From contig JACJZT010000003.1 of assembly GCA_020635455.1 (NCBI GenBank), positions 266,143 through 330,142 of the forward strand: DNA of 64,000 bases, written 5' to 3'. The notes below the pieces were generated by a model. It was given only the letters and a program-made list of their open reading frames with translations, was not told where the DNA came from and made no database searches. Below, piece after piece: positions 1-64,000 of the stretch. The DNA is from Flavobacteriales bacterium. Lineage in GTDB: Bacteria > Bacteroidota > Bacteroidia > NS11-12g > UBA9320. Made by a program: the position numbers and the translations under genes. How positions within the stretch are numbered: position 1 is the first letter of the stretch; every line of letters begins with the position of its first letter.

Positions 1-1263
1 TACATTGGCAAAATCACCCAAACGAACGTAATTGTCTTTTTTTTCTACCAACACCTCATTGTCTACTTCCGGAGAATCCGCCTCTGTTCGTCCAACAAAA
101 TAATTACCTTCAGTTTTATCAAACAGCACCTTAAGGGTTTTTCCAACCTTTGATTCATTTTTTTGAAGAGATATCTCCTGTTGAACGCTCATTAAGATAT
201 CTGCCCGGTCTTCTTTTTCTTCCGGGCTGATTTCATCCGGAAGACTAAATGAATGAGTATTGTCTTCGTGAGAATAGGTAAATACACCCAGGCGGTCGAA
301 TTTATAATCCTGAACAAAATTTACCAGCTCCTTAAAATCTTCCCTACTTTCACCGGGATGACCAATGAGCATGGTAGTTCTTATTGCAATTCCGGGTACT
401 TTTTGTTTGATGGTATCCATCAATTCGAGCGTTCGCCTTTTTGTTATACCCCTTCGCATGGTTTTGAGCATTGGGTCACTGATGTGTTGAAGAGGAATGT
501 CGAGATAGTTACAAATGTTATCTCTGGCAACCATTACGTCGAGAGCATCCAGCGGAAACTGGCTCGGGTATGCGTAATGCAAGCGTATCCATTCGATCCC
601 TTCTACATCGGCCAGCCTGTTCAAAAGTTCGGCAAGTTTTCGCTCACCATAAATATCAAGCCCATAATACGTTAGGTCCTGAGCTATAAGCAAAAGTTCC
701 TTTACGCCCGATCTGGCCAAACCTGAAGCTTCTTTTACAAGGTCTTCAATGGATTTGGAAACATGCTTGCCCCTCATAAGAGGAATGGCACAAAAGGAAC
801 ATGGCCGGTTGCATCCTTCCGATATCTTAAGATAAGCATAATGTGAAGGCGTAGTTGTAAGCCTCTCTCCAATCAATTCGTGTTTATAATCCGCACCAAG
901 AGTTTTAAGTAAATTGGGAAGTTCCAGGGTTCCGAACCATGCATCTACCTGGGGAATTTCTTTTAACAGATCTTCTTTATATCTGTGTGAAAGGCAACCT
1001 GTAACGTAGAGTTTGTCAATGTTGCCTTTTTGTTTCTCATCCACATAGGTAAGAATGGTATCAATACTCTCCTGTTTGGCCGTTTCAATAAATCCGCAAG
1101 TATTAACTACAATAATGTTTGAATCATTTTTTTGGGATTCATGCACCGCGTCCATGTTATTTCCCTTCAACTGACTCAAAAGGATCTCGGAATCAACAAT
1201 GTTCTTGGAACAACCAAGGGTAACGATGTTTATTTTATTGCTATGACGCGATTTGGTTCTCAT
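1..1263 (-). CDS. rimO: Radical SAM methylthiotransferase, RimO-like (MiaB family). The 3' end lies beyond the window start.
   Basis: Minus-strand translation from ATG at 1263 reads MRTKSRHSNKINIVTLGCSKN, the MTTase N-terminal cysteine motif. A radical SAM CxxxCxxC (EGCNRPCSFCAIP) and a C-terminal TRAM-like region follow. The ORF runs off position 1. Confidence 0.6.
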   Translation of the reverse strand, partial: MRTKSRHSNKINIVTLGCSKNIVDSEILLSQLKGNNMDAVHESQKNDSNIIVVNTCGFIETAKQESIDTILTYVDEKQKGNIDKLYVTGCLSHRYKEDLLKEIPQVDAWFGTLELPNLLKTLGADYKHELIGERLTTTPSHYAYLKISEGCNRPCSFCAIPLMRGKHVSKSIEDLVKEASGLARSGVKELLLIAQDLTYYGLDIYGERKLAELLNRLADVEGIEWIRLHYAYPSQFPLDALDVMVARDNICNYLDIPLQHISDPMLKTMRRGITKRRTLELMDTIKQKVPGIAIRTTMLIGHPGESREDFKELVNFVQDYKFDRLGVFTYSHEDNTHSFSLPDEISPEEKEDRADILMSVQQEISLQKNESKVGKTLKVLFDKTEGNYFVGRTEADSPEVDNEVLVEKKDNYVRLGDFANV

Positions 1264-1265
1264 AT

Positions 1266-2216
1266 TTATCCGAAGATGGATTCGACATAGGCTGCAGGAT
1301 CAAAAACCTGAAGATCGTGCATTCCCTCACCAACACCTATGTATTTGACCGGTATTTTAAATTGATCGGAAATTCCGATGACCACTCCGCCTTTGGCTGT
1401 TCCGTCGAGTTTGGTAACGGCCAAAGCATTCACTTCTGTAACTGAAGTAAATTGTTTAGCCTGTTCAAAGGCATTTTGTCCGGTTGTACCATCCAGAACC
1501 AAAAGGATCTCATTGGGCAGATCTTCTCTCACTTTTTGCATAACACGTTTGATCTTTGAAAGTTCATTCATAAGATTCACTTTATTGTGCAATCGCCCTG
1601 CTGTATCAATGATAACAACGTCGGCATCGTTTTCGTACCCGTATTTAACTGCATCATAAGCCACTGCAGCAGGGTCGGTGTTCATGCCTTTTGAAATAAA
1701 CTCAACTCCGGCACGATCGCTCCAAATCTTTAACTGATCCACGGCTGCAGCGCGGAAAGTATCGGCTGCGCCCAATACGACCTTCAAACCTTCTGAGTGG
1801 AACTTATTGGCCAATTTACCTATGGTGGTGGTTTTGCCCACCCCATTTACTCCAACCACCATAATCACATACGGCTTTTTACCTACACCAATGTTCAGTT
1901 TCTCATTATGTGATTGCAACAAAGAACTGATCTCTTCTTTTAAGATACGGTTCAGATCGTCCATGCCGGTGTATTTTTCGCTTGCAACTCTCGACTCAAA
2001 ACGCTTCAGGATGTTAAGAGTTGTTTGAATTCCAACATCGGCCGAAACAAGGGTTTCCTCGAGATCATCAAGAAATTCATCGTCAACTTTGGTTCTTCCG
2101 AAAAAAGTAGTACTGAGTTTTCCAAGAAAGCTGTTTTTTGTTTTTTCAAGCCCTTTATTGAGACTTGCTTTTTCTTCTTCGGATTTGTTTCTTTTAAAAA
2201 AATCAAATATTCCCAT
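1266..2216 (-). CDS. ftsY: Signal recognition particle receptor FtsY
   Basis: 316 aa with the SRP GTPase P-loop GVNGVGKTTTIGKLA, DTAGR and TKLDGTAKGG motifs. Confidence 0.9.
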   Translation of the reverse strand: MGIFDFFKRNKSEEEKASLNKGLEKTKNSFLGKLSTTFFGRTKVDDEFLDDLEETLVSADVGIQTTLNILKRFESRVASEKYTGMDDLNRILKEEISSLLQSHNEKLNIGVGKKPYVIMVVGVNGVGKTTTIGKLANKFHSEGLKVVLGAADTFRAAAVDQLKIWSDRAGVEFISKGMNTDPAAVAYDAVKYGYENDADVVIIDTAGRLHNKVNLMNELSKIKRVMQKVREDLPNEILLVLDGTTGQNAFEQAKQFTSVTEVNALAVTKLDGTAKGGVVIGISDQFKIPVKYIGVGEGMHDLQVFDPAAYVESIFG

Positions 2217-2252
2217 TGGATGATCTGGATTTAATTAGGGTTTTTCTTATTT

Positions 2253-2298
2253 CTATAAAAAGCAAAAAGGCTTTCTGCCATAATGCGGAAAGCCTTTT
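2253..2298 (-). terminator. Rho-independent terminator after the rpmB-rpmG-DUF4295 operon
   Basis: Inverted repeat AAAAGGCTTTCtGC / GCgGAAAGCCTTTT with a 6-nt loop at 2265-2298. On the minus strand it is followed by TTTTTGCTTTTTAT. Confidence 0.55.
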
Positions 2299-2318
2299 GA
2301 CCGAATATCATAAGAGGC

Positions 2319-2471
2319 TTATTTAAAAGCGTTCTTTACCATTTCGGATGGCATCATTTCTTCTTTAAAAGTATAGGCACCGGTTTTCGGACTTCTTACG
2401 GCACGAATTACTTTGGCCCAATCTTTACCGGCTCCTGCCGTTTTCAGTGTTGCAACAACTTTCTTTGCCAT
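2319..2471 (-). CDS. Small DUF4295-like protein that commonly follows rpmG in Bacteroidetes
   Basis: 50-aa ORF MAKKVVATLKTAGAGKDWAKVIRAVRSPKTGAYTFKEEMMPSEMVKNAFK. Its start lies 3 nt after the rpmG stop. It is not in the ORF track because it is under 60 aa. Confidence 0.6.
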   Translation of the reverse strand: MAKKVVATLKTAGAGKDWAKVIRAVRSPKTGAYTFKEEMMPSEMVKNAFK

Positions 2472-2473
2472 GA

Positions 2474-2656
2474 TTATTTAATTTCTTTGTGTATGGTTTT
2501 ACGTTTCAGTATGGGATTGAATTTTTTCAATTCAAGTCTTTCTGTAGTATTCTTCTTGTTCTTGGTGGTAATGTAACGTGAAGTTCCGGGCATGCCTGAG
2601 TCTTTATGCTCGGTGCACTCCATAATTACCTGAACGCGGTTTCCTTTCTTTGCCAT
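2474..2656 (-). CDS. rpmG: 50S ribosomal protein L33
   Basis: 60 aa [37 protein letters not shown], the canonical L33 sequence. Confidence 0.9.
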
Positions 2657-2662
2657 CGTACT

Positions 2663-2896
2663 TTAGATTTTTCCTTTTGTAAATAAATTATTCAAACAAG
2701 CGGAAATACCTTTCTTGTTTATTGTTTTAAGAGCAGAGGTAGAAACTTTTAAGGTAATCCACTCATCTTCCTCCGGAATATAAAATCTTTTGGTATGAAG
2801 ATTCGGGTAAAACCTGCGTTTCGTTTTTCTGTTTGAAAAGGAAACGTGATTTCCTGCCAATGCTTTCTTTCCTGTTAAATCACAAACCCTGGACAT
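2663..2896 (-). CDS. rpmB: 50S ribosomal protein L28
   Basis: The ORF track extends to 2926, but L28 homology (MSRVCDLTGKKALAGNHVSFSNRKTKRRFYPNLH) begins at the internal ATG at 2896. Confidence 0.85.
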   Translation of the reverse strand: MSRVCDLTGKKALAGNHVSFSNRKTKRRFYPNLHTKRFYIPEEDEWITLKVSTSALKTINKKGISACLNNLFTKGKI

Positions 2897-3167
2897 AATT
2901 ATTTTTTTTGGGACTGCAAAAGTCATATTTTTTTTCTAATAATCCAATGAATTACTTAAAAAAATAATTTTTCATAAACGAAGATCAACTTTCCTTCAGA
3001 GTCACAGATTTTTGTTCTGAAATACATTTCTGATAATGTCAATTACACATTAAAAAACTTAGCTAATCGGAATCCGTTCAAGGTTTCTAACACCTTTGGT
3101 TTTAAACTCGCATCAGCAAAAGATCCAGAGACTCGCACCAGCCTAAAAATCAGACTTACACCTTTAC

Positions 3168-6100
3168 TTAAACCTTTTTCAAAGGTAATACGATAAAAAA
3201 CTCAGAACCTTTGCCGGGCTCCGAATTGAAACTGATCTCGCCACCACTGTTTTCAACGATCTTCTTTGAAATGGCAAGTCCCAGCCCCATTCCGGAATTT
3301 TTGGTACTGAAACTCGGTACAAAGATCCGGTTTTTAAGATCATCGCTTATTCCTGTTCCATTATCCCTGATCCCAACGATCACTTTTTCATCAGACACTT
3401 TACAGGAAATCGTAATGATACCTTCCCTTTCGGGTGGAATGCTCTGAATGGCATTTTTTATAATGTTGGTAAACACCCTGCTGATCTGTTCAGGATCGGT
3501 ATAAACCGTTATGGGTTTCAAATTTTTATCGTATTCAATCAGGACGTTTTCCGATTGCTCGAACAAATGAATGGTGGACAAAAGTACCTTATCGATCCGG
3601 CAGTCGAGAAAAAGGTCGGTTGGCATTTTGGCAAACGAAGAAAACTCTGTGGCAAGACGACTCAAACTATCAATTTGCTCGATCAGGATACCGGTAACCC
3701 GCTTAAAACTTGCATCCATCCCTTCACGATCCGAATTCCAGGCACGTTGAAGATGCTGTATGTTCAGTTTCATAGGAGTTAGAGGATTTTTGATCTCATG
3801 AGCCACCTGTCTGGCCATTTCTTTCCAGGCACCTTCCCTCTCCGATTCACTCAATTTATGGGCACTTTCCTCCAGTTCTATTACCATCTTATTGTATTGT
3901 TTCACCAACTGTCCAATCTCATCGTCCCGTTTCCATTCAATGATCTCATTTTTCATGGATATACTGGTTTTCGACAATTTTTCACGAATGATCTGTAAAG
4001 GAAGCGATATTCTCTGGCCAATAAAATACGCTATGATAATTGCAATAAGCAACAGTAAAAAATATATATTGATGAGCGAAACCAAAAAAGAGGAGATCTC
4101 CTTATCAATTTCCGACTTCTCTGTAAAATATGGTAAGTTCAGATAGGCTTTTATTTTGTTTTCATCGTTGAACAGTGGAACGTATCCGGATAAATATTCA
4201 AAATCCATGACTTTTTCCTTCTGAAGCAATTGTGACGCATTTTCATTTCTCAATTTATACAGGGCTACCGGGTCCATGAGTTTGGCCAGGAAATATTCGT
4301 TATAGATAACCGGTTGTGTAGATGCCAGCAACAATCCCGACTTATCGAAAATATTCAGGTCGATCCTGTTGGCATCGCTCAAATAATTTACCAATGCCCT
4401 TAACCTTTCATTGCTTCTCAATTTCCTCGAAAGGTCAGGTTCGTTTTCAAGCTGATTCATGATCTCCTTAAGTTTCAGGTATAACTGGTCCTGTTGACGC
4501 TGATTGTAATTATACCGAACATACTGTATGGTAAAAAATACGGATACCACCAATCCAAAAAACACCAAACCAACCATACTTACCTGAATTCGGGAACTCA
4601 ACATTCGCTGTTTGGCACTGATAAGTGGAAGCGTTTTGCTCAATAGATCAAGTAAAGGCGCATTACCACGGTTTTTACCTGCGAACTTATTCCATCCAAA
4701 ACGGGCGATGTAAATTCCTGACCACAACAAAGCAAACAACACACCGAGTACCGTAAAATAAATAAACATGAAGGAGAACAGTGCAAAGGATTTTACAAGA
4801 TAATCTTTGCGTTTGCTGATTACAATTTTTATATCGTTGACCGGCGAACTGATAAAATGCTTGTAGCCAGGAAGACTAAAGACATTTTTGTCGTTGTACA
4901 TCAATTCTCCGGTTGGAATTGCCAAACGGTACGGATAGTCTCCTTTCTGACTTATAAGCGTATTGTTCTGATAGATGGCATAGGAATATTCTTTAAACTC
5001 AAAAACGGTCTGTTGATTTTTGGAGTTGATTATGTCGGGATATGAATGTGAGCTTTGGATGATCTTAGGCTGAAGAAGCAGAAATACAGAACCAAAATTT
5101 CCATGAAGGTTACAAGTTTCAAACTTCGCAATGTATCCCCTTACCCCTGCTTGTTTTTTGATGTGATAAAAATGATTGCTTATGGTTGGATACGATTCGA
5201 ACGAATAGATGGAATCCAATAGTTTGAACGGATAGCGCGGATTCATCCCTATCCGCACATTATTGCTGTCGAAGCTAATGATCTTAAGCTCAAATTTATC
5301 GAGGTAGCCCGAAAAGAACAGGTTCTTGATCCTTTTTTCATATTCATCCTGTTGTTTGAAAAAATTCTGAAAATCTTGGGGTGTAATAAATTCCTTGATC
5401 AGTTTTTGTTCCATCATGGCAAACTTGCCTTCTGCCTCCAAATCTTGATTTGCATAAATTTTATTGACAAATACGTTGAGATATTCCTGTTCGTGCTTTT
5501 TATTTTGAAAATTAATAATGAATGCTGCAAATCCTGAGATCATCAGGAGAATGAGAATGTTAAGATAAAAATCCTTGATGGAAGGCCGGAAGATGAGCCA
5601 GATATAAATAATGGAACAAAAAAGTATGGTAACAAAAATAGAAACACCAGCCATGTGACCGTTGTAATGCTGAAAAAGTCCGTAAAGTAGAAAGGTTAGA
5701 AATAGGGCAATCGCTTGTGTTTTGGTTTTTAAATGTCTGAAACCTGAAACCGTAAATAAGAATTCGGCTATGTAAACAAGACTTCCCATCAAAACCCCAA
5801 TGATGGTCAAACTCAAAAATGAGTATACGTTGATTTTGGGCAGATCGGAGAAATGGAAGGAAATGTTGGAATCGACAACCAGACTTTTTATAATTGAAAA
5901 TACCAGATCCGTTCCAAAAGCATAAAGCAGGCACAAAACACTAGCCTTGATCCATTCAAAACCGGAAGCAGGAATGTATAGGAACATTCGGTTCTTTATT
6001 CGAGTGAAGGAATAAAAGATCAGTAGAAAAAAAATAATGTGAAGAACCAGATCCCCCATTGAAGGCAATAGAACGGAGGATGCATAAATTTCGGGATCGA

Positions 6101-6890
6101 AGAGATCACTGTTCTGAAGTGACTGCAAGATCCAGTGTTTGTACAATATAAATCTAAGGCAAAGAATTATCAGACAAATGACCAGAAAAGATTGAACCCT
6201 CAGTCCGTTCTTGTTCTGCAATTCAATAAACCGGAAGATCAGAAGTCCGAATATCATAAGTAAGATAAGTCCCAGAACTACCCAACTTCGATTTATGTTC
6301 TCAATATCGATAATGTTAAAACGAGCATAGCTTTTTCCGTCTAACCACTTAAGTTCGTAACCCGAAGAATAATCCCCAAGATTGTATATGTATGCATTGT
6401 CTTCCTTTAGAGGATGGTTGTCCGGCAATTCGGGACTATCGGAATAATCGCCTGCAAGATACAGTAAATAGATCTTGTAAGGGGAGACTTCCTTTTTGCA
6501 TACCAAAAATACTCTTCGACCAATTTCACGAATGAATACCGAATCGCTGTTGCGTTTTGAAATACTATCAACTGAAGCCAGATTGGAATTCCAGAAAAAA
6601 AGCGTGTCGTTGCGTGTGGCGATCAGATTAAAATTCGCATTCGACAGTGCCTCTATTTCGGGCGAATAAATACTTTGATCCCCAATTTCGTTTATGAGTT
6701 GTGCTTTCCTGAGAAATCCAAATGCTTCATTCTTTTTAAATTCCAAATGCGCCTCAAGCTCTTTACCCAGTTTTAGCTCTTCCTTTTTAATAAACTGATC
6801 GTCAGTCGTCTTATCTGCAAAAAGCAATAGAAAAACCAAGGAGCAAATCGCTCCTAAATAAAAATATGGTTTATGGAATATACGATTCAA
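3168..6890 (-). CDS. Large multi-membrane-spanning sensor histidine kinase (HAMP, HisKA, HATPase_c) with no adjacent response regulator
   Basis: 1240 aa. An N-terminal signal anchor and extracytoplasmic domain are followed by a cluster of about 8 transmembrane helices and two further membrane-anchored regions. The C-terminus has an H-box HEIKNPLTPM and N/G-box ATPase motifs (GTGISDD, GMGLGLAISKKIV). Confidence 0.8.
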   Translation of the reverse strand: MNRIFHKPYFYLGAICSLVFLLLFADKTTDDQFIKKEELKLGKELEAHLEFKKNEAFGFLRKAQLINEIGDQSIYSPEIEALSNANFNLIATRNDTLFFWNSNLASVDSISKRNSDSVFIREIGRRVFLVCKKEVSPYKIYLLYLAGDYSDSPELPDNHPLKEDNAYIYNLGDYSSGYELKWLDGKSYARFNIIDIENINRSWVVLGLILLMIFGLLIFRFIELQNKNGLRVQSFLVICLIILCLRFILYKHWILQSLQNSDLFDPEIYASSVLLPSMGDLVLHIIFFLLIFYSFTRIKNRMFLYIPASGFEWIKASVLCLLYAFGTDLVFSIIKSLVVDSNISFHFSDLPKINVYSFLSLTIIGVLMGSLVYIAEFLFTVSGFRHLKTKTQAIALFLTFLLYGLFQHYNGHMAGVSIFVTILFCSIIYIWLIFRPSIKDFYLNILILLMISGFAAFIINFQNKKHEQEYLNVFVNKIYANQDLEAEGKFAMMEQKLIKEFITPQDFQNFFKQQDEYEKRIKNLFFSGYLDKFELKIISFDSNNVRIGMNPRYPFKLLDSIYSFESYPTISNHFYHIKKQAGVRGYIAKFETCNLHGNFGSVFLLLQPKIIQSSHSYPDIINSKNQQTVFEFKEYSYAIYQNNTLISQKGDYPYRLAIPTGELMYNDKNVFSLPGYKHFISSPVNDIKIVISKRKDYLVKSFALFSFMFIYFTVLGVLFALLWSGIYIARFGWNKFAGKNRGNAPLLDLLSKTLPLISAKQRMLSSRIQVSMVGLVFFGLVVSVFFTIQYVRYNYNQRQQDQLYLKLKEIMNQLENEPDLSRKLRSNERLRALVNYLSDANRIDLNIFDKSGLLLASTQPVIYNEYFLAKLMDPVALYKLRNENASQLLQKEKVMDFEYLSGYVPLFNDENKIKAYLNLPYFTEKSEIDKEISSFLVSLINIYFLLLLIAIIIAYFIGQRISLPLQIIREKLSKTSISMKNEIIEWKRDDEIGQLVKQYNKMVIELEESAHKLSESEREGAWKEMARQVAHEIKNPLTPMKLNIQHLQRAWNSDREGMDASFKRVTGILIEQIDSLSRLATEFSSFAKMPTDLFLDCRIDKVLLSTIHLFEQSENVLIEYDKNLKPITVYTDPEQISRVFTNIIKNAIQSIPPEREGIITISCKVSDEKVIVGIRDNGTGISDDLKNRIFVPSFSTKNSGMGLGLAISKKIVENSGGEISFNSEPGKGSEFFIVLPLKKV

Positions 6891-7855
6891 TAATGAACTT
6901 TCTTTATCAAATAATGACTGACGTAATCCTTCACCGATTCGTCAAGTGATGCAAAGTTGTCCCTGAAACCAGCTTGCCTTAACTTATCCATTTTGGCCTC
7001 TGTAAAGTACTGATACGTATTTCTGATGTCTTCCGGAATGTCAATGTATTCAATATTTACCGGTTTTTCAAGTGCATTAAAAATTGCTTCCGCCAGTTGA
7101 TTCCATGTTTGTGCTTTACCGGTACCAAGATTATAGATCGCGCTTTCCGGAAGGTTTTTATAGAGATAGAGAATTACTTTAAGTACATCCTTAACATAAA
7201 TAAAATCTCTAAGTTGTTCGCCATCCTTATATTCTGAAAGATGACTCCTGAACAATCGGATCTTACCTGTATTCACGATCTGATTGGTACCATGCATGAC
7301 CATGCTTGCCATTCGTCCTTTGTGATATTCATTTGGACCAAAGACATTAAAAAACTTTAACCCATACCAATGAGGTGGCTTTTCTTCCTCCTCAAGTGCC
7401 CAGAGATCAAACTCATGTTTACTCAGGCCATAAGGATTTAAGGGTTTCAATCCATGAATAAGACGGTGATCGTCGCTGAAACTTTTTTCTCCCATACCAT
7501 AAGTAGCTGCAGAAGATGCATAGATCATTGGCACCGCAAAACGACTGCAATACTCCCATACCTTCATTGTATAGTGTGTGTTAAGCTTTTCGAGAAGCTG
7601 ATGATCAAATTCGGCAGTGTCGGTTCGTGCACCAATGTGAAACACAAATTCGGCCTCCTTTACAAACTGAGGTGATTGTATGAATTCATTGCGATCCACC
7701 TTCTTGATCCGCTCCGATTCCGGAAGGTTCTTGTTTTTATCGGTATTGGAAAAATCGTCTACAGCAAGTATGATCCCGTCGTAAACCTTAAGTAGCTCAC
7801 AAGTTAGGCAACTGCCTATAAAACCTACAGCACCCGTTACAATTAACATATTCAT
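6887..7855 (-). CDS. hldD: ADP-L-glycero-D-manno-heptose 6-epimerase-like NAD-dependent epimerase
   Basis: Rossmann motif TGAVGFIGS, and a YASSAATYG motif typical of HldD. It overlaps the kinase start by 4 nt. Confidence 0.65.
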   Translation of the reverse strand: MNMLIVTGAVGFIGSCLTCELLKVYDGIILAVDDFSNTDKNKNLPESERIKKVDRNEFIQSPQFVKEAEFVFHIGARTDTAEFDHQLLEKLNTHYTMKVWEYCSRFAVPMIYASSAATYGMGEKSFSDDHRLIHGLKPLNPYGLSKHEFDLWALEEEEKPPHWYGLKFFNVFGPNEYHKGRMASMVMHGTNQIVNTGKIRLFRSHLSEYKDGEQLRDFIYVKDVLKVILYLYKNLPESAIYNLGTGKAQTWNQLAEAIFNALEKPVNIEYIDIPEDIRNTYQYFTEAKMDKLRQAGFRDNFASLDESVKDYVSHYLIKKVHY

Positions 7856-8125
7856 GCAAAATAAACGAATTTGTGTTAGGAAATTAATTTTTTAGACGTC
7901 TCCTTCAACACTTTCGAACAAGGGATTTTTTATTTGGATGAAAAGCTCCAACCAAAAGCAAGCAAAAGACAATTATTGAGTCGGATTCGTTTTTTGCGAT
8001 CTGGACTGTATAACCAATTTTTTCGGTATTCAAATTTTAAAGCCGGTTGACTTTCATCAAGGATATCCCTAATTTTTATTGGCAAAAACACCTAGTGAAC
8101 AAAGTTAAAAAAATAAGTTTTAATG

Positions 8126-8133
8126 TATCTTTG
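8126..8133 (+). promoter_or_regulatory. Bacteroidetes sigma-A -7 box TAtcTTTG, positioned for a leaderless queD transcript
   Basis: TATCTTTG at 8126-8133, ending 7 nt before the ATG at 8141. Confidence 0.45.
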
Positions 8134-8140
8134 CAGCTTT

Positions 8141-8566
8141 ATGGGATCGGATAAAGGGATGGTTTATGTTACCAGAAAGCTGCATTTTAATGCTGCTCAT
8201 AAACTTTACAATCCGAATTGGTCAAAAGAAAAAAATACCGAGATCTTCGGAAAATGCGCCAACGAATACTGGCATGGACATAATTTTGATCTTTTTATAA
8301 CGGTTAAAGGCATTCCAAATCCTGAAACCGGTTATGTAATTGACTTAAAAGTACTTAAAGACCTGGTGGAAGAAAAAGTAATTCGCAAACTCGACCACCG
8401 TAACCTGAATCTGGATGTTGATTTTATGCAGGGTAAAATGGCTTCGATCGAAAATCTGGCAAAAGCCATTTGGGAGGAGCTTTATCCATATATCAATGCA
8501 GGGGAACTTTACTGCGTAAAATTGTATGAAACCCCCAGGCAATGGGTAAGTTATTACGGCAAGTAA
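8141..8566 (+). CDS. queD: 6-carboxy-5,6,7,8-tetrahydropterin synthase / 6-pyruvoyl-tetrahydropterin synthase family
   Basis: PTPS-like sequence VTRKLHFNAAHKL...HGHNF. The ORF-track start at 8123 overlaps the promoter box, so the start is placed at 8141. ATG at 8159 is an alternative. Confidence 0.75.
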   Translation: MGSDKGMVYVTRKLHFNAAHKLYNPNWSKEKNTEIFGKCANEYWHGHNFDLFITVKGIPNPETGYVIDLKVLKDLVEEKVIRKLDHRNLNLDVDFMQGKMASIENLAKAIWEELYPYINAGELYCVKLYETPRQWVSYYGK

Positions 8567-8680
8567 CGACCATTAGCAAAAGCCTCAATAAAATCGGGTG
8601 ATCACCGTCGGGGAATTGAAAAAGATCACTTTCCTGAATCGCATTAGCATTTTAAGGCAGCCTTGTATTATCTTTGTGAA

Positions 8681-9211
8681 ATGCAAATTGGAGATAAATT
8701 ATTCGATTTTGAACTTCCGGCAACCGATGGTAAGACATACAGCAAGTACACCGTTGCCGACAAATACGCCTTATTGATCATTGTATCCTGTAATCATTGC
8801 CCATATTCCAGGGCTTACTGGCACCGGATCGTTAAAATGTGGCAGAAGTTCGAAGAGGATGATCTTGCCATTTACATCATCAACGGTAACGATGCTACCA
8901 AATACCCGCAAGATTCGTTCGAAAACATGAAAATTCTTGCCGATCAGCTTTTTGAAGGCAAATTCCCATACCTGTACGATGAAAGTCAGGAAGTACTAAA
9001 AAAATTGGGAGCCACCCGAACCCCTGAAGCATTTTTGTTCAATTCAAGAAGAGAACTTGTGTATAAAGGAGCCATTGACGATTCATGGGACAATGCCAAT
9101 GCCGTAACCTTTGTTTATCTTGATGACGCGATCGAATATACACTTGATGGCCTCGAAGTTGATTATCCTGAAGTTCCGGCTGTCGGATGTACCATCAAAT
9201 GGAAAGATTGA
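8681..9211 (+). CDS. Thioredoxin-fold (redoxin/AhpC-TSA-like) thiol-disulfide oxidoreductase
   Basis: CxxC active site CNHC within a thioredoxin-like fold. TATCTTTG at 8669-8676 sits immediately upstream, and the ORF-track start at 8663 lies inside that promoter box. Confidence 0.65.
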   Translation: MQIGDKLFDFELPATDGKTYSKYTVADKYALLIIVSCNHCPYSRAYWHRIVKMWQKFEEDDLAIYIINGNDATKYPQDSFENMKILADQLFEGKFPYLYDESQEVLKKLGATRTPEAFLFNSRRELVYKGAIDDSWDNANAVTFVYLDDAIEYTLDGLEVDYPEVPAVGCTIKWKD

Positions 9212-9242
9212 TCTGATTTCTCTTTACATTAAGTAGCTTAGT

Positions 9243-11135
9243 ATGAATGAACTTGTTTTTGAAATAAAAAAACAGATCTCGGATTGCTTTAAAAATTCGT
9301 TTGGTGAAGAACTTGAAGCCGGTGCCCTTAAACTGGAAAAAACCGATAAGGACCACAAGGGTGACTTAACTTTCGTGGTATTTCCTTACCTAAGATTGAG
9401 TAAAAAAAATCCTGAACAAACAGCTGAGATCCTTGGAAAATACTTACAGGAACATTGTATGGAAATATCTAAATACAATGTTATAAAAGGCTTTCTCAAT
9501 CTCGAACTTAGTCCTGAATTCTGGCTAAAGGAACTTACAAGCCTTTATGAAGATCCTGATCCGGGACAAAACTCTTCGGGAAAAGGCAAATCCGTTATGG
9601 TGGAGTTTTCATCGCCGAATACCAATAAACCCTTGCATTTGGGCCATGTCAGGAACATAACTCTCGGATATTCGGTTTCCAGAATTCTGGAATTTGCAGG
9701 TTACAGGGTCATTAAAGCAAATCTGATAAATGACCGTGGAATACATATTTGCAAAAGCATGCTGGCCTGGCAAAAATTTGGTATAGGTGAAACCCCTGAA
9801 TCGGCAGGAATGAAGGGCGACCACCTGGTTGGAAAATATTATGTTGAATTTGACAGGCACTTGCAGGAAGAGGTGAAAGCAATCCAGGTCAGGGTAAATC
9901 AAAACGATCTTTCTGACCTAAATGACCAGGTTCAGAGACAAAATCTCATACAACTGCTTGAGAAACTTAAAGCAGAGAGCGATAACGAAAAAAGAAAGGA
10001 AACTGAATCCGAGATCAAGACCCTTATCACCAGGAACACTCAGTTGATGAGCGAAGCAAATGAAATGTTGCGAAAATGGGAATCCGGAGATGCCGAAACC
10101 TTAAAGATCTGGGAAATGATGAATTCGTGGGTTTATAAAGGCTTTGATGAAACCTACAGGAGAATGGGGGTTAGCTTTGATAAATACTATTACGAGAGCA
10201 ACACCTATTTGCTTGGTAAAAGAAGCGTAATGGAAGGTTTGGAAATGGGAGTTTTTCAAAAAGACGAAGACGGTTCGGTTTGGGTTGACCTTACCGAAGA
10301 AGGGCTCGACCGCAAAATATTATTAAGGGCCGATGGCACCTCCGTATACATGACCCAGGACATCGGTACTGCCCAGATGAAATACGACGATGCACATATG
10401 GATCATTCAGTATATGTGGTCGGTAATGAACAGGATTACCATTTTAAAGTATTAAAACTTATTCTTAAAAAACTTAACAAACCTTATGCAGATGGAGTTT
10501 ATCACTTAAGTTACGGAATGGTGGACCTTCCTCATGGAAAAATGAAAAGCAGAGAAGGTACGGTAGTTGATGCCGATGAACTTATGCAAAGTATGTATCA
10601 ATCGGCAAAACAAATTACCATGGATCTGGGCAAAACCGAAGGTTTGGCGCCTTCAGAACTTGAGTTGTTGTATGAAACCATCGCACAAGGAGCATTAAAG
10701 TATTTTCTTTTGAAAGTGGACCCGGTAAAAAGAATGTTGTTCAATCCTGAAGAATCGATCGATTTTCAGGGAAATACCGGACCTTTTATTCAATATACCT
10801 ATGCAAGGATACGATCGATACTCAGAAATACTAACGATTCCTTCAAGGTAAGTGAAAAAGCTCCTTTAATGGAAGTTGAAAAGGAATTGCTGGCTCTTCT
10901 TTCTTCCTTTTCCCAAAAGTCTGAACAGGCCGCAATTGAATACAATCCTGCATTAATTGCCAATTTTATCTATGAGGTTGCCAGATCCTTCAACCGGCTT
11001 TACCATGAAGTTTCCATTCTTGGAGAACAGGATGAAAATATAAAACAAAACCGACTCGCAATGTGTTCTGTAACTTCAAAAACCATAAAAAACGGAATGG
11101 AACTGCTTGGAATAAACGTTCCCGAACGTATGTAA
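9243..11135 (+). CDS. argS: Arginine--tRNA ligase
   Basis: 630 aa with class I HIGH motif PNTNKPLHLGHVRN and a KMSK-like MKSREG. Confidence 0.9.
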   Translation: MNELVFEIKKQISDCFKNSFGEELEAGALKLEKTDKDHKGDLTFVVFPYLRLSKKNPEQTAEILGKYLQEHCMEISKYNVIKGFLNLELSPEFWLKELTSLYEDPDPGQNSSGKGKSVMVEFSSPNTNKPLHLGHVRNITLGYSVSRILEFAGYRVIKANLINDRGIHICKSMLAWQKFGIGETPESAGMKGDHLVGKYYVEFDRHLQEEVKAIQVRVNQNDLSDLNDQVQRQNLIQLLEKLKAESDNEKRKETESEIKTLITRNTQLMSEANEMLRKWESGDAETLKIWEMMNSWVYKGFDETYRRMGVSFDKYYYESNTYLLGKRSVMEGLEMGVFQKDEDGSVWVDLTEEGLDRKILLRADGTSVYMTQDIGTAQMKYDDAHMDHSVYVVGNEQDYHFKVLKLILKKLNKPYADGVYHLSYGMVDLPHGKMKSREGTVVDADELMQSMYQSAKQITMDLGKTEGLAPSELELLYETIAQGALKYFLLKVDPVKRMLFNPEESIDFQGNTGPFIQYTYARIRSILRNTNDSFKVSEKAPLMEVEKELLALLSSFSQKSEQAAIEYNPALIANFIYEVARSFNRLYHEVSILGEQDENIKQNRLAMCSVTSKTIKNGMELLGINVPERM

Positions 11136-11142
11136 ATTGGAT

Positions 11143-11304
11143 ATGCTAAAAAAGGAAAGGACGGACGACTATTATTTTAACGAAAAAGGACTATTGGTCT
11201 TTACAAAAGAATTTCATCTTAAAAGAGGCTTTTGTTGCGGAAATAAATGTTTGCATTGCCCTTTCGGCCATGAGAATGTTCCGGAAATATCAAGATCCAA
11301 TTAA
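11143..11304 (+). CDS. Small Cys-rich protein, DUF5522-like
   Basis: 53-aa ORF MLKKERTDDYYFNEKGLLVFTKEFHLKRGFCCGNKCLHCPFGHENVPEISRSN, with a CCxxxCxxC cluster. It is not in the ORF track because it is under 60 aa. Its stop overlaps the stop of the convergent K+ channel gene. Confidence 0.45.
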   Translation: MLKKERTDDYYFNEKGLLVFTKEFHLKRGFCCGNKCLHCPFGHENVPEISRSN

Positions 11305-12023
11305 GACTCCTTTTTTTCCTGAGGTTCCTCACCAAAATATCCCTTGCTGATCATTTTGTTCGAAAAGAAATTAATGAACAGAACCACAAAGGATAAAAAG
11401 ATCAGGGCCTGAGAACACATCAGCACCTTACCGATGAAGGTAACCGGATAATAATCGCCATAACCTATGGTGGAGAGGGTTGCAAAACTGTAGTAAATGG
11501 GGTCGAACCAATGTTTGAATTCCATATTCAGGTAATGACCGTGACTATAGATCACTGCAAAGGCAAAAGCAATTTCGAGATAATTGAAGAACAAAAGCAT
11601 GATTGACCTTTTATACGAACTTGGATTCGAAATAATGTCCGAAGCGAAGATCAACGTAGGAACGTACAGGAGTGTTTCTATCAAAAAGTAAAGGACCAGC
11701 CCAAGCAGGATGTGATCCGATTGATATCCTTTATAAACGATCATAAAGGCAAACATGACCTTAAACAAAATGAAAACATCCATCACGATTGCCTGAACCT
11801 GGTAACCAAATCGGGCAAACAGGTGTTTTATATAAATGCCCGGAAACAAAAACTGTGAAGCTGCCAAAAACAATCTGAGCAATTTTTCAATTCCAACGTC
11901 ATCCTGATGATCGTTGTTCCAGATTCCTTTGATGTTTTCGATCCTTTGCTGCAAAACCCGTTTAACATTTTTCTTCCGGGTCGGGTTTTCGTTTATTACG
12001 AATTTTTGAATGATCTTTTTCAA
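11301..12023 (-). CDS. Two-TM potassium channel family protein
   Basis: Selectivity-filter motif TIGYGD within LSTIGYGDYYPVT, flanked by TM helices. Confidence 0.8.
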   Translation of the reverse strand: MKKIIQKFVINENPTRKKNVKRVLQQRIENIKGIWNNDHQDDVGIEKLLRLFLAASQFLFPGIYIKHLFARFGYQVQAIVMDVFILFKVMFAFMIVYKGYQSDHILLGLVLYFLIETLLYVPTLIFASDIISNPSSYKRSIMLLFFNYLEIAFAFAVIYSHGHYLNMEFKHWFDPIYYSFATLSTIGYGDYYPVTFIGKVLMCSQALIFLSFVVLFINFFSNKMISKGYFGEEPQEKKES

Positions 12024-12094
12024 TGAAGGGTGTTATTTGAAAACCGGCACTTCAAAATTAACTTTTTTCATTACACAGTTGAATACAAACCTAT

Positions 12095-13774
12095 CTATAA
12101 TTTAACTCTGCGAAGATCCAGAGAGTTAAATGCGTTGTTTTTCATGTTTTTCACGTTATGCCGGATGAGCCGTATGGATTGATCGTAAAACATAGGGATC
12201 ACGGGGCTTTCCTTTAAGAGGATCTTTTCCATTTGCCTGTAAAGGCCTAATTTACCCGAATCGGTTTTTTCGAGAAATATGGATTCGTAGAGCTTGTCAA
12301 AAGTTTCATTTTTAAAATGAAAATAATTGGGACCCGCCGGTGAAAAATTTTTGCTGTAAAAACAAGCCAGATAATTCTCGGCATCAGGATAATCGGCTAT
12401 CCATGAACCTCTGAAAAAATTGAGTCTGTTGTTTGATTTTTCGTCCTTTAAAAAAGATGCCGGCTGAACCTCAATGGCAAGGTCCAAACCCAGGTTCTTA
12501 AGATCTTTCTGAACAAAGAGACAAATGTCGAGATAATCTTTGGTGGTGTACAAAACGAGTTTCCGCTTTAATAATTCCGGCGGCACCTTTTTTAGCAATT
12601 CCTTTGCTTTGGAAGGATCGAATGCCCATTCATCTCCGGCTTCCGGGCTGTAACCCGGCAATCCTGCAGGAATAAAACCACCATCGGCTGCATGTCCGAT
12701 GTTGTTGCGCAGATGTTTTATGATGTCTTTTTTGTTTATTCCCAACTGGATGGCTTGCCTTAGATATACGTTGCTAAACGAATGATCCCGTGAAGCAGGC
12801 AGATCAGGGTCTACCAGAAAAGCAAGGTATTCTGTATTCAGAAATGGAGTTACCAGAGTGGTAAACTGGTCTTTATATTTTGATTTCAGACTGCCATCCT
12901 TTTCAATGATTTCGTCTTTGAAAGTGCTTTCCAATCCATTGAAAAAATCCAGATTCCCTTGCAAAAACTCCAGAAAAGCCGCCTGCTTATCTCCAAGGAA
13001 TGAAATTGCAACCGCATCAATATAGGGTAACTTCTCTTGTCCTTCCCTTTCAAAATAATCTTCGTTTTTAAGGAAGATCAATTTTACTTCTTCATTCCAT
13101 TGTTTAAACCTGAAGGGGCCGGTGCCCACCGGATGCCTGCCGAAGTCCTTTCCAAACTTCAAAGCTGCCTCTTCCGGCACAATGTAACAATAGGGCATTG
13201 TAAGAAGTCCGAGAAACGGAGGAAATGGTTTTGTCAACCTTATGCTTAATGTACTGTCATTCAAAGCCGTAAAAGGAGAATCACCAACTTTGTCGTTAAA
13301 GATCCAGGCGCCGGGTGATGCAGTTTTGCTGTCCATGATGCGATTGAAAGAATAAACCACATCTTTTGCCACAACCTTTCTCCGGTGGTTCTTAAATTCC
13401 GAAAAGACCTCCTTGTTTATGTGGAAAAATACATCCCCTCTCAAATGAAAGGTATAAAGTGTCCCGTCGTCGGAAATTTCCCAGTTTTGGGCAATGCAGG
13501 GGATCACGTTCAGATTGCTGTCGAGCTGCACCAATCCGTTAAACAATTGACCTACCGCCCACATATTGTCCTGTGTTCTTGCAAAGGCAGGATCGAGCGA
13601 AGTAATTCCATTATCTGTATTGTATCTGAACACCGTTCGATGTCCAATTGACTGATTATCAGAATTGCAGGAAGTTAACACCAAAACAATGTGAATAAGT
13701 AGTGGAAACCTGTTAAAATCTATTGAGCCTTTGAAAATAGATTTGAACCTGATATAAACAATGCGAAGAATCAA
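12095..13774 (-). CDS. ABC transporter substrate-binding protein, family 5 (peptide/nickel type) lipoprotein
   Basis: 559 aa with N-terminal signal and lipobox (LVLTSC). Size and conserved SBP_bac_5-like segments fit (NVIPCIAQNWEISDDG, IRLIRHNVKN). Confidence 0.7.
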   Translation of the reverse strand: MILRIVYIRFKSIFKGSIDFNRFPLLIHIVLVLTSCNSDNQSIGHRTVFRYNTDNGITSLDPAFARTQDNMWAVGQLFNGLVQLDSNLNVIPCIAQNWEISDDGTLYTFHLRGDVFFHINKEVFSEFKNHRRKVVAKDVVYSFNRIMDSKTASPGAWIFNDKVGDSPFTALNDSTLSIRLTKPFPPFLGLLTMPYCYIVPEEAALKFGKDFGRHPVGTGPFRFKQWNEEVKLIFLKNEDYFEREGQEKLPYIDAVAISFLGDKQAAFLEFLQGNLDFFNGLESTFKDEIIEKDGSLKSKYKDQFTTLVTPFLNTEYLAFLVDPDLPASRDHSFSNVYLRQAIQLGINKKDIIKHLRNNIGHAADGGFIPAGLPGYSPEAGDEWAFDPSKAKELLKKVPPELLKRKLVLYTTKDYLDICLFVQKDLKNLGLDLAIEVQPASFLKDEKSNNRLNFFRGSWIADYPDAENYLACFYSKNFSPAGPNYFHFKNETFDKLYESIFLEKTDSGKLGLYRQMEKILLKESPVIPMFYDQSIRLIRHNVKNMKNNAFNSLDLRRVKL

Positions 13775-14457
13775 TGCTTAACGTTACGTATTACGGACAT
13801 AGTTGTTTTTTGGTGGAGACCGGCGGAAGCAAAATATTGTTTGATCCTTTTATTTCTCCCAATGAACTTGCAAAAGAAATAAATTTAGATGGCATTTCCT
13901 GTGATTATATTTTTGTAAGTCATGGGCATCCGGATCATATTGCCGACCTTGAATACCTCGGAAAAAAACTCGATTGCACCATAGTGAGCAGCTTCGAAAT
14001 ATGTAATTGGATCAGTGATAAAGGAATTAAAAAGGTCCATTCCATGAATTTAGGCGGAGAATGGGATTTTAATTTCGGCAGGGTTAAAATGGTTTATGCA
14101 GCACACTCCAATTCACTTCCTGATGGAACCTATGGCGGAACGGCCTCAGGTTTTGTGTTCAAAAACACAGAAACGTGTTTTTATTACGCCGGAGATACTG
14201 CACTTACGAACGATATGAATCTGATACCTTTAAAATTTAATCTTGATCTGGCATTTTTGCCCATTGGCAATAATTATACCATGAGTGCAGAAGATGCCGC
14301 TTTAGCAACAGATTTTATTAAATGCAAAAAGATCATTGGCATGCATTACGATACCTTCGGTTTCATCAAGATCGATCATCAGAAGGCACTTGAAAGTTTT
14401 AAGGCAAAGGGTGCAAACCTCACCTTGATGGGAATTGGTGAAACAGCAAACTTTTAA
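13774..14457 (+). CDS. Metal-dependent hydrolase, metallo-beta-lactamase fold (UPF0173 family)
   Basis: MLNVTYYGHSCFLVE and HGHPDH motifs. Confidence 0.8.
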   Translation: MLNVTYYGHSCFLVETGGSKILFDPFISPNELAKEINLDGISCDYIFVSHGHPDHIADLEYLGKKLDCTIVSSFEICNWISDKGIKKVHSMNLGGEWDFNFGRVKMVYAAHSNSLPDGTYGGTASGFVFKNTETCFYYAGDTALTNDMNLIPLKFNLDLAFLPIGNNYTMSAEDAALATDFIKCKKIIGMHYDTFGFIKIDHQKALESFKAKGANLTLMGIGETANF

Positions 14458-14501
14458 CTGTTAACTTTAAAAAAAAAACAATTACTACAATACATTAATA
14501 A

Positions 14502-15302
14502 ATGGGAAAAATAATCAGTATAGCAAATCAAAAAGGTGGCGTAGGTAAAACCACCACCGCCATAAACCTTTCTTCTGCTCTGGCACTTCTTGAATTCAAA
14601 ACCCTTTTGGTAGATGCCGACCCACAGGCCAATTCAACTTCCGGTATTGGTTTTGATCCCAAAAACATTAAGATCGGGTTATACGAATCACTTTTACAGG
14701 ATCTTAATCCGAAAGACATTATCCTAAATACCACTAACGAGTATCTTCACCTTTTCCCCGCTAACATCGATCTGGTAGGAGCCGAAATTGAATTGGTAGA
14801 TATGCCGAACCGGGAAAAACTCATGAGCCGGATCTTAAATCGCGTGAAAGATGATTACGATTTCATTATCATTGATTGCTCACCTTCGTTAGGACTGATC
14901 ACTACAAATTCCCTCACCGCATCTGACTCGGTAATCATACCGGTTCAATGCGAGTTCTTTGCCCTGGAGGGATTGGGCAAATTACTCAATACCATTAAAA
15001 TTGTTCAAAGAAGCATAAACCCCAAACTTGAGATTGAAGGTATTTTACTGACCATGTACGACATGCGACTCAGACTTAGCAACCAGGTAGTTGATGAAGT
15101 AAAAACCCATTTTCAACAATTGGTTTTTGATACCATTATACAAAGAAATGTAAAATTGGGTGAGGCACCCAGTTTTGGGGTATCCGTGATCGAGCATGAT
15201 GCCGAGAGCAAGGGAAGTATAAATTATCTCAATCTGGCGCGCGAAATATTGCAGAACAACGGTCTCACCCGCATGCAGGAAACGGAGAAGGTGTTATCAT
15301 GA
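14502..15302 (+). CDS. parA: Chromosome partitioning ATPase ParA/Soj
   Basis: Deviant Walker A KGGVGKTT at the N-terminus. It overlaps parB by 4 nt. Confidence 0.9.
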   Translation: MGKIISIANQKGGVGKTTTAINLSSALALLEFKTLLVDADPQANSTSGIGFDPKNIKIGLYESLLQDLNPKDIILNTTNEYLHLFPANIDLVGAEIELVDMPNREKLMSRILNRVKDDYDFIIIDCSPSLGLITTNSLTASDSVIIPVQCEFFALEGLGKLLNTIKIVQRSINPKLEIEGILLTMYDMRLRLSNQVVDEVKTHFQQLVFDTIIQRNVKLGEAPSFGVSVIEHDAESKGSINYLNLAREILQNNGLTRMQETEKVLS

Positions 15303-16210
15303 ACAATCCGATTAAAAAAAGAAATGCGCTTGGTAGAGGATTAAGTGCATTATTGGAAAGTGCTGATACCGATGCATCTTCCATCGAACCAAAAGTGTTG
15401 AACTCGGTTGCCAGCATAAGCATTGGTCAGATCGAAGCGAATCCTTTTCAGCCTCGTACCGAATTTGATGAAGACGGCATTAACGAGTTATCGGAAAGCA
15501 TAAAAGTTCATGGAATAATACAACCCATTACGGTTCGCAAGATCGGTTTCGAAAAATACCAGATCATCTCCGGAGAAAGGCGCACAAGGGCTTCTATTCT
15601 GGCAGGATTGACCGAAATACCGGCGTACATAAGGGTGGCCAATGATCAGGAAATGCTCGAAATGGCCATCATTGAGAACATTCAACGCGAGGAGTTGAAT
15701 CCGGTAGAAATTGCCCTAAGTTATAAGCGCTTACTTGAAGAGTGCAATCTTAAGCAGGAAGAATTGGGTGAGAGAGTGGGAAAAAACCGAACCACCGTTA
15801 ACAATTACCTTCGTCTATTAAAACTTCCCGACGAAATTCAACTTGGTTTAAAAAACAACAAGATATCAATGGGTCATGCAAGAGCTCTCATAAATATAGC
15901 CGAGCCTGATTGGCAGATGGAAATATACCAAAGGGTAATAACCGAAGGTTTGTCTGTAAGGGCCGTAGAAAATCTGGTAAAAAAAGGAAAGCCAAAACCC
16001 GGTACTAACAAAAGAACAAAAGAATCGGTTTCGGATCAACAACACTTGCCGGTTTCGAACGATTTTGATGAATACAAGAATTTTGGTGACATGATCGCCC
16101 GGAAATTCAAGGCAAACGTCGATATAAAACCATTAGGCGGAGAGAAGGGTAGCATTGTAATTGAATTCGAGAACAGAAGTCACTTCAAGGAGATCCTTAA
16201 ACTTCTGTAA
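15299..16210 (+). CDS. parB: Chromosome partitioning protein ParB
   Basis: ParB box GERRTRAS and an HTH region. Confidence 0.9.
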   Translation: MNNPIKKRNALGRGLSALLESADTDASSIEPKVLNSVASISIGQIEANPFQPRTEFDEDGINELSESIKVHGIIQPITVRKIGFEKYQIISGERRTRASILAGLTEIPAYIRVANDQEMLEMAIIENIQREELNPVEIALSYKRLLEECNLKQEELGERVGKNRTTVNNYLRLLKLPDEIQLGLKNNKISMGHARALINIAEPDWQMEIYQRVITEGLSVRAVENLVKKGKPKPGTNKRTKESVSDQQHLPVSNDFDEYKNFGDMIARKFKANVDIKPLGGEKGSIVIEFENRSHFKEILKLL

Positions 16211-16268
16211 AACTAAATTTAATTTGGTTTTGTATTTATAAAATGCGGTTTAATTTTGCCGCGCGCAA

Positions 16269-16811
16269 ATGGCCATCCGACTTTTTACCATCCTTTTATT
16301 TATCAGCCTGTCCTTTAATAGTCTGGCTCAAAAAAACACGGGAAGTAAAGATTCAGTACGTCGGTTAAACCCGGCTAAAGCTGCACTGTATTCTGCAATC
16401 CTTCCGGGTGCAGGACAAATTTACAATGGTAAAGCCTGGAAGTCGGTAATTATTTATGCAGGTTTTGCAGGGATTACATCTGCATTTATATTCAACCAAA
16501 GAGAATTTAAAAGTTATCAGCATGCCGTAGACGTAAGGTACGACACTTTGGCTTCAACCGTTGATACCAAATATCCAAGTTTAACGGATGGAACCGTGGT
16601 TAGTCTTCGCGATTATCACCGCAGAAACCGCGACATTTCCATACTGGCTTTTGCCGCCTTTTACGCCTTAAATATTATTGACGCCAACGTTGATGCACAC
16701 TTACAGGAATTTTCGATCAACAAGGACCTGAGCATGAGGTGGAGACCAACGATATCATTTCCGGGAATGCGAAACTCCGCTTCCGGTATTCATTTGACAT
16801 TTACATTTTAA
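16269..16811 (+). CDS. DUF5683-like secreted protein in the conserved position downstream of parB
   Basis: Signal peptide MAIRLFTILLFISLSFNSLAQ. Its location matches the usual Bacteroidetes parA-parB-DUF5683 gene order. Confidence 0.45.
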   Translation: MAIRLFTILLFISLSFNSLAQKNTGSKDSVRRLNPAKAALYSAILPGAGQIYNGKAWKSVIIYAGFAGITSAFIFNQREFKSYQHAVDVRYDTLASTVDTKYPSLTDGTVVSLRDYHRRNRDISILAFAAFYALNIIDANVDAHLQEFSINKDLSMRWRPTISFPGMRNSASGIHLTFTF

Positions 16812-16829
16812 AGAAATATATACAGAAAC

Positions 16830-17717
16830 ATGAAGAACATTACAGTTATAGGATCAGGAACCATGGGAAACGGGATTGCCCACGTTTTTGCTCAAAACAA
16901 TTACTCCGTATCCCTTGTCGATGTCAATCCGGCCGCTTTAGAGAAAGCACTCGCCAATATCAGCAAAAATTTCGACCGGCAAATTGCCAAAGGAAACGTG
17001 AGCGAAGATCAGAAAGCTCAGGCACTGGCAAATATTACCACTTTCACTTCCATGGCCGAAGGGATCAAAGATGCAGAGTTGGCAATTGAAGCTGCAACTG
17101 AAAACGAAAACATTAAGCTGAAGATATTTAAAGAAATGGACGATCTTGCTCCGGCGGGATGCCTGCTGGCGAGCAATACTTCTTCAATTTCCATAACCAA
17201 ATTGGCGGCAAAAACCAAACGCCCCGGCAAAGTGATCGGAATGCATTTTATGAACCCGGTTCCTATGATGAAACTGGTGGAGGTGATCAATGGTTTTACC
17301 ACGGACGAGGAGGTAACCAAAACCATCATTGAAACGGCTGAAAACATAGGTAAGATCACTGCCCTTTCCATGGATTATCCGGGTTTCATTGCGAACCGCC
17401 TTTTAATGCCTATGATCAATGAAGCCATACATACACTTCATGAAGGTGTTGGCGGCGTTGAAGACATTGATAACATAATGAAACTTGGTATGGCTCATCC
17501 CATGGGACCTCTGCAACTGGCTGATTTCATCGGACTGGATGTTTGCCACAGCATCATGACCGTATTGTACAGAGGGTTCGGAAATCCAAAGTATGTTCCC
17601 TGTCCACTTCTGACCAATATGGTTGCTTCAAAAAGCCTTGGTAAAAAAACCGGTGAAGGGTTTTACAATTATACCCATGGTGGTAAGGATCTGGTGGTTA
17701 GCAGCAGGTTTAAATAA
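16830..17717 (+). CDS. hbd: 3-hydroxybutyryl-CoA dehydrogenase
   Basis: Rossmann GSGTMGNGIA, plus 3-hydroxyacyl-CoA dehydrogenase NAD-binding and C-terminal domains. Confidence 0.85.
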   Translation: MKNITVIGSGTMGNGIAHVFAQNNYSVSLVDVNPAALEKALANISKNFDRQIAKGNVSEDQKAQALANITTFTSMAEGIKDAELAIEAATENENIKLKIFKEMDDLAPAGCLLASNTSSISITKLAAKTKRPGKVIGMHFMNPVPMMKLVEVINGFTTDEEVTKTIIETAENIGKITALSMDYPGFIANRLLMPMINEAIHTLHEGVGGVEDIDNIMKLGMAHPMGPLQLADFIGLDVCHSIMTVLYRGFGNPKYVPCPLLTNMVASKSLGKKTGEGFYNYTHGGKDLVVSSRFK

Positions 17718-17768
17718 GATTTCTCCTAAATGTGGTGTTGAATAAGGAATTGCTTATTGTGCAGTTTT

Positions 17769-20537
17769 TTATACCACCACATTTATGATCCTTCCTTTTA
17801 CGAAAATAAATTTCTTCAAAGGCTTCCCATCCATCCATTTCTGAACGATCTCATTTGCAAGAACCGAATTCTCGATCTCAGACTGAGGAGCATTCAGAGC
17901 AAAATTCATCTGCAACCGCATTTTTCCATTTACCGAAACCGGATAATTAAAATCATCGTCCTTTAAGAATTTTTCTTCTGCCTCGGGGTATTGGGCGTCG
18001 AGAACCGAACCACCGAATCCGGCTTTTTGCCATAATTCTTCACAAATATGAGGAGCAAAAGGACTCATCATGATAACAAATTTTTTGAAAACCTCCTTAT
18101 TCCGGCATTTATGGCCCTGAAGTTCATTTAAACAGATCATAAAAGAACTTATACATGTATTGAAGGAATACCGTTCAATATCGTCCTGAACTTTTTTAAG
18201 GGTTCTGTGTATCAATTTAAGACTGGCTTCACCAGGTTCAGCATCATCAATGGTTAAGTTGCCATCGTCATTTACGTAAAACGACCAAAATCGTTTCAAA
18301 AACCTGCTGACTCCGTCGATCCCTTTGGTTGCCCAGGGTTTGTCCTGATCAATGGGTCCAAGAAACATTTCGTACATACGAAAAGCATCCGTCCCGTAAT
18401 TCTCGATCACTTCATCGGGATTAACCACATTCCTCAGTCGCTTGCTCATTTTGGTTATGGCCTTTTCAAAAGTAAAATTGCCCTGGTCCATCACAAACTC
18501 GTAGGATTTAAACTGGGTAAACTCTTCGCAGAAAGCTTCGATCTCATCGGTCTGAAAATTCTCATCATCCCCAATGTATTCATACGGCACCTGAAACTGA
18601 AGTAATCCATTTGTATCAGGTGTTAAGCTGTAGCTGTAAATCTTCTTGATTTCCGGGTTGTAATAACAATAATAAACCACCCCACCGATCATTCCCTGAT
18701 TGATCAGCTTTTTATATGGCTCATCAAACCCTATATAACCGAGGTCGTGAAGCACTTTGCACCACATACGGGAGTAAAGCAGATGCCCGACTGCATGTTC
18801 TGCACCTCCTACATATAAGTCGACCTGATTCCAGTAATCGGATTTTGATCGGTCACAGAATTCGTTCTGATTATCAGGGTCCATATATCGGAGGTAGTAC
18901 CAGCTGCTTCCTGCATAACCCGGCATCGTATCCGTTTCACGAACCATTCCATCGTCGGTTTTAACCCAATCATCCATTCCTGCAAGTGGTGAACGTCCGT
19001 CACCGGTTGGCTTATAAGATTCCACTTCGGGTAAAGTAACCGGCAGGTTCTCCAGGGTTTCGGTAAAGATGGTTTCCCCGGAATATTTTACCGGGAAGGG
19101 CTCTCCCCAATATCTTTGCCGACTAAAACCGGCATCTCTCATCCGGTAATTGATCATGCGTTTACCGAGTTTACGATCTTCAATGCTTTTCATGATCAAA
19201 CTGCTGGCTTCGGAATAATTCATTCCATTCAGATCAATCCCACCTGCTGAAGAATTAATTAAGATGGCATTTTTTTCTTCATAAGCATTTTCACTCAGAT
19301 CAACCTTATCGAATATATTCGGTATGGGTAAGTTAAACTTACGTGCGAATGCATAATCTCTTGAATCTCCTGAAGGAACGGCCATTATAGCACCTGTGCC
19401 ATAACCCATCAGCACATAATCTGCTATATAAACGGGCACAAGGGAGTCTGTGAAAGGGTGAAGCACATAGGCTCCGGTAAATTCACCGGTAACTTCTTTG
19501 CTTTCAGATTTTCTTTCCAGTTCGGACCTTGAATTGCTATACGCTTTGTATTTTTCGATTTTAACCGTTTGTTCCGCACTGCAGATCAGATCGAGCAATG
19601 GGTGCTCCGGTGCCAAAACCATGAACGAAACGCCAAAAATTGTATCCGGCCTTGTCGTAAAACATTGTATGCTTAAATCTTCCATGCCAATCAACTTAAA
19701 GCTAATCAGCATGCCTTCGCTCCGGCCTATCCAGTTTCGCTGCATTTCTTTGAGACTCTCCGGAAAATCAACCCATTCAAGTCCTTCAAGTAAGCGGTCT
19801 GCAAATTTCGTGATCCTCAAAAACCACTGGCTCATTTCTTTTCTTACCACAGGATGTCCGCCTCTTTCCGATACACCGTTTATTACCTCATCGTTGGCCA
19901 GGACCGTGCCCAGGGCTTCGCACCAGTTTATGGTTGAAACATCCTTATAGGCAAGCCTGTGAACTTTTAATTCAGCCTGTTTCTCGACTTCACTTAGTTC
20001 ATTCCAGCCTTTATTGATGCTTGTGACCCTTTCTCCTTTTTCAAATAATTGAACTAAAGTTTGAATGGGCTCGGCTTTTCCGGTTTGCGGATTGAACCAA
20101 CTATGATACATCTGTATAAAGATCCATTGGGTCCATTTGTAATAATCAGGATCAGAAGTTCTCACTTCTCTGTCCCAATCGTAACAAAAACCGATGTTCT
20201 TTAATTGTTCCTTGTACCGGATAATGTTTTTGTCGGTGGTAACCGAAGGATGCTGACCGGTTTCAATGGCGTACTGCTCAGCAGGCAAACCAAATGCATC
20301 AAATCCCATGGGGTGAAGAACATTATAGCCCTGTAACCTTTTGAACCTTGAAACGATATCACTGGCAATATACCCTAAAGGATGCCCAACGTGCAGTCCT
20401 GCTCCACTTGGATAAGGAAACATATCAAGAACATAGTATTTAGGTTTTTCGGAAGGGCCTTCAACTTTGTACAGCTGATTATCCTGCCAGTATTGTTGCC
20501 ATTTCCGCTCAATATCCCTGAAATTATAGGTACTCAT
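17769..20537 (-). CDS. leuS: Leucine--tRNA ligase
   Basis: LeuS homology begins at MSTYNFRDIERKWQQYWQ, from the ATG at 20537. HIGH motif HVGHPLGY and a KMSKRL-like MSKRLRN are present. The ORF-track N-terminal extension to 20657 is rejected. Confidence 0.9.
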   Translation of the reverse strand: MSTYNFRDIERKWQQYWQDNQLYKVEGPSEKPKYYVLDMFPYPSGAGLHVGHPLGYIASDIVSRFKRLQGYNVLHPMGFDAFGLPAEQYAIETGQHPSVTTDKNIIRYKEQLKNIGFCYDWDREVRTSDPDYYKWTQWIFIQMYHSWFNPQTGKAEPIQTLVQLFEKGERVTSINKGWNELSEVEKQAELKVHRLAYKDVSTINWCEALGTVLANDEVINGVSERGGHPVVRKEMSQWFLRITKFADRLLEGLEWVDFPESLKEMQRNWIGRSEGMLISFKLIGMEDLSIQCFTTRPDTIFGVSFMVLAPEHPLLDLICSAEQTVKIEKYKAYSNSRSELERKSESKEVTGEFTGAYVLHPFTDSLVPVYIADYVLMGYGTGAIMAVPSGDSRDYAFARKFNLPIPNIFDKVDLSENAYEEKNAILINSSAGGIDLNGMNYSEASSLIMKSIEDRKLGKRMINYRMRDAGFSRQRYWGEPFPVKYSGETIFTETLENLPVTLPEVESYKPTGDGRSPLAGMDDWVKTDDGMVRETDTMPGYAGSSWYYLRYMDPDNQNEFCDRSKSDYWNQVDLYVGGAEHAVGHLLYSRMWCKVLHDLGYIGFDEPYKKLINQGMIGGVVYYCYYNPEIKKIYSYSLTPDTNGLLQFQVPYEYIGDDENFQTDEIEAFCEEFTQFKSYEFVMDQGNFTFEKAITKMSKRLRNVVNPDEVIENYGTDAFRMYEMFLGPIDQDKPWATKGIDGVSRFLKRFWSFYVNDDGNLTIDDAEPGEASLKLIHRTLKKVQDDIERYSFNTCISSFMICLNELQGHKCRNKEVFKKFVIMMSPFAPHICEELWQKAGFGGSVLDAQYPEAEEKFLKDDDFNYPVSVNGKMRLQMNFALNAPQSEIENSVLANEIVQKWMDGKPLKKFIFVKGRIINVVV

Positions 20538-20688
20538 AAGAAGTTTGCAAAAATATGGAATAATTATCTGGAGTAATGACAATAATAGGGTTAAAAATAC
20601 CTTCAACCGGAAAAGTGTAGCGATTGGTATGATAAAAGTCAATGAAACTAAAACCAAACAAACGTTTGTTTTTTAAACTTAATTATAT

Positions 20689-20696
20689 TAACTTTG
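20689..20696 (+). promoter_or_regulatory. -7 box TAacTTTG upstream of the TetR gene
   Basis: TAACTTTG ends 10 nt before the ATG at 20707. Confidence 0.4.
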
Positions 20697-20706
20697 AATT
20701 TTAAAC

Positions 20707-21294
20707 ATGGCACTTACCAAAACGGAAATCATAAAAAGGTCCATTCCCGTGTTTAAGGAAAAGGGATATAATGCAACCTGCATGGCGGACATTGCAAATG
20801 CCACCGGTATACTAAAGGGCTCCATATATCACCATTTCCCATCCAAGGAAGCCCTAATGACTGAAATTTTGGAATATCTGCGCAGTTACTTTGTTGAGAA
20901 GGTTTTTTCCATTGCCTATAATGAAAAGTCGCCCATTGAAAAAAGGCTTGAAAAACTTGCAAGAAAATCGGAAGAACATTTTTTAGACGGAACCGGAGGA
21001 TGCTTTATGTCGATGATCGGAACCGAGACCGTATTAAACCAGAAGTCCTTTAATCTAATTATCACAGAGTTCTTCAAAGATTGGCATTCGGCCTTTATGC
21101 ATCTATACTCGCAGGTTACCGATGCTCAAAAAGCCGATCAGTATTCTGAAAGAGCCATCATGCTCATTGAAGGTGCCGTATTGCTTATGAGAATACACAA
21201 TAACGTTGATTACCTTACTAAAGTGCAAAAAATGTTGTTGTCGGAATTCAAACTCCTCAATATAAATCACATCAAAAAATCAACCATTCAGTAA
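20707..21294 (+). CDS. TetR/AcrR family transcriptional regulator, likely repressor of the downstream beta-oxidation operon
   Basis: N-terminal HTH_TetR signature, then a ligand-binding C-terminal domain. It sits immediately upstream of the beta-oxidation genes. Confidence 0.75.
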   Translation: MALTKTEIIKRSIPVFKEKGYNATCMADIANATGILKGSIYHHFPSKEALMTEILEYLRSYFVEKVFSIAYNEKSPIEKRLEKLARKSEEHFLDGTGGCFMSMIGTETVLNQKSFNLIITEFFKDWHSAFMHLYSQVTDAQKADQYSERAIMLIEGAVLLMRIHNNVDYLTKVQKMLLSEFKLLNINHIKKSTIQ

Positions 21295-21295
21295 A

Positions 21296-23686
21296 GTGAA
21301 AATTAGAAGAATAAAAAAAGTGGCCATAATTGGCTCGGGTGTAATGGGTAGCAGACTGGCATGCCATTTTGCGAACGCAGGAATAAAAACCATACTTCTG
21401 GATATCGTAACTCCGGGCTTGAATGAAGAGGAATCGGGTAAACCGGAGCATAGGAATAAGCTAGTGAACGAGGCCTTACAAACGGCGCTCAGATCGAATC
21501 CTTCACCTGTATACAACAAGGATGTAAGTTTATTAATAAAAACCGGAAACATTGAAGACCATCTGGAATGGTTAAAGGATGTGGACTGGACCATTGAAGC
21601 GGTGGTTGAAAATCTCGAAATAAAAAAACAACTCTTCGAAAAACTGGAGCAATTCCGAAAACCGGGAACCCTGATTTCAAGTAATACCAGCGGAATCCCG
21701 ATTTCGTGGATGTCGAAAGACCGGAGCGATGATTTTCGGGCACATTTTTGTGGTACCCACTTTTTCAATCCGCCAAGATATCTTCCTTTATTAGAGATCA
21801 TTCCCGGAAAGGATACTTCAGAGGACGTTGTTGATTTTTTAATGGAGTTCGGGTCTTTGAACCTTGGCAAAACCACCGTGAAATGCAAGGACACTCCTGC
21901 ATTTATTGCCAACAGGGTGGGAATTTACAGCATCATGGCTGTGTTTAAATTAATGCATGAACTTGACCTCAACATTGAGATCGTTGATTCACTAACAGGC
22001 CCCCTTACGGGAAAACCAAAATCGGCAACTTTCAGAACTTCGGATGTGGTTGGACTTGATACGCTGGCTAAAGTAGCCGCCGGCCTTGAAATGGCACTGA
22101 CCAATGACCGGGAAAAAGACATCTTTAAACTTCCGGAATATGTTCAGAAAATGCTGGACAAAAAATGGCTCGGCGATAAAACAAAACAAGGATTTTACAA
22201 AAAAACCAAGGACGAGAATGGAAACAGACTTATTCTGGCACTCGATCTGAAGTTGATGGAATACCAAATGCCAACCAAAACCCGTTTCGATTCGGTTGGA
22301 AATGCACGTCAAATTGAAAATCTTAAAGACAGAATGAAATTTCTGTCGACTCAAACCGATGTTGCAGGCAAATTCATTAACCTGCTGAATTATCACGTTT
22401 TTCAATATGTAAGCCACAGGATACCCGAAATATCCGATTCACTTTATCAGATCGACGATGCCATGCGTGCAGGTTTTGGCTGGGAATACGGTCCATTTGA
22501 AACCTGGGACATTCTGGGCGTCGAAAGAACTCTCGAATCCATGGAGAAAAACAATTTTGAAGTGGCCTCCTGGATAAAGGAAATGCTGGCAAAAGGTATT
22601 CGCAAGTTTTACAAATCGGAAAATGGCAAAGCCTATTATTACGATATAAATTCAGGCGAATACAAAATTATTCCCGGACGCGAAAGCTTCATCCTGCTCG
22701 ACAATTTCAGGTCGCAACCTGCCGTATGGCAAAACAAAGGATGCACCCTGCACGATATCGGAGATGGAGTTTTAAACCTCGAGTTTCACACAAAAATGAA
22801 CACTCTTGGTTCAGAGGTTCTCGAAGGAATCAATAAATCCATTGAGATCGCCGAAAAAGAATTTAATGGTTTGGTGCTCGGTAACAATGCGGCGAATTTT
22901 TCGGCCGGTGCCAATCTGGCAATGCTTTTCATGCTGGCAATCGATCAGGAATTCGACGAACTCGACATGGCGGTGAGGTATTTCCAAAACACGGTAATGA
23001 AACTCAGATATTCATCTATTCCGGTTGTAATTGCTCCTCACGGGCTCACGCTTGGAGGAGGATGCGAAATGACCTTGCATGCCGATTCGGCTGTAGCTCA
23101 TGTTGAAACGTACATCGGACTTGTTGAATTTGGGGTTGGATTGATACCGGCAGGTGGAGGAACCAAGGAATTTGTGGTTCGAACTTCGGATAGTTTTTAC
23201 GAAGGTGACCCCCAACTTCCCAAATTACAGGAAAGATTCACCACCATCGCAACGGCTAAGGTGGCCACCTCGGCTTCTGAAGCTTTTGACCTGGGATTGC
23301 TGCATCACGACAAGGACCTTGCGGTTATGAATCTTCAAAGACAATTGCTTGAAGCCAAAAACAAAGTGCTCGAATTGAGTTCGGCAGGTTATGTTCAGCC
23401 AGTAATGAGAGATGACATTCTTGTACTGGGAAGAACCGCCCTTGGGACCCTTTATGCCGGAACCGAGGCATTTAAACTTAGCAATTACGCCAGTGAACAC
23501 GACATGAAGATCGCCCGAAAACTGGCATTTGTTATGGCAGGCGGCGACCTGAGCCAGCCTACAAGGGTCTCTGAGCAGTATTTGCTTGACCTGGAAAGGG
23601 AAGCCTTTTTAAGCCTTTTAGGTGAAAAAAAGACGCTTGAACGTATTCAATCAATTTTAAAAGGCGGTAAACCATTAAGAAACTAA
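21296..23686 (+). CDS. Bifunctional 3-hydroxyacyl-CoA dehydrogenase / enoyl-CoA hydratase (FadN/FadB-like, dehydrogenase domain first)
   Basis: 796 aa. N-terminal Rossmann IIGSGVMGS and a C-terminal crotonase fold (GNNAANFSAGANL, GLTLGGGCEM). Confidence 0.8.
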   Translation: MKIRRIKKVAIIGSGVMGSRLACHFANAGIKTILLDIVTPGLNEEESGKPEHRNKLVNEALQTALRSNPSPVYNKDVSLLIKTGNIEDHLEWLKDVDWTIEAVVENLEIKKQLFEKLEQFRKPGTLISSNTSGIPISWMSKDRSDDFRAHFCGTHFFNPPRYLPLLEIIPGKDTSEDVVDFLMEFGSLNLGKTTVKCKDTPAFIANRVGIYSIMAVFKLMHELDLNIEIVDSLTGPLTGKPKSATFRTSDVVGLDTLAKVAAGLEMALTNDREKDIFKLPEYVQKMLDKKWLGDKTKQGFYKKTKDENGNRLILALDLKLMEYQMPTKTRFDSVGNARQIENLKDRMKFLSTQTDVAGKFINLLNYHVFQYVSHRIPEISDSLYQIDDAMRAGFGWEYGPFETWDILGVERTLESMEKNNFEVASWIKEMLAKGIRKFYKSENGKAYYYDINSGEYKIIPGRESFILLDNFRSQPAVWQNKGCTLHDIGDGVLNLEFHTKMNTLGSEVLEGINKSIEIAEKEFNGLVLGNNAANFSAGANLAMLFMLAIDQEFDELDMAVRYFQNTVMKLRYSSIPVVIAPHGLTLGGGCEMTLHADSAVAHVETYIGLVEFGVGLIPAGGGTKEFVVRTSDSFYEGDPQLPKLQERFTTIATAKVATSASEAFDLGLLHHDKDLAVMNLQRQLLEAKNKVLELSSAGYVQPVMRDDILVLGRTALGTLYAGTEAFKLSNYASEHDMKIARKLAFVMAGGDLSQPTRVSEQYLLDLEREAFLSLLGEKKTLERIQSILKGGKPLRN

Positions 23687-23694
23687 ATAAAATC

Positions 23695-24867
23695 ATGAGT
23701 GCATATATTATAAAAGGATTGCGATCCGCAGTAACCAAGTCTAAAAAAGGAGGTTTTAGATTTACTTCACCGGTTGATTTTGGAGCCGAAGTGATAAACC
23801 AACTGCTGGCTTCCATACCTCAACTCGACCCCGGCAGAGTTGACGACCTGATGGTTGGAAATGCTGTTCCGGAAGCTGAGCAGGGTTTACAAATGGCGAG
23901 ATGGCTTGGCGTACGAAGCAATTTACCCATTTCCGTTCCGGGTGTAACCGTGAACCGTTATTGTGGGTCGGGAATTGAGACCATTGCCATGGCAACTGCA
24001 AAAATTGAAGCCGGAATGGCCGATTGCATCATTGCAGGTGGTGTTGAAAGCATGAGTCTGGTGCCAACAGTAGGCTATAAAACCGTACCAAATTATTCAA
24101 TCGCAACGGAACATTCAGATTATTTTATCGGTATGGGACTTACAGCCGAAGAAGTTTCCATTAAGTATGGGATCAACCGGGAAGAACAGGATGAATTTTC
24201 GCTTAATTCACATCTAAAGGCCATTGAAGCCATAAAGAACGGTAAATTTAAATCGGAAATTGCCCCGATTACCATTGATGAGGTTTATTACGATGCCGGC
24301 AAGAGAAAAAAAAGAAGTTTTACGGTTGAAGTTGATGAAGGGCCCCGACCCGACACTTCTGCCGAAGGATTGAGCAAATTAAAACCTGCATTTAAACTTG
24401 GCGGATTGGTAACGGCGGGAAATTCTTCTCAAACCAGTGACGGAGCTGCATTTGTTATTATAATGAGTGAAAAGATGATGAAGGAACTTGGACTTGAACC
24501 GGAAGCAAGACTGGTTTCATGTGGAAGTGCCGGAGTAAACCCCAGATATATGGGAATTGGCCCTTGTGAAGCCGTACCCAAAGTATTGCAAAGAACCGGA
24601 ATGAAAATACAGGACATGGACCTGATAGAATTAAATGAGGCCTTTGCTGCTCAATCGCTTGCCGTAATTAAGAATCTTGACCTGGATCCTTCAAAGGTCA
24701 ATCCCAATGGAGGAGCCATTGCTTTGGGGCATCCGCTTGGATGCACCGGAGCCAGACTTGCAATTACCCTTTCGAGAGAATTAAAGGAAAGAAACAAAAA
24801 ATACGGACTGGTAACTGCATGTATTGGAGGCGGACAGGGTATTGCTGCTGTTATAGAGCGATTTTAA
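23695..24867 (+). CDS. fadA: Acetyl-CoA C-acyltransferase (3-ketoacyl-CoA thiolase)
   Basis: Thiolase motifs VNRYCGSG, NGGAIALGHPLGCTGARL and ACIGGGQG. Confidence 0.9.
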   Translation: MSAYIIKGLRSAVTKSKKGGFRFTSPVDFGAEVINQLLASIPQLDPGRVDDLMVGNAVPEAEQGLQMARWLGVRSNLPISVPGVTVNRYCGSGIETIAMATAKIEAGMADCIIAGGVESMSLVPTVGYKTVPNYSIATEHSDYFIGMGLTAEEVSIKYGINREEQDEFSLNSHLKAIEAIKNGKFKSEIAPITIDEVYYDAGKRKKRSFTVEVDEGPRPDTSAEGLSKLKPAFKLGGLVTAGNSSQTSDGAAFVIIMSEKMMKELGLEPEARLVSCGSAGVNPRYMGIGPCEAVPKVLQRTGMKIQDMDLIELNEAFAAQSLAVIKNLDLDPSKVNPNGGAIALGHPLGCTGARLAITLSRELKERNKKYGLVTACIGGGQGIAAVIERF

Positions 24868-24892
24868 ACTTAAATAATAAAACGAAAACGAT

Positions 24893-26671
24893 ATGACCAA
24901 AACATTTTTAAAAGGCGGTGAATTTTTGATAAAAGATGAACTAGCCATAAACACCTATATTCCGGAAGAATTTACCGAAGAACAAGTTATGTTCAGTGAA
25001 ATGGCAGAAGACTTTTTAAGAACCAAAGTTTGGCCAAACATTGAAAAAATAGATAAATGTGAAGACCCTAACCTAATGATCAACCTGCTGAGTGAAGCAG
25101 GGGAACTGGGGTTGCTGGGAGCCGGTGTACCGGAATCATACGGAGGACTTGGTGTTGACTTCAATACCGAAACCATACTGGCCGAGCATCTTGGACCAAG
25201 CCATTCTTTTGGAGTAGCCGTTGCAGCCCATTCCGGAATTGGCACCCTGCCCATTCTGTATTTTGGAACCGAAGAACAGAAGCAAAAGTACCTGCCCGAT
25301 CTGGCAACAGGGAAGACCAAAGCGGCTTATTGCCTCACTGAACCCGGAAGTGGTTCGGACGCACTGGCTGCCAAAACAAAAGCTGTATTAAGCGAAGATG
25401 GAAAACATTATATCATAAATGGCCAAAAAATGTGGATCACCAACGGTGGTTTTGCCGATATACTGACGGTATTTGCAAAGATCGACGGTGAACAATTTAC
25501 AGGATTTATTGTGGAGGCTAACACTCCGGGAGTTACTTTGGGAAAAGAGGAAAAGAAAATGGGTATAAAAGGTTCCTCCACTTGTCAGATCTTTTTTGAC
25601 AATGTTAAAATACCCGTAGAAAACCTGCTGGGTGAAGCAGGAAAAGGCCACAAAATAGCCTTCAATGTATTGAACATTGGTCGTTTTAAGCTTTGCGCCA
25701 TGGTTACAGGCGGGGCCAAAGAGGCAACATCGGTTGCAGTAAAATATGCCAATGAACGAAAACAATTTGGTGTTCCCATTTCAAGTTTCGGGGCCATCAA
25801 GTACAAGATCGCCGAAATGGCCATTCGAACCTTTGCATCAGAATCTGCAACATACCGAACGTCTTCCATGATCAGAAACAAGATCGCAGACCTGGTTGAT
25901 GAAGGAAAAGACCGGGTAATGGCAAAACTTGAAGCTGCAGAAGAATATAGCATAGAATGCGCTATTTTGAAAGTACTGGGATCGGAAGTACTGGATTATG
26001 TGTCGGATGAGGCCGTTCAGATCTTTGGCGGGACCGGATACAGTGAAGATTATCCTGTGGCACGATTTTATCGCGACAGCCGGATCAACAGGATCTTTGA
26101 AGGCACCAACGAAATAAACCGGATACTTACGGTTGCCATGATGCTGAAAAGGACCATGAAAGGCCAACTCGACCTCATGACACCTGCTTTGGAAATTCAA
26201 AAAGAACTTACCAGCATTCCCGATTTTGGGGATGAACCTGAAGGATATCTGGCCCCGGAAAAAAAGGCCCTTGCTCAAGCCAAGAAGGCCATATTAATGG
26301 TTGCCGGAGCAGCCGTTCAAAAGTTTATGATGGAATTTGAGAAAGAGCAGGAGATCATGATGAACCTTGCCGATATGCTGATCGACCTGTATGCAGCCGA
26401 AAGCACCATTTTGAGGGTTGAAAAACTCAACTCCATTAAGCCCGAAAAAGCTCAGCTTTTTGAAAACATTGCCAAATGTTACCTCAACGATTCTCTGGAA
26501 CGCATTCATTTGAACGGAAAACACGCCATTACTGCATTTAGCGAAGGAGATGAATTGCGTATGATGTTGCTGGGCCTGAAAAGGTTTACCAAGTACAATG
26601 CCATCAATACGACTGCAATAAGAAGAGAAGTTGCTGACAGCATTATTGAAGCCGGAGGATATAACATGTAG
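24893..26671 (+). CDS. Acyl-CoA dehydrogenase
   Basis: 592 aa with ACAD N-terminal, middle and C-terminal domains (CLTEPGSGSDA, QIFGGTGYSEDYPVARFYRDSRI). Confidence 0.85.
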   Translation: MTKTFLKGGEFLIKDELAINTYIPEEFTEEQVMFSEMAEDFLRTKVWPNIEKIDKCEDPNLMINLLSEAGELGLLGAGVPESYGGLGVDFNTETILAEHLGPSHSFGVAVAAHSGIGTLPILYFGTEEQKQKYLPDLATGKTKAAYCLTEPGSGSDALAAKTKAVLSEDGKHYIINGQKMWITNGGFADILTVFAKIDGEQFTGFIVEANTPGVTLGKEEKKMGIKGSSTCQIFFDNVKIPVENLLGEAGKGHKIAFNVLNIGRFKLCAMVTGGAKEATSVAVKYANERKQFGVPISSFGAIKYKIAEMAIRTFASESATYRTSSMIRNKIADLVDEGKDRVMAKLEAAEEYSIECAILKVLGSEVLDYVSDEAVQIFGGTGYSEDYPVARFYRDSRINRIFEGTNEINRILTVAMMLKRTMKGQLDLMTPALEIQKELTSIPDFGDEPEGYLAPEKKALAQAKKAILMVAGAAVQKFMMEFEKEQEIMMNLADMLIDLYAAESTILRVEKLNSIKPEKAQLFENIAKCYLNDSLERIHLNGKHAITAFSEGDELRMMLLGLKRFTKYNAINTTAIRREVADSIIEAGGYNM

Positions 26672-26680
26672 TTCTGAAAA

Positions 26681-29431
26681 ATGGTGTATTTTAACCTAGA
26701 ATGCACCGGCTTTTGGGAAGGCACTTTAGCAAAAGTGTATGGTACCTATGACCAGTTGAATCGATTGATCAGTGCAGATGTATATACTAATAGCACACTA
26801 TCTTCTAACTCGTGGAATTCATCCGGTTCGGCAGATAGCAGATGGGCGGAGCATTTTTCATACGATGCAAATGGAAACATTACAAGCCTCACCAGAAATG
26901 GAAATAAGGCCGATACATTAGCAATGGATGATCTGGACTACTACTACACGACTAATACAAACCGCCTGGCATATGTTGAAGATGCTGTAGCGGATATTAA
27001 TTACTCAAACGATATTGATAATCAGTCAAGTGGTAATTACGAGTATGATGCCATTGGAAATTTAATTAAAGATGTAAAGGAAGAAATCTATGATATCAAC
27101 TGGACCGTTTATGGAAAAATTAGCTCAATTATCAGAACCAGTGAAAGTGACAAATCAGACTTAAGTTTTTCTTATACGCCTGACGGACATAGATCCATAA
27201 AATCAGTCACACAGGATAGTTCCTTTGGTACATCACGCAGTGTATATATTCATGATGCTCAGGGAAATATTATGGCGGTCTATGCGCTTCCGATTGTAAA
27301 GGTACTGGATACCACGCAACTTGATTTTGAAATAATCAATAATGAATTGCTCAACCATATTACCCTGGAAGAGTTTGGGGATTTTATTATTGATGACATG
27401 GATATGGTTTCATTACTTTCTGCTCAGGGATATTATGATCCAACCGGAAATTATCGTACAGCCATTTATACAGCAAGTTCAGCATTAGAAGAAGCCCTTC
27501 TTTTGATTCTGGACCCGGCTCCTTATTTTAGTGCAAATTCAGGGTTAATCCAGACTGTATTTACAAATAACTATACCAATTTAGAAGTACTTCAAGTCCT
27601 ACTTGAAGGTAATTCCCTATCAAGTATATTATCGAGTGTAATAACAAATGAAATTTCAAACTCTGCATTTCATTCTCATTTAATGGCAACGCATGGGAAT
27701 ACATGGCTATCAGCACTATATACGCAGGATAATGGAGCATTTCAGACCTTTTATATAAACGCAATGGGAATGTACGGGCCTCCGGGTCTTTCTGGTCAAA
27801 CATATTCGTTTATGGAAAATGAACTTACCAATGTGCTTACCCCCGTTCAACTTCATGCAGCCATGGCAGCCTTATTATCAGACTCCTATGTCTATAATGC
27901 TTATGACAACAATTTTACCACTGTTGACAAAAATCAGTTGCTTTCCAACTATACAGGATTTAAATCGGCAGTGTATACAATTTACAGTGAAAGTGATCTG
28001 GTATCCTGGGCAGCTTCTTACGACTTAGAAGAGCTATGGACCGAAACGCTTAATGAAGAAACGTTAAGCGATATTCTTGACTGGTACGAAGCAAACCAAA
28101 GTGATGCCTTTTTAAAGAAATGCATTATTATTTACTCTGATTATGTTAATACTATGCTTACCAATGCAGCCGTTAATTTATATGATTACATGTCTGACAT
28201 TAAATCTTACTTAGGACAAACCGTGTTTGATAATTTATGTGGCGCATTAGAAGAAACCTATTTTATTCCTGCAACCGAATTAAGTATAAGTGAATGGCAT
28301 ATGTATGGCAGCAGTCGGCTTGGAATTTATCAAGCAGATAAAAAACTGGCCATTTATTATGAGAGCACCCTAACAACAATGGAATACCAGTCACGGGTGA
28401 ATTTCCGGGTTGTTGGTAAACGCAGATTTGAGCTTTCAAATCATTTAGGAAATGTGCTTGCAACTGTAAGTGATAAACGAATTGCCTATTGCTCTGAAGA
28501 GCAAACTACAATCACATATCACGCTGAGGTAATTACTGCAACTGATTACCATTCCTATGGAAGTATAATGGAAGGACGTCAATGGTCAAGTGGGACCTAT
28601 CGTTTTGGGTTCAATGGGAAGGAAAATGATGTGGAATCAGGAACTCAGGACTATGGGATGCGGATATACGATCCTAGGCTGTGCAGGTTTTTGAGTGTTG
28701 ATCCAATTAGTTTAGAGTATCCATGGAATAGTCCTTATCACTTTGCAGGGAACACACCAATTTGCGCTAGTGACTTAGATGGATTAGAACCTAATATTGA
28801 AACAATTGGGCTAGGTGCCTTGGCAGCAGGTTTTAAAGTTTATACACAGCGACAAGTATTACGCAGTAGCAAGAAATTTCAGAGTTTGTCTGATGAAGAG
28901 AAGGATAAGGTAATTAGTGTATTGAGAAACTCAGCTCAAGGTGTTTTGTTAAATCTATCGGATGAAGGTGTTTCAACGCTAGGATTTGGAATGATTAACT
29001 GGTCAAGTATTAAAAAAGGTCAAATAGCAATTTCAATCACTTTAGGAATTACTACAGGTCTTATACAAGGTCATTTTTCGGCTAAAGCCTTTTCACGGAA
29101 ATACGATGTTATAGTTAATGATAATAACTATAAAAAGAACGAAGCATTAATAAAAGAATATTATTCACTTTTAGATGAAAAAAGATTTGCAGAAAGTGCA
29201 TTAAAGGAGTCTGAAGAAAAGCAACAAAATTACTCAGCAGATAGTGAAGAAGGTAGAGAAGTTCAAAAACAAAAAGCAAAAGCTGAAACAGATTTAGCTA
29301 AAGTTGATTCTAATCTTAATGAAAAAAAGAGCGAATTTGAAAAAGCTAGTAAAGAAAATTCTAAAGCACTTTTAGGTACCGTAAAAATTTTTAAAAGTAT
29401 TAAATCCATTAAGAAAAAACTTGCTAAATGA
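26681..29431 (+). CDS. Rhs/YD-repeat polymorphic toxin protein with RHS repeat-associated core and a variable C-terminal toxin domain
   Basis: 916 aa. N-terminal YD repeats (FSYDANGNITSL, YEYDAIGNLIKD). The core reads RVVGKRRFELSNHLGNVLATVSDKR...DYHSYGSIMEGRQW...YRFGFNGKENDVESGTQDYGMRIYDPRLCRFLSVDP...DLDGLE. A unique C-terminal domain follows. The ORF begins 9 nt after the acyl-CoA dehydrogenase stop. Confidence 0.8.
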   Translation: MVYFNLECTGFWEGTLAKVYGTYDQLNRLISADVYTNSTLSSNSWNSSGSADSRWAEHFSYDANGNITSLTRNGNKADTLAMDDLDYYYTTNTNRLAYVEDAVADINYSNDIDNQSSGNYEYDAIGNLIKDVKEEIYDINWTVYGKISSIIRTSESDKSDLSFSYTPDGHRSIKSVTQDSSFGTSRSVYIHDAQGNIMAVYALPIVKVLDTTQLDFEIINNELLNHITLEEFGDFIIDDMDMVSLLSAQGYYDPTGNYRTAIYTASSALEEALLLILDPAPYFSANSGLIQTVFTNNYTNLEVLQVLLEGNSLSSILSSVITNEISNSAFHSHLMATHGNTWLSALYTQDNGAFQTFYINAMGMYGPPGLSGQTYSFMENELTNVLTPVQLHAAMAALLSDSYVYNAYDNNFTTVDKNQLLSNYTGFKSAVYTIYSESDLVSWAASYDLEELWTETLNEETLSDILDWYEANQSDAFLKKCIIIYSDYVNTMLTNAAVNLYDYMSDIKSYLGQTVFDNLCGALEETYFIPATELSISEWHMYGSSRLGIYQADKKLAIYYESTLTTMEYQSRVNFRVVGKRRFELSNHLGNVLATVSDKRIAYCSEEQTTITYHAEVITATDYHSYGSIMEGRQWSSGTYRFGFNGKENDVESGTQDYGMRIYDPRLCRFLSVDPISLEYPWNSPYHFAGNTPICASDLDGLEPNIETIGLGALAAGFKVYTQRQVLRSSKKFQSLSDEEKDKVISVLRNSAQGVLLNLSDEGVSTLGFGMINWSSIKKGQIAISITLGITTGLIQGHFSAKAFSRKYDVIVNDNNYKKNEALIKEYYSLLDEKRFAESALKESEEKQQNYSADSEEGREVQKQKAKAETDLAKVDSNLNEKKSEFEKASKENSKALLGTVKIFKSIKSIKKKLAK

Positions 29432-30039
29432 CAAAATTAATAATACTCATACCAACATTTATTTTATTTTCAAATTGGTCATTTTCACAACAAAATGTTA
29501 AATACAAACCTGATTTAATTTTAAATCTTTGTGGAGGTATTGAATTAAAGAATAATAACCAAAGGCAAATGAAAATAGATAATGCTGTTCCAGTTATTAA
29601 ATTTTCAATTGGCGACCATTTATTAAAAAAATATTATTACACAACTTCGATTTCATATTCTCACATTAAGGAAGATGGAATTGATAAGTTTGTCGAGTAT
29701 GATAAAACCGAGATTATGATTGGCTTCGGAATTGAAGCTGTTAAAAACAAAACCATTATTAGGCAGCAATTAAGTTTTGGTTCTAATAATTATACTGCTG
29801 TTACCATATTTAAAAATGAGCCTATAAATGGTTTCAATTATATGGGTAATAAGTTATCATCAAAGAATAATAGATCAATTAAGTATATTGTGGATTTTAT
29901 TAGTTTGAAAGCAAAAGAAATAAACTATTTAGGTGGATTAAGTATTTCCTATCTCTTAAAAAATGATTTTATGTTAACTAATGAAGTAAGTAATAGATTT
30001 TTTGTTCAGTTATATTGTGGATTAGATTTAAACTTTTGA
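29428..30039 (+). CDS. Candidate immunity protein for the Rhs C-terminal toxin (secreted)
   Basis: 203 aa with signal peptide MTKLIILIPTFILFSNWSFSQQ. Its start overlaps the Rhs stop (ATGA). Confidence 0.5.
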   Translation: MTKLIILIPTFILFSNWSFSQQNVKYKPDLILNLCGGIELKNNNQRQMKIDNAVPVIKFSIGDHLLKKYYYTTSISYSHIKEDGIDKFVEYDKTEIMIGFGIEAVKNKTIIRQQLSFGSNNYTAVTIFKNEPINGFNYMGNKLSSKNNRSIKYIVDFISLKAKEINYLGGLSISYLLKNDFMLTNEVSNRFFVQLYCGLDLNF

Positions 30040-30103
30040 AATTAAAACATACTTTTATTGAAATAGGCTCGACTTGTTCTTATACTTCAAACGAAAAGTT
30101 TCA

Positions 30104-30329
30104 ATTAATCAGACAACCCAACTTTTTGTGAAGGCAGAAAGACGAATATTCCGACTAAACTGAGCCACTAATTCCGGAACAAGGTGAGCCACCCATTTTG
30201 GAATAAATTAGCAGTCTTTTTCAATCCAATTTCCTAAATTTGAGTGTCACTTCTTAAATAGATCAAAGTGCACCTTTCGGTTAGAAATAATAATTCAACA
30301 TATTACCCTTCCTATGGAAGTGTAATGGA
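30104..30329 (+). repeat. Conserved orphan-cassette leader element, copy 1. An inverted copy lies at 39127-39344.
   Basis: About 225 bp from CAACCCAACTTTTTG to CCTATGGAAGTGTAATGG, roughly 85-90% identical to the reverse complement of 39127-39344. It contains tandem half-sites TGAGCCACTAATTCCGGAA (30161-30179) and TGAGCCACCCATTTTGGAA (30185-30203). A -7 box TAaaTTTG lies at 30235-30242. Confidence 0.7.
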
Positions 30330-31278
30330 AGGACGTTCATGGACAGGTGGGGCGTATAGATATGGGTTCAATGGAAAGGAAAATGATGATGAAATTAAGG
30401 GAAATGGAAACCAACAGGATTATGGAATGCGGATATACGATCCTAGGCTGTGCAGATTTTTAAGTGTTGACCCAGTTTCTAATTATTTTCCTTGGTACAC
30501 ACCTTACCTATTTGCAGGAAACAAACCAATTTGGGCTACAGACCTTGATGGGCTTGAGGAAGATTTTACAAATGCTCAACCCTTTGAATATTATAATGAT
30601 AAACTAGCTCTAGATATGAATGGTGCACCTTCTTATTCGCCCAAAAATGCAGCTGGTTTTGCTAGAAATGGCAATTGGTACTTTAAACAATTATTAGAGA
30701 AAATGCCATATTTATTTGACGAAGTGAATATAGATTTAATAAGAAATGGATTGGCTCCTGAAGTAAATGAAACTTGGATAAAATATGTTCCAGAGCACAC
30801 TGGGTTTGTAGGTGATAAATTAGTTCATCATCATATCGACCAACAGAATATGGCTACAGCGCTTCCTGAAAAAGTTCACAAAGAATATAGTAATGTGCTG
30901 CATACAAGGTATAAAGCTGGAAGATCAGCTGCAGGAAAATTAGGAAAACTTTATAATTTTTTAGGTGCTATTTTAATGTTTAGAGATCTTTTCAGTAAAG
31001 ATCCTCACTCTACTTTATCTCAATGGCAAGTGCAGTTAGGTTTTTGTAAAGAAGGTAAAATGTACTATTCTGAAAAGGATGATAGCTATTTTATTGCTGT
31101 GAGTATTGAAAAAACATATAATGCTGATGGGAACGAAGATGGTATGTTTATAACCTATGATAGATATGAGTCATATTATTATAATAAGGAAAGTAAGACC
31201 TACGAAGGATTTGATAAAATAGGAACATACACAGAATATTATTCCAATGAGACGGGTAAAAGTGAAGAAATAAAGTAG
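30268..31278 (+). CDS. Orphan Rhs C-terminal toxin cassette; putative HNH/EndoVII-fold nuclease toxin with HHH signature
   Basis: GTG start. (M)HLSVRNNNSTYYPSYGSVMEGRSW...YRYGFNGKENDDE...QDYGMRIYDPRLCRFLSVDP...DLDGLEE. The variable domain then contains KLVHHHIDQQNMATALPEKVHKEY, a His-His-His...N...H pattern. Confidence 0.7.
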   Translation: MHLSVRNNNSTYYPSYGSVMEGRSWTGGAYRYGFNGKENDDEIKGNGNQQDYGMRIYDPRLCRFLSVDPVSNYFPWYTPYLFAGNKPIWATDLDGLEEDFTNAQPFEYYNDKLALDMNGAPSYSPKNAAGFARNGNWYFKQLLEKMPYLFDEVNIDLIRNGLAPEVNETWIKYVPEHTGFVGDKLVHHHIDQQNMATALPEKVHKEYSNVLHTRYKAGRSAAGKLGKLYNFLGAILMFRDLFSKDPHSTLSQWQVQLGFCKEGKMYYSEKDDSYFIAVSIEKTYNADGNEDGMFITYDRYESYYYNKESKTYEGFDKIGTYTEYYSNETGKSEEIK

Positions 31279-31284
31279 TAAATC

Positions 31285-31815
31285 ATGACAGGATTAAATT
31301 TTATAACTGAGTATCTAAAACAAAAACCGGATTATCATCTAATGCAGTTATCAGGCATCCCAACAAAAAATATTCAAAGATACTTAAATGCTTTCAAAAT
31401 AGAGAGTAAAGACACCGTAGATATTTCCAATAATAATACACAGATAGAATTCCTTTATACAAGATATAATATGGCTAATATAGAAATTCGATCTTTTTGC
31501 TTTTTAGATAATTTAAAATATTCCGATAACTTTTGTATATTTGGTCGTTTTGATACAGAAAGGGTTGCTTGCAATTTAAATACAAACGAAATTGTCATGC
31601 TAGATGAGAATTCAAACTACATTATGTGTGGTTGTGCCCCTAATGAAAATCTTTTTTTTGATGCCTTAATTAGCTGTGCAGAGTATTCTAAGAAATTAAA
31701 AGAAAATAGTAACAATACAATAGAAGCGCCAAACGAAAGAGTGGACAAGATTGTTAAATTGGTTGGAGATAAATATAGAGATTTTTATTGTGTCCTACTC
31801 GGTTGTTATAGCTAA
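31285..31815 (+). CDS. Candidate cytoplasmic immunity protein for the preceding nuclease-type toxin
   Basis: 176 aa with no signal peptide. It starts 7 nt after the toxin stop. Confidence 0.5.
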   Translation: MTGLNFITEYLKQKPDYHLMQLSGIPTKNIQRYLNAFKIESKDTVDISNNNTQIEFLYTRYNMANIEIRSFCFLDNLKYSDNFCIFGRFDTERVACNLNTNEIVMLDENSNYIMCGCAPNENLFFDALISCAEYSKKLKENSNNTIEAPNERVDKIVKLVGDKYRDFYCVLLGCYS

Positions 31816-31849
31816 TTCAACTTTATTCTATTTCTAATATCATAATTAT

Positions 31850-32920
31850 GTGACCACTCCCGATAACTTAAGATTCTACTTTCCTATTAAATCCAAACCA
31901 ACGCCAATCCAATCTAGCAATGCTGTATACTGTACCCGCCATTACACTCCCTATGGAAGTGTAATGGAAGGAAGAAGTTGGAGTATTGAAAGTGCTGGTG
32001 GATATAGGTTTGGGTTTAACGGTAAAGAAGACGATGATGAAAAGCAAACACAGGATTATGGTTTTAGAACATACTATCCAAGATTAGGTCGTTTCTTATC
32101 TGTTGACCCACTTACAAAAGAATATCCATATTTAACACCTTATCAATTTGCGAGTAACTCTCCCATATCAGGAATTGATTTGGATGGTTTAGAATATTAT
32201 TATGCTGCTGATGGGAAATTTTTAGGACAGGGAGGTGACCCTGATAATAAAGAGGTTCGATTGGGTAAAATAACAGGTAAAACAAAATCGGGAAAAAATA
32301 TTATTACAGCAGTTGATTTGAAAGGTCAAGCACCAAGTAAGTGGACGGTAATACACAATAATCACGATGACTTTAAAGCAATGGCAGGTGTTTTATATGC
32401 AGAAGCAGACGGAACGACATCAGAGGCTGTGGATGAAGTTGCAGGTATTTATTCTGTACTTGAAAATCGAGCAAAATATGAGGGGACAACTGTTAAAGAG
32501 CAAATGACAACTGCGAAAGGAGTTTATGGTGCAAGCGAAGCTGACAAAATAAACCAAGCTGATAAAGCTGGAATGACTGCGAAGAAAGAAGCTGTATTCT
32601 CTGGGTTGATTAAAGGTATATTATCAGAAACAGACTTTTCAAATGGTGCATTCTATTGGGATGGTAAAGATTTTGAGAAAGGCGGGGGGCATAATGAACG
32701 TTATAAGCCAGGTTTCCAATTTACTGATAAGAGCCATGATTTATTTAATCAGGGAGATAATAAAAAATCTGGAACAGCCAACGGAGTAACATGGGATTAT
32801 AAGTATCAATCAACTGGCGCAAAAGGGAAAACAACTTTTTCCAAACTAACGGATAAGTGGAGAGATGCCCAATACCCTGGTGCAGGTAAAGGTAAACAAG
32901 TAGGTAAAGGGAAAGAGTAA
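31850..32920 (+). CDS. Orphan Rhs C-terminal toxin cassette with SleB/CwlJ-like cell-wall hydrolase (Hydrolase_2) toxin domain
   Basis: GTG start. ...HYTPYGSVMEGRSW...YRFGFNGKEDDDE...RLGRFLSVDP...DLDGLEYYY. The toxin region MAGVLYAEADGTTSEAVDEVAGIYSVLENRAKYEGTTVKEQ...NGAFYWDG matches the SleB-type pattern LYAEARGE...VA.VVLNR...NGALYF. Confidence 0.65.
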   Translation: MTTPDNLRFYFPIKSKPTPIQSSNAVYCTRHYTPYGSVMEGRSWSIESAGGYRFGFNGKEDDDEKQTQDYGFRTYYPRLGRFLSVDPLTKEYPYLTPYQFASNSPISGIDLDGLEYYYAADGKFLGQGGDPDNKEVRLGKITGKTKSGKNIITAVDLKGQAPSKWTVIHNNHDDFKAMAGVLYAEADGTTSEAVDEVAGIYSVLENRAKYEGTTVKEQMTTAKGVYGASEADKINQADKAGMTAKKEAVFSGLIKGILSETDFSNGAFYWDGKDFEKGGGHNERYKPGFQFTDKSHDLFNQGDNKKSGTANGVTWDYKYQSTGAKGKTTFSKLTDKWRDAQYPGAGKGKQVGKGKE

Positions 32921-32924
32921 TAAC

Positions 32925-33506
32925 ATGAAAAATTTATTTAGTTTAATTTTTGTTGGACTGTTTGCTTGTTGCACATCAAATGTGAATAAAGAGGTTGTCT
33001 CTACAATAAGCAATTTGACACCCGTTTCTCGAAACAACAAGGTAGCTGAAGTTCCTTGCAAAGAAGATTCATTAGTGAAAATACTTCTAAATAATGGGAT
33101 AAAAGCTGTTAAGGGCGGAGAGTTAATATCTGAACCCGATATTAAGTATACTTCGGGTTATTCTGATGATTTTTCATTTACTCATTATCAATTTTCTTAC
33201 AATGAAAACTCTATTGAGTTTGTTGACACGGTATATGAAAAAAGTAAAGTCGATAAACGAAACTTGTATTTAAACAACAAGCCTTTGAATGTTTGTTGTA
33301 TTAAGAATAACACATTTGATTTAGATTCAATGGAAGTGCATATTGATTATACAGAGTCTGAAATTTATACATTTAAAAATAATCCGTTCTATTTATTGGT
33401 TGTATCGCACCCTATGAATTGGGTGGGAACGATGACTAGATTTTCTTTTTTTCAATTGATTAACTCAAAAGAAAATACAGTAGTTGAATTTATTAGAGAT
33501 GCCTAG
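32925..33506 (+). CDS. Candidate periplasmic lipoprotein immunity protein for the cell-wall hydrolase toxin
   Basis: Signal and lipobox MKNLFSLIFVGLFACCTSN. It starts 5 nt after the toxin stop. Confidence 0.5.
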   Translation: MKNLFSLIFVGLFACCTSNVNKEVVSTISNLTPVSRNNKVAEVPCKEDSLVKILLNNGIKAVKGGELISEPDIKYTSGYSDDFSFTHYQFSYNENSIEFVDTVYEKSKVDKRNLYLNNKPLNVCCIKNNTFDLDSMEVHIDYTESEIYTFKNNPFYLLVVSHPMNWVGTMTRFSFFQLINSKENTVVEFIRDA

Positions 33507-33655
33507 AAAAACCTAAATATTTTTAGTCTTCTGTCAGATCAAGTCGCGACTATTACATTTTAAGTTATCTGTAATACTCCCTTAGGATAACTTTGCTAAT
33601 ACTGCTCACAAAGCATGAACTTGGTAACTCCAACCAGGTTGAGGGATTGTTCTAT

Positions 33656-33882
33656 TTAGGGGAACATGCCGTACAGCTCCTTATGCGAGGGTTTTTCTGA
33701 GGCCGGTGGTAAAACAATGGAATAGAGTTCTTTATCGGTTAATTGAAGCAGTTCCTTGTAGGACAAAGGGTGTACGTCAAAAATGGACTTGTACTTGTCG
33801 ATGGAGTTTCTTGATATGGAAGTGAGACGACTGATCTGACGACCCGACTTTGTAATTTGTACCGATATTTATATTGGCTATC
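33656..33882 (-). pseudogene. IS21-family (IstA-like) transposase N-terminal fragment with no start codon
   Basis: Minus-strand frame reads ITKSGRQISRLTSISRNSIDKYKSIFDVHPLSYKELLQLTDKELYSIVLPPASEKPSHKELYGMFP*. This is an IstA-type HTH N-terminus, with no ATG upstream and a stop after about 75 aa. Confidence 0.35.
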
Positions 33883-33923
33883 TTTGTCTTTTATAATAAA
33901 AATAAACCTATTTAAAGCCATAT

Positions 33924-34247
33924 ATGATTTTCAGACAGCACAAAGCAGCCTTTCGTAAACTCAAAGGGATTTCCCAGGGCAATCTATGTAAATCGGTTAG
34001 AACTTTAGGAGATATTATCGGCAAGTATGAACGTAATGAGGTAAAACCCCCCATAGTGGTTGCTTCTAAAATTGCCTATATACTTGAAGTAAGTCTTGAT
34101 TATCTGCTCGGTATGATTTCCCTTGAACTGGATAAAAAAACTCTCAAACTCTTACATGACATAAAAAAACTCCTTGAAACCGATAAATATAATATTTCCT
34201 ATACCATTGACGGGCTGATTAAGGCGGCGAAGATTAATGCACTCTAA
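33924..34247 (+). CDS. XRE-family (Cro/C1-type HTH) transcriptional regulator
   Basis: LKGISQGNLCKSVRTLGDIIGKYERNEVKPPIVVASKIAYILEVSLDYLLG is a typical HTH_XRE helix-turn-helix. Confidence 0.55.
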   Translation: MIFRQHKAAFRKLKGISQGNLCKSVRTLGDIIGKYERNEVKPPIVVASKIAYILEVSLDYLLGMISLELDKKTLKLLHDIKKLLETDKYNISYTIDGLIKAAKINAL

Positions 34248-34289
34248 AACACAAGTGCCTAGCGGCAATATCCCCCAATATATAATCAG

Positions 34290-34673
34290 ATGGAATCCAT
34301 TATTAAAATTTGGCCTTATATTAAAATTGTTCTCGAAGCCATATTCTTAATTTGTTGTTTAATCCTTCCATTCTTGCTTATTTCACTAGCATTGAAAAAA
34401 AAGAAATTAGTTATATGTATAGATCAAATTGAAAAAAAAGAAACAATTGAATATACCAAAGATATTAATTTAGCGTTTGATCCACTTTTTGTATTTAATC
34501 TTTTTGCTGAACTACCAGAAATTAAAAAAGACCCGTCGCTTAATAAAAATAAGTTAGCCTTAGAGTTAGAAGAAAAAATAACTATTCTTACAAAAATTGT
34601 AAAACGTATTTCTGTAATACTCGGAACCACTTTATTACTTCTGCTTGTGTTAATTAATTGGCTTGAGAGTTGA
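34290..34673 (+). CDS. Small membrane protein of unknown function
   Basis: 127 aa with hydrophobic N- and C-terminal helices. Co-oriented with the XRE gene. Confidence 0.35.
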   Translation: MESIIKIWPYIKIVLEAIFLICCLILPFLLISLALKKKKLVICIDQIEKKETIEYTKDINLAFDPLFVFNLFAELPEIKKDPSLNKNKLALELEEKITILTKIVKRISVILGTTLLLLLVLINWLES

Positions 34674-35397
34674 TAAACCTTGTACTATTTGTAATTTCTT
34701 TAAATAGATCGTTGTACTTTACAAACTCTTCTCCTTTACCTCCTGCTATGCACGTAATTATGTAACAATTATGTCCGTTAAGTATGTAAGTAGTAATAAC
34801 GCCTAATTTTTTACCATCAGTTTTTACGTGATAAAATATCTCGTAAGCTTTATTTCCTGCGATTTTATATTCTCTTTCTCTTCTAAATTTTATTTCCTCA
34901 TAAGCACTTGCTAAATCCTCTTTATTAGCCATAATAAATCGGGGAAAATCAATACCCGAAGGCATTTCCTCTCGCAAAATATTAATAGTCGGAGCGAAAA
35001 TAGTATCACTTGACATAGGTTTAACGGCTAAGATAAGAGCTTGTTTATACTTTTTTTTAACTATCCATTTTGAAGGCAAATTAATGCTTACCTCATCGGA
35101 TAAAACTTCTAAAAAAATAAAATCTTCTTTATCAATATCGGTAATTTTTTCATTTCTATAAAAATAGACGACTGATACAAGATCTCCATTTTCGTGATAT
35201 TTTTTCCATATTCCATTTTTTCTTCCCCCAATAAGCATTCCCGTTTCTTTTATCTCACCTGAAGGGTACTTAGCACTATATAACCCACTTAATGTGTCTT
35301 TCATTGTTTCAACCTGTTGTGACTGATTGGTTTTATCTTTTTTATTATTACATGCTAAAAGAAAAGTGCAAGAAATTATAAAAATTGTCCTTCTCAT
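34654..35397 (-). CDS. Candidate lipoprotein immunity protein with MORN-like repeats (YwqK-type)
   Basis: Signal and lipobox MRRTIFIISCTFLLACN. Repeat YPSGEIKETGMLIGGRKNGIWKKYHENGDL. Its start overlaps the stop of the upstream toxin cassette (ATGA). Confidence 0.5.
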   Translation of the reverse strand: MRRTIFIISCTFLLACNNKKDKTNQSQQVETMKDTLSGLYSAKYPSGEIKETGMLIGGRKNGIWKKYHENGDLVSVVYFYRNEKITDIDKEDFIFLEVLSDEVSINLPSKWIVKKKYKQALILAVKPMSSDTIFAPTINILREEMPSGIDFPRFIMANKEDLASAYEEIKFRREREYKIAGNKAYEIFYHVKTDGKKLGVITTYILNGHNCYIITCIAGGKGEEFVKYNDLFKEITNSTRFINSQAN

Positions 35398-36320
35398 TTT
35401 TTACGTTTCTTAGGTTTATCGCGAACACCAAATGAAATTTCTCCTTCTATTCCGAGAATGAGGGCTAAACGTCCTTTAATTGAAAATCCTAAATCATGCT
35501 TCATTGCAACTAATTGCTGTTTTTTGACTTGGTATTTGACAATAACAGCATTAACAGTTAAAGAATGATTTTCATTTTTGTATCCCCCTCCCGTAACCGA
35601 ACCATCAAAACTATGTTCATACTCAGCACCACCATAATAACTTGCACCAGCATATTGGCTTATATGTGCATAACCATCTTCCCCAACATAATCAAAATCA
35701 AATGTTTTTGGTCCATAATCACTTTCTATTTGTTCATAATTCGCACTAGCTAAATCAATTGTCATCAAGCTACCTTCTAACCTTACCGCTAACCCTCCCG
35801 CTTCGAAATCAAAGCCAGCTTGAGCCCCAACATCCACTTTTCCATTGAAATTTGCATAGAGTTCTGTTTTGTCCCACCAATTGCGAAAAGAAGTTATGCC
35901 TTTAGAAAGACCATTTCCAATGTCTTCAAAAAAACCAGCAATCCTATTCCCTATATTATTTTTAAAAACCTTGGAACCGACTTCTAAATCTGCAATTGAG
36001 CCATCAGTATTTTTTCTTAAAGTATTTTTATCAACTGAATAATGTTTTCTCCCATTTTTATTTATCCATTCTTTAAGAATTCCGCCATTTGCTTTCTGGT
36101 ATGCTTCCGCTTTTCTTTTACTCCTTTCTTCCCCATTTAAACCCGAAGGATCTGCGAAAAAAATCGGATTCCCATGAAAGGTTGTATAGGGGCTTTCACA
36201 AGATTTAATTATCGGGTCAACATTCCATCTCCTTCCTAGCCTAGAATCATACTCCCAGAATTGAGCGGTTGTCGTATTTCCTTCACCATAAATTTCATCA
36301 TCCTTCTCCTGAGTGTTGAA

Positions 36321-37579
36321 CCATAAGTGTTCGAAACCTTGAACAACGGGTTGTTAATAGTTAGTAATATTGGTTTTCAGAAGTTTAAGGTTGGTTATTA
36401 GTTTGATATGTGAATGCGGACCAATTGCTAAAATTAATTCCTGAGGATGAATTAGAGTTCTTGAGTGTAACTACCGATGTAAATTATCAAACCAAAAAGC
36501 TCTATGGTTCTGTAATTTTCAAGTTGCTTTTATTTTCTATGCTCAACAGTTCCAAGGTTAGCTATCGTGTAATGGAAAAGATAGTGTTATCCTCCAGTTT
36601 TATAGCTTTTCTTGGGTTCAAAATCGAAACAAAATTTAATTCTATACGGGATAGAATATGCTGTATAAATGCTTCTTATTTTGAACAACTTTTCAATAAA
36701 ATATTTACCATTTATAATCAACAGCTCAAGGAAGAAAAAGCCTTGATAAAGGTTGACAGCACATATGTAGGAATTGCCTCCAAACTGGTAAAATGGGATA
36801 TGCATAATGGCAGGAAGAATACATCTAAAAAGCAAATTAAATATTCGGTAAGTGTTAAAGGCAGCCTTCCATGTGGCTTCAAAATTTTCACTGATAAAAA
36901 ATATATCAGCGAAGATTTGGCATTATCGGAAACCATTACTGAAAATATCCATATAGATGAATCTCTTGTCGTATTTGACCGTGGACTTAAATCCAGAAAA
37001 AAATTCGATGAATTAACCAATCAAAGCATACATTTTATAACAAGAATTGCGCCTAACACCTTTTTAAAAATAATTGAAAACAATAGACTATACCGGCCAA
37101 TTGAAACTCAAACATTAATTATAAATGAAGATTTAAAAGTAAAATTAAGAAATAGGAGTTCGAAAATTTCAGATAACAACTATAGGGTAATTAAGGCTAA
37201 AATGAAATCTTCTAATGAACCACTTATCTTTTTGACCAATGACTTTGATCTAAGTGCCGATGAAGTTACTACCTTATATAAACAAAGATGGGAAATAGAA
37301 TTATTTTTTAAATTTTTAAAGCAACACCTAAATCTCTCACATCTTGTATCTCGGAATGAAAATGCAATTAAAGTAATTCTTTATATGACCATGATATTGG
37401 CAATTTTAATTCTATCTTATAGAAAAATAAACAATATCAAAGGGTATAAAATGGCAAAACTGCAATTTGAAATTGAGTTGGACAATTCAATGATTAAAGA
37501 AATTGTGATCCTCTCTGGCGGAAACCCTGATAAAGTCTCATATCTTTGGAACACCTCCTAAGGTTTCGAACACTTATGG
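36321..37579 (+). mobile_element. IS4-family insertion sequence (1259 bp) with 19-bp terminal inverted repeats and a 7-bp target-site duplication
   Basis: Left inverted repeat CCATAAGTGTTCGAAACCT (36321-36339), right inverted repeat AGGTTTCGAACACTTATGG (37561-37579). Direct repeat TGTTGAA at 36314-36320 and 37580-37586. Confidence 0.8.
36410..37561 (+). CDS. DDE transposase, IS4 family
   Basis: 383 aa. The YREK signature YKQRWEIELFFKFLK matches the Y-(2)-R-(3)-E-(6)-K spacing. Confidence 0.8.
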   Translation: MNADQLLKLIPEDELEFLSVTTDVNYQTKKLYGSVIFKLLLFSMLNSSKVSYRVMEKIVLSSSFIAFLGFKIETKFNSIRDRICCINASYFEQLFNKIFTIYNQQLKEEKALIKVDSTYVGIASKLVKWDMHNGRKNTSKKQIKYSVSVKGSLPCGFKIFTDKKYISEDLALSETITENIHIDESLVVFDRGLKSRKKFDELTNQSIHFITRIAPNTFLKIIENNRLYRPIETQTLIINEDLKVKLRNRSSKISDNNYRVIKAKMKSSNEPLIFLTNDFDLSADEVTTLYKQRWEIELFFKFLKQHLNLSHLVSRNENAIKVILYMTMILAILILSYRKINNIKGYKMAKLQFEIELDNSMIKEIVILSGGNPDKVSYLWNTS

Positions 37580-37778
37580 TGTTGAACCCAAACCTATATC
37601 CACCAGCTCCTTCAGCTTTCCAACTTCTTCCTTCCATTACACTTCCATAGGAAGAGTAATGGAACAGAAGATATTTATATTTATTTTGAGTCAATATTTT
37701 GTTTTTGAACCTTTCTAAAAAGTAAGAAAATTAGAGCATAAAAATTTTGAGACTTTTATTAAAATAATACTTTGGTTA

Positions 37779-38156
37779 TTAATCTAAAATACGTCTCAAT
37801 CCTTTATAGAAATATCCTTGCTCAACAATTTCTTTGCCATTATAGCGGACATAGTAACCTGTCAGTCTCCCTTTATATACAAAGGATTTTCTTATTACTT
37901 TTTTTTTATTAATTTCAATATAAAACCCGAATACCTTTTTATTGAATTTCGGAATTTCATGACCCTCTACTAGACGAGCACTAAAAAGAGTATCTCCATT
38001 GGAAATAATCATAGAATATGGACGATTAAAAAAAGATGAATCTAATTCAGAAGACTTATAGACCTTTGCTGTTTGGGAATAAACCTTACCGTGATAAACT
38101 ATTAAAACTACCAGGAAGCAGAATTTACTTATTAGTTTTTTCAGATTTGTATACAT
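37779..38156 (-). CDS. Candidate secreted immunity protein for the upstream toxin cassette
   Basis: Internal start MYTNLKKLISKFCFLVVLIVYHGKVYSQ gives a signal peptide. The ORF-track start at 38222 would overlap the toxin gene more extensively. Confidence 0.4.
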   Translation of the reverse strand: MYTNLKKLISKFCFLVVLIVYHGKVYSQTAKVYKSSELDSSFFNRPYSMIISNGDTLFSARLVEGHEIPKFNKKVFGFYIEINKKKVIRKSFVYKGRLTGYYVRYNGKEIVEQGYFYKGLRRILD

Positions 38157-39189
38157 CTTTACTTGATTTGTCTTTTTGAAGGTCTTGTTCACTTCCTGTA
38201 TTATACTGTTTCTCATAGTCAAGCATTAACTTAATTTTTTCATTCGTTGCACCATGCCCTTTCGCATAGTCAATAAAATAATCCACAAAATCATTATAAC
38301 TCTCATTCAAACCAAGGTTGGCAGCCGCATGTTGATTATCGTTCACAGTTGGTTTTTGAATTTCTTGATGTTGTTTTATTAGTTCATCACCTTTTATACC
38401 TTTATTGATAGCTTTGAAAAATTGTAAATGCATCTTTACGTGCAATGTTGCTTCATGCCCAGCCGTAAATAAAATATTCAAATGATCTCCCTCAACAGTA
38501 CTTTCGGCTGTTGGATCTGTTGATGATTCATTTGTATTGACTGGTTGAACAGAACTAACCTTAACAACAACCTTTCCTTTAGTATTTCCGTGAATTCTTT
38601 TAATGAATTTACCATCGCCTATTAAATAATCTTCCGAAAGTCCCCAATCAGCGTTAACCCACTTAAGACCAATACGTACATAACCATTAGTTTCTCCACC
38701 TGCCTTTTTTTGGTATTTGAATAAAATATCATTGTTACCTGAAAGTGATCCAGCATTGTGCTCTCCCCAGAATTTTTTTGCTTGACGCTTGGTTGCAAAA
38801 TCTCCATAGATTTCCTTACCCGATTCCGATTTTAAGTATGTCAATTGAGCCTTATAAACATCTCTGTGGAATATTCTTAAAGCTAGCGAAAATTTAATTT
38901 TACTACCTTCATAATCTTCAAACATTATAGGATTATCAAGAGCAAAAGTATAAGGGCTGTTGGAAGGATATGACCTAAATTCCGGATCTACAGCTAACCA
39001 TTTTCCTAATCTCGAATCATAAATCCTAACCCCGAAATCATAACTACCTCCATCTACATTAATTTCATCATCCTTTTCCTTCCCATTAAATCCGTATCGA
39101 TAGGTCCCACCTGACCACGAGCGACCAACCATTACACTTCCATAGGGAGGGTAATAATATGAGATATATTGACTAAACCGAAGATGCAT
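38125..39189 (-). CDS. Orphan Rhs C-terminal toxin cassette with an unassigned toxin domain
   Basis: MHLRFSQYISYYYPPYGSVMVGRSWSGGTYRYGFNGKEKDDE...YDFGVRIYDSRLGKWLAVDP, followed by a roughly 250-aa unique region. It is preceded by copy 2 of the leader element. Confidence 0.7.
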   Translation of the reverse strand: MHLRFSQYISYYYPPYGSVMVGRSWSGGTYRYGFNGKEKDDEINVDGGSYDFGVRIYDSRLGKWLAVDPEFRSYPSNSPYTFALDNPIMFEDYEGSKIKFSLALRIFHRDVYKAQLTYLKSESGKEIYGDFATKRQAKKFWGEHNAGSLSGNNDILFKYQKKAGGETNGYVRIGLKWVNADWGLSEDYLIGDGKFIKRIHGNTKGKVVVKVSSVQPVNTNESSTDPTAESTVEGDHLNILFTAGHEATLHVKMHLQFFKAINKGIKGDELIKQHQEIQKPTVNDNQHAAANLGLNESYNDFVDYFIDYAKGHGATNEKIKLMLDYEKQYNTGSEQDLQKDKSSKDVYKSEKTNK

Positions 39190-39344
39190 TTTGGGCTATT
39201 TAAGAAGCAATACTCAAATTTAGTAAATTGGATTGAAAAAGACTGCTAATATATTCCAAAATGAGTGGCTAGCCTTATTTCGGAATGAGTGGCTCAGTAT
39301 GGCCGGAATATTCGTCTTTCTGCCATCGCAAAAAGTTGGGTTGA
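39127..39344 (-). repeat. Conserved orphan-cassette leader element, copy 2 (inverted relative to 30104-30329)
   Basis: The reverse complement aligns to copy 1 along its whole length. It includes both half-sites, the -7 box (plus-strand CAAATTTA at 39215-39222) and the first codons of the cassette. Confidence 0.7.
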
Positions 39345-39392
39345 CATTTGGGCTGAATTCTCACTTCCTTCGTCAAAAAAGAGGTCTATGGT

Positions 39393-39887
39393 TCAATAAG
39401 AACTCAAAGTATCAATTTCAATTTCTTCATTAAAATTTACACCGAAATAAACTATGTCTTTTGAATAAATTTTCAAGAATTTGCTTGATAAAATCCGGTA
39501 GTATAAGCAGAATTTTTCATGCTTTTTTAGATACTCTAACCCAAATACATTGATCAAATCATCAATTGATAAGTTAATTTTTTGTGTTTCATTCCTTTTA
39601 AGTGCAATAGAATCATATAACAATTGATAATTCATCTTATAAGACTCTAAATTTCTTATATCATATAAAATTCTATGGTCGGCACTATCATTCTTGCCAT
39701 CCAAAAGTATGATGTAATGAAGGATACTATCCGAGACGTTAGTAATTTTTAGTTTTATGGTATCTTTCTTTAATTCATATGAAATATCTAAATATTTTTT
39801 TTCAATAGTTTTGGCAGAATTCAAGTTTTTACTAGAGTAATTACAACAAAGTAAAAGAAGACCGAAAACACAGATATTCACTTTCAT
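39393..39887 (-). CDS. Candidate periplasmic lipoprotein immunity protein for the Tlde1-like toxin
   Basis: Signal and lipobox MKVNICVFGLLLLCCNYSS. It starts 3 nt downstream of the toxin stop. Confidence 0.5.
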   Translation of the reverse strand: MKVNICVFGLLLLCCNYSSKNLNSAKTIEKKYLDISYELKKDTIKLKITNVSDSILHYIILLDGKNDSADHRILYDIRNLESYKMNYQLLYDSIALKRNETQKINLSIDDLINVFGLEYLKKHEKFCLYYRILSSKFLKIYSKDIVYFGVNFNEEIEIDTLSSY

Positions 39888-39889
39888 TG

Positions 39890-40960
39890 TTACCGTTGTT
39901 TTGTAAGATGATTGAATGTCGATGCATTTGGATTTGAGTATTTTACGATTACAAATATTCTTCCTTCATATGTGCTATTACGATATCTCCATAAATAGTA
40001 ATAAATGTCGTTAGAATTTGTTGTTTCAACGCAGCCATGTGTTTCTCCTTTACCAGAGTCATGGATGTAATGATTGTCTCTATTATATGAATTACCTGAA
40101 ATCCTATCTAATCTTGCTCTCCATACGCCCCATCCTGCATAATAATTTCCATGATCTGTATATTCAAGTCCACCTCCGGTACTAGGTACCAGATTGCCAG
40201 CTAGATCTTTTCCTGCAGACCTGCCATTCGGATCAGGTTTTAGGTTTATTGTATAGGTTCCTTCGGGTACTGGACCTCCGGGGTCATCATACCCATAACT
40301 TTTTTTACTTTGATCAGAAGCTTTTTGGTAATCAAATGAACCAGAGGTTGCAGGCCATGATTCAAGTATCAGATTATCCAAATTCAATCTATTTATATTT
40401 TGGCCATCATACATAAGATATTCTGGACTTTGATAATCTTTACCAGTTTTTGAATTCTTATATGCATTAAATGTACCATCTCCATTATAAAATGCCACAA
40501 ATCGATCTTGTCCTATATTAAACGAGCGCACAGATCCTTCAATTGTAGAAATTTTAACATTTGTGTTTAACGTGCTATTGGGTCCTCCAGTATTGTAATC
40601 GTTTATAATAGCATTTTTTGGAAGATATAAATTACCTCCCTCTCCTTTATGTTTGTTATAATTTTCTTCAGGCCCCCCTCCACCCAAATAATCAACTATG
40701 GCAATAGGAGAATTATTAAAATATGAGTAAGTGCTTTGCCAGGCATATTCACGTTCTCTAGGGTCTGTACTGAACCATCTACCTAACCTACTATCATAAA
40801 TTCTTAACTCATAGGCTACAAAATTACCTTCACCCTTAATTTCATCATCATTTTCCTTCCCATTAAATCCGAAACGGTATGCACCATCTGACCAACAACG
40901 TCCTTCCATTACACTTCCATAGGAATGGTAATCAAAATGAGTTCTATCTACGACGGTCAT
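39890..40960 (-). CDS. Orphan Rhs C-terminal toxin cassette with Tlde1/DUF2778-like (L,D-transpeptidase fold) toxin domain
   Basis: MTVVDRTHFDYHSYGSVMEGRCW...YRFGFNGKENDDE...RIYDSRLGRWFSTDP. The toxin region has WPATSG...GGPVPEGTYTI and HYIHDSGKGETHGCVE, which resemble the GPIPxGxY and H...HGC motifs of YkuD/Tlde1 domains. Confidence 0.6.
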   Translation of the reverse strand: MTVVDRTHFDYHSYGSVMEGRCWSDGAYRFGFNGKENDDEIKGEGNFVAYELRIYDSRLGRWFSTDPREREYAWQSTYSYFNNSPIAIVDYLGGGGPEENYNKHKGEGGNLYLPKNAIINDYNTGGPNSTLNTNVKISTIEGSVRSFNIGQDRFVAFYNGDGTFNAYKNSKTGKDYQSPEYLMYDGQNINRLNLDNLILESWPATSGSFDYQKASDQSKKSYGYDDPGGPVPEGTYTINLKPDPNGRSAGKDLAGNLVPSTGGGLEYTDHGNYYAGWGVWRARLDRISGNSYNRDNHYIHDSGKGETHGCVETTNSNDIYYYLWRYRNSTYEGRIFVIVKYSNPNASTFNHLTKQR

Positions 40961-41035
40961 TGAGTTTGAGAAGTTAGCTAAATGTCAAAAAACAAGTGTT
41001 TTTTTGCATATTTACATCAAATTTAGGCCAATTTT

Positions 41036-41710
41036 ATGCAAAGAACAAACGACAAAATCCCAATCCTTATTTTGCTCGAAAAGTTTATTTACGATTCGGA
41101 GAAAGGAAAGAGGCTTCAAAAGAATGGAGCACTAATTTCAAGCTCAACCATTGATAATTACCATGCTTTGTTTTCAAATTTAAAAGGATTTTGCTCCAAG
41201 TCTCAAAATGAATGGTCCTTTAATGTAAAATACAGAGCTTCAAAAACCGGATTTAGTAAGGAAAAGAAGTATTACAAACGGTTCTATACACATTTCACCA
41301 ATTATTTGTACAGCAAAGGATGTACTGATAATTATGTTGGCATGCAAATAAAAATCCTACGTACTTTTTTTATTTACCAGATAACTACCCTAGGCTATGA
41401 AATGGGATTGTTTTACAGGGATTTTTACGTTAGAAGGGAAGAAATACCCATTATCGTACTTTCACAGGAGCAATTAAGGTTTCTGATAAGTAATGAAGAG
41501 TTCGAGAATTCTCTTTTAGCAAAAATGAAGATAATAAAGGACATCCTTGTGTTTGGATGTACCATCGGTTTAAGATTCTCAGATTTAATGTCATTAAAAG
41601 GTTCAAATCTCGTAGAACAAGATGGAGCAACTTATATTGTTAAAGTATCAAAAAAAACAAACAACGCTGTACTTAGTTTATCAATTAATTTATGTTTATT
41701 TTTTAAATAG
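41036..41710 (+). pseudogene. Truncated tyrosine recombinase/integrase: core-binding domain and first half of catalytic domain only
   Basis: 224 aa ending shortly after the catalytic-Arg region VFGCTIGLRFSDLMSLKGSNL. The HxxR and Tyr nucleophile regions are missing and the gene is followed by 378 bp of non-coding DNA. Confidence 0.55.
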
Positions 41711-42088
41711 GCATTGATGATTTTTCAATTGCAACTAAGTACTAACACTTTATGCTAAAGCATGCCTTTTTAATTATTTTTGAATAAAGCAACCATGCCT
41801 GATTGAGGATATAGATTAGGAAACAAAGAAGTTATTCTTAAATTTAGAAAGATAGATCCTGAGTTACAAACTCAGGATAGCATTACAAAATCAGGATAGC
41901 AAGGAAAAGGCAAAGTTTTATTAATGCCTAATAAATCGCTTTGAATGAGTAAAAGTATAATAATTTAAACTACCTTTGCCGAAACTTACACATTGTTTAC
42001 CAATCCTAAGTTCACCTTTATCTTTTAGCAACCGCTACTTCTAGTTAGAGATTTTACCACAGCGGTTTATTTAAAACCAAAAATTCAA

Positions 42089-43354
42089 ATGACATTTAAT
42101 CAATTAAACTTAATCGAGCCCGTATTACGAGCGCTCGAAACCGAAGGATATACAAATCCAACCCCCATTCAACAACAAGCCATACCTGAAATCTTAAAAG
42201 AACGGGATTTGCTGGGTTGTGCACAAACCGGCACCGGCAAAACAGCTGCTTTCGCCATTCCTATTTTGCAGCTCTTATTTCAAAAAGAAAAGAGCCGCGG
42301 ACCCAAAAAAATAAGATCTCTCATTTTAACGCCTACCAGAGAATTAGCCATACAAATTGACGAAAGCTTTAATGCCTATGGCCGCTATTGCGGAATAAAA
42401 AATCTGGTAATTTTTGGGGGCGTCTCTCAACAACCACAAACCAATGCTTTGCGACACGGCGTTGATATTTTGGTGGCTACTCCCGGCCGTTTGCTCGACT
42501 TAATGAATCAGGGATACCTTGATCTAAAAGACCTCGAAATATTGGTACTCGACGAAGCCGACCGAATGCTCGACATGGGTTTCATTCATGATGTTAAAAA
42601 AATCATTTCAAGGATTCCGGCAAAAAGACAAACCTTGTTTTTTTCGGCAACCATGCCCATGCAAATCCAAAAGTTGGCCGACAGTTTGCTAAACGATCCG
42701 GTAAGTGTTGAAGTTACGCCCGTTTCATCAACAGCCAATACGGTGGACCAGAGCGTTTATCTTGTTGAAAAATCCGACAAAAAAGCCTTGCTCCAACATT
42801 TATTGAACGATAAAAACATTCGCTCCGCACTGGTTTTTACCAGAACCAAACATGGTGCCGACAAGGTGGTTAAAGACCTCAGAAAATACGGCGTCCATGC
42901 AGAAGCCATCCATGGAAACAAGTCGCAAAATGCGCGACAAAAGGCCTTGACAAATTTTAAATCAGGAAACACAAGGGTTTTAGTGGCAACCGATATAGCC
43001 GCCCGAGGCATTGATGTTGAGGACTTGTCGCATGTGATCAACTTTGAATTGCCTAATATCCCTGAAACCTATGTACATCGAATTGGAAGAACAGGACGTG
43101 CCGGAGCCAGTGGAATTGCACTTTCTTTTTGCGATAGTGAAGAAAAAGAATATCTGAGGGACATCAATAAACTGATTGGTAAAAAAGTACCGATCGTTCA
43201 GCAACACCCTTATCAGATGAGAAATCTGTCTATTGAAAAAGTTGGTAAAAGTACAGATGAAACGGTACAAAAAAAGTCCACTCCCCGACCCTCCAGACAA
43301 AAAAGTGCAGGTTGGTGGAACCATTCAAAATCAAAGTCCATGAGTAATACTTAG
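42089..43354 (+). CDS. rhlE: DEAD-box ATP-dependent RNA helicase (RhlE-like)
   Basis: Q-motif, Walker A AQTGTGKT, and DEAD, SAT and HRIGRTGR motifs. Confidence 0.9.
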
Positions 43355-43467
43355 GCTGAATTTGTATAAAAACACCTCGGCTTAAAAAACAAATTTACTC
43401 CTATTTTAGGGTTTTAATGGATGCAGAGATGCTTACCATATCCTTTTAATTGGCATGATCATTTGCT

Positions 43468-43475
43468 TATCTTTG
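43468..43475 (+). promoter_or_regulatory. -7 box TAtcTTTG positioned for a leaderless serS transcript
   Basis: TATCTTTG ends 4 nt before the ATG at 43480. Confidence 0.45.
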
Positions 43476-43479
43476 CAGT

Positions 43480-44751
43480 ATGTTACAAACTGCCTGGATA
43501 AGGGAAAACAAAGAAGAAGCCATACAAAGACTGGCCATCAGAAATATTGAAGCCGGGGAAATTATTGAAAGGGTGATCCAGATGGATGATTCGAGAAAGA
43601 ACAAGCAACTTGAACTTGATAATTTGCTTGCTGAAGGCAATATACTTTCAAAAGAAATTGGCCGCTTATTCCAATCTGGTAAAAAATCGGAAGCGGATCA
43701 ATTAAAAAACAAAACCCTTGAAATTAAAGAACTCAGCAAGCAGTTTGAAGAAGAATTGCATCACATTGAAAATGGTTTAAAAGATTTGCTTTTAACTCTT
43801 CCCAACGCTCCTTCTCTAAAGGTTCCAAAAGGAAAAACACCGGAGGAGAACGAAATAGTAGCCTTGCATGGAAAACCACCGGTTTTTGAGAACCAGCCCC
43901 TTCCTCACTGGGAACTGGCTAAAAAATACGATCTGATCGATTTTGAGCTGGGCGTAAAAATAACCGGAGCAGGTTTCCCGGTATACAAAGGAAAGGGTGC
44001 CAGACTTCAAAGGGCATTGATCAATTTTTTCCTCGACCAGGCCATTCGTCAGGGATATACCGAAATTCAGCCGCCAATTCTCATCAACGAAGATTCAGCA
44101 TTCGGAACCGGACAGTTGCCCGACAAGGAAGGGCAAATGTATCATGCAAGAGACGACAACTTTTATCTGATTCCAACCGCCGAGGTACCTATTACCAATA
44201 TCTACAGAGATGTTATTTTGAAAGAATCCGACTTGCCGATTAAGAATGTCGGTTATACGCCCTGTTTCAGAAGGGAAGCCGGAAGTTACGGAAAGGATGT
44301 ACGAGGATTGAACCGTTTACATCAGTTCGATAAGGTTGAAATTGTACAGATCAGCCACCCGGATACATCGTATGAAGTGCTGGAAGAAATGAGACATTAC
44401 GTTTGTTCTTTGCTCGAAAAACTTGGTTTGCAATTCCGTGTTTTAAAATTATGCGGTGGCGACATGGGCTTTACCTCTGCCCTTACCTACGATATGGAAG
44501 TTTACAGCGCAGCTCAGGAAAAATGGCTTGAAGTGAGTTCAGTTTCAAATTTTGAAACCTTTCAGAGCAATCGTTTGAAACTGCGATTTAAGGAAAATCA
44601 GGGTAAAACTTCACTTGTTCATACCCTCAATGGTTCGGCACTTGCTTTGCCCCGTATCGTGGCATCCTTGCTTGAAAATAACCAAACTGCAAAAGGAATA
44701 GTAATGCCTGAAGTGCTGATCCCTTACCTCGGTTTTGAAATTATCGATTAA
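43480..44751 (+). CDS. serS: Serine--tRNA ligase
   Basis: 423 aa with an N-terminal coiled-coil arm and class II motifs (FRREAGS, GSALA). Confidence 0.9.
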   Translation: MLQTAWIRENKEEAIQRLAIRNIEAGEIIERVIQMDDSRKNKQLELDNLLAEGNILSKEIGRLFQSGKKSEADQLKNKTLEIKELSKQFEEELHHIENGLKDLLLTLPNAPSLKVPKGKTPEENEIVALHGKPPVFENQPLPHWELAKKYDLIDFELGVKITGAGFPVYKGKGARLQRALINFFLDQAIRQGYTEIQPPILINEDSAFGTGQLPDKEGQMYHARDDNFYLIPTAEVPITNIYRDVILKESDLPIKNVGYTPCFRREAGSYGKDVRGLNRLHQFDKVEIVQISHPDTSYEVLEEMRHYVCSLLEKLGLQFRVLKLCGGDMGFTSALTYDMEVYSAAQEKWLEVSSVSNFETFQSNRLKLRFKENQGKTSLVHTLNGSALALPRIVASLLENNQTAKGIVMPEVLIPYLGFEIID

Positions 44752-44824
44752 TTTTCTCTATTTTAGAGGCATGAAGTTGGTTCGGTATCCGTTTAAAAAA
44801 GGCATTGATAATTCTAATTATTAC

Positions 44825-45328
44825 ATGGACCTAAACCAAAATGCAGTTCGAAAACTCCTGCTTCTGCTGGGCTTTACCTCATTGTTGTTTGCCCAAAGCA
44901 AAGCGCAATGGCAGCAACCCTGTGAAGAGCCCATAAGGGTGAATCCATTCTTTCAATGTCAGGAACCCTTTTTCAGACCCGTCTGTGGGTGTAATTATAA
45001 AACCTATCGCAATGAATGCACTTCTTATAACGTATATGGTGTTAACTGGATATTTGGCAGTGGAGTTTGCCAAAATGATGTTTTCGAATTTGATTTCTAC
45101 CCGAATCCAAGTTCTGAATTCATAAACTTTTCAGTTGAGTTTTTTGATGCCGGAAACATCGTGGTTCAGGTAATTGATACCTATGGGAAACTGCGTTATT
45201 ACTACGATCAGCCTTCTGTAACAAGGTTCGACAATATTATTGAAGTAGGCAATTTCCGACCCGGATTATACCTGGTTACGGTAACCAGCGGGAATTTGTA
45301 TAAGGTAAAAAAATTAATTGTGCGATGA
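44825..45328 (+). CDS. Secreted Kazal-type protease-inhibitor domain protein with T9SS C-terminal sorting domain
   Basis: Signal peptide MDLNQNAVRKLLLLLGFTSLLFAQS. Kazal signature CQEPFFRPVCGCNYKTYRNEC. C-terminal YPNPSSEFINFSVEF...LYLVTVTSGNLYKVKKLIV is a T9SS type-A sorting domain. The ORF-track start at 44735 is rejected. Confidence 0.6.
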   Translation: MDLNQNAVRKLLLLLGFTSLLFAQSKAQWQQPCEEPIRVNPFFQCQEPFFRPVCGCNYKTYRNECTSYNVYGVNWIFGSGVCQNDVFEFDFYPNPSSEFINFSVEFFDAGNIVVQVIDTYGKLRYYYDQPSVTRFDNIIEVGNFRPGLYLVTVTSGNLYKVKKLIVR

Positions 45329-46173
45329 GGATAGAAGTGATTCATGCAGGAAATTTTAAGCTTGATGGCGGAGCAATGTTTGGGGTAGTGCCAAAAAGCA
45401 TCTGGAACCGGATCAACCCGGCCGACGACAACAACATGTGCAACTGGGCCATGCGATGTTTGCTTGTTGAGGACGGAAACCGCCGAATATTGATCGACAC
45501 CGGGATAGGCGACAAGCAATCTGAAAAGTTTTTCGGTTATTATTACCTGAACGGTGACCACAGCCTGAAAAATTCCCTGAATGCCGCAGGACTTGATTTT
45601 TCGGACATTACGGACGTTTTGCTTACTCATCTGCATTTTGATCATTGCGGAGGTGCCATAAAATGGGATGCCAAAAAAGAAAAATTATTGCCCGCCTTTC
45701 CCAATGCAAAATATTGGACTCACCGCGAACACTGGGATCACGCACTTAATCCGAATGTTCGGGAAAAACCTTCCTTCTTAATAGAGAACATCTTGCCCAT
45801 TCAGGAATCAGGACAATTGCACTTTCTGGGTGACTCTTTACAGTTCAGCGACAACATTGATTATAGGATCGCCGGCGGGCATACCGAAAAAATGATCTGT
45901 CCCATCATACGGTATAAGAACAGGACCATCGTTTATATGGCCGATATGATACCTTCCTCGGGGCATATTCCCATTAATTTTATCATGAGTTACGACATCC
46001 GGCCACTGCAGGTGATGGAAGAAAAGGAAGATTTTTTAAAAAAGGCCGCAGAAGAAAATCTACTCTTGTTTTTTGAACATGATCTCAACATTGAATGTGC
46101 CGAAGTTCATTCAACGGAAAAAGGAATCCGTATGAGCCATAATGGCCATCTTTCGCAATTTATCGATCTATAG
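45325..46173 (+). CDS. MBL-fold metallo-hydrolase
   Basis: HLHFDHCGG metal-binding motif. Confidence 0.8.
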   Translation: MRIEVIHAGNFKLDGGAMFGVVPKSIWNRINPADDNNMCNWAMRCLLVEDGNRRILIDTGIGDKQSEKFFGYYYLNGDHSLKNSLNAAGLDFSDITDVLLTHLHFDHCGGAIKWDAKKEKLLPAFPNAKYWTHREHWDHALNPNVREKPSFLIENILPIQESGQLHFLGDSLQFSDNIDYRIAGGHTEKMICPIIRYKNRTIVYMADMIPSSGHIPINFIMSYDIRPLQVMEEKEDFLKKAAEENLLLFFEHDLNIECAEVHSTEKGIRMSHNGHLSQFIDL

Positions 46174-46238
46174 AAATCACGGGACTAAATATTACGGAAG
46201 CACTTTTTGGTTCGAACGACCAAAAGATCTCTGTTGAA

Positions 46239-46619
46239 TTGAGGGAAAGGGTCCTAAGGATACCCCTGGGCCTTAAATTTACAGAAGAAGAGTTGCGTGC
46301 AGAAAACACAGAATACCATATTATCGCCAAATTGAACGATACCTTAATTGGAGTTTTATTGCTTAAACCTGTTGGTACAAACGGCATCCTTAAAATGAGA
46401 CAGGTTGCCGTTGATCCTGAAGTTCAGGGCAAAGGGATAGGGTCGGAAATGGTGAAGTTCTCTGAAGATTTTGCGAGGTCAAAAAACTTTGTTCGAATGG
46501 AATTGCATGCCAGGGAAACTGCTGTTCCTTTTTACCTCCGGGAAGGTTACATCCTTACGGGTCAGCCCTTTACCGAGGTGGGTATCCCGCACCGCAAAAT
46601 GTATAAGGAACTTGTTTAA
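46239..46619 (+). CDS. GNAT family N-acetyltransferase (start uncertain)
   Basis: Acetyl-CoA-binding motif RQVAVDPEVQGKGIGSEMV. The track ORF starts at a TTG codon. GNAT-like sequence IEITGLNITEALF continues in-frame upstream without an ATG. Confidence 0.6.
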   Translation: MRERVLRIPLGLKFTEEELRAENTEYHIIAKLNDTLIGVLLLKPVGTNGILKMRQVAVDPEVQGKGIGSEMVKFSEDFARSKNFVRMELHARETAVPFYLREGYILTGQPFTEVGIPHRKMYKELV

Positions 46620-46818
46620 ACCATAATGGCAATGAGCAATTCAAGGTATTAAAAGGTGTATTCGCTAAATTTGATTTAAGAATACTGCGTTAAACCTGCA
46701 AATATGGCAATACTTAAAACATATTGTTTGGCAGATCAAAAAACAAAGGCCAAAGAACACCAAAAAATAATTACCGATATTTGTTTGTTAACTTCGATTA
46801 TCTGAAACCCGATCTAAC

Positions 46819-47427
46819 ATGAACCACATAAAAAAACTACTGATCTTATTTTTGTTAGCTTATTCAATTGCAACACAGGCAACCATTCACACCATTAAGG
46901 TGTGGGATGGGTATTTCCAGTTCGTTCCCAACAATTTAACCATACAGCTGGGCGACACCATACAATGGCGTGCCTTGGACAATCCCGGTATGGTTCACAC
47001 CATTACTTCCAAATCCATACCAACGGGTGCCGATACTTTTGATTACACCTGGCAGGCACCTAACGATACCTTTTTCCAATATGTTCCAAAAGTTGCCGGA
47101 AATTACGCTTACGTGTGTACACCGCATGAAATTAGCTATAATATGGTTGGAAGCTTTGTGGTAACGGGTGGAACTTCAGCTGTTCAATTTCCTGATAATG
47201 ATAATTGGAAACCTTCAGTTTATCCCAATCCAACTAAAAATGTTATCACAGTTAAGGGTGTCCTTCACAATTTTTCATATAAGATTTATGATGCCAATGG
47301 TAAGATGGTTCAGTCGGGCAAAGCAGAACAAGGTAGCATACCGGTTTATGAATTGAGCAAGGGAATTTACTTTCTGGATTTAATTGGAAATAATTCAGGC
47401 CGATCACCTTTTATACGTTTGGAATAG
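46819..47427 (+). CDS. Secreted cupredoxin (plastocyanin/azurin-like) domain protein with T9SS C-terminal sorting domain
   Basis: Signal peptide. Copper-site-like GMVHTIT...CTPHEISYNMVGSFVV. C-terminal VYPNPTKNVITVKG...KGIYFLDLIGN is a T9SS sorting domain. Confidence 0.55.
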   Translation: MNHIKKLLILFLLAYSIATQATIHTIKVWDGYFQFVPNNLTIQLGDTIQWRALDNPGMVHTITSKSIPTGADTFDYTWQAPNDTFFQYVPKVAGNYAYVCTPHEISYNMVGSFVVTGGTSAVQFPDNDNWKPSVYPNPTKNVITVKGVLHNFSYKIYDANGKMVQSGKAEQGSIPVYELSKGIYFLDLIGNNSGRSPFIRLE

Positions 47428-47558
47428 AACGTAAATTTTAGGTACTTCTTTCCAGGTTGTATTTTTTAAATCTGCAATAAGATCGTTAGGCCGATATGAG
47501 TAATACTAATTAAAGGAGAACAATGTTTTATCAATAAGAATTACCTTGTTAGGAATTG

Positions 47559-48656
47559 TTAATCTGTATTTTCCAGTATTTCTATTAGTTTTTGGTTCAA
47601 GTATAGTTTCTCCTTTCCGACCTTTTCCGATTTCAAAAAGCCGTTTTCTTCCAATGCCATCAAATAATTTCCGACTGTTTTTAAGTTTCCTATATTTTCG
47701 TCAACCATGTATTGGCGTTTAGTATATGGTAAACGAAATAGAATCTCAATCAAGTCTTTGGAATAAACTCTTGGCAACTTCTTTTTGATTTCGTTTGCAG
47801 TTTCTTCCATGGCTAATGTGATTTTTCTTAGTCTTTTCAAACCTTTATTGGATGTTTCTTCTATCATATCCATCATATAAATAATGTAATCTTCCCATTC
47901 GTTTTTTTCTGTAACATCTCGTAAACACTTGTAATATTTATTTTTATTCTTAAAAATGTATTCACTCAGGTAAATTGCCGGTGTATTTAATAATCCGGAA
48001 ATTTTTAGATACAATATCAATAAGATTCTTCCTGTTCTTCCATTACCGTCGGAGAATGGGTGAATGGCTTCAAATTGATAATGCAATATTGCCATTTTTA
48101 TTAATGGGTCTATTGTTGTGTTTTCGTTTATGAACTTTTCCAGGTTTGCCAGTTTTTCACGGATAATCGATTCGCCACTTGGCGGAGTGTAAATGATTTC
48201 GCCTTGCGGGTTGCTCAATGTAGTTCCCGGTGTATTCCTTATCGAAGCACTATTTTGTTTAATGCACTGAACAATTTTGATACAAAGATTGGTTGTTATA
48301 AATGGTTTTGTTTTCAACTCTTCTAAGCCTAACCAAAGTGCTTCCTTGTAACTTAAAACTTCTTTTGTCGCTGTGTTTTCTATCTTTCTGTCGGCAACTA
48401 AAGATTTGTATAGTTCATCGTTTGTCGTAATAATGTTTTCTACTTCAGAGCTTGCCTTCGCTTCTTGTAAATAAATCGTGTCTAGAAATAAAGTAGGGTT
48501 TGGTAAATTGAGTAAAGTTCCGTTTAGTTGAGCCAAGGATCGTCCGGCGGAAATTGCCTTTCGAAGAATTTGTTTAGTTTCTATGTCTGCCTTTGGTGGT
48601 AGTAACGGCAGTTCATTATATGGAATTTTTTTGTCGAATCGGGTCATTAGATTCAA
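47559..48656 (-). CDS. Fic/DOC family protein (class II, in-cis inhibitory motif)
   Basis: Fic motif HPFSDGNGRTGRIL. An N-terminal SxxxEN inhibitory motif lies within SSEVEN. C-terminal winged-helix region. Confidence 0.85.
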   Translation of the reverse strand: MNLMTRFDKKIPYNELPLLPPKADIETKQILRKAISAGRSLAQLNGTLLNLPNPTLFLDTIYLQEAKASSEVENIITTNDELYKSLVADRKIENTATKEVLSYKEALWLGLEELKTKPFITTNLCIKIVQCIKQNSASIRNTPGTTLSNPQGEIIYTPPSGESIIREKLANLEKFINENTTIDPLIKMAILHYQFEAIHPFSDGNGRTGRILLILYLKISGLLNTPAIYLSEYIFKNKNKYYKCLRDVTEKNEWEDYIIYMMDMIEETSNKGLKRLRKITLAMEETANEIKKKLPRVYSKDLIEILFRLPYTKRQYMVDENIGNLKTVGNYLMALEENGFLKSEKVGKEKLYLNQKLIEILENTD

Positions 48657-49163
48657 ACATCAGTTTTACTCTTGTTATTAATACAAGGGCAAATATACTG
48701 ATTATTTACTCTTGTTTTTTTAATGAATGTAAAAAGTACTCTCGTTCAACTTTAAAGTTGGATGATGCAAATTGATATCAGTGTCTCGTGGTACTCTGCC
48801 AGCAGATTCCCGGACGACCAGGTTGAGGAAAAACCAACCGGTTTTCAGCTTGTAAACAACTTGCTGAAATTAAACTTTCCTGCTTTATTCCAGATTCAAA
48901 TCAGTAGTTGGTGGTTGCGTAGAAAAACCTGGAATCCGATTTTGCCTTTATCGGAAAATTCAATTTTGAAATTTCCGCCACTGAATTTGAACCTTAGCAA
49001 ATAGATTTGAAGCTCACCTTTTCGAACGCAAGTTCTATTTTCTGTATTTCATCGAACTCAATAGAATATAGCCAGCGGGGTTGATAGTACAGGATAAATT
49101 TAACTCTTCGAAAAATTAATTAATTCTCTTAGAACAATATAGAAAAAAAAATACATTTGTTTA

Positions 49164-50771
49164 ATGTATATTTTAGTAAAAAGGTTAATCCTCTTCTCTG
49201 CTTCTTTGATAGGTCTGTCAAATGCTTCCTTTTCACAAAAAGTGTTTGATAAAGCCAAGGTAATGGTAGGTCCCCCTATAGAAAAGTTTGATTACTATTG
49301 GTCAAATCACTATTGTAAGGATGAAAAGATCGTTGGACTTTTTTTTAAAAAGTCTACCATAACAATCGTTAGCTCGAGTGCAAAAGATCTTAAGCCAATT
49401 TCGAAGAAAGTAACTATAAAGTTACCCAGTGGAACTTCATTCATTTCATCAGAAAAAATCAAAAACAAGTATTTTGTTTTCTATTCGCGTTGGAATAGAA
49501 AAAAGGTTCTTGATGAACTGTTTTGTAGACAAATTGATTTTAACCACGGTACGTTATTTGACGAAGAGATATTATTAATTAGCACATCGGGGAAACTGGT
49601 ACATAAAGAATACTCAAGTAAGTTTGAAATGACATTTTCGTATGATTCATCAAAAATTCTTTTTAAATATCAAGTTCAACCCAAATATACAAACGACTCA
49701 AAAAATTATGCATTAAATGGTTTGTTTGTTTTTGATTCTAATCTGAAATTATCATGGGGAGAAGAGGTAGAGATGTTGCATACTGAAAAGAAAATGTACG
49801 ACACAAAATTTGCAGTTGACAAATATGGTAACGCTTATATTTACTCTGTAATTCTTAAGACAAATGACCGAAAACTTAAATTAGATAAAGAAAATGATCC
49901 TAATTATTTTATTGAAATCATACGCATTCCATCCGGATCTGCTAACATTACTAAAAATACTATGGTCATTGCCAATCTATATCCAAAGGAAGAATATATC
50001 CACAATATGACTATAACAGAAGGACCCGGAGACGATATGATCTGCAGTGGAACTTATAATTTTAATCAGTCGGAAGATTTAGAAATTAGTCCTTTTATTT
50101 CAAATGGAATTGCTTTGCTCAGGGTTTCCAAAAGCAGTAATAAGATATATAGTGACTACTATGAATTTGACCCATCTTTACTGGCAAAGGATAAATTTGA
50201 AAGAAAAGGTAAACTAAAAGGACAAAAAAACTGGATTCATGGTATGATAGTGTTTCCTGTAAAATTTGACAAAAGTGGAAATACCATAATTTTAGCAGAA
50301 CAACAGACTTGGCATATGATTGGAGTTGGTGAACAATCTACTCGTATTCGTTATTATGGAGATATTTTTGTTTATAACGTTTCAGACAATGGTGAGTTAA
50401 ATTGGTTTAAGCCTATACCAAAGACACAGACCAATCACTATTTAAGTTTTAAACACATGTACAATGAATTAAAGGGATATCATTATTTTGTTTATTCTAT
50501 AAACCCAGTTACTATTAGAATGTATAATAAGGAAATGGAAATAATCAAAGATGTAGATCAAAATGGAGGAAATGTACTAGTTTTATATGGAATAGACGAT
50601 GAAGGTGATACATTTACCTATCCGATCTTTCAGGTTGAAGAATCCAAACAGTCTAAATTAAAATCTTTCTATCCTCAATCTATATTTTACAATAATATAA
50701 ATACATTTATGCTTACAAGTTTAGATGGTAAAGATAATAGAGTATTGGTTAATATAGTACTCAAAAAATAA
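49164..50771 (+). CDS. Hypothetical secreted protein
   Basis: 535 aa with signal peptide MYILVKRLILFSASLIGLSNASFSQ. No recognisable motifs. Confidence 0.5.
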   Translation: MYILVKRLILFSASLIGLSNASFSQKVFDKAKVMVGPPIEKFDYYWSNHYCKDEKIVGLFFKKSTITIVSSSAKDLKPISKKVTIKLPSGTSFISSEKIKNKYFVFYSRWNRKKVLDELFCRQIDFNHGTLFDEEILLISTSGKLVHKEYSSKFEMTFSYDSSKILFKYQVQPKYTNDSKNYALNGLFVFDSNLKLSWGEEVEMLHTEKKMYDTKFAVDKYGNAYIYSVILKTNDRKLKLDKENDPNYFIEIIRIPSGSANITKNTMVIANLYPKEEYIHNMTITEGPGDDMICSGTYNFNQSEDLEISPFISNGIALLRVSKSSNKIYSDYYEFDPSLLAKDKFERKGKLKGQKNWIHGMIVFPVKFDKSGNTIILAEQQTWHMIGVGEQSTRIRYYGDIFVYNVSDNGELNWFKPIPKTQTNHYLSFKHMYNELKGYHYFVYSINPVTIRMYNKEMEIIKDVDQNGGNVLVLYGIDDEGDTFTYPIFQVEESKQSKLKSFYPQSIFYNNINTFMLTSLDGKDNRVLVNIVLKK

Positions 50772-51012
50772 CTGGGGTATGAGAATGATGTTTGGTAGAG
50801 AAGTTACCTGAAACCTTTCTAAATCGTCAAGTTTGTTGTATTTCAAAAACTCACTTCCCCGTTTGGCATACCGTTCAATGTAAGGATTGCTTGCAAAAAA
50901 TATAAAGTGGTTATCAGGAATAATATGAATTTTAGTTTCCATTGATTGCGATTTCTTAAAGATTAGTGCACCCAAAAAGTCTTATTATTATGTGGAGTAT
51001 TCCAATACTTCG

Positions 51013-51020
51013 TAACTTTG
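51013..51020 (+). promoter_or_regulatory. -7 box TAacTTTG positioned for a near-leaderless fdhD transcript
   Basis: TAACTTTG ends 4 nt before the ATG at 51025. Confidence 0.4.
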
Positions 51021-51024
51021 AATC

Positions 51025-51888
51025 ATGGACAGATCCTCAGTTGCCGAAAAAGAGATCCTAAAAGTAAAAAACAAAGAACGTCAAATCCCTGATGCTGAAG
51101 AGACCCTTGACTATTTGGCCGTTGAAGAGCCTCTTGAAATTCGTTTGGTATTTGGTCCTGAAGGTAAACGGCAAACCAAAAGCATTTCCATAACCATGCG
51201 CACCCCCGGAAACGATCCTGAGCTGGGTGTCGGATTTTTATTTACCGAAGGGATCGTTCAAAATCGGGAACAAATTAAGTCGGTTTCTCATCTTCAGTCC
51301 CTACTTAATCCTGACAACATTCTGATCATCGAATTATCGGAAGAGGTTGAAATGGATCTACAGAAACTTGAACGAAATTTTTACACCACCTCAAGCTGCG
51401 GAGTTTGTGGCAAAGCTTCCATTGACGCGGTTAAAACAACCGACAAGCTCGACCGCACAGCAGAATTGGATTCAATTTCGATTTCTCCTGAGATCGTTTA
51501 CGGTCTTCCACAAACCCTGAGAGACAAGCAGGATGTTTTTGAATCCACCGGCGGATTGCATGCCTCGGCCCTGTTCGACCTTAGCGGCAAACTCATTGAG
51601 ACCCGCGAAGATGTGGGCAGGCATAATGCCCTGGACAAACTGATCGGACACTTTTTGATGTCGGGTACTTTACCCCTTAACAATCACATTCTGATCTTAA
51701 GTGGAAGGGCCAGTTTTGAATTGATCCAAAAAGCGGCCATGTCCCACATCAAAATCATTGCAGCTGTTGGGGCGCCTTCAAGTCTTGCGGTGCAGATGGC
51801 GGAAGAGTTTGGTATAACGCTTATCGGTTTTCTAAGAAATGAAAGGTTTAACATATACACGGGAAGTGAAAGAGTTAAGCTCTCATGA
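51025..51888 (+). CDS. fdhD: Sulfurtransferase FdhD (formate dehydrogenase accessory protein)
   Basis: Conserved SSCGVCGKASID cysteine motif and GGLHA segment. No formate dehydrogenase gene is adjacent. Confidence 0.8.
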   Translation: MDRSSVAEKEILKVKNKERQIPDAEETLDYLAVEEPLEIRLVFGPEGKRQTKSISITMRTPGNDPELGVGFLFTEGIVQNREQIKSVSHLQSLLNPDNILIIELSEEVEMDLQKLERNFYTTSSCGVCGKASIDAVKTTDKLDRTAELDSISISPEIVYGLPQTLRDKQDVFESTGGLHASALFDLSGKLIETREDVGRHNALDKLIGHFLMSGTLPLNNHILILSGRASFELIQKAAMSHIKIIAAVGAPSSLAVQMAEEFGITLIGFLRNERFNIYTGSERVKLS

Positions 51889-53064
51889 ACCGGACTTTTG
51901 GATGATTTTGGGCAGAGTGGCAAAATAAACGGCTACCAAACATGCTGCAACCGAGGTTAGCATAAACGTAACGCCGGCCCCGAACTGATACCATATCAGC
52001 CCGGCCAAACTGCTGGCAAGCATGGTAAAAATACTCTGAAATCCGGCAAAAGTTCCAAGAGCACTTGCTGTGTCTTCCTGTGGTACGAGATTACTTATCC
52101 AAGCCTTGCTGATGCCCTCGGTGGAGGCGGCATAAACTCCATAAAGCAGAAAAAGAATTGCATAAAGAAAGATGGATCTGCTAAAGACCATGCCAAAATA
52201 AACCACCGCGAATAGCAAGATGCCAAATATCAAAACCTTTTTGAGACCAAGTTTATCAGCGATTAATCCGGCAGGCAAAGCGAACAAAGCATAAACCAGA
52301 TTGTAAAAAATGTATACACCAATAACGTAACTGTCTGAAAAACCGGCCTTCTTAACCATCAAAAGCAAAAAAATATCCGAACTGTTGAAAAGGGTAAACA
52401 TGAGTAGACCCAGTACGACCCGCTTATAATATGCAGGGCTTATTTTCCAGTACGACCAAAAATCCATAAACCTTACCTTTGGTTTCTTACGGGTTTTGGT
52501 ATTGGCCGATTCCTTAAGAAATAAGGAAGTAAGTATGGACAATGAACCCGGAATAATGGACAGATAAAATAATTGAATGTAATTACCCGGAAAATAATAA
52601 AGGTAGATCAAAGCCAAAGCAGGGCCAGCTGCTGCGCCTAAAGTATCCATGGTCCGGTGAAAACCAAAGATCTTACCTTTTGTAGTTTCGTTGGCTTCAT
52701 CCGACAATAATGCGTCTCTTGCCCCAGTTCGGATACCCTTTCCCAGTCGCTCCGAAGAACGCATAAAAAGCACCCAGTAAACATTGGTAAAAAAGGCCAG
52801 CATTGGTTTGGAGATCGCAGAAAGAAGGTATCCAAACTGTACAAAGGGCACCCGTCGACCACTTTTATCAGAAAGTTTCCCAAAATATCCCTTGCTTAAT
52901 CCGGCAATTGCTTCTGCTACTCCTTCAAGAATACCGATAAGTAAAATAGAAAAGCCAATGCTTTCGAGGTATACCGGCATCACGGGGTAAAGCATTTCAC
53001 TCGATACATCCGTAAAAAAGCTGATAATGGACAGTATCCAAACCGAGCGGGTAATTCCTTTCAT
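51883..53064 (-). CDS. MFS transporter
   Basis: 393 aa, 12 predicted TM helices. Convergent 6-nt overlap with fdhD. Confidence 0.8.
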   Translation of the reverse strand: MKGITRSVWILSIISFFTDVSSEMLYPVMPVYLESIGFSILLIGILEGVAEAIAGLSKGYFGKLSDKSGRRVPFVQFGYLLSAISKPMLAFFTNVYWVLFMRSSERLGKGIRTGARDALLSDEANETTKGKIFGFHRTMDTLGAAAGPALALIYLYYFPGNYIQLFYLSIIPGSLSILTSLFLKESANTKTRKKPKVRFMDFWSYWKISPAYYKRVVLGLLMFTLFNSSDIFLLLMVKKAGFSDSYVIGVYIFYNLVYALFALPAGLIADKLGLKKVLIFGILLFAVVYFGMVFSRSIFLYAILFLLYGVYAASTEGISKAWISNLVPQEDTASALGTFAGFQSIFTMLASSLAGLIWYQFGAGVTFMLTSVAACLVAVYFATLPKIIQKSGS

Positions 53065-53210
53065 TTAAGTTAATCGTTTGCAAACCAAAAATAAGGCATC
53101 GTTTACCTTAAAACACCATCCGGTATGAAAGAATTAATACACATGAGAAATGTCATCAAACTTTCAAGAAATAAAAAATTAATTTACTTTGTATCACTAA
53201 AACCTTAAAA

Positions 53211-55985
53211 ATGAAAAAATTAATTCTAGCCTTAAGCTTTATTAGCTATTTCACATTTACCTATGCGCAAAACGCCGAAAAATTCTTTAAAAACAAAGAT
53301 TATCAGAGAGCCGTTTTTGCGTACGAAAGGGAGGTAAAAAACGATCCTTCCCTGTATCTTAATCTGGGAAAGACCTATTTTGCCCTACAAAAATTCGACC
53401 AAGCCATTGAGGCTTTAAAACTTTACAAGGAAAAATACTCAAAGGCAGATGTGGCGTATGTTGACAAGTTCATTGCCCTGCTGGAACGCGACGACGAAAT
53501 GGTTAAAGTTGAGAACATCGGACCCACCTTTAATACCAGTGCCAATGAATTCTTGCCACGTATACTGGCCGATGGAAAAACCTTGTATTTTTTGTCAAAC
53601 CGGTCCGGAGGAAGCGGTGGAGAAGACATTTATTATTCATCAATGGACAAAAACGGTAACTGGTCAAGCCCAAAACAACTTTATGACCTTAATTCGAGCA
53701 GTAATGAGGGTATCCTTGCCATTTCCCCGGATGAAAAAGTGGCAATTGTTTTTGGAAATTACAAAGGATCGTTTGGCGGAGGTGATTTGTTTTATTCGGT
53801 AAAAACGGAGAACGGATGGACGCCTCCCTGTAATATTGGAGGAACCATTAATACCAAAAGGTGGGAATCACTGGCATGTATCGGTTCGGATGGAAAAACG
53901 CTTATCTATTCTACCGACCTGGGAAACGGCAACAGCAGCGATTTGTACATCACTTTTTTGAGCGAAGATGGCTGGAGCAAGCCCATCAGTCTGGGTTCCA
54001 CCATAAATACTAAAGAGGATGAAAAATATCCTTTTCTTTCGGCCGATGGGAAAACACTGTACTTTTCCTCAAACGGCCATTTTGGTTTTGGAGACAAAGA
54101 CCTCTTCATGTCACGACGACTCGATGATTCCTGGACCAAATGGAGTGAACCCATTAACCTGGGTAAGTACATCAATACCCTTGAAAGCGATGCAGACCTT
54201 TCGATCCCGGGATCCGGAAACATGGCCTATGTTGTAAGAACCGACGCACCGGACGGTTATGGAGGAAACGACATTTATAAATTCCTTATACCTTATTCCA
54301 TGCGCCCTGAGCAATTGTTTAAAGTGTATGGATACGTAACCAATGAAAAAGATTCGGCAGCCGAAGTAAACATCAGGTTTGTGGATATGGCGACCAATAA
54401 AGAAGTTACTAAAGCGACCAGCAATGCCGAAACCGGTTATTATTCAACCAGTTTGCCCTTGAATAAAAAATACATGGCCATTATTGATATGAAAGGATTC
54501 CTGTATTATTCTGAGATCATTGATCTGACCAACCCGGATAAGTACAGAAAAAAATACACGTTCCAGCAAAAAATAGCTGTCCAGAGAAAAAGACTTGATG
54601 AATTGAAAGCCCAACTGGATAAACTTAATGTGGATATCGGCAATTTGAACCAATCGAATTCTGATCAGTTAAAAGTTGTCTTCGATAAATATGAACTTGC
54701 CTTTAAACAATATAACCTCGCACTGGAAGAAATGGAAAACCTGGTTTATCAGGCCAAATATGCATGGATGACTGAAAATACCGAAGACCTGTCGCTTCAG
54801 AAAGACTTCCATGTGAAAAGAGCGATTATTGGAGCTAAATTCGAGTTGAAGAATATTTTCTTTGAGTTGGGCTCAGCGGTGTTAAAAGAGGATTCTAAAA
54901 AGGAACTCGACAAACTGGTGGAAATAATGAAGTATAGTGAGATCGTTATTGAACTGGGTGGGCATACCGATAGCATTGGAACTTCTGAAGCCAATCAGAA
55001 ACTTTCACAGGACAGGGTTGAGTCCGTAAAAAAGTACCTTACTGATAAAGGAATATCCCAAAACCGTATGGTAGCGGTAGGTTATGGTGAAACCCTGCCG
55101 GTGGCTTCAAATTCCACTCCTGAAGGCCGTCAGCTTAACCGAAGAGTGGAGGTGAAGATCCTGAAACTACAGGCCGACAAAGAAGGAACGGATGTGGTGA
55201 CCGAGGAAGACAAAAAGAAAAAAGACAAAAAAGAAGTCGCACCGGTTGCCAAAAAGGGCGAAATGTTACCAATTTTACAGGCTGCAGCGCGCAAAGGCGG
55301 ATTGCCTTCCGGAAGCGATTGTAACAGCGAGGTTTACGTTCCCAAATACACCAATACCAACTACAAGGGTACCAATACCAAAAACAATAACAATAAGTAT
55401 GGCAAGGGAAGTTATTTCGACAAAGATCGTTTAAGCATTAAGGAAAACATCTATAAGCAATTTAACCTTAGCCTTATGAATCACCGGTACAAGAGTATGG
55501 GAATGTCGACCGGTGCATCCATGATCCTTTTAAATAAAAAGAAATTAAACGAACATCATCTTGAGTATTACTTTGGCAATCCAAATAATGTAAAATGGGG
55601 TGCGGGATATACCGGTTTGAAAATGTGGCAGCTCAAGGAGAAGACCGGTTTGCCCATGAACATCTTTGCCGGACTCGACCTGAAATATTTCGAGAACGAT
55701 GGCGGAGCCTCTCAGAAGGAAGACGACAATTTCTATCATTTGAATGTTCCCGTTGGCGCCCGTTTGATCTTCCCTGTTAAACAGATCATTTTTGCCCCCG
55801 AATTCCAATACAGTTTTATGCTCGCCAGAAACAAGAAAGAACCCTTTGGAGAACCCTTTATGGACAATACCAGTTTTATGAAATTCGGAGCTATGGCAAG
55901 ATGGAAGTTCCTTCACGCCGGATTGCATGTAAACCTTGGTAAAGAAATAAGTTTCCTCGGCTACCGCCTTGGCGTATCTTTCTAA
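53211..55985 (+). CDS. OmpA-family multidomain protein (TPR, PD40/WD40-like beta-propeller repeats, OmpA C-like domain, long C-terminal extension)
   Basis: Signal peptide. TPR-like N-terminus. Repeated Tol-Pal PD40-type motifs (DGKTLYFLSNR, DGKTLIYSTD, DGKTLYFSSNG). OmpA peptidoglycan-binding motif ELGGHTDSIGTSEANQKLSQDRVESVKKYL...NRRVEV. Confidence 0.75.
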   Translation: MKKLILALSFISYFTFTYAQNAEKFFKNKDYQRAVFAYEREVKNDPSLYLNLGKTYFALQKFDQAIEALKLYKEKYSKADVAYVDKFIALLERDDEMVKVENIGPTFNTSANEFLPRILADGKTLYFLSNRSGGSGGEDIYYSSMDKNGNWSSPKQLYDLNSSSNEGILAISPDEKVAIVFGNYKGSFGGGDLFYSVKTENGWTPPCNIGGTINTKRWESLACIGSDGKTLIYSTDLGNGNSSDLYITFLSEDGWSKPISLGSTINTKEDEKYPFLSADGKTLYFSSNGHFGFGDKDLFMSRRLDDSWTKWSEPINLGKYINTLESDADLSIPGSGNMAYVVRTDAPDGYGGNDIYKFLIPYSMRPEQLFKVYGYVTNEKDSAAEVNIRFVDMATNKEVTKATSNAETGYYSTSLPLNKKYMAIIDMKGFLYYSEIIDLTNPDKYRKKYTFQQKIAVQRKRLDELKAQLDKLNVDIGNLNQSNSDQLKVVFDKYELAFKQYNLALEEMENLVYQAKYAWMTENTEDLSLQKDFHVKRAIIGAKFELKNIFFELGSAVLKEDSKKELDKLVEIMKYSEIVIELGGHTDSIGTSEANQKLSQDRVESVKKYLTDKGISQNRMVAVGYGETLPVASNSTPEGRQLNRRVEVKILKLQADKEGTDVVTEEDKKKKDKKEVAPVAKKGEMLPILQAAARKGGLPSGSDCNSEVYVPKYTNTNYKGTNTKNNNNKYGKGSYFDKDRLSIKENIYKQFNLSLMNHRYKSMGMSTGASMILLNKKKLNEHHLEYYFGNPNNVKWGAGYTGLKMWQLKEKTGLPMNIFAGLDLKYFENDGGASQKEDDNFYHLNVPVGARLIFPVKQIIFAPEFQYSFMLARNKKEPFGEPFMDNTSFMKFGAMARWKFLHAGLHVNLGKEISFLGYRLGVSF

Positions 55986-56004
55986 ATCAAAGCAAAACTT
56001 TTAT

Positions 56005-56036
56005 GAAAAAGGGTCTTGATTCAAGGCCTTTTTTCA
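56005..56036 (+). terminator. Rho-independent terminator after the OmpA-family gene
   Basis: AAAAAGGGTCTTG-att-CAAGGCCTTTTT hairpin followed by a T-run. Confidence 0.5.
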
Positions 56037-56100
56037 TTTGTAAGGGAGTAAACAGTAAGAATTGAAAAAAATAAACGTAATTTGAAACAGGATATTAACT

Positions 56101-56898
56101 ATGGAAAAAAAGAAGTTTCTGGTAGCAACCGATTTAACTGAAGCATCTGACCGAGCTCTAAAAACTGCATGTCTTCTTGCAAGTGAATTCAATAACGAAG
56201 TGATTCTGCTTCATATTTTTGAGGTGGCCGATGTGGATGAAAATGCAAAAAGGATCATTGCTTCCAGTTTCTTTAACAGAGACATCAAACATCAGCTAAG
56301 AGAAACCGTTGAACAAATTGCTTCGACCGAGAAGGTGCAAATATCTTATTTGACCAAAGAAGGAGAATTGTTCAATGAAATCAAGAAGGCAACTTCCGAA
56401 ACCGGTGCCGACATTTTATTTATCGGAACTCATGGCGTACATGGCATTCAGCATCTCACCGGAAGTTTTATTGCTAAAACCGTAAACACAGTTTCCATTC
56501 CTGTGTGGATCACTCAAAAGGATACTCCGGTTGAAAGGTATGAGAACCTTATTATTTACATCGACGAGTTTCCGGAAGAAGTCTTAAATCCATTTACACT
56601 CGAACTTGCAAAAAAATATTCCTGCGATCTGCATTTTGTGATCACTGAGCCTGCCAATGCGTTTCATGTTACGGAAATCATCAAGAAAACCTCCGAAAAA
56701 TTGGATGCCGAAGAATTGAACTACACCTTTACCAATATTTCGGAACATACGGATAAACTCAAATCCCTTGAAGAGTTCGCATCGGGAAAAAAGTCGCCTC
56801 TCATCATTACCAACCGAAACAATAAACCGGTAGATACGATGGTTCAGATCCTTACCAACCGTCACCATATTGAGGTTTTATGCTTAAATTCTAATTGA
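56101..56898 (+). CDS. Universal stress protein family (tandem Usp domains)
   Basis: 265 aa. Two Usp-like halves, with the ATP-binding G-x2-G-x9-G(S/T) signature in the first half only (GADILFIGTHGVHGIQHLTGS). Confidence 0.55.
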   Translation: MEKKKFLVATDLTEASDRALKTACLLASEFNNEVILLHIFEVADVDENAKRIIASSFFNRDIKHQLRETVEQIASTEKVQISYLTKEGELFNEIKKATSETGADILFIGTHGVHGIQHLTGSFIAKTVNTVSIPVWITQKDTPVERYENLIIYIDEFPEEVLNPFTLELAKKYSCDLHFVITEPANAFHVTEIIKKTSEKLDAEELNYTFTNISEHTDKLKSLEEFASGKKSPLIITNRNNKPVDTMVQILTNRHHIEVLCLNSN

Positions 56899-56919
56899 CC
56901 TTCAATATTTCTGATCAAT

Positions 56920-57849
56920 TCATTTCTTAAAGAACACATCCGTAGCTCCATATCCGAACTTACTTTTCTGAGCCTCGGCAAAGGTTTTAACGGCTGCATG
57001 ACCGCTCAATACTTTCCATATCCTGTTTTTCAATACACCGTTTCCGACACCGTGTATCAGGGTTAATTTTTCGTAATTCAGTGCCTGAGCTTTTTCAAAA
57101 GCATTCCTGAATACATTCATTTGCAGCTCCAATGCTTCTTCTGCATCCAGATCGCCAAAGTTTTCGGTAAGCTTATTAATATGCAGATCCAAAATTTCCG
57201 AGGGTCGATGAATTTCATGGACCTCATTTTCTTTCGGTATCAAACTGCCCACATCCTTTGATTCAAGAACAAACTGCTCTACCCTGTAAGGTTTTAAAGG
57301 AATGGTATACATTCGTTTATCACCTTGAGAAATGGGTTGTGAAAAATCTTTTGAACGGAAAGTATATTCCAGATACCATGGAGCCCGAGGCAAATCGCTT
57401 GATTTTTCATGAAAAACGATCCTGAAACAGTAGGTACCCCAGTTACTAATTTCTCCAAGGTCAAGCGTATTAAAAAGATACGCCCTGCCGGACTCAAGTT
57501 TACCGCCGAATAAAGCTTCAAATCGATCTTTCTTTTTGCAACTGATGCTGATAAGTACTTCGTGTTCTCCCGAGTTAAGTATGTTTGCTCCAAACCAGTT
57601 TCCCGATCTTGCCTCAAATACGATCATGATCTCAGATTCGGTTCTGTTTTGTGAGCGATCTTTTAAGGGTGACTGAATATTCTTTGGATCTTTTACCTCC
57701 TGCGAAGCTTCTACAATAACTTCCTGTTTTAAAACAGGTATTTCAAAACCATCTTCAATGCTAACTCCTACGGTTTCGTCGTCAATGAAACGGGTAATGA
57801 TACCACTGAGTTTTTCATTAACAAAATTAACTCTGTCGCCGATCTGCAA
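56920..57849 (-). CDS. Smr (MutS2-related) domain protein with N-terminal DUF2027-like region
   Basis: C-terminal Smr motif LDLHINKL...LTLIHGVGNGVLKNRIWKVL. Confidence 0.55.
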   Translation of the reverse strand: MQIGDRVNFVNEKLSGIITRFIDDETVGVSIEDGFEIPVLKQEVIVEASQEVKDPKNIQSPLKDRSQNRTESEIMIVFEARSGNWFGANILNSGEHEVLISISCKKKDRFEALFGGKLESGRAYLFNTLDLGEISNWGTYCFRIVFHEKSSDLPRAPWYLEYTFRSKDFSQPISQGDKRMYTIPLKPYRVEQFVLESKDVGSLIPKENEVHEIHRPSEILDLHINKLTENFGDLDAEEALELQMNVFRNAFEKAQALNYEKLTLIHGVGNGVLKNRIWKVLSGHAAVKTFAEAQKSKFGYGATDVFFKK

Positions 57850-57873
57850 AACCCTGTATTAAATAAATCAAGT

Positions 57874-58776
57874 TTAAACGGACACCGCATTTGCTGCAGC
57901 AAAGGTTCTCATTTGTTCAATTAGCTTTGTTTCGGTACCCGGACCAACATTTGCAAGTGGCAGCCGCACCCTGTCGGTACAGATTCCCATTTCCCTCAAA
58001 ATCACTTTTATTCCACCCGGACTTCCATCTTCAAAGATGGTTTCCATCAGAGACAAGAGTCGGTAGTGAATTTTTCGGGCCTCAGCCCATTTACCATCCA
58101 GACAATTCTTAACCATTTTAGAAAATTCATTTGGATAGGCATTTCCAATTACAGAAATGACCCCATTCATTCCAAGGGCCATAAAGGGAAAGGTATATGC
58201 ATCATCACCTGAAATTACAGAGAAGTTGTCGGGTTTGTTGTTTATTATTTCCATTACCTGAGAAAAATTCCCTGAGGCTTCCTTGGTTGCGATAATGTTG
58301 TTCAGGCCGGCAATACGCAGTTGAGTCGCAGCGGTCATGTTGCTTCCTGTTCTGCCCGGGACGTTGTATATAATAACTGGCTTTGGACTAACTTCGGATA
58401 TTGATCGGTAATGCTGATAGATGCCTTCCTGATTTGGTTTGTTGTAATATGGACTAACGGACAATACTGCATCGTATCCATTAAAGTCGAAGGATTTGAG
58501 GTGTTCGATCACATCCAGTGTATTGTTGCCACCAATACCTGCCACCAGGGGTACCCTCCCGGCAGAAACTTCCTTTATTTTCATAAAAACATGCTTCTTT
58601 TCATCTGCACTAAGTGTTGCCGATTCACCGGTGGTACCTAAAACCACAAGATAATTAACCCCTCCGGAAATCAAATGTTCCGTTAAATTCGCCAGGGCAT
58701 CGTAATCAACCGCGAGGCCATTGGTAAACGGAGTAATCATTGCTACTCCCAATCCTTTAAAGTTTGATCTATTCAT
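57874..58776 (-). CDS. dapA: 4-hydroxy-tetrahydrodipicolinate synthase
   Basis: DapA N-terminus GVAMITPF. The active-site Lys lies in a TKEASG context (NIIATKEASGN). Confidence 0.85.
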   Translation of the reverse strand: MNRSNFKGLGVAMITPFTNGLAVDYDALANLTEHLISGGVNYLVVLGTTGESATLSADEKKHVFMKIKEVSAGRVPLVAGIGGNNTLDVIEHLKSFDFNGYDAVLSVSPYYNKPNQEGIYQHYRSISEVSPKPVIIYNVPGRTGSNMTAATQLRIAGLNNIIATKEASGNFSQVMEIINNKPDNFSVISGDDAYTFPFMALGMNGVISVIGNAYPNEFSKMVKNCLDGKWAEARKIHYRLLSLMETIFEDGSPGGIKVILREMGICTDRVRLPLANVGPGTETKLIEQMRTFAAANAVSV

Positions 58777-59308
58777 TCTTAATTTTATTCATGTATAAAA
58801 GGTAGGCTTCCAGCAGGTCAGCAGTAGATTTATTTTCCAGTCCATGTAACATAAAATCGAAGCATGCGGTAAATTTTCTGTGAAACGTTCCCAATCTGCA
58901 ATTTGCCCTGCTAAGAGCCGAAACTCCCACCATTGGAAGCTGATCAGCCGTATAAACGTTCAAAAGATAATCGAAGGGTTCGTTGGAAAACCTCAAGATC
59001 CTGTCTTTATAAGGAAGCTTATACCAATGAAGGTCTTTCTGGCAATAAAAATCATTTTTTGCATCCGGTATTCTGTTCTCCGGGATCTTTTTTTTATCAA
59101 CAAAACCAAGTGAAAATACCTCTTTGCCGGATCGATTTAATTTTTCGCTTACCTGATTAACCGCTTCAACGCTGGTATCCTCGGTGGCATCGTATAAGAT
59201 CCCTACGCTTCGCACCAGGTTAAATGAAGTGGTTTTTCGAGGATGTTCGTTACTATTGTTGTAAATTTTAAGAAATCTGCTCGCTATAGGTTTACCAAAA
59301 TCCCTCAT
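58769..59308 (-). CDS. Hypothetical protein
   Basis: 179 aa. Overlaps the dapA start by 8 nt. No motifs recognised. Confidence 0.4.
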   Translation of the reverse strand: MRDFGKPIASRFLKIYNNSNEHPRKTTSFNLVRSVGILYDATEDTSVEAVNQVSEKLNRSGKEVFSLGFVDKKKIPENRIPDAKNDFYCQKDLHWYKLPYKDRILRFSNEPFDYLLNVYTADQLPMVGVSALSRANCRLGTFHRKFTACFDFMLHGLENKSTADLLEAYLLYMNKIKNE

Positions 59309-59400
59309 CCTTCAGGTTTTATGAAAAAACGTAAATCGTTAATCCTTATTGGCAAATATACTCTTTATGTTTAAGTATTAATTCTGCTCAATTCAAATGT

Positions 59401-61461
59401 TCAATCCGAGATCATATCCAAAAAATCCCTTTCCGATATGACCGGAATGTTTAAACTCTTTGCTTTTTCAAGCTTCGCAGGACCCATATTCTCACCCGCC
59501 AGCACATAATCGGTTTTAGATGAAATACTTCCGCTGTTCTTTCCTCCAAACTTTTCGATGGCCTCTTTGATCTGATCTCTGCTAAACTCCGTAAAAACAC
59601 CACTTACCACAAATATCTTTCCATTGAGTTTATTTATAACTTCGGTAAGAGAACTTTCGTCTACCGACAGTTGAATGCCATGATCTTTCAACTTCGCAAT
59701 GATCTCGAGATGGACCGGATTGCGAAACCAATCCAGAATGCTTTCGGCTATTCGCTCTCCAATCTCATCTACAGCAACCAGTTCATCATATCCCGCATTT
59801 AAAAGTGCTTCTATACTTTTGAATTTTTTTGTGATCTTTTTAGCTACCGTTTCACCCACAAATCGAATACCCAAACCATAAAGCACCCTTTCAAAAGGTA
59901 TTTTTTTTGAATCTTCAATTCCCCTGATCAGGTTCTCAGCCGATTTCTCGCGGATACTGACCGTTCGTTCATCGCCTGTAAGTTCATTTATAGTGGTTTT
60001 GGTGATACCTATGATCTTATCATAACGAAGCTCATAAAAATCTGCTACCGTTCTCAACAATCCTTTTTCCCACAACAGGTCGATGGTTTCTTCTCCCATA
60101 CTGTTAATGTCAAGGGCTTTTCTTGATACAAAATGGATCAATTTACCTTTGATCTGTGGAGGGCAACCTTCCTCGTTCGGGCAATAGTGGGCAGCTTCTC
60201 CTTCGATTCGTATTAAGGGAGTTCCACATTCGGGGCAACTCTCAATAAAAGTAAGTGATTTTGTTCCGGGTGGCCGTAAATTAAGATCCACACCTACGAT
60301 CTTAGGGATGATCTCTCCCCCTTTTTCAACAAAAACGGTATCACCTTCACGAACATCAAGTTGTTCAATAATGTCCTGATTGTGCAAAGAGGCTCTTTTT
60401 ACGGTTGTACCCAAAATTGAAACCGGCTTTAAATTAGCCACAGGAGTTATTGCACCGGTCCTTCCCACCTGATACGTTACCTTTTGCAAAACTGTTGCTA
60501 CTCTTTCGGTTTCAAACTTATAAGCAATGGCCCATCTTGGAAATTTTGCTGTAAAACCAAGTTCGTCCTGAAGTTGAAAACTGTTCACCTTCACCACCAC
60601 CCCGTCAATGTCGAAACTAAGATTCTTTCTCTCCTTACTCCAAAGTTCGATGAAAGACCAAACTTCATCAAAATTCCTACAGATCTTCATAGCCTTATTT
60701 ACGGGTAAACCCCACTCAGAAGCTGTAATAAGACTCTGATAATGGTGCGTAAATGTTTTCCGGTCGCCCAACACATGGTAAAAAAAACAATCCAGAGGCC
60801 TCTTGGCAACTTCTTTGCTTTCCTGCATTTTGATGGTACCTGCGGCTGAGTTCCTTGGATTCGCAAAAGCTTGCTCTCCGGCTTCCAATCTTACGGCATT
60901 CATGCGTTCAAATGCTTTACGGTGCATAAAAATTTCTCCCCTGATCTCAAACTCATCGGGATAAGATCCGGAAAGTTGATGTGGAATGCTCCGGATGGTT
61001 TTTACATTTTCGGTTACGTCATCACCCTCGATCCCGTCGCCGCGTGTGAGGGCCTGAACAAGAGTTCCGTTACGGTAGGTGATACCAATGGCAAATCCAT
61101 CAAATTTTAGTTCACAAACGTATTCGGGCTCTACACCGGCAAGTTTAACCGCGCGATCGTGAAAATCCCTCAATTCATCTTTGCTGTACGTATTGCCCAA
61201 AGACAGCATCGGCCTGCTATGCTTTATGGTATTGAAGTTTTTTGTAACGGCTCCCCCAACTACCTTAACCGGTGAATCGGCATGTGCCCATTGGGGAAAT
61301 TCATTTTCAAGTCGTTCAAGCTCCTTTAACTTTATATCGAATTCATAGTCGCTGATAACAGGCTCTGCAAGTACATAGTATCGGTAATTATGCTCTTTTA
61401 GCTCCCTGGTAAGTTCGTCAATTTTAAGTTTAGGAGAACTGTTAAAAAGATCTTCGGTCAC
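59401..61461 (-). CDS. ligA: NAD-dependent DNA ligase
   Basis: 686 aa. Adenylation motif KFDG (ELKFDGFA), Zn finger CPECGTPL...CPN, and HhH and BRCT regions. GTG start, with an upstream -7 box TAaaTTTG (plus-strand CAAATTTA at 61469-61476). Confidence 0.9.
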   Translation of the reverse strand: MTEDLFNSSPKLKIDELTRELKEHNYRYYVLAEPVISDYEFDIKLKELERLENEFPQWAHADSPVKVVGGAVTKNFNTIKHSRPMLSLGNTYSKDELRDFHDRAVKLAGVEPEYVCELKFDGFAIGITYRNGTLVQALTRGDGIEGDDVTENVKTIRSIPHQLSGSYPDEFEIRGEIFMHRKAFERMNAVRLEAGEQAFANPRNSAAGTIKMQESKEVAKRPLDCFFYHVLGDRKTFTHHYQSLITASEWGLPVNKAMKICRNFDEVWSFIELWSKERKNLSFDIDGVVVKVNSFQLQDELGFTAKFPRWAIAYKFETERVATVLQKVTYQVGRTGAITPVANLKPVSILGTTVKRASLHNQDIIEQLDVREGDTVFVEKGGEIIPKIVGVDLNLRPPGTKSLTFIESCPECGTPLIRIEGEAAHYCPNEEGCPPQIKGKLIHFVSRKALDINSMGEETIDLLWEKGLLRTVADFYELRYDKIIGITKTTINELTGDERTVSIREKSAENLIRGIEDSKKIPFERVLYGLGIRFVGETVAKKITKKFKSIEALLNAGYDELVAVDEIGERIAESILDWFRNPVHLEIIAKLKDHGIQLSVDESSLTEVINKLNGKIFVVSGVFTEFSRDQIKEAIEKFGGKNSGSISSKTDYVLAGENMGPAKLEKAKSLNIPVISERDFLDMISD

Positions 61462-61547
61462 GTGTAAACAAATTTATGCCTCAAACATACAAATCTTTGC
61501 AGGCTTGTAGAAGGTGTATTTATACTTTTCATTAATTTGCACCTATC

Positions 61548-63230
61548 ATGAATCAGTGCATTAAAGCTTTTCTTTCATGTTTGATTTTACTGCCGGGCTT
61601 GCCCTTACAGGCGCAGTTTACCTACATGCCGATCAATAGTTTTACAAACTATCACCTTGACCAACTCGACATTTCAGGGGATTTAAAAAACACAGTTACA
61701 TCCGTTAAACCAATACCCAGGTCGGATCTTTATTCCCGTGCAAATTCTTATGAGTTCAAACCTTCGAAAAGATATTTTCAGATTGAACTTTTTGAATATA
61801 CCGGTAAGCTGAATTCAAAATCGGATAAACCGGATGAAAATGCGAATCCATGGAAAGGTTTCAAAAAATCCATCTATCAAACTCCCGCAGCCTTCTTTTC
61901 AGTTAAAACTCCGGGACTTATCTTGATGCTAAACCCTGTGTTGGGTTTGTCGGCAGGTTATGACCAAAGTTCCGGATCCGTTACAAATCGTTTTTCAGAA
62001 GGTTTCGAAGTGCGGGGAACCATCGATTCAAAAGTTGGATTTTATTCACGATTGAGCATCAATCATTTCAAATTTCCGGACTATTTCAACAGCATCATTG
62101 ATTCCAATCTTGTTATACCCGGTGAAGGGTATCATGTTCGCTCAGAAGGTAGTTTCGAAAAATTTCTCAAATCGGCAGGATACATAACCTTTTCACCAAC
62201 CAGTCATATTGGTATGCAACTGGGATTCGACCGTAATTTCATTGGAAACGGTTACCGCAGTTTGATCCTTTCAAATTTTGCTCGGGAATATCCTTTCCTG
62301 AAGATCAACACAAAAATCTGGAGGTTGAATTATCAGAATCTGTTCACCCAACTTATCGATTACAACAAACAATCTGCCACCGGTAAGGGACAGCAACCCA
62401 AGTTTATGACCAGTCATTATCTCGGGATGAAGTTATTCAAAAATCTGGATATTGGATTATTCGAATCGGTCGTTTTCAGCCGGTCAGACAGTACCGGAAG
62501 CAGGGGGTTTGATCTGAACTATCTCAATCCAATAATATTTTATACTGCCATTGAGCGCGATTTGAATAGCGGTGATAATGTTATTGTAGGTTTCGACTGG
62601 AAATGGAATTTCCTTCAACGTTTTTCGTTTTACGGGCAGTTGGTACTTGATGAGTTTTCGGGAAAGGAAATGTTAAAACGCAGTGGATGGTGGGGTAATA
62701 AGTATGGTGCCCAGGCCGGATTAAAATACATTAACGCACTGGGAATTAAAGGCTTGTTCTTACAGGCTGAATACAATCTTGTAAGACCTTACACCTATTC
62801 TCATTTCAACAGAAGTCAGAATTATGTTCATTATAATGAAGCTCTTGCTCATCCCCTACAGGCAAATTTCAGGGAAATTATCTTTAACCTAAGGTATCAG
62901 CTGAATTACAGATGGTTTATCGACGGAGGGTTTATCGTGGCTGAGCGAGGCTTGGACAGCAGCGCTACTTCGAAAAGTTTTGGGGGAAATATTCTCACCA
63001 CCTATCTCAACCGGCCTTATGAATACGAACACAGCATCGGACAGGGTGTTTTAACAAAATACAATATTATCTGGTTGAATTTGTCGTACATGGCTTATCA
63101 TAACCTGTGGCTAGATGCCCGTGTAAATTTAAGAAGTTTGAAAAGCGACCTGTCAAAATACGACTCTGAAAGCAGTTGGGTACAACTTGGACTGCGAATG
63201 AATGTTAGCATGCGGAACTATGATTTTTAA
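61548..63230 (+). CDS. Hypothetical outer-membrane (beta-barrel-like) protein
   Basis: Signal peptide MNQCIKAFLSCLILLPGLPLQAQ. Alternating aromatic/hydrophobic beta-strand pattern ending in an aromatic C-terminus (NYDF). Confidence 0.4.
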   Translation: MNQCIKAFLSCLILLPGLPLQAQFTYMPINSFTNYHLDQLDISGDLKNTVTSVKPIPRSDLYSRANSYEFKPSKRYFQIELFEYTGKLNSKSDKPDENANPWKGFKKSIYQTPAAFFSVKTPGLILMLNPVLGLSAGYDQSSGSVTNRFSEGFEVRGTIDSKVGFYSRLSINHFKFPDYFNSIIDSNLVIPGEGYHVRSEGSFEKFLKSAGYITFSPTSHIGMQLGFDRNFIGNGYRSLILSNFAREYPFLKINTKIWRLNYQNLFTQLIDYNKQSATGKGQQPKFMTSHYLGMKLFKNLDIGLFESVVFSRSDSTGSRGFDLNYLNPIIFYTAIERDLNSGDNVIVGFDWKWNFLQRFSFYGQLVLDEFSGKEMLKRSGWWGNKYGAQAGLKYINALGIKGLFLQAEYNLVRPYTYSHFNRSQNYVHYNEALAHPLQANFREIIFNLRYQLNYRWFIDGGFIVAERGLDSSATSKSFGGNILTTYLNRPYEYEHSIGQGVLTKYNIIWLNLSYMAYHNLWLDARVNLRSLKSDLSKYDSESSWVQLGLRMNVSMRNYDF

Positions 63231-63283
63231 GCATTTGTTTCAGAATACGCCTGTTTTGGAAAAAAGAATAGCTTACTTTATCT

Positions 63284-63291
63284 AATTTTGC
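63284..63291 (+). promoter_or_regulatory. -7 box TAatTTTG positioned for a leaderless transcript of the GT2 gene
   Basis: TAATTTTG ends 7 nt before the ATG at 63299. Confidence 0.4.
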
Positions 63292-63298
63292 TACTGAA

Positions 63299-64000
63299 AT
63301 GATAAGTGTTGTTGTACCGATCTATAATGAGGAAACGAATATATCCGCCCTTTTGGAACGATTGCGTGTTTCTTTGGATAAGACGGGTGAGAAATATGAG
63401 GTCATTTATGTGAATGATGGCAGTAAGGACCGTTCGATGGAGCTAATACGGGAACTGTCTGCAAAACACAACTTTGTTAAATACATAAATTTCAGCAGAA
63501 ATTTCGGACATCAGATTGCTGTTTCGGCAGGTTTGGATAAGTGTAAAGGTGAACAAATCGTGATCATTGATGCCGATGGGCAGGACCCTCCGGAACTCAT
63601 ACCGGCCCTTTTCAATAAAATGAAAGAAGGTTTTGAGATCGTTTACGCAAAAAGAAGGTCACGAAACGGTGAAACTCTGCTCAAGAAGGCAACTGCCAAA
63701 TGGTTTTACAAATTTCTTTCCAGGATCACATCCATAGAAATTCCGCTTGACACCGGTGATTTCAGGATACTTCACCGAAAAGTTGCTGAACAGGTTAAGC
63801 GAATGCCCGAAAAACAAAAATTTTTGCGAGGTCAAATGGCCTGGGTCGGTTTCAGACAAACCTTTCTTGAATACGATCGAGATGAAAGAATGAGCGGACA
63901 GACCGGTTACACTTTCAGAAAAATGTTGAGACTGGCCATGGATGGAATAACTTCCTTTTCGAACCTTCCACTCAGAATTGCAACCATTTCAGGTTTTGTT
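63299..64000 (+). CDS. Family 2 glycosyltransferase (polyprenol-phosphate sugar transferase, ArnC/DPM1-like); 3' end beyond the window
   Basis: MISVVVPIYNEETNI...YVNDGSKD...IIDADGQDPPE. DxD and GT-A fold motifs. No stop codon before the window end. Confidence 0.8.
   Translation, partial: MISVVVPIYNEETNISALLERLRVSLDKTGEKYEVIYVNDGSKDRSMELIRELSAKHNFVKYINFSRNFGHQIAVSAGLDKCKGEQIVIIDADGQDPPELIPALFNKMKEGFEIVYAKRRSRNGETLLKKATAKWFYKFLSRITSIEIPLDTGDFRILHRKVAEQVKRMPEKQKFLRGQMAWVGFRQTFLEYDRDERMSGQTGYTFRKMLRLAMDGITSFSNLPLRIATISGFV

Follow-up and report, generated by a model that had tools for sequence, protein, structure and literature searches.

The window analysed here is a 64-kb stretch of DNA from a member of the Bacteroidota. 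Between 26.7 and 41.7 kb (~15 kb) it carries an island in which the C-terminal core of Rhs proteins occurs six times, and the six positions and all twelve ORFs of the initial annotation were recovered there. The six cassettes (T1-T6, each with a downstream gene, I1-I6) form two convergent arrays. A 21-nt core motif, TAYGGAAGTRTAATGGWAGGA, was found at 28556, 30313 and 31952 on the plus strand and at 37649, 39144 and 40921 on the minus strand. Shuffled sequences gave an expectation of 0.02 copies, and no copy beyond the six was found in the 64-kb window. The proposed Rhs-core homology was borne out by profile search with TIGR03696 (Rhs_assc_core, cut-off 32.5 bits); five of the six cassettes (T1-T5) exceed the cut-off and T6 is below it. 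The island is AT-rich, as had been described, with a GC content of 26-38% against about 41-46% in the flanks, and an Rhs tip near fadE was found in none of 80 related loci. Both the low GC and the lack of an Rhs tip near fadE in these loci suggest a foreign origin of the island.

T1 (26681-29431, plus strand, 916 aa, 58.8 bits with TIGR03696) had been taken for a complete Rhs gene but is 5'-truncated. Its start lies 9 nt downstream of the fadE stop codon, and its Met aligns within an internal NGNIxxMV motif of longer relatives, whose 650-835 upstream residues are absent. The YD-repeat parts (aa 23-201 and 534-622) are separated by a ~330-aa insert (aa 205-535) and followed by the Rhs core (aa 623-702); about half a shell is retained. 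The C-terminal domain of 214 aa (28787-29428) is weakly hydrophobic in a single stretch (aa 79-94) and ends in a K/E-rich tail; a search for its relatives detected none. I1 (29428-30039, plus strand, 203 aa), a putative immunity protein with a signal-like N-terminus, overlaps T1 by ATGA; family searches gave no match and the protein is a singleton at 90% clustering. The minus-strand array had been noted to lack a full-length Rhs gene. This holds for the plus strand also, and since T1 itself is truncated, all six cassettes are orphans. Secretion-system genes were likewise not found within the 64-kb window.

The toxin domains of T2 (30268-31278, plus strand, 336 aa, 42.1 bits) and T4 (39890-40960, minus strand, 356 aa, 45.5 bits) resemble described toxins but, unlike Tox-HNH-HHH and the Tlde1 effectors, are each fused to an Rhs tip. 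The T2 domain clearly belongs to the Tox-HNH-HHH nucleases (PF15637, 92.7 bits, E = 2e-26). The T4 domain is L,D-transpeptidase-like (Tlde1/YkuD). It scores 27.6 bits with YkuD, over that profile's cut-off, and matches Tlde1a (PDB 7UMA) of the L,D-transpeptidase-like T6SS effectors with E = 1e-4, the motif IHDSxKGxxHGC, with the Tlde1a catalytic motif HDSxKGxxHGC, being common to both; with Pfam Tlde1_dom it reaches 24.2 bits, under the 30.1-bit cut-off. T4 is classed as Tlde1-like from these matches. I2 (31285-31815, plus strand, 176 aa), without a signal, is a putative cytoplasmic immunity protein, and I4 (39393-39887, minus strand, 164 aa) a putative immunity protein with a signal- or lipoprotein-like N-terminus. 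Family searches gave no match for either.

T3 (31850-32920, plus strand, 356 aa, 59.4 bits) consists of the Rhs tip and a 242-aa domain with no match in Pfam or PDB. This domain also ends three Rhs proteins (P0121-P0123; 65, 55 and 39% identity), and a word-indexed search of 5.8 billion proteins yielded three relatives. The genes directly 3' of the two closest relatives match I3 (E = 1e-12 and 3e-6), a lipoprotein-like immunity protein (32925-33506, plus strand, 193 aa) whose signal-like N-terminus ends in GLFAC. T5 (38125-39189, minus strand, 354 aa, 43.9 bits) carries a 258-aa domain without a Pfam family, in which H149, E150, H154 and H191 are invariant (HExxxH…H). Its fold is predicted to be zincin-like and its family rare; only eight other relatives were detectable among 1.84 billion representative proteins. 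I5 (37779-38156, minus strand, 125 aa from the ATG at 38156) is a secreted immunity protein, matched by the genes 3' of the T5 relatives P0130 and P0131 (E = 1e-12 and 1e-4).

The splitting of T6 by an insertion sequence was upheld. The 5' part (37580-37694, minus strand) holds a TTG start and the first 38 tip codons, and the 3' part (35394-36313, minus strand) the remaining Rhs tip and a 247-aa glycine-rich domain. The intervening IS4-family element (36321-37579, plus strand, 1259 bp; transposase 36410-37561, NF033592, E = 1e-46) has perfect inverted repeats of 20 bp and is flanked by a 7-bp duplication of its target, TGTTGAA (36314-36320 and 37580-37586). With the element removed, T6 is an uninterrupted 344-aa ORF with a full-length match to the TIGR03696 model (26.9 bits). 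The 247-aa domain is probably rich in beta-strand, though its structure model (pLDDT 36) gave no usable fold, and it has no Pfam family. For T6 the word-indexed search (5.8 billion proteins) gave four relatives (P0125-P0128), 52-59% identical and all orphan-sized (289-331 aa). I6 (34654-35397, minus strand, 247 aa) is a lipoprotein immunity protein that combines a MORN_2 repeat with a PsbP_2 domain (PF18933, E = 9e-7). The gene 3' of P0127 is 42% identical to I6 (E = 3e-74), and a 246-aa MORN_2 gene occupies the equivalent place on the P0126 contig. Conservation of the partner in other genomes was thus found for T3/I3, T5/I5 and T6/I6, the three pairs covered. The C-terminal domains of T3 and T6 each represent a rare family absent from Pfam. 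At least three toxin domains (T1, T5 and T6) had been left unassigned, to which that of T3 is to be added. The earlier proposal of candidate new toxin/immunity families is a fair one, because the T3, T5 and T6 domains fall outside Pfam and their relatives are few.

The six pairs share a common layout, although several details differ from the initial annotation. The tip described as RIYDPRLxRFLSVDP...DLDGL is present throughout, but the motif is loose, with DYLGG in T4 and DYEGS in T5. A restart at ATG or GTG a few codons before the core holds for T2-T5; T6 uses TTG, and in T1 the core lies ~620 codons in. Toxin and immunity genes overlap by ATGA in T1 and T6, as reported, whereas the spacing given as 3-7 nt is 2-6 nt (T2, T3, T4) and T5/I5 overlap by 32 nt, as does the corresponding pair in the related locus L088. 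A hydrophobic signal-like N-terminal segment is present in five of the downstream proteins (I1, I3, I4, I5, I6) rather than the four given before; only I2 is without one. The exported immunity proteins would fit envelope-acting toxins (T4 as a Tlde1-like enzyme of peptidoglycan, T5 as a zincin-like hydrolase, and the domains of T1, T3 and T6), and the cytoplasmic I2 would fit the T2 nuclease.

Two copies of a non-coding element precede orphan cassettes. Copy A (30114-30267, plus strand), upstream of T2, contains two ~25-nt direct repeats and the box TAAATTTG 25 nt ahead of the T2 start codon. Copy B (39190-39343, minus strand), upstream of T5, is 88% identical to it. Both have stop codons in all frames. 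The box is found upstream of T2, T4 and T5, and each orphan has an in-frame start codon 10-33 codons ahead of the core; the orphans may therefore be expressed independently. Translated from their own ATG, GTG or TTG, they might act inside the producer and stabilise the island as toxin-antitoxin (addiction) modules, and a Salmonella orphan Rhs has been reported to act inside the producing cell as such a module (PMC7043789). The start codons, the conserved box and the tight coupling of toxin and immunity genes agree with this reading. However, the orphan toxins lack a signal peptide and, of the six immunity proteins, five are exported, which places toxin and antidote in different compartments, and only T2/I2, a nuclease with a cytoplasmic partner, fits. 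The sequence TAnnTTTG near the start codons is not above chance either (4 seen, about 2 expected). Addiction is thus quite improbable as an explanation of the island.

The boundary of the cassettes is uniform. Homology between them always starts within about 6 nt of one shared point. In cassette pairs with the same amino acid, the same codon is used in 83% over YGSVMEGR and in 100% from the upstream Tyr through Glu, against 50% in the rest of the tip, with the qualification that the pairs are non-independent and that frequent gene conversion could give the same pattern. The recombination joint would be a stretch of ~30 nt with which each module begins and which includes the codons for xY..YGSVME; it is conserved as DNA, beyond the protein level. 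The tips are mosaic; a 30-nt block of T2 that resembles T5 and T4 is followed by one that resembles T1. The longest exact matches between tips (22-33 nt) are marginal for RecA-driven exchange.

Beyond T4, and divergent from it at a distance of 75 nt, lies a 224-aa ORF that had been missed (41036-41710, plus strand). It is a tyrosine-integrase remnant with a weak Phage_int_SAM_5 match and links the island to a recurring architecture of integrase plus cassette. The remnant comprises the first ~215 of ~365 residues; the catalytic C-terminal half is absent, and no continuation was found downstream of 41710. It is 41-45% identical to intact integrases in five related loci. In four of these (L088, L092, L094, L095) a co-directional Rhs-tip cassette lies 30-95 nt past the integrase stop codon, and in L091 the integrase is divergent from the cassette, as in the window. 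Wherever the flanking DNA sufficed, in six loci, a relative of the integrase was no more than about 110 nt away from an orphan Rhs cassette; the sample is small, with seven loci confirmed and four with downstream DNA. L094 carries a 110-nt inverted repeat, 100% identical, that ends exactly at the cassette core; located at a contig end, it may stem from the assembly or represent a second copy of the integrase. In L095, whose integrase is 88% identical and occupies the same chromosomal position, the other cassette type adjoins the integrase. The contigs L093 and L096 end 35-45 nt beyond the core. The window integrase is dead, and divergent rather than co-directional. As no perfect repeat was found within the window either, there is no sign of recent recombination in it.

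Shufflons (R64 Rci) and integrons have a tyrosine recombinase beside multiple cassettes, each bounded by a short conserved site; shufflon cassettes occur in opposite orientations, and integron cassettes are divergent from the recombinase gene. The island resembles both in its recombinase and in cassettes with a conserved boundary site, a shufflon in the opposite orientations of its cassettes and an integron in their divergence from the recombinase gene; membership is not claimed. Unlike either, it has no fixed 5' gene segment receiving cassettes and its recombination is putative; unlike in integrons, neither an integrase of the IntI type nor attI or attC could be recognised. A working shufflon would invert the T1 tip with the opposed T4, T5 or T6 tips and so swap the expressed C-terminus of T1. 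The convergent arrays, the 80-85% identity of the T1 tip to inverted T4 and T5 over ~88 nt and the inversion-like repeat of L094 would be in keeping with it. Yet the greater part of the shell is missing from T1, as is a delivery domain, and a swap of its end would therefore arm nothing. T1 is also the poorest match to the core palindrome (8/15), the integrase is dead, and the fixed flank in relatives is the integrase and not an Rhs body. Such a shufflon is highly improbable, even more so than addiction.

We consider it probable, for the account as a whole, that the island is a horizontally acquired store of Rhs C-terminal modules that recombine at the joint, belong to an integrase-linked architecture and are decaying here. 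Each module would begin with the final ~90 residues of the Rhs core, a plug with the PxxxxDxxG self-cleavage motif, followed by a toxin domain that varies between modules and by the matching immunity gene. The modules are without the YD-repeat shell, except for the partial one of T1, and without an N-terminal delivery domain, so the toxins are presumably not deliverable from the island. Recombination through the conserved tip would transfer a module to a full-length rhs gene at another genomic site and change the toxin fired, and the immunity genes would shield the cell from the same toxins fired by relatives. The acceptor gene is hypothetical, since neither a full-length rhs gene, on either strand, nor a secretion system is encoded in the window. 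In the proposed Bacteroidota architecture a dedicated tyrosine integrase would stand directly beside module arrays, often in two convergent blocks, and related loci indicate that it probably captures or inverts modules at the joint. The lost catalytic half and the IS element in T6 would mark the decay of this system.

These signs of decay (truncated T1, IS in T6, dead integrase) also suit a passive graveyard. Successive toxin/immunity arrivals at the 3' end of an originally complete rhs gene would have displaced older tips downstream and the main gene would later have been truncated; integrase and IS would be unrelated debris and the modules without present function. Displacement yields just such an order as T1, T2, T3 on the plus strand, and a degenerate, frameshifted tip lies downstream of the closest T1 relative, in L099. 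This history is nevertheless unlikely. Apart from T6 all eleven ORFs are uninterrupted, and T6 is too once the IS is removed. The five short orphans are not of random lengths but are cut at one point, about 10 codons before YGS, and the second array runs in the opposite orientation. Chance debris does not explain an integrase clade beside Rhs tips in 6/6 loci.

[quoted passage not shown] 2019, 10.1101/471110; PMC12247911). Both combine a tyrosine recombinase with arrayed short genes of low GC, the traits by which rAID-1 is defined, and share a tie to interbacterial toxins and some repeated intergenic sequence, and in L088, L092, L094 and L095 the recombinase is upstream and co-directional as in rAID-1. 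The island could then be a defence island of this type, its immunity genes being the selected cargo against foreign toxins, with modules acquired whole and toxins carried along. The export of five immunity proteins, the intactness of all six and the lack of a delivery apparatus nearby agree with this. On the other hand, every immunity gene here keeps a complete toxin domain with an Rhs tip, whereas rAID-1 and polyimmunity loci hold immunity genes only, the latter 'never interrupted by toxin cassettes' (PMC3482391). The arrays also run in both directions and are not co-directional with the window recombinase, which is divergent and truncated. A rAID-type island is possible but doubtful.

As a store of orphan modules, the island is of a known kind. 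Like the orphan rhs-CT/rhsI modules of Enterobacteria (Poole et al. 2011, PMC3150448; Koskiniemi et al. 2014, PMC3967940), its units are rhs 3' fragments that keep part of the conserved core, with a variable toxin domain and an adjoining immunity gene, and would form a silent store able to recombine with the full gene. Unlike these, it has two convergent arrays, no adjoining full-length rhs gene, short orphans with a common cut point, a dedicated integrase clade alongside and a Bacteroidota host. The standalone toxin cassettes of polymorphic toxin loci (Zhang et al. 2012, PMC3482391) are similar toxin and immunity arrays, for which a role in diversifying the main toxin through recombination has been proposed, but XerC/D-type recombinases are tied there to polyimmunity loci and not to toxin-cassette arrays. 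The island probably represents, in decayed form, a recombinase-linked variant not described before; the integrase association looks new, the Rhs orphan-cassette store itself being already known.

The gap between the arrays (33.5-34.7 kb) is not empty but holds two genes that had been overlooked. The first (33924-34247, plus strand) encodes a 107-aa RstR/XRE-type HTH regulator (NF041951, E = 1e-16), 41% identical to the HTH protein at the same position in L086 and 28% to that of L091. The second (34290-34673, plus strand) encodes a 127-aa protein with two transmembrane segments (hydrophobic at aa 7-37 and 103-127). It is convergent with I6 and overlaps its 3' end; the L086 counterpart is 41% identical and has the identical overlap arrangement. 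Together with T6/I6, these two genes form a conserved four-gene block.

The twelve ORFs described in the initial annotation are all present at the locus. They comprise six cassettes with an Rhs C-terminal core segment (tip) ahead of a variable toxin domain (T1-T6), each with a putative immunity gene directly 3′ of it (I1-I6), arranged in a plus-strand (T1/I1 to T3/I3) and a convergent minus-strand (T4/I4 to T6/I6) array. A 21-nt core motif (TATGGAAGTGTAATGGAAGGA; four degenerate positions, up to three mismatches allowed) was found six times in 64 kb, each time exactly at a cassette, against 0.02 copies expected from shuffles. With the TIGR03696 profile (RHS repeat-associated core domain, curated cut-off 32.5 bits), T1-T5 scored 42-59 bits, which confirms the Rhs-core homology. 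Reconstructed T6 aligns to the full model at 26.9 bits, under the cut-off, and its tip is thus more diverged. The tips share 37-62% protein identity with one another, and the C-terminal domains behind them are mutually unrelated. The core-terminating motif P-x4-D-x2-G (PxxxxDPxGL type) is present in all six cassettes; the DLDGL-type end that had been claimed for every tip holds, as to its final Leu, for T1, T2, T3 and T6, whereas T4 has DYLGG and T5 DYEGS.

T2-T6 carry no YD repeats and start 10-33 codons ahead of YGS, with an in-frame stop codon 3-33 codons upstream of the start. T1, which had been taken for a full-length Rhs gene, retains about 370 repeat residues with only a weak match to the RHS_repeat profile, and its longest relatives have 650-835 more residues upstream. 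Its first Met aligns to the Met within an internal NGNIxxMV motif of the longer proteins and lies only 9 nt from the fadE stop codon, so T1 is a 5′-truncated fragment. The same truncation is seen in its nearest relative (P0001, 58% identical). T1 is roughly half a shell without a delivery domain, and all six cassettes are orphans. The window is part of the chromosome in a Bacteroidota metagenome-assembled genome (MAG), whose other Rhs genes include P0003 and P0005. Residues ~205-535 of T1 (window 27290-28285) form a YD-repeat-free segment of ~330 aa inserted in the repeat region and common to few relatives (P0001, P0003, P0004, P0018 and P0029); in most homologues the insert is absent and the equivalent of residues 23-201 is joined straight to that of 534-704.

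The 224-aa ORF at 41036-41710 (+), divergent from T4, is what is left of a tyrosine integrase of ~365 aa: it corresponds to the first ~215 residues, lacks the catalytic half and has no continuation downstream. This remnant was first matched, at 42% identity, to the integrase of L088, a related locus originally retrieved only for its T5 relative and not for the integrase. At L088 the integrase, which has a weak Xer-like score, is followed after a 46 nt gap by three co-directional cassette/immunity pairs, and a further toxin gene (Peptidase_M91) with small ORFs is convergent on the other strand. A metagenome scan with the integrase alone as query gave seven loci. In the loci with downstream DNA (L092, L094 and L095) a Rhs-tip cassette begins 30-95 nt past the integrase stop, and L094 has an additional convergent cassette. 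At L091 an intact integrase relative (44.5% identity) is divergent from a cassette, as in the window. Among loci with enough flanking DNA, the window included, the integrase adjoins a Rhs-tip cassette in six of six. L091 also encodes, at 33-2756, a single ORF (P0009) in which the first ~296 residues of an IntDOT-like integrase are fused to a truncated Rhs; its Rhs part begins LYNYSYDQLNR, the start point of T1 and of the short Rhs ORFs P0010 and P0012. Since the integrase half of P0009 is of an unrelated family (28% identical to the L091 integrase), it was excluded from the evidence for the integrase link.

The boundaries of the cassettes were compared at the nucleotide level, and those of related loci show signs of site-specific recombination. 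L094 and L095 have a common left flank (GspF-like gene) and integrases that are 88% identical, and their homology ends exactly where the tip begins; the first cassette of L095 corresponds to the minus-strand cassette of L094. L094 carries a 110-nt inverted repeat, 100% identical, with one copy at 9261-9370 and the other at the distal end of the array (12883-12992). The repeated stretch takes in the 3′ end of the integrase gene, the spacer and the opening codons of the tip, and stops exactly at the cassette core. Through it, the 3′ flank of the integrase is connected to the two outermost cassettes; the contig ends at the repeat. The identity halts sharply after TATCCATTTGGTAGTCCAATGCC, past which the tips are only about 50-60% alike. 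Two other contigs, L093 and L096, terminate 35-45 nt beyond the same core, and TATCC(G/A)TTTGGTAG occurs in every cassette of this clade.

In the window, the DNA homology of any two cassettes sets in at nearly one point (to within about 6 nt), 13-17 nt before TATGG; T2 and T5 are the exception, sharing a 154-nt non-coding leader as well. When tip positions with the same amino acid were paired, the same codon was used in 100% of pairs from the upstream Tyr to the Glu of Y..YGSVME; agreement was 83% over YGSVMEGR versus 50% in the remaining tip (Fisher p about 1e-9, with pairs that are not independent). The ~30-nt joint is an imperfect palindrome centred on TAT (14/15 in T6, 12/15 in T3), and the tips of the window cassettes are mosaics of each other. 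Because of this codon identity, the palindrome and the mosaic tips, we take the ~30-nt stretch to be a DNA-level recombination joint, which the integrase or RecA may use. Arrays of Rhs orphans are well known from Enterobacteria, and their cassette exchange is put down to homologous recombination.

In content, the window cassettes match orphan rhs-CT/rhsI modules (PMC3150448, PMC3967940) as well as the cassettes that have been called 'standalone' in polymorphic toxin loci (PMC3482391). Classical orphan rhs arrays lie downstream of a full-length rhs in the same orientation, whereas no full-length rhs is present within the 64-kb window and three of its orphans are on the opposite strand. Rhs/YD-repeat toxins possess a complete shell and an N-terminal delivery/secretion domain, which T1-T6 lack; the variable toxin with its cognate immunity gene is shared with the window. 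The layout of recombinase, low GC and arrays recalls rAID-1, which is defined by a tyrosine recombinase of XerD type with 44% or more identity to BF9343_RS08045 and, downstream of it, an array of at least two co-directional genes with a GC content of at most 41%. The window agrees in GC (26-38%) but not in direction, its array being divergent from the integrase; co-directional downstream arrays of this GC content are found in L088, L092, L094 and L095. rAID-1 and polyimmunity loci contain immunity genes only, in contrast to the window, where a complete toxin cassette precedes every immunity gene. The comparison with integrons (IntI-type integrase, attI and attC sites) covered the layout. A literature search returned no description of recombinase-linked arrays of complete Rhs cassettes, which does not prove their absence from the literature.

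The initial annotation thus described a real feature and was right in substance. The island belongs to the known class of Rhs cassette arrays and adds several new rare toxin/immunity families to it. Through its link with an integrase and its joint at the DNA level it is probably a new, recombinase-linked form of Rhs cassette array, of which the window example is decayed, its integrase being dead and its T6 split by an IS element. A more specific proposal, to which we give rather less than an even chance, is that the window is a decayed member of undescribed Bacteroidota elements in which a tyrosine recombinase handles complete Rhs toxin and immunity cassettes site-specifically. In such elements, a dedicated tyrosine recombinase would capture, reorder or invert complete toxin-plus-immunity cassettes, with a ~25-30-nt core in the codons that open the Rhs tip (YYPFGS or Y..YGSVME) as the specific site of recombination. 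Interbacterial weapons would thereby be handled in the manner of an integron or shufflon, and the class would be related to rAID-1, with the toxins retained. If true, recombinase-linked arrays with a defined DNA joint would offer a testable mechanism for the assembly and shuffling of toxin/immunity repertoires in Bacteroidota, and might reveal from what source the rAID arrays of gut Bacteroidales, made up of immunity genes alone, originated.

The C-terminal domains were assigned wherever possible. T2 is a Tox-HNH-HHH nuclease (PF15637; 92.7 bits against a gathering cut-off of 26.1, profile positions 3-102 of 103). T4 carries an L,D-transpeptidase-like domain (YkuD, 27.6 bits, cut-off 23.4) with the catalytic His…Gly-Cys (HGC) motif; it scored 24.2 bits with Tlde1_dom, under the cut-off of 30.1, and matched Tlde1a (PDB 7UMA) at E = 1e-4, with YIHDSGKGETHGCVE aligned with YIHDSTKGYSHGCIE. 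No Pfam family covers the domains of T3, T5 or T6. The T3 domain also stands at the C-terminal end of three further Rhs proteins from Bacteroidota, with identities of 65, 55 and 39%, and I3 matches the genes 3′ of the two nearest of these (E = 1e-12 and 3e-6). T3 contains a VLYAE…VLENRA motif that hinted at a SleB/CwlJ-like cell-wall hydrolase; neither Pfam (E up to 10) nor a PDB profile search supported this assignment, and it is not made here. Upstream of the T3 relative P0123, L082 (1-1869) has another metagenomic orphan array: a Rhs tip joined to a toxin domain rich in Gly, Ala, Ser and Val, and after it genes for a membrane protein of 95 aa and a secreted protein of 165 aa.

The T5 domain had nine matches, itself included, among 1.84 billion representative proteins. 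An H-E-x-x-x-H…H signature is invariant in the family (H149, E150, H154 and H191); the HExxH zincin motif is absent, with HExxxH and a distal His instead, and none of eight family members matched a Pfam peptidase. The predicted fold of the domain may be zincin-like. I5 matches the genes 3′ of the T5 relatives P0130 and P0131 (E = 1e-12 and 1e-4), and a toxin/immunity overlap of 32 nt, as between T5 and I5, is also present in L088. A concatenated search with four C-terminal domains gave relatives for T3 only; those of T5 and T6 came from separate searches. The T1 domain, which has a single, weakly hydrophobic stretch and a tail rich in K and E, had no detectable relative in the concatenated search; its tail may have crowded the candidates there, which makes this negative a weak one.

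The downstream genes, proposed earlier as immunity partners of their toxins, are conserved as partners in other genomes for T3, T5 and T6. The further proposal of candidate new toxin/immunity families is reasonable, as T3/I3, T5/I5 and T6/I6 are rare, have toxin domains outside Pfam and have conserved partners, T6/I6 together with HTH and membrane genes. Signals had been assigned to four of the six partners; signal-like N-termini are in fact present in five, and I2 is the sole exception. Since five of six partners carry such N-termini, their sequences point to targets in the envelope, and most of the toxin/immunity families of the island appear to be envelope-acting.

T6 (35394-37694) is split by a 1259-bp IS4-family element at 36321-37579, whose perfect 20-bp inverted repeats and 7-bp target duplication imply that it was inserted recently; the window has this single copy. 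Excision of the element with one copy of the target repeat gives an intact 344-aa ORF. Its toxin domain has four relatives, 52-59% identical and each orphan-sized. The four-gene T6/I6 block (33924-35397 and 35394-37694) is conserved in L086 at 143-2608, with identities of 45% for the toxin, 42% for the MORN/PsbP-like lipoprotein, 41% for the convergent two-transmembrane ORF and 41% for the HTH gene, and with the same 3′-end overlap. An AlphaFold2 model of T6 (pLDDT 36) was unusable for fold comparison. The companions in the block are a convergent 127-aa two-transmembrane ORF and an RstR-like HTH gene; a related HTH also adjoins a toxin/immunity pair in L091. PADLOC gave generic HTH matches only for the HTH/membrane pair, and no defence system.

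The ORFs of the island bear locus tags H6605_03690 to 03755 and are all annotated as hypothetical. Housekeeping genes flank the island, among them LeuRS and ArgRS, the fadB-fadA-fadE operon on the left (end at 26671), a DEAD-box helicase from 42089, and LigA. GC content is 26-38% across 26.7-41.9 kb versus about 41-46% in the flanks. Among 185,579 species genomes the nearest fadE reaches just 66% identity, exact-protein look-up of the window fadE gave zero matches, and Rhs tips are absent from the surroundings of all 80 related fadE loci. Low GC, the distant fadE and these 80 loci imply that the island is foreign to the site. The only att-like direct repeat around it is one 9-mer, at chance level, and a Rfam scan of the window gave no match at the gathering threshold. 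A second low-GC patch (30-36%) at 47559-48656 (-) and 49164-50771 (+) carries a SoFic-type Fic/DOC defence gene (PADLOC SoFic, E = 2e-108), adjoined by a 535-aa ORF with zero matches in Pfam and PADLOC.

Four TAnnTTTG boxes (a putative promoter element) occur near start codons against about two expected, which is suggestive only. The 154-nt non-coding leader is found only upstream of T2 and T5, its copies at 30114-30267 (+) and 39190-39343 (-) being 88% identical. It contains two ~25-nt direct repeats (GAGCCACnnATTnnGGAAnAA) and then TAAATTTG, 25 nt ahead of the start codon, and may be a promoter or operator.

Follow-up and report, generated by a model that had tools for sequence, protein, structure and literature searches.

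The DNA considered here is a window of 64 kb from the metagenome-assembled genome of an uncultured member of the Flavobacteriales (locus tags H6605_03690 onward), which contains two convergent arrays of Rhs-related cassettes between the fadE gene (24893-26671) and a DEAD-box helicase gene (42089). The plus-strand array opens (26681-30039) with an Rhs-like gene of 916 aa (26681-29431, TIGR03696 match at aa 623-702) and an immunity-like ORF (29428-30039) that ends 75 nt ahead of a non-coding sequence that we call leader A. Behind this leader lies orphan cassette A (30268-31278), which encodes a complete Rhs_assc_core (aa 13-96; TIGR03696, E = 8.9e-11) joined to a Tox-HNH-HHH nuclease toxin (PF15637, E = 2e-26). 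The putative rest of unit A (31285-33506) follows with gaps of 4-34 nt and comprises an immunity-like ORF (31285-31815), orphan cassette c2 (31850-32920; TIGR03696, E = 3.7e-16) and a second immunity-like ORF (32925-33506).

The minus-strand array opens (39393-40960) with cassette D (40960-39890), which matches TIGR03696 and carries a YkuD/Tlde1-like toxin domain, and with an immunity-like ORF (39887-39393) that ends 50 nt ahead of leader B. Orphan cassette B (38125-39189, minus strand) encodes an Rhs_assc_core (aa 13-95; TIGR03696, E = 2.6e-11) and a C-terminal toxin domain, the C-terminal part being devoid of any Pfam match. The rest of this unit (34654-38222, minus strand) consists of an immunity-like ORF (38222-37779), cassette C (37662-35394) and a second immunity-like ORF (35397-34654). 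Cassette C is split by an IS4-family element (36322-37578) with a 17-bp terminal inverted repeat CATAAGTGTTCGAAACC, a 9-bp target duplication GTTCAACAC and a transposase gene (36410-37561; DDE_Tnp_1, E = 1e-20), of which the source assembly holds three copies according to the NCBI listing.

Between the two arrays are found an RstR-like XRE gene (33924-34247), a 127-aa ORF and an apparent transposase remnant. Upstream of the XRE gene, on the minus strand at about 33640-33880, a stop-interrupted frame (SISRNSIDKY...LSYKELLQLTDKELY) looks like the N-terminus of an IS21-type transposase and has no match among NCBIfam models. At the island edge, a truncated recombinase-like ORF (41036-41710, 224 aa) is similar to tyrosine recombinases of Bacteroidota over their N-terminal half (Phage_int_SAM_5, E = 0.001, below the cut-off), and the 380 nt behind it have no open frame. 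A recombinase-like paralogue of 210 aa (MCB9252426.1) is encoded on another contig of the source assembly, with an accession adjacent to that of an IS4 transposase copy (MCB9252427.1).

The cassette starts are homologous to the head rhs gene, to which they are linked by TIGR03696 and by DNA repeat families (D1, D2, D4 and I1-I7). The Rhs_assc_core of TIGR03696 is complete (profile positions 1 to 75/76) in the head gene (hereafter main) and in A, B, c2 and D, the sequences covered by that scan, and sequence comparison finds the same junction and core sequence in cassette C. The toxin and immunity contents of all cassettes are mutually unrelated; toxin families could be assigned to A and D but not to B, c2 and C, and the immunity role of the small ORFs was assigned from their position alone. 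Neither array is headed by a full-length Rhs with a YD-repeat shell and a delivery domain: the minus-strand array has no head gene, and the head gene of the plus-strand array, which starts 10 nt after fadE, shows no Pfam RHS repeat at E < 0.01 and few YD-like motifs by eye. This head gene is probably a 5'-truncated Rhs, and the island may therefore contain no deliverable toxin. Because the head gene has no recognisable YD repeats and begins so close to fadE, and because cassette C is broken by an insertion sequence, the island may be decaying.

Extent and conservation of the leader

The earlier note on this DNA had described an element of about 225 bp in front of cassettes A and B, with inverted copies at 30104-30329 and 39127-39344. 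The inverted copies are real but their limits had to be redrawn. A repeat search in the window gave arms at 30114-30408 and 39049-39343 (295 nt, 83% complementary), so that the homology extends past 30329, to 30408, and its left edge is sharp, at CAACCCAAC (30114 in copy A, 39343 in copy B); the flank before it (30060-30113, 54 nt) is unrelated between the copies (43% identity). Inwards from this edge, the arms comprise a conserved non-coding core of about 150 nt (30114-30262 on the plus strand in leader A, 39195-39343 on the minus strand in leader B; 132/149 identical, or 88.6%), a poorly conserved spacer of 38 nt (30263-30300, 61% identity) that includes the putative start codon GTG 30268 and the first 11 codons of cassette A (MHLSVRNNNST), and a coding part (30301-30408, 83% identity). 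The longest exact run between the copies is 26 nt, and, as noted earlier, an in-frame TAG lies 9 nt ahead of each start, GTG 30268 and ATG 39189.

Using nhmmer, a profile of the two non-coding leader parts retrieved each copy with an E value of about 2e-64, without a third one anywhere in the 64 kb of the window. The repeat is not an assembly artefact, since Logan contigs assembled independently from the short reads of SRR12358675 (L007, and L005 for leader B) match both copies at 100% identity, together with the different flanks of each. With 228 and 203 nt, the gaps that the leaders occupy are the only large ones within the arrays; the other cassette/immunity junctions measure 2-34 nt, which fits an organisation of each array as two transcription units with the leader heading the second.

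The two leader cores differ at 11.4% of sites, as against 42% at the synonymous sites of the next 36 codons (dS of about 0.6; Fisher p = 5e-4) and 39% in the 38-nt spacer (Fisher p = 1.6e-4). Since the spacer has no homologue in the other cassettes, its divergence is a fair local neutral yardstick, and the core, being far less diverged than either spacer or synonymous sites, looks constrained or recently converted. The nonsynonymous sites of the adjoining coding sequence are 10% different (pN = 0.10), so that the core evolves like the nonsynonymous sites of its neighbouring gene.

This conservation is not that of a coding sequence, in agreement with what had been claimed before. Stops occur in all six frames, each in at least one copy, and the 17 core differences fall on the three codon positions as 8/3/6, 3/6/8 and 6/8/3 in the forward frames, and likewise in the reverse ones, with no third-position excess; a small ORF was rejected on the same grounds. 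A decayed Rhs core was also rejected: a profile of the core stretch that precedes DYYPFG (GkRryELsNHLGNVL...), which recognises the head gene with 105 bits, has no match ahead of YYPSYG in A or B, whatever the frame, tblastn is negative as well, and the same profile HMM finds this stretch absent from the other three orphans. A mobile-element end, such as that of a MITE or an IS, would suit the sharp left boundary and an island that holds IS and recombinase remnants, but there are only two copies in the window, without a terminal inverted repeat, and the plasmid, phage and viral collections gave no match (sensitive blastn for plasmids and phages, an exact 20-mer for IMG/VR). The leader as degraded coding sequence or as the end of a mobile element is thus a largely refuted idea, to which we attach next to no weight.

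A putative promoter and its upstream region

In both copies the sequence TAAATTTG stands 26 nt ahead of the start codon (30235-30242 on the plus strand, 39222-39215 on the minus strand) and is predicted to be the -7 box of a sigma-A promoter. In Flavobacterium psychrophilum, sigma-A promoters have a -7 element TAnnTTTG and a -33 element TTTG, the -7 box spanning -12 to -5 from the transcription start (PMC9723704). The motif TAnnTTTG occurs 77 times in the window, both strands included, and, among the 27 non-island genes preceded by a gap of 40 nt or more, 10 have it 5-63 nt upstream, against an expectation of 0.9; this roughly 11-fold enrichment at gene heads corresponds to a likelihood ratio of about 11 in favour of a real promoter. 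The -7 box proposed in the earlier note is accordingly upheld by its presence in both copies, its typical distance to the start codon and the enrichment of its motif at gene heads. Compared with the Bacteroidota sigma-A promoter, the leader shows a perfect -7 box, typically placed relative to the start codon, but is without a -33 TTTG at the usual spacing of 19-21 nt, the nearest TTTG (30197-30200) lying 34 nt ahead of the box, and about 100 nt further upstream are conserved beyond what a basal promoter explains. Cassette D has its own TAAATTTG, 58 nt ahead of its ATG (40960) and within the 75-nt gap (40961-41035) that separates it from the divergent recombinase-like ORF.

Other promoter types were considered. 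A sigma-70 promoter scan found nothing conserved between the copies except a weak match on the reverse strand, and ECF and sigma-54 promoters were rejected by eye, as GGAAC is not conserved in copy B and no GG/GC pair stands at the correct spacing. A terminator scan found no intrinsic terminator after the upstream immunity genes.

We propose, with a probability of about one half, that in each of the two mirror-image orphan arrays the leader serves the second transcription unit as promoter and 5' regulatory region, the two copies being paralogous. The element would be a non-coding 5' region made of a putative promoter and about 130 nt of upstream DNA, and the two paralogous leaders, together with the first 105 nt or so of Rhs_assc_core coding sequence, would form a conserved 5' handle with unrelated toxin and immunity genes behind it. 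Sigma-A RNA polymerase would start near 30247 and 39210, 5 nt past the TAAATTTG box, leaving a 5' UTR of about 21 nt; the conservation of the leader ends about 16 nt past this predicted start. The transcript of unit A would span cassette A, its immunity gene, cassette c2 and the second immunity gene, and the mirror transcript would span B, its immunity gene, C and the second immunity gene, so that the orphan immunity genes, and possibly shell-less toxin fragments, would be kept expressed independently of the head gene. That the orphan cassettes may have a promoter of their own, as had been suggested, is plausible from the box, its distance to the start codon and a conservation beyond the local neutral rate.

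With transcription from the -7 box, most of the conserved leader would stay outside the transcript, which argues against its being a structured RNA, either a cis-regulatory 5' leader or a small RNA on one or the other strand. The leader is indeed a conserved non-coding sequence, and two hairpins in sense orientation are common to both copies, but its fold z-scores (-0.6, -1.8, +0.9 and 0.0) give no structure signal, none of the 30 pairs predicted by alifold shows a compensatory change, and Rfam gave no match at gathering score and just noise at E values up to 10. We hold a structured RNA to be very improbable.

The region upstream of the box contains, in both copies, the two tandem 19-mers that the earlier note had taken for half-sites of an operator: TGAGCCACTAATTCCGGAA and TGAGCCACCCATTTTGGAA in copy A (30161-30203, starts at 30161 and 30185) and TGAGCCACTCATTCCGAAA and CTAGCCACTCATTTTGGAA in copy B (39254-39296 on the minus strand, starts at 39296 and 39272), with a period of 24 nt. 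Their internal repeat (15/19 matches) is just modestly beyond chance, as 2% of random sequences simulated with the same composition (Markov-1) do as well. The half-sites differ between the copies at 5 of 38 positions, as against 17 of 149 for the whole leader; the tandem repeats exist, but the proposed operators are not conserved above the level of the remaining leader. In the promoter interpretation, the conserved 130 nt upstream, the tandem 19-mers included, may bind a regulator.

The XRE protein encoded at 33924-34247 had been put forward as this binding partner, the 19-mers being its half-sites. It is the product of a helix-turn-helix gene within 4 kb, the tandem repeat is modestly non-random, and the 19-mers would lie at about -86 to -44 relative to the predicted transcription start. 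Against it, the motif GCCACnnATT/TGAGCCAC does not occur in the 420 nt that precede the XRE gene itself (33506-33924), and the protein resembles a phage repressor of the RstR family (NF041951, E = 1.4e-16, below the curated cut-off) encoded beside an apparent transposase remnant. Moreover, a contig of a related strain (L006, SRR14234120) carries the same XRE gene and no leader. The suggestion thus finds no support, and an operator for the island XRE is, in our view, a very unlikely function of the leader.

Possible duplication, conversion and exchange in the mirror scaffold

The island as a whole is a mirror scaffold of three nested inverted pairs, main-D (28543-28636/40841-40934), A-B (30114-30408/39049-39343) and c2-C (31939-32020/37581-37662), each with its own marks: the common codons DYHS in main and D, YYP and the leader in A and B, and a 9-nt insertion in c2 and C. 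Cassette A is a mosaic, its left part being like B and the sequence from 30415 onward like the main gene, and conversion tracts therefore do occur in the island. These observations bear directly on the main rival to the promoter, namely that the leader is a neutral relic, either intergenic DNA co-duplicated in an inverted duplication of the array or a recent gene-conversion tract, with no function beyond that of any intergenic promoter. Such a relic would account for the mirror layout, for the existence of two copies only and for their absence elsewhere in the collections searched. The promoter reading rests on two copies that are not independent, and their conservation could reflect a recent conversion tract confined to the core. 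A relic would, however, need a tract covering exactly 30114-30262, since the next 38 nt, for which there is no other homologue to convert against, are 39% diverged, and it sits uneasily with a core that evolves at the nonsynonymous rate of the neighbouring gene. We regard a neutral duplication or conversion relic as possible though on the doubtful side.

That the leader may act as a portable module, as had also been suggested, and that it always precedes Rhs cassettes could not be sustained: it precedes two toxins only, it is absent from the other three orphan cassettes of the island, and no copy was found in the collections searched. The large collections were scanned with exact 20-mers, by which copies below about 90% identity would be missed. 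Among 185,579 species genomes (GTDB), TTAGCAGTCTTTTTCAATCC had one match, limited to the 20-mer and beside a thyA-like gene; in the JGI metagenomes, GGCAGAAAGACGAATATTCC had one match, inside rpsD (codons NGRKTNIPS) and unrelated beyond the 20-mer; and AGCAGTCTTTTTCAATCCAA had none in IMG/VR. Of the 451 homologues retrieved with the N-terminal 112 aa of cassette A, none has the MHLSV... N-terminus or the YGSVM junction, and the one Chitinophaga orphan locus examined for repeated leaders (L008) was uninformative. With no copy found in other genomes, the leader gains no comparative support.

The contig of the related strain mentioned above matches the window at 32377-34785 with 99.5% identity (L006, 1-6953). 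On this contig, a different Rhs with genuine YD repeats, a membrane ORF and a protein with a PKD domain come first; the reading frame of the PKD protein continues into the C-terminal half of the c2 toxin, which is accompanied by the immunity-like ORF of c2, the XRE gene and the 127-aa ORF. This piece of toxin is therefore found in a second delivery context as well.

At the first Rhs_assc_core codons, all six cassettes (main, A, B, c2, C and D) have an 11-3-11 near-palindrome, ATTACnnTyCC-TAT-GGAAGTrTAAT, located at 28545-28569, 30302-30326 and 31941-31965 on the plus strand and at 40932-40908, 39155-39131 and 37660-37636 on the minus strand. It encodes Y-x-S/P-Y-G-S-V/I-M and coincides with position 1 of the TIGR03696 domain. 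The codons TAT GGA AGT are invariant in the six palindromes and GTA is found in five (ATA, Ile, in the main gene), unlike later conserved codons, which vary at synonymous sites. Between 8 and 10 of the 11 arm positions pair in the six cassettes; a pairing of at least 10/11 is reached by 0.27% of random 36-nt windows here, and in the Chitinophaga homologues the equivalent sequence is not palindromic.

The palindrome and the nested mirror pairs, with three cassettes per strand, could be the marks of a device for inversion or cassette exchange. In shufflons and similar multiple-inversion systems, such as Rci/sfx of R64, alternative C-terminal coding cassettes lie in both orientations. The island resembles them in having cassettes on both strands, short conserved repeats where the cassettes begin and, at its edge, a recombinase-like gene, and inversion between the outer pair (main-D) would join the D toxin in frame to the head core. 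It differs from shufflons in that its recombinase-like ORF is truncated and matches Pfam weakly, the contigs L005 and L007 show no alternative arrangement, and the leader sits outside the coding junction. A toxin-switching device of this kind, that is, an Rhs shufflon in Flavobacteriales of whose scaffold the leader would be a conserved boundary or regulatory piece, seems to us quite unlikely; were it real, the palindrome would be the site of a site-specific or hairpin-mediated inversion or exchange that fuses alternative toxins in frame to a delivery gene.

A simpler role in exchange would be that leader and core fragment together provide homology, for the replacement of cassettes or for an 8.6-kb inversion that shuffles cassettes between the arrays. 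The 295-nt inverted repeat with 83% identity, its nesting with two further inverted pairs at cassette starts and the wholly unrelated contents between the scaffold pieces, as expected after cassette replacement, are all in line with a recombination module. Yet, with the leader placed behind an immunity gene, inversion there joins no toxin to a delivery gene; two copies that are 83-89% identical and match exactly over 26 nt at most make a poor substrate for homologous recombination; and the metagenome contigs (L005 and L007) show the reference arrangement only. We therefore consider a recombination module unlikely as the function of the leader, and, if the leader is a promoter region, the inverted pair would be a substrate for homologous inversion of the intervening 8.6 kb as a by-product.

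Relation to known Rhs systems

Orphan rhs-CT/rhsI arrays and their recombination with the head gene are well described (Poole et al. 2011, PMC3150448; Koskiniemi et al. 2014, PMC3967940). The cassettes studied here likewise consist of a core fragment homologous to the head gene, a putative polymorphic toxin and then a small immunity-like gene, with homology that allows recombination. What differs is that there are two convergent arrays on a mirror-image scaffold, that all five orphans start within about 6 codons of Rhs_assc_core position 1, that the head gene seems 5'-truncated and that two orphans have an additional common non-coding leader.

The closest precedent for the promoter that we propose is P2 of Salmonella Typhimurium, a conserved promoter just upstream of the end of the Rhs core, which transcribes main and orphan toxins (Starsta et al. 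2020, PMC7043789). P2 travels with the toxin cassettes and precedes at least 50 different toxins, and the orphan units that it drives behave as toxin-antitoxin modules (PMC7043789). Like P2, which expresses orphans without a delivery shell, the leader is a conserved promoter candidate in front of different toxin-immunity cassettes. P2, however, lies inside the core coding sequence, is of the sigma-70 type and has mapped transcription starts, whereas the leader candidate lies in non-coding DNA upstream of a truncated core, is of the Bacteroidota sigma-A type and exists in two copies only; and where the P2 type is one promoter before many toxins across strains, the leader precedes two toxins. 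Cassette-borne promoters for orphan Rhs toxins are thus a concept already known in Salmonella, from which the present case differs by promoter type, non-coding placement, mirror-image layout and the number of copies.

The wider value of the finding is limited, as it concerns one metagenome-assembled lineage, two copies and an island with signs of decay; given the insertion sequence in cassette C, the truncated recombinase-like ORF and a head gene without its N-terminal part, expression may be under weak selection. Should the leader be an active promoter, the orphan Rhs cassettes in this lineage of Flavobacteriales would not be silent spares, and their immunity genes, possibly with shell-less toxin fragments, would be expressed alone. 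The idea of orphan Rhs units as toxin-antitoxin-like modules, drawn from Salmonella, would then extend to Bacteroidota, with a different type and placement of the promoter.

Follow-up and report, generated by a model that had tools for sequence, protein, structure and literature searches.

An orphan Rhs cassette with a putative, very divergent SleB/CwlJ-fold wall toxin and a candidate lipoprotein immunity partner in a Flavobacteriales genome

A toxin/immunity module in an array of orphan Rhs cassettes

The analysed stretch of a Flavobacteriales genome (64 kb, termed the window below) contains an array of orphan Rhs C-terminal cassettes, and the segment 31850-33506 constitutes one toxin/immunity module of this array. 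The module consists of two genes on the forward strand, namely a 356-aa ORF that encodes an Rhs core fragment joined to a toxin cargo (31850..32920, +) and a 193-aa partner ORF (32925..33506, +), which starts 4 nt 3' of the toxin stop. Both pairs of ORF coordinates in the preliminary description of this DNA were recovered exactly on the plus strand, and the strings quoted there were all found: DLDGLEYYY (residues 110-118), AMAGVLYAEADGTTSEAVDEVAGIYSVLENRAKYEG and NGAFYWDG, as well as LFACCTSN in the downstream protein. To judge by their homologues, both ORFs are real genes and not chance ORFs, the toxin part having 36 close homologues and 476 cluster representatives (E<=1e-3) and the downstream protein 26 homologues. 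Comparison of the window with the homologous cassette of locus L081 yielded a dN/dS of 0.06 for the toxin cassette (309 codons) and of 0.43 for the downstream gene.

The Rhs-associated core occupies residues 32-114 of the toxin ORF (31943..32191, +), where TIGR03696 is matched with an E-value of 3.7e-16 and 59.4 bits, the cut-off being 32.5; the same stretch was matched to the ends of TcC/Rhs cocoons in the PDB sequence search. What is kept is the last ~85 residues of the core, with DLDGL at residues 110-114 (32177-32191). Rhs cargos are normally released after a DLDGL-type motif. In the present protein this motif is followed by a 242-aa cargo, composed of a ~50-aa beta-rich linker or pre-toxin subdomain in the AlphaFold2 (AF2) model (residues 115-165, EYYYAADGKFLGQ..., 32192..32344, +) and a ~175-aa predicted catalytic domain (residues 166-340, 32345..32869, +). 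According to the ORF list and a start scan, the reading frame opens only at 31838, the first possible start is the GTG at 31850 and the first ATG is codon 39, and thus the gene is a shell-less orphan cassette; the ORF contains no YD-repeat shell, and the gene upstream of it belongs to the previous cassette as its partner. The preliminary description had called the toxin Rhs-delivered, a claim that is not borne out at the locus itself, with no shell, no ATG before the core and no full-length rhs gene in the 64-kb window. Likewise, no T6SS or other secretion-system genes were identified among the scanned window ORFs.

The preceding orphan cassette encodes an Rhs core and a Tox-HNH-HHH nuclease (30268-31278, +; PF15637, E 2.1e-26) and is followed in the ORF list by its own partner gene (31285-31815, +), and therefore the array is built of tandem toxin/immunity modules. 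The nearest upstream rhs gene (26681..29431, +) encodes an N-terminally short protein of 916 aa, whose TIGR03696 core lies at residues 623-702, which matches RHS_repeat only weakly and which ends in a C-terminal domain of its own; the gene begins 10 nt 3' of an acyl-CoA dehydrogenase gene. A ~40-nt block of core DNA, at 31925-31965 in the present cassette, is conserved in all window cassettes and common to this rhs gene, with which the orphan cassettes might recombine. Another cassette of the window encodes a YkuD/Tlde1-like peptidoglycan-directed domain (39890-40960) with a lipoprotein partner (39393-39887). The window cassettes lie on both strands, and an IS element, an IS-disrupted remnant and an integrase-like fragment are found nearby. 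A rAID-like orphan-immunity island was also considered, given the integrase fragments that flank the arrays; the toxin parts are complete and under purifying selection, which argues against it.

No promoter could be recognised upstream of the cassette, a sigma-70 scan and a search for the Bacteroidetes -7 motif TAnnTTTG both remaining at chance level, and a terminator scan of the DNA upstream was also at chance level. It is a real possibility, falling somewhat short of probable, that the cassette is a silent reserve from which no toxin is made in the host genome. The immunity gene would then be the functional unit, acting against like-armed neighbours, and the toxin part would be kept for rare recombination into a full rhs gene. 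The late-opening, shell-less frame with its first ATG at codon 39 and no convincing promoter fits such a reserve, as does the location of the cassette beside an IS-disrupted remnant, among similar modules that follow an N-truncated rhs gene; the homologous L081 cassette is likewise the last module of its array, which ends at an integrase gene. However, the dN/dS of 0.06 over 309 codons, together with the intact state of every family-invariant residue, points to selection on the toxin coding sequence. A silent reserve is in any case compatible with our main explanation, which covers what the protein does once made.

The cargo domain, its family and its likeness to SleB/CwlJ

The 476 cluster representatives of the cargo domain (E<=1e-3) are without Pfam or NCBIfam annotation and occur in Bacteroidota, Acidobacteriota, Myxococcota, Betaproteobacteria and Pseudomonas. 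The genome scan was seeded with the closer alignment A3, the broad alignment being too divergent to serve as a seed. The domain is invariably C-terminal: in 145 proteins, with N-termini of 0 to 1979 aa in front of it, the median distance from its end to the end of the protein is 1 residue. An Rhs core is present in 68 of the 97 members with long N-termini, at a median spacing of 50 aa from the catalytic domain, and full-length carriers of the DUF6443+RHS-repeat and SpvB+RHS-repeat types were found among the relatives. Proteobacterial members are located 3' of hcp-vgrG (L072, L040) or PAAR (L061) genes. The earlier statement that wall hydrolases of this type are not classical Rhs cargo thus appears overstated in view of these Rhs-linked members, of the YkuD/Tlde1-like cassette in the same window and of a SleB-like T6SS effector published in 2024, the PAAR-fused T6EC3 of the T6EC3/T6IC3 pair from Acinetobacter rudis CIP 110305, which has a SleB-like C-terminal domain (Mol Syst Biol 2024; PMC11148199).

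The preliminary description saw in the cargo the Hydrolase_2 pattern and named a HMMER search with PF07486 as a check. This check fails, with no match even at E<=10 for the toxin protein, its C-terminal domain and 22 close homologues. Among 127 relatives, PF07486 gives collinear, subthreshold matches in three, the best of which (P0169; E 0.0011; profile positions 10-75 of 100) scores 20 bits against a gathering threshold of 27; therefore, by the curated threshold the cargo is not a Pfam Hydrolase_2 domain. Single-sequence searches with the cargo gave no Pfam (E<=10), NCBIfam or PDB match, and the close-family profile matched no PDB sequence. The part of the earlier claim that stands is carried by fold searches, profile-profile comparison and the alignment of the catalytic glutamate. 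The AF2 model of the cargo has a pLDDT of 81.7 and a pTM of 0.82, with the linker consisting of strands only at pLDDT 92-96. In the Foldseek search of the PDB, the top three of 121 matches are SleB catalytic domains, namely 4fet_B (prob 0.80, target-normalised TM 0.61), 4fet_A and 4f55, and every other match has a prob of <=0.07. In BFVD, phage proteins annotated as SleB or cell-wall hydrolase make up 15 of the 19 top matches; the best E is 0.015, at a prob of 0.99, and a 126-aa phage SleB has a TMt of 0.66. On the strength of these model-based searches, the cargo is predicted to contain the SleB catalytic-domain fold.

The broad family profile retrieved two non-significant PDB matches, the better-scoring one being an unrelated 52-residue arbitrium protein (E 0.36) and the second SleB 4f55 (E 1.3), whose alignment puts the YAE...NR of the family on the YGES...NR of SleB. 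Comparison of the 146-sequence family with a SleB+CwlJ alignment by hhalign gave a Prob of 65% and a P-value of 6e-5 over 86 columns, whereas nine reversed or shuffled controls remained at Prob <=0.3% and P >=0.21; a CwlJ-only alignment of 28 sequences gave a Prob of 3%, which speaks against homology but is attributable to the Neff of this template (1.6). We regard it as quite improbable that the SleB likeness is superficial and reflects a generic helical core in a periplasmic toxin directed at something else, for example lipid II, a lipoprotein or the membrane. Such a reading would agree with the lack of any match at a curated or conventional significance threshold and with the size of the family domain, which is ~60 residues larger than Hydrolase_2 domains, but it is opposed by the convergence of independent methods and libraries on the same small family, by the shuffled controls lying far under the real hhalign score, and by the correspondence of four collinear motifs shared with SleB/CwlJ (Y-x-E, N-R, N-G..W-D and H-x-F). 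Thus, based on the fold searches in PDB and BFVD, the profile-profile comparison, the subthreshold PF07486 matches in relatives and the catalytic Glu alignment, we consider a divergent enzyme of the SleB/CwlJ fold the most likely identity of the cargo.

Three elements of the domain are candidates for its active site. Glu185 in the YAE motif (32402..32404, +) is invariant in A5, an alignment of 31 sequences with pairwise identity <42%, and is aligned by both HMMER and hhalign to the Glu of SleB YGES; in the AF2 model, helix 58-71 (cargo numbering) ends with this residue, and N-R follows it in the sequence. The catalytic Glu of SleB corresponds to residue 120 of the 4fet chain as counted via the alignment, its identity being taken from PMC11148199, PMC12331253 and the chain numbering. 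Glu196 (32435..32437, +) is the second glutamate invariant in A5, and the aligned position in SleB/CwlJ is occupied by Gly/Gln or Met, so that it has no SleB counterpart. In the WDGxD motif (W270-D271-G272-K273-D274; 32657..32671, +), the invariant residues are the W, the G and the second D (A5 columns W105, G107 and D109). SleB has neither the second invariant Glu nor the WDGxD motif, and it also lacks the C-terminal beta extension of ~60 aa; the chemistry may therefore differ.

By analogy with SleB, we infer that the cargo would act as a lytic transglycosylase. It appears unlikely, on balance, that the same fold and the same periplasmic peptidoglycan target are combined with another chemistry, in which a muramidase, or an enzyme cleaving another wall bond, would use two carboxylates (Glu185 with Glu196 or Asp274) instead of the single Glu of lytic transglycosylases. 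A5 does contain two invariant glutamates in addition to the invariant D of WDGxD, the second Glu is not found in SleB/CwlJ, the specificity of CwlJ has never been unequivocally demonstrated (PMC12331253), and T6EC3 has an unusual, double-membrane phenotype (PMC11148199). Yet such acidic residues may owe their invariance to a role in structure or substrate binding, and the sole characterised relatives of the same fold, SleB and, by mutagenesis, T6EC3, need the single aligned Glu (PMC11148199, PMC12331253). We further put forward, tentatively and as a rather doubtful proposal, that this large cross-phylum family unseen by databases, both Rhs- and PAAR/VgrG-linked, descends from the SleB/CwlJ fold and has gained another catalytic carboxylate, either Glu196 or the D of WDGxD, along with the C-terminal beta extension. 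A single-Glu lytic transglycosylase scaffold would thereby have become an enzyme of changed chemistry or substrate specificity, and T6EC3 might belong to the family.

The lipoprotein partner and the proposed mode of action

The downstream gene (32925..33506, +), annotated by NCBI as hypothetical protein H6605_03715, is a candidate immunity gene for a predicted lipoprotein of 193 aa. The N-terminus of its product, MKNLFSLIFVGLFAC followed by C, has the features of a signal peptide with the lipobox L12-F13-A14-C15, in which the Cys codon is located at 32967-32969. The hydrophobic core and the CC pair are kept in 25 homologues, so that the lipobox noticed earlier in LFACCTSN is supported by sequence conservation. 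The AF2 model of the partner (pLDDT 72.6) comprises residues 1-42, predicted to be disordered, and a beta-rich domain thereafter. Comparison of this model with PDB structures revealed no meaningful match (best E 0.18, unrelated folds), and therefore we claim no kinship with known lysozyme or transglycosylase inhibitors. Members of the partner family are also encoded 3' of toxin homologues in L001, L002, L005, L009 and L081, and many downstream ORFs across the toxin family overlap the toxin stop by 4 nt. A signal-like N-terminus was detected in 67 of the 77 immediately downstream ORFs, compared with 19.6% of 949 control ORFs. This prevalence of signal-peptide proteins among the downstream partners fits the periplasmic action suggested for the effector in the preliminary description. 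Given its lipobox and recurrent synteny, the 193-aa lipoprotein is the candidate cognate immunity protein.

Taken together, it is probable that the module represents an orphan Rhs cassette with a very divergent SleB/CwlJ-fold wall toxin and a lipoprotein immunity partner. In the proposed mechanism, the cargo would join a full-length Rhs shell, probably by recombination via the conserved core-encoding DNA, and the shell would encapsulate it and cleave itself after DLDGL. Once exported into a neighbouring diderm cell, the cargo would cut the glycan strands of peptidoglycan in the target periplasm, with Glu185 presumably serving as the general acid, like the catalytic Glu of SleB, and the target cell would round up and lyse. 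In the periplasm of the producer, the 193-aa lipoprotein, tethered by its lipid anchor and a flexible linker of ~25 residues, would block the toxin through binding.

The analysis names a toxin domain left blank by Pfam and NCBIfam, with a candidate active site formed by Glu185, Glu196 and WDGxD, and shows that hundreds of clusters of Rhs and T6SS effectors contain it. Only one SleB-like effector had been published so far; Rhs proteins can now be added as carriers and lipoproteins as putative immunity partners. The family also offers naturally occurring toxin/immunity pairs with which to study the possible recruitment of a spore-germination fold to interbacterial killing. That a wall-degrading cargo is paired with an immunity protein in the periplasm is already a well-established concept; therefore, the finding fills the catalogue and changes no principle.

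Comparison with known toxin/immunity systems

In Enterobacteriaceae, orphan rhs-CT/rhsI modules lie downstream of the main rhs genes. The array in the window resembles them in its tandem shell-less cassettes, each with the 3' end of the core only and with its own immunity gene, and in the DNA block common to the upstream rhs gene. It differs in that the host belongs to the Flavobacteriales, the upstream "main" gene is N-terminally short, the cassettes lie on both strands, and an IS element and an integrase-like fragment are near. The Tlde1/YkuD L,D-transpeptidase effectors of the T6SS and the further peptidoglycan-directed effectors Tae, Tge and Tse4 share with the present module the combination of a periplasmic wall-directed cargo and a secreted or lipoprotein immunity protein; the window cargo, in contrast, has another predicted fold and would, by analogy, attack another bond.

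The germination-specific cortex-lytic enzymes SleB and CwlJ (PF07486; 4F55, 4FET) provide the best fold matches, the correspondence of Y-x-E...N-R with the catalytic Glu that closes the first helix, and a profile-profile similarity above controls. Unlike them, the window domain remains below the Pfam threshold, carries the extra invariant Glu, the WDGxD motif and the C-terminal beta extension, and is without the peptidoglycan-binding N-terminal domain; moreover, it is a putative interbacterial toxin with an immunity partner, whereas SleB/CwlJ is a spore enzyme checked by YpeB.

The closest parallel in published work is T6EC3, compared here by its published description: it has no Pfam match, a predicted structure like SleB 4F55 and periplasmic toxicity, its E108Q variant is inactive, and its immunity protein carries a signal peptide (PMC11148199). 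Both systems thus feature an unannotated C-terminal toxin domain with a SleB-like predicted fold, a Glu aligned to the SleB catalytic Glu and an exported downstream partner, and relatives of the window domain in Proteobacteria are also PAAR- or VgrG-linked. They differ in the carrier, PAAR in the Acinetobacter system but an Rhs core fragment in the Bacteroidota one, and in the partner, which is a predicted lipoprotein in the present module.

Orphan Rhs cassette and its array

The toxin cassette ORF (31850-32920, plus strand, 356 aa) and the partner gene (32925-33506, plus strand, 193 aa; hypothetical protein H6605_03715 in NCBI), found on a 586,724-bp contig of a Flavobacteriales MAG, form an orphan Rhs toxin/immunity module; its cargo is a member of a large family that lacks annotation and has a SleB-like fold. 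The preliminary description had placed both ORFs exactly, and every peptide string that it quoted was found. Both are real genes, given the homologue counts (36 close homologues of the cargo part and, at E<=1e-3 in a 1.84-billion-protein library, 476 cluster representatives; 26 homologues of the partner) and the dN/dS values against the homologous module of L081, a metagenome locus carrying a relative of the toxin domain (0.06 over 309 codons for the cassette, 0.43 for the partner). The toxin ORF opens only at 31838, the first possible start is GTG at 31850, and the first ATG is codon 39. Its residues 32-114 constitute an Rhs-associated core (TIGR03696, E 3.7e-16, 59.4 bits against a cut-off of 32.5), which ends in DLDGL at residues 110-114 and matches TcC/Rhs cocoon ends in a PDB sequence search; nothing beyond this core was recognised by NCBIfam. 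Directly upstream lies the partner gene of another cassette, in which an Rhs core is joined to a Tox-HNH-HHH nuclease (30268-31278; PF15637, E 2.1e-26).

The nearest 'main' rhs gene, and the only long one in the window, encodes 916 aa at 26681-29431, its start lying 10 nt beyond an acyl-CoA dehydrogenase gene. The rhs gene contains no DUF6443 domain, and it looks N-terminally truncated because its RHS_repeat match is marginal only. Neither a full-length rhs gene nor a secretion-system gene was identified among the scanned ORFs of the window, and the whole array may be without a functional carrier. Thus, 'Rhs-delivered', as the module had been called, is read from the core fragment of an orphan cassette and is not a property of the locus as it stands. 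That the cassette is a silent reserve, with the immunity gene as its useful part, is a serious possibility to which we give somewhat less than an even chance.

A conserved block of ~40 nt encoding Y-x-x-YGSVMEGR is common to all five cassettes and one remnant, and could plausibly act as a recombination substrate. The truncated remnant (37494-37694, minus strand; …GAGGYRFGFN) is abutted by a DDE_Tnp_1 transposase gene (36410-37561, plus strand; whole region 36410-37700). Its closest core DNA is that of the SleB-like cassette, suggesting that an IS inserted into a related module and destroyed it. A weak Phage_int_SAM_5 match (41036-41710, plus strand) adjoins the minus-strand cassettes, and the homologous array of L081 likewise ends at a Phage_integrase gene (10812-11858, minus strand). 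Tyrosine recombinases may be associated with such arrays, which would be reminiscent of the orphan-immunity islands that accompany recombinases in Bacteroidales. Beyond the immunity gene (33540-34250) there is a GC-richer non-coding stretch, together with a small HTH_3-like ORF (33924-34247; PF01381, E 3.6e-4, below threshold) and, on the minus strand at 33560-33900, a segment resembling a degraded HTH or transposase N-terminus. Further on, a lipoprotein gene with PsbP_2 and MORN-variant matches (34654-35397, minus strand) is overlapped by an upstream, unannotated 147-aa ORF (35394-35837, minus strand); the two (34654-35837) may represent another toxin-fragment/immunity pair facing the array.

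Relationship of the cargo to SleB and CwlJ

The preliminary description had assigned the cargo to the SleB/CwlJ-like Hydrolase_2 family (PF07486). By the curated criterion it is not a member: HMMER produced no PF07486 match for the whole toxin ORF, for the isolated cargo even at E<=10, or for any of 22 close family members. More sensitive methods, namely fold searches, profile-profile alignment and the alignment of a catalytic Glu, nevertheless point to the SleB/CwlJ fold. The AlphaFold2 cargo model (pLDDT 81.7, pTM 0.82), for which 22 sequences were aligned, comprises a beta-rich linker (cargo residues 1-55), a helical core and C-terminal beta hairpins. Foldseek ranks three SleB catalytic domains first in PDB, namely 4fet_B (prob 0.80; TM 0.61 when normalised by target), 4fet_A and 4f55, and every later match has prob <=0.07. 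In BFVD, 15 of the 19 top matches carry a SleB or cell-wall hydrolase annotation, the best at prob 0.99 (E 0.015); a phage SleB of 126 aa reaches TMt 0.66. In the same model, the ~50 residues between DLDGL and the catalytic domain (32192-32344; EYYYAADGKFLGQ…) form a small beta subdomain with pLDDT 92-96, and the linker motif Y-x-x-D-G-x-x-L-G also occurs in distant members of the family.

Profile searches bear on the possibility that this resemblance is spurious. A close-family profile had no matches among PDB sequences, and a broad profile (31 sequences, filtered to <42% pairwise identity) had only two, neither of them significant. The better-scoring one (E 0.36) is an arbitrium protein of 52 residues, which is unrelated; the other is SleB 4f55 (E 1.3), where the family YAE...NR is paired with the SleB YGES...NR. 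Subthreshold PF07486 matches, collinear with most of the model, were found in 3 of 127 relatives; the relative P0169, still subthreshold at 20 bits, covered positions 10-75 of the 100 in the profile. Run against a CwlJ alignment of low diversity, hhalign gave no informative result (Prob 3%). The 146-sequence family alignment matched SleB plus 120 CwlJ sequences over 86 columns with Prob 65% and P 6e-5, versus Prob <=0.3% and P >=0.21 for the controls (one reversed and eight column-shuffled templates). We regard a spurious resemblance as very unlikely.

Glu185 (nt 32402-32404), invariant across the toxin family, aligns with the catalytic position of SleB, which corresponds to residue 120 in the 4fet chain when counted along the alignment. 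This residue is presumably Glu151, the SleB catalytic residue, if the chain begins at precursor residue 32, an offset that we assume. The family-specific invariant residues are Glu185, Glu196, W270, G272, D274 and F330; the second Glu and a ~60-residue C-terminal extension are present in the toxin family and absent from SleB. Published work confirms a single essential Glu as the catalyst (PMC11148199, PMC12331253). The extra invariant acids prompted us to consider a different chemistry on the same SleB-like fold, which we judge unlikely.

Family architectures and secreted partners

The toxin domain ends a median of 1 residue before the protein C-terminus (145 proteins; N-terminal parts of 0-1979 aa), and an Rhs core precedes it, at a median distance of 50 aa, in 68 of the 97 members with >=100 aa upstream. 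Full-length carriers include DUF6443 proteins with RHS repeats and one SpvB protein with RHS repeats. Relatives were confirmed in 123 of the stretches matched by the genome scan, from Bacteroidota, Acidobacteriota, Myxococcota, many Betaproteobacteria, Pseudomonas and a Trichodesmium MAG. The domain also occurs as a ~200-aa stand-alone protein in Pseudomonas and Dechloromonas, where its gene comes immediately after hcp and vgrG, and in a Burkholderia, where it comes after a PAAR gene whose stop codon overlaps the toxin start codon. At these loci (L072 4601-9325, L040 5224-9247 and L061 7360-9316) the next gene encodes a signal-peptide protein belonging to an unrelated family, of which many begin …DGYxAYYA….

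Among 77 related loci, the immediately downstream ORF frequently overlaps the toxin stop by 4 nt; its N-terminus is hydrophobic and signal-like in 67 cases, compared with 19.6% of 949 control ORFs under the same heuristic, and a lipobox-like motif occurs in 24. The N-terminus of the window partner (MKNLFSLIFVGLFAC followed by C) keeps this motif in 25 homologues, which bears out its description as a lipobox protein. In the structural model, residues 1-42 are disordered and the remainder is beta-rich, with no meaningful structural neighbour in PDB. The partner-family HMM detects the downstream ORFs of four relative-bearing loci, L001, L009, L005 and L002 (E 2e-16 to 8e-5), and L081 has a 193-aa partner at the same position. 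Partners in other toxin-family clades come from unrelated families, as expected for polymorphic toxin systems. Between 31850-33506 and L081 9114-10659, amino-acid identity is 90% for the toxin versus 67% for the partner, and dS is 0.92 versus 0.43; the unequal dS hints at separate histories of the two genes or recombination between them.

The best-supported reading, which we consider probable, is a wall toxin on an Rhs shell with a lipoprotein protecting the producer. The analysis demonstrates the gene pair, the Rhs core and orphan status, the carrier architectures, the likeness in fold, the aligned Glu and the synteny with secreted partners; enzymatic activity, the bond cut, inhibitor binding, expression and the export route in Flavobacteriales are inferred. 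Once joined to the shell, the cargo would be released by cleavage after DLDGL and would enter a neighbouring diderm cell. In the periplasm it would cut the glycan strands of peptidoglycan, with Glu185 as the predicted general acid, and the tethered lipoprotein would bind and inhibit it, thereby shielding the producer. Overall, the observation in the preliminary description was confirmed and its interpretation was supported in part.

Comparison with known systems

Rhs cargo that targets the wall is nothing exotic in this genome. A second cassette (39890-40960, minus strand) combines an Rhs core with a YkuD/Tlde1-like L,D-transpeptidase domain (PF03734, E 4.9e-6; PF10908, E 4.8e-5) and is followed by a 164-aa lipoprotein with a lipobox-like N-terminus (MKVNICVFGLLLLCC), the whole module spanning 39393-40960 (minus strand). 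Literature searches returned no description of Rhs-borne SleB-like cargo. The toxin family is an annotation gap worth closing, and the SleB-like cassette offers a clean set of mutants to test and no new principle. The closest published case, compared here by its published description, is T6EC3/T6IC3 of Acinetobacter rudis. Its effector is fused to PAAR, lacks a Pfam hit and matches SleB 4F55 in Foldseek; it acts as a toxin in the periplasm, is inactive as the E108Q mutant, and is paired with an immunity protein that has a signal peptide (PMC11148199).
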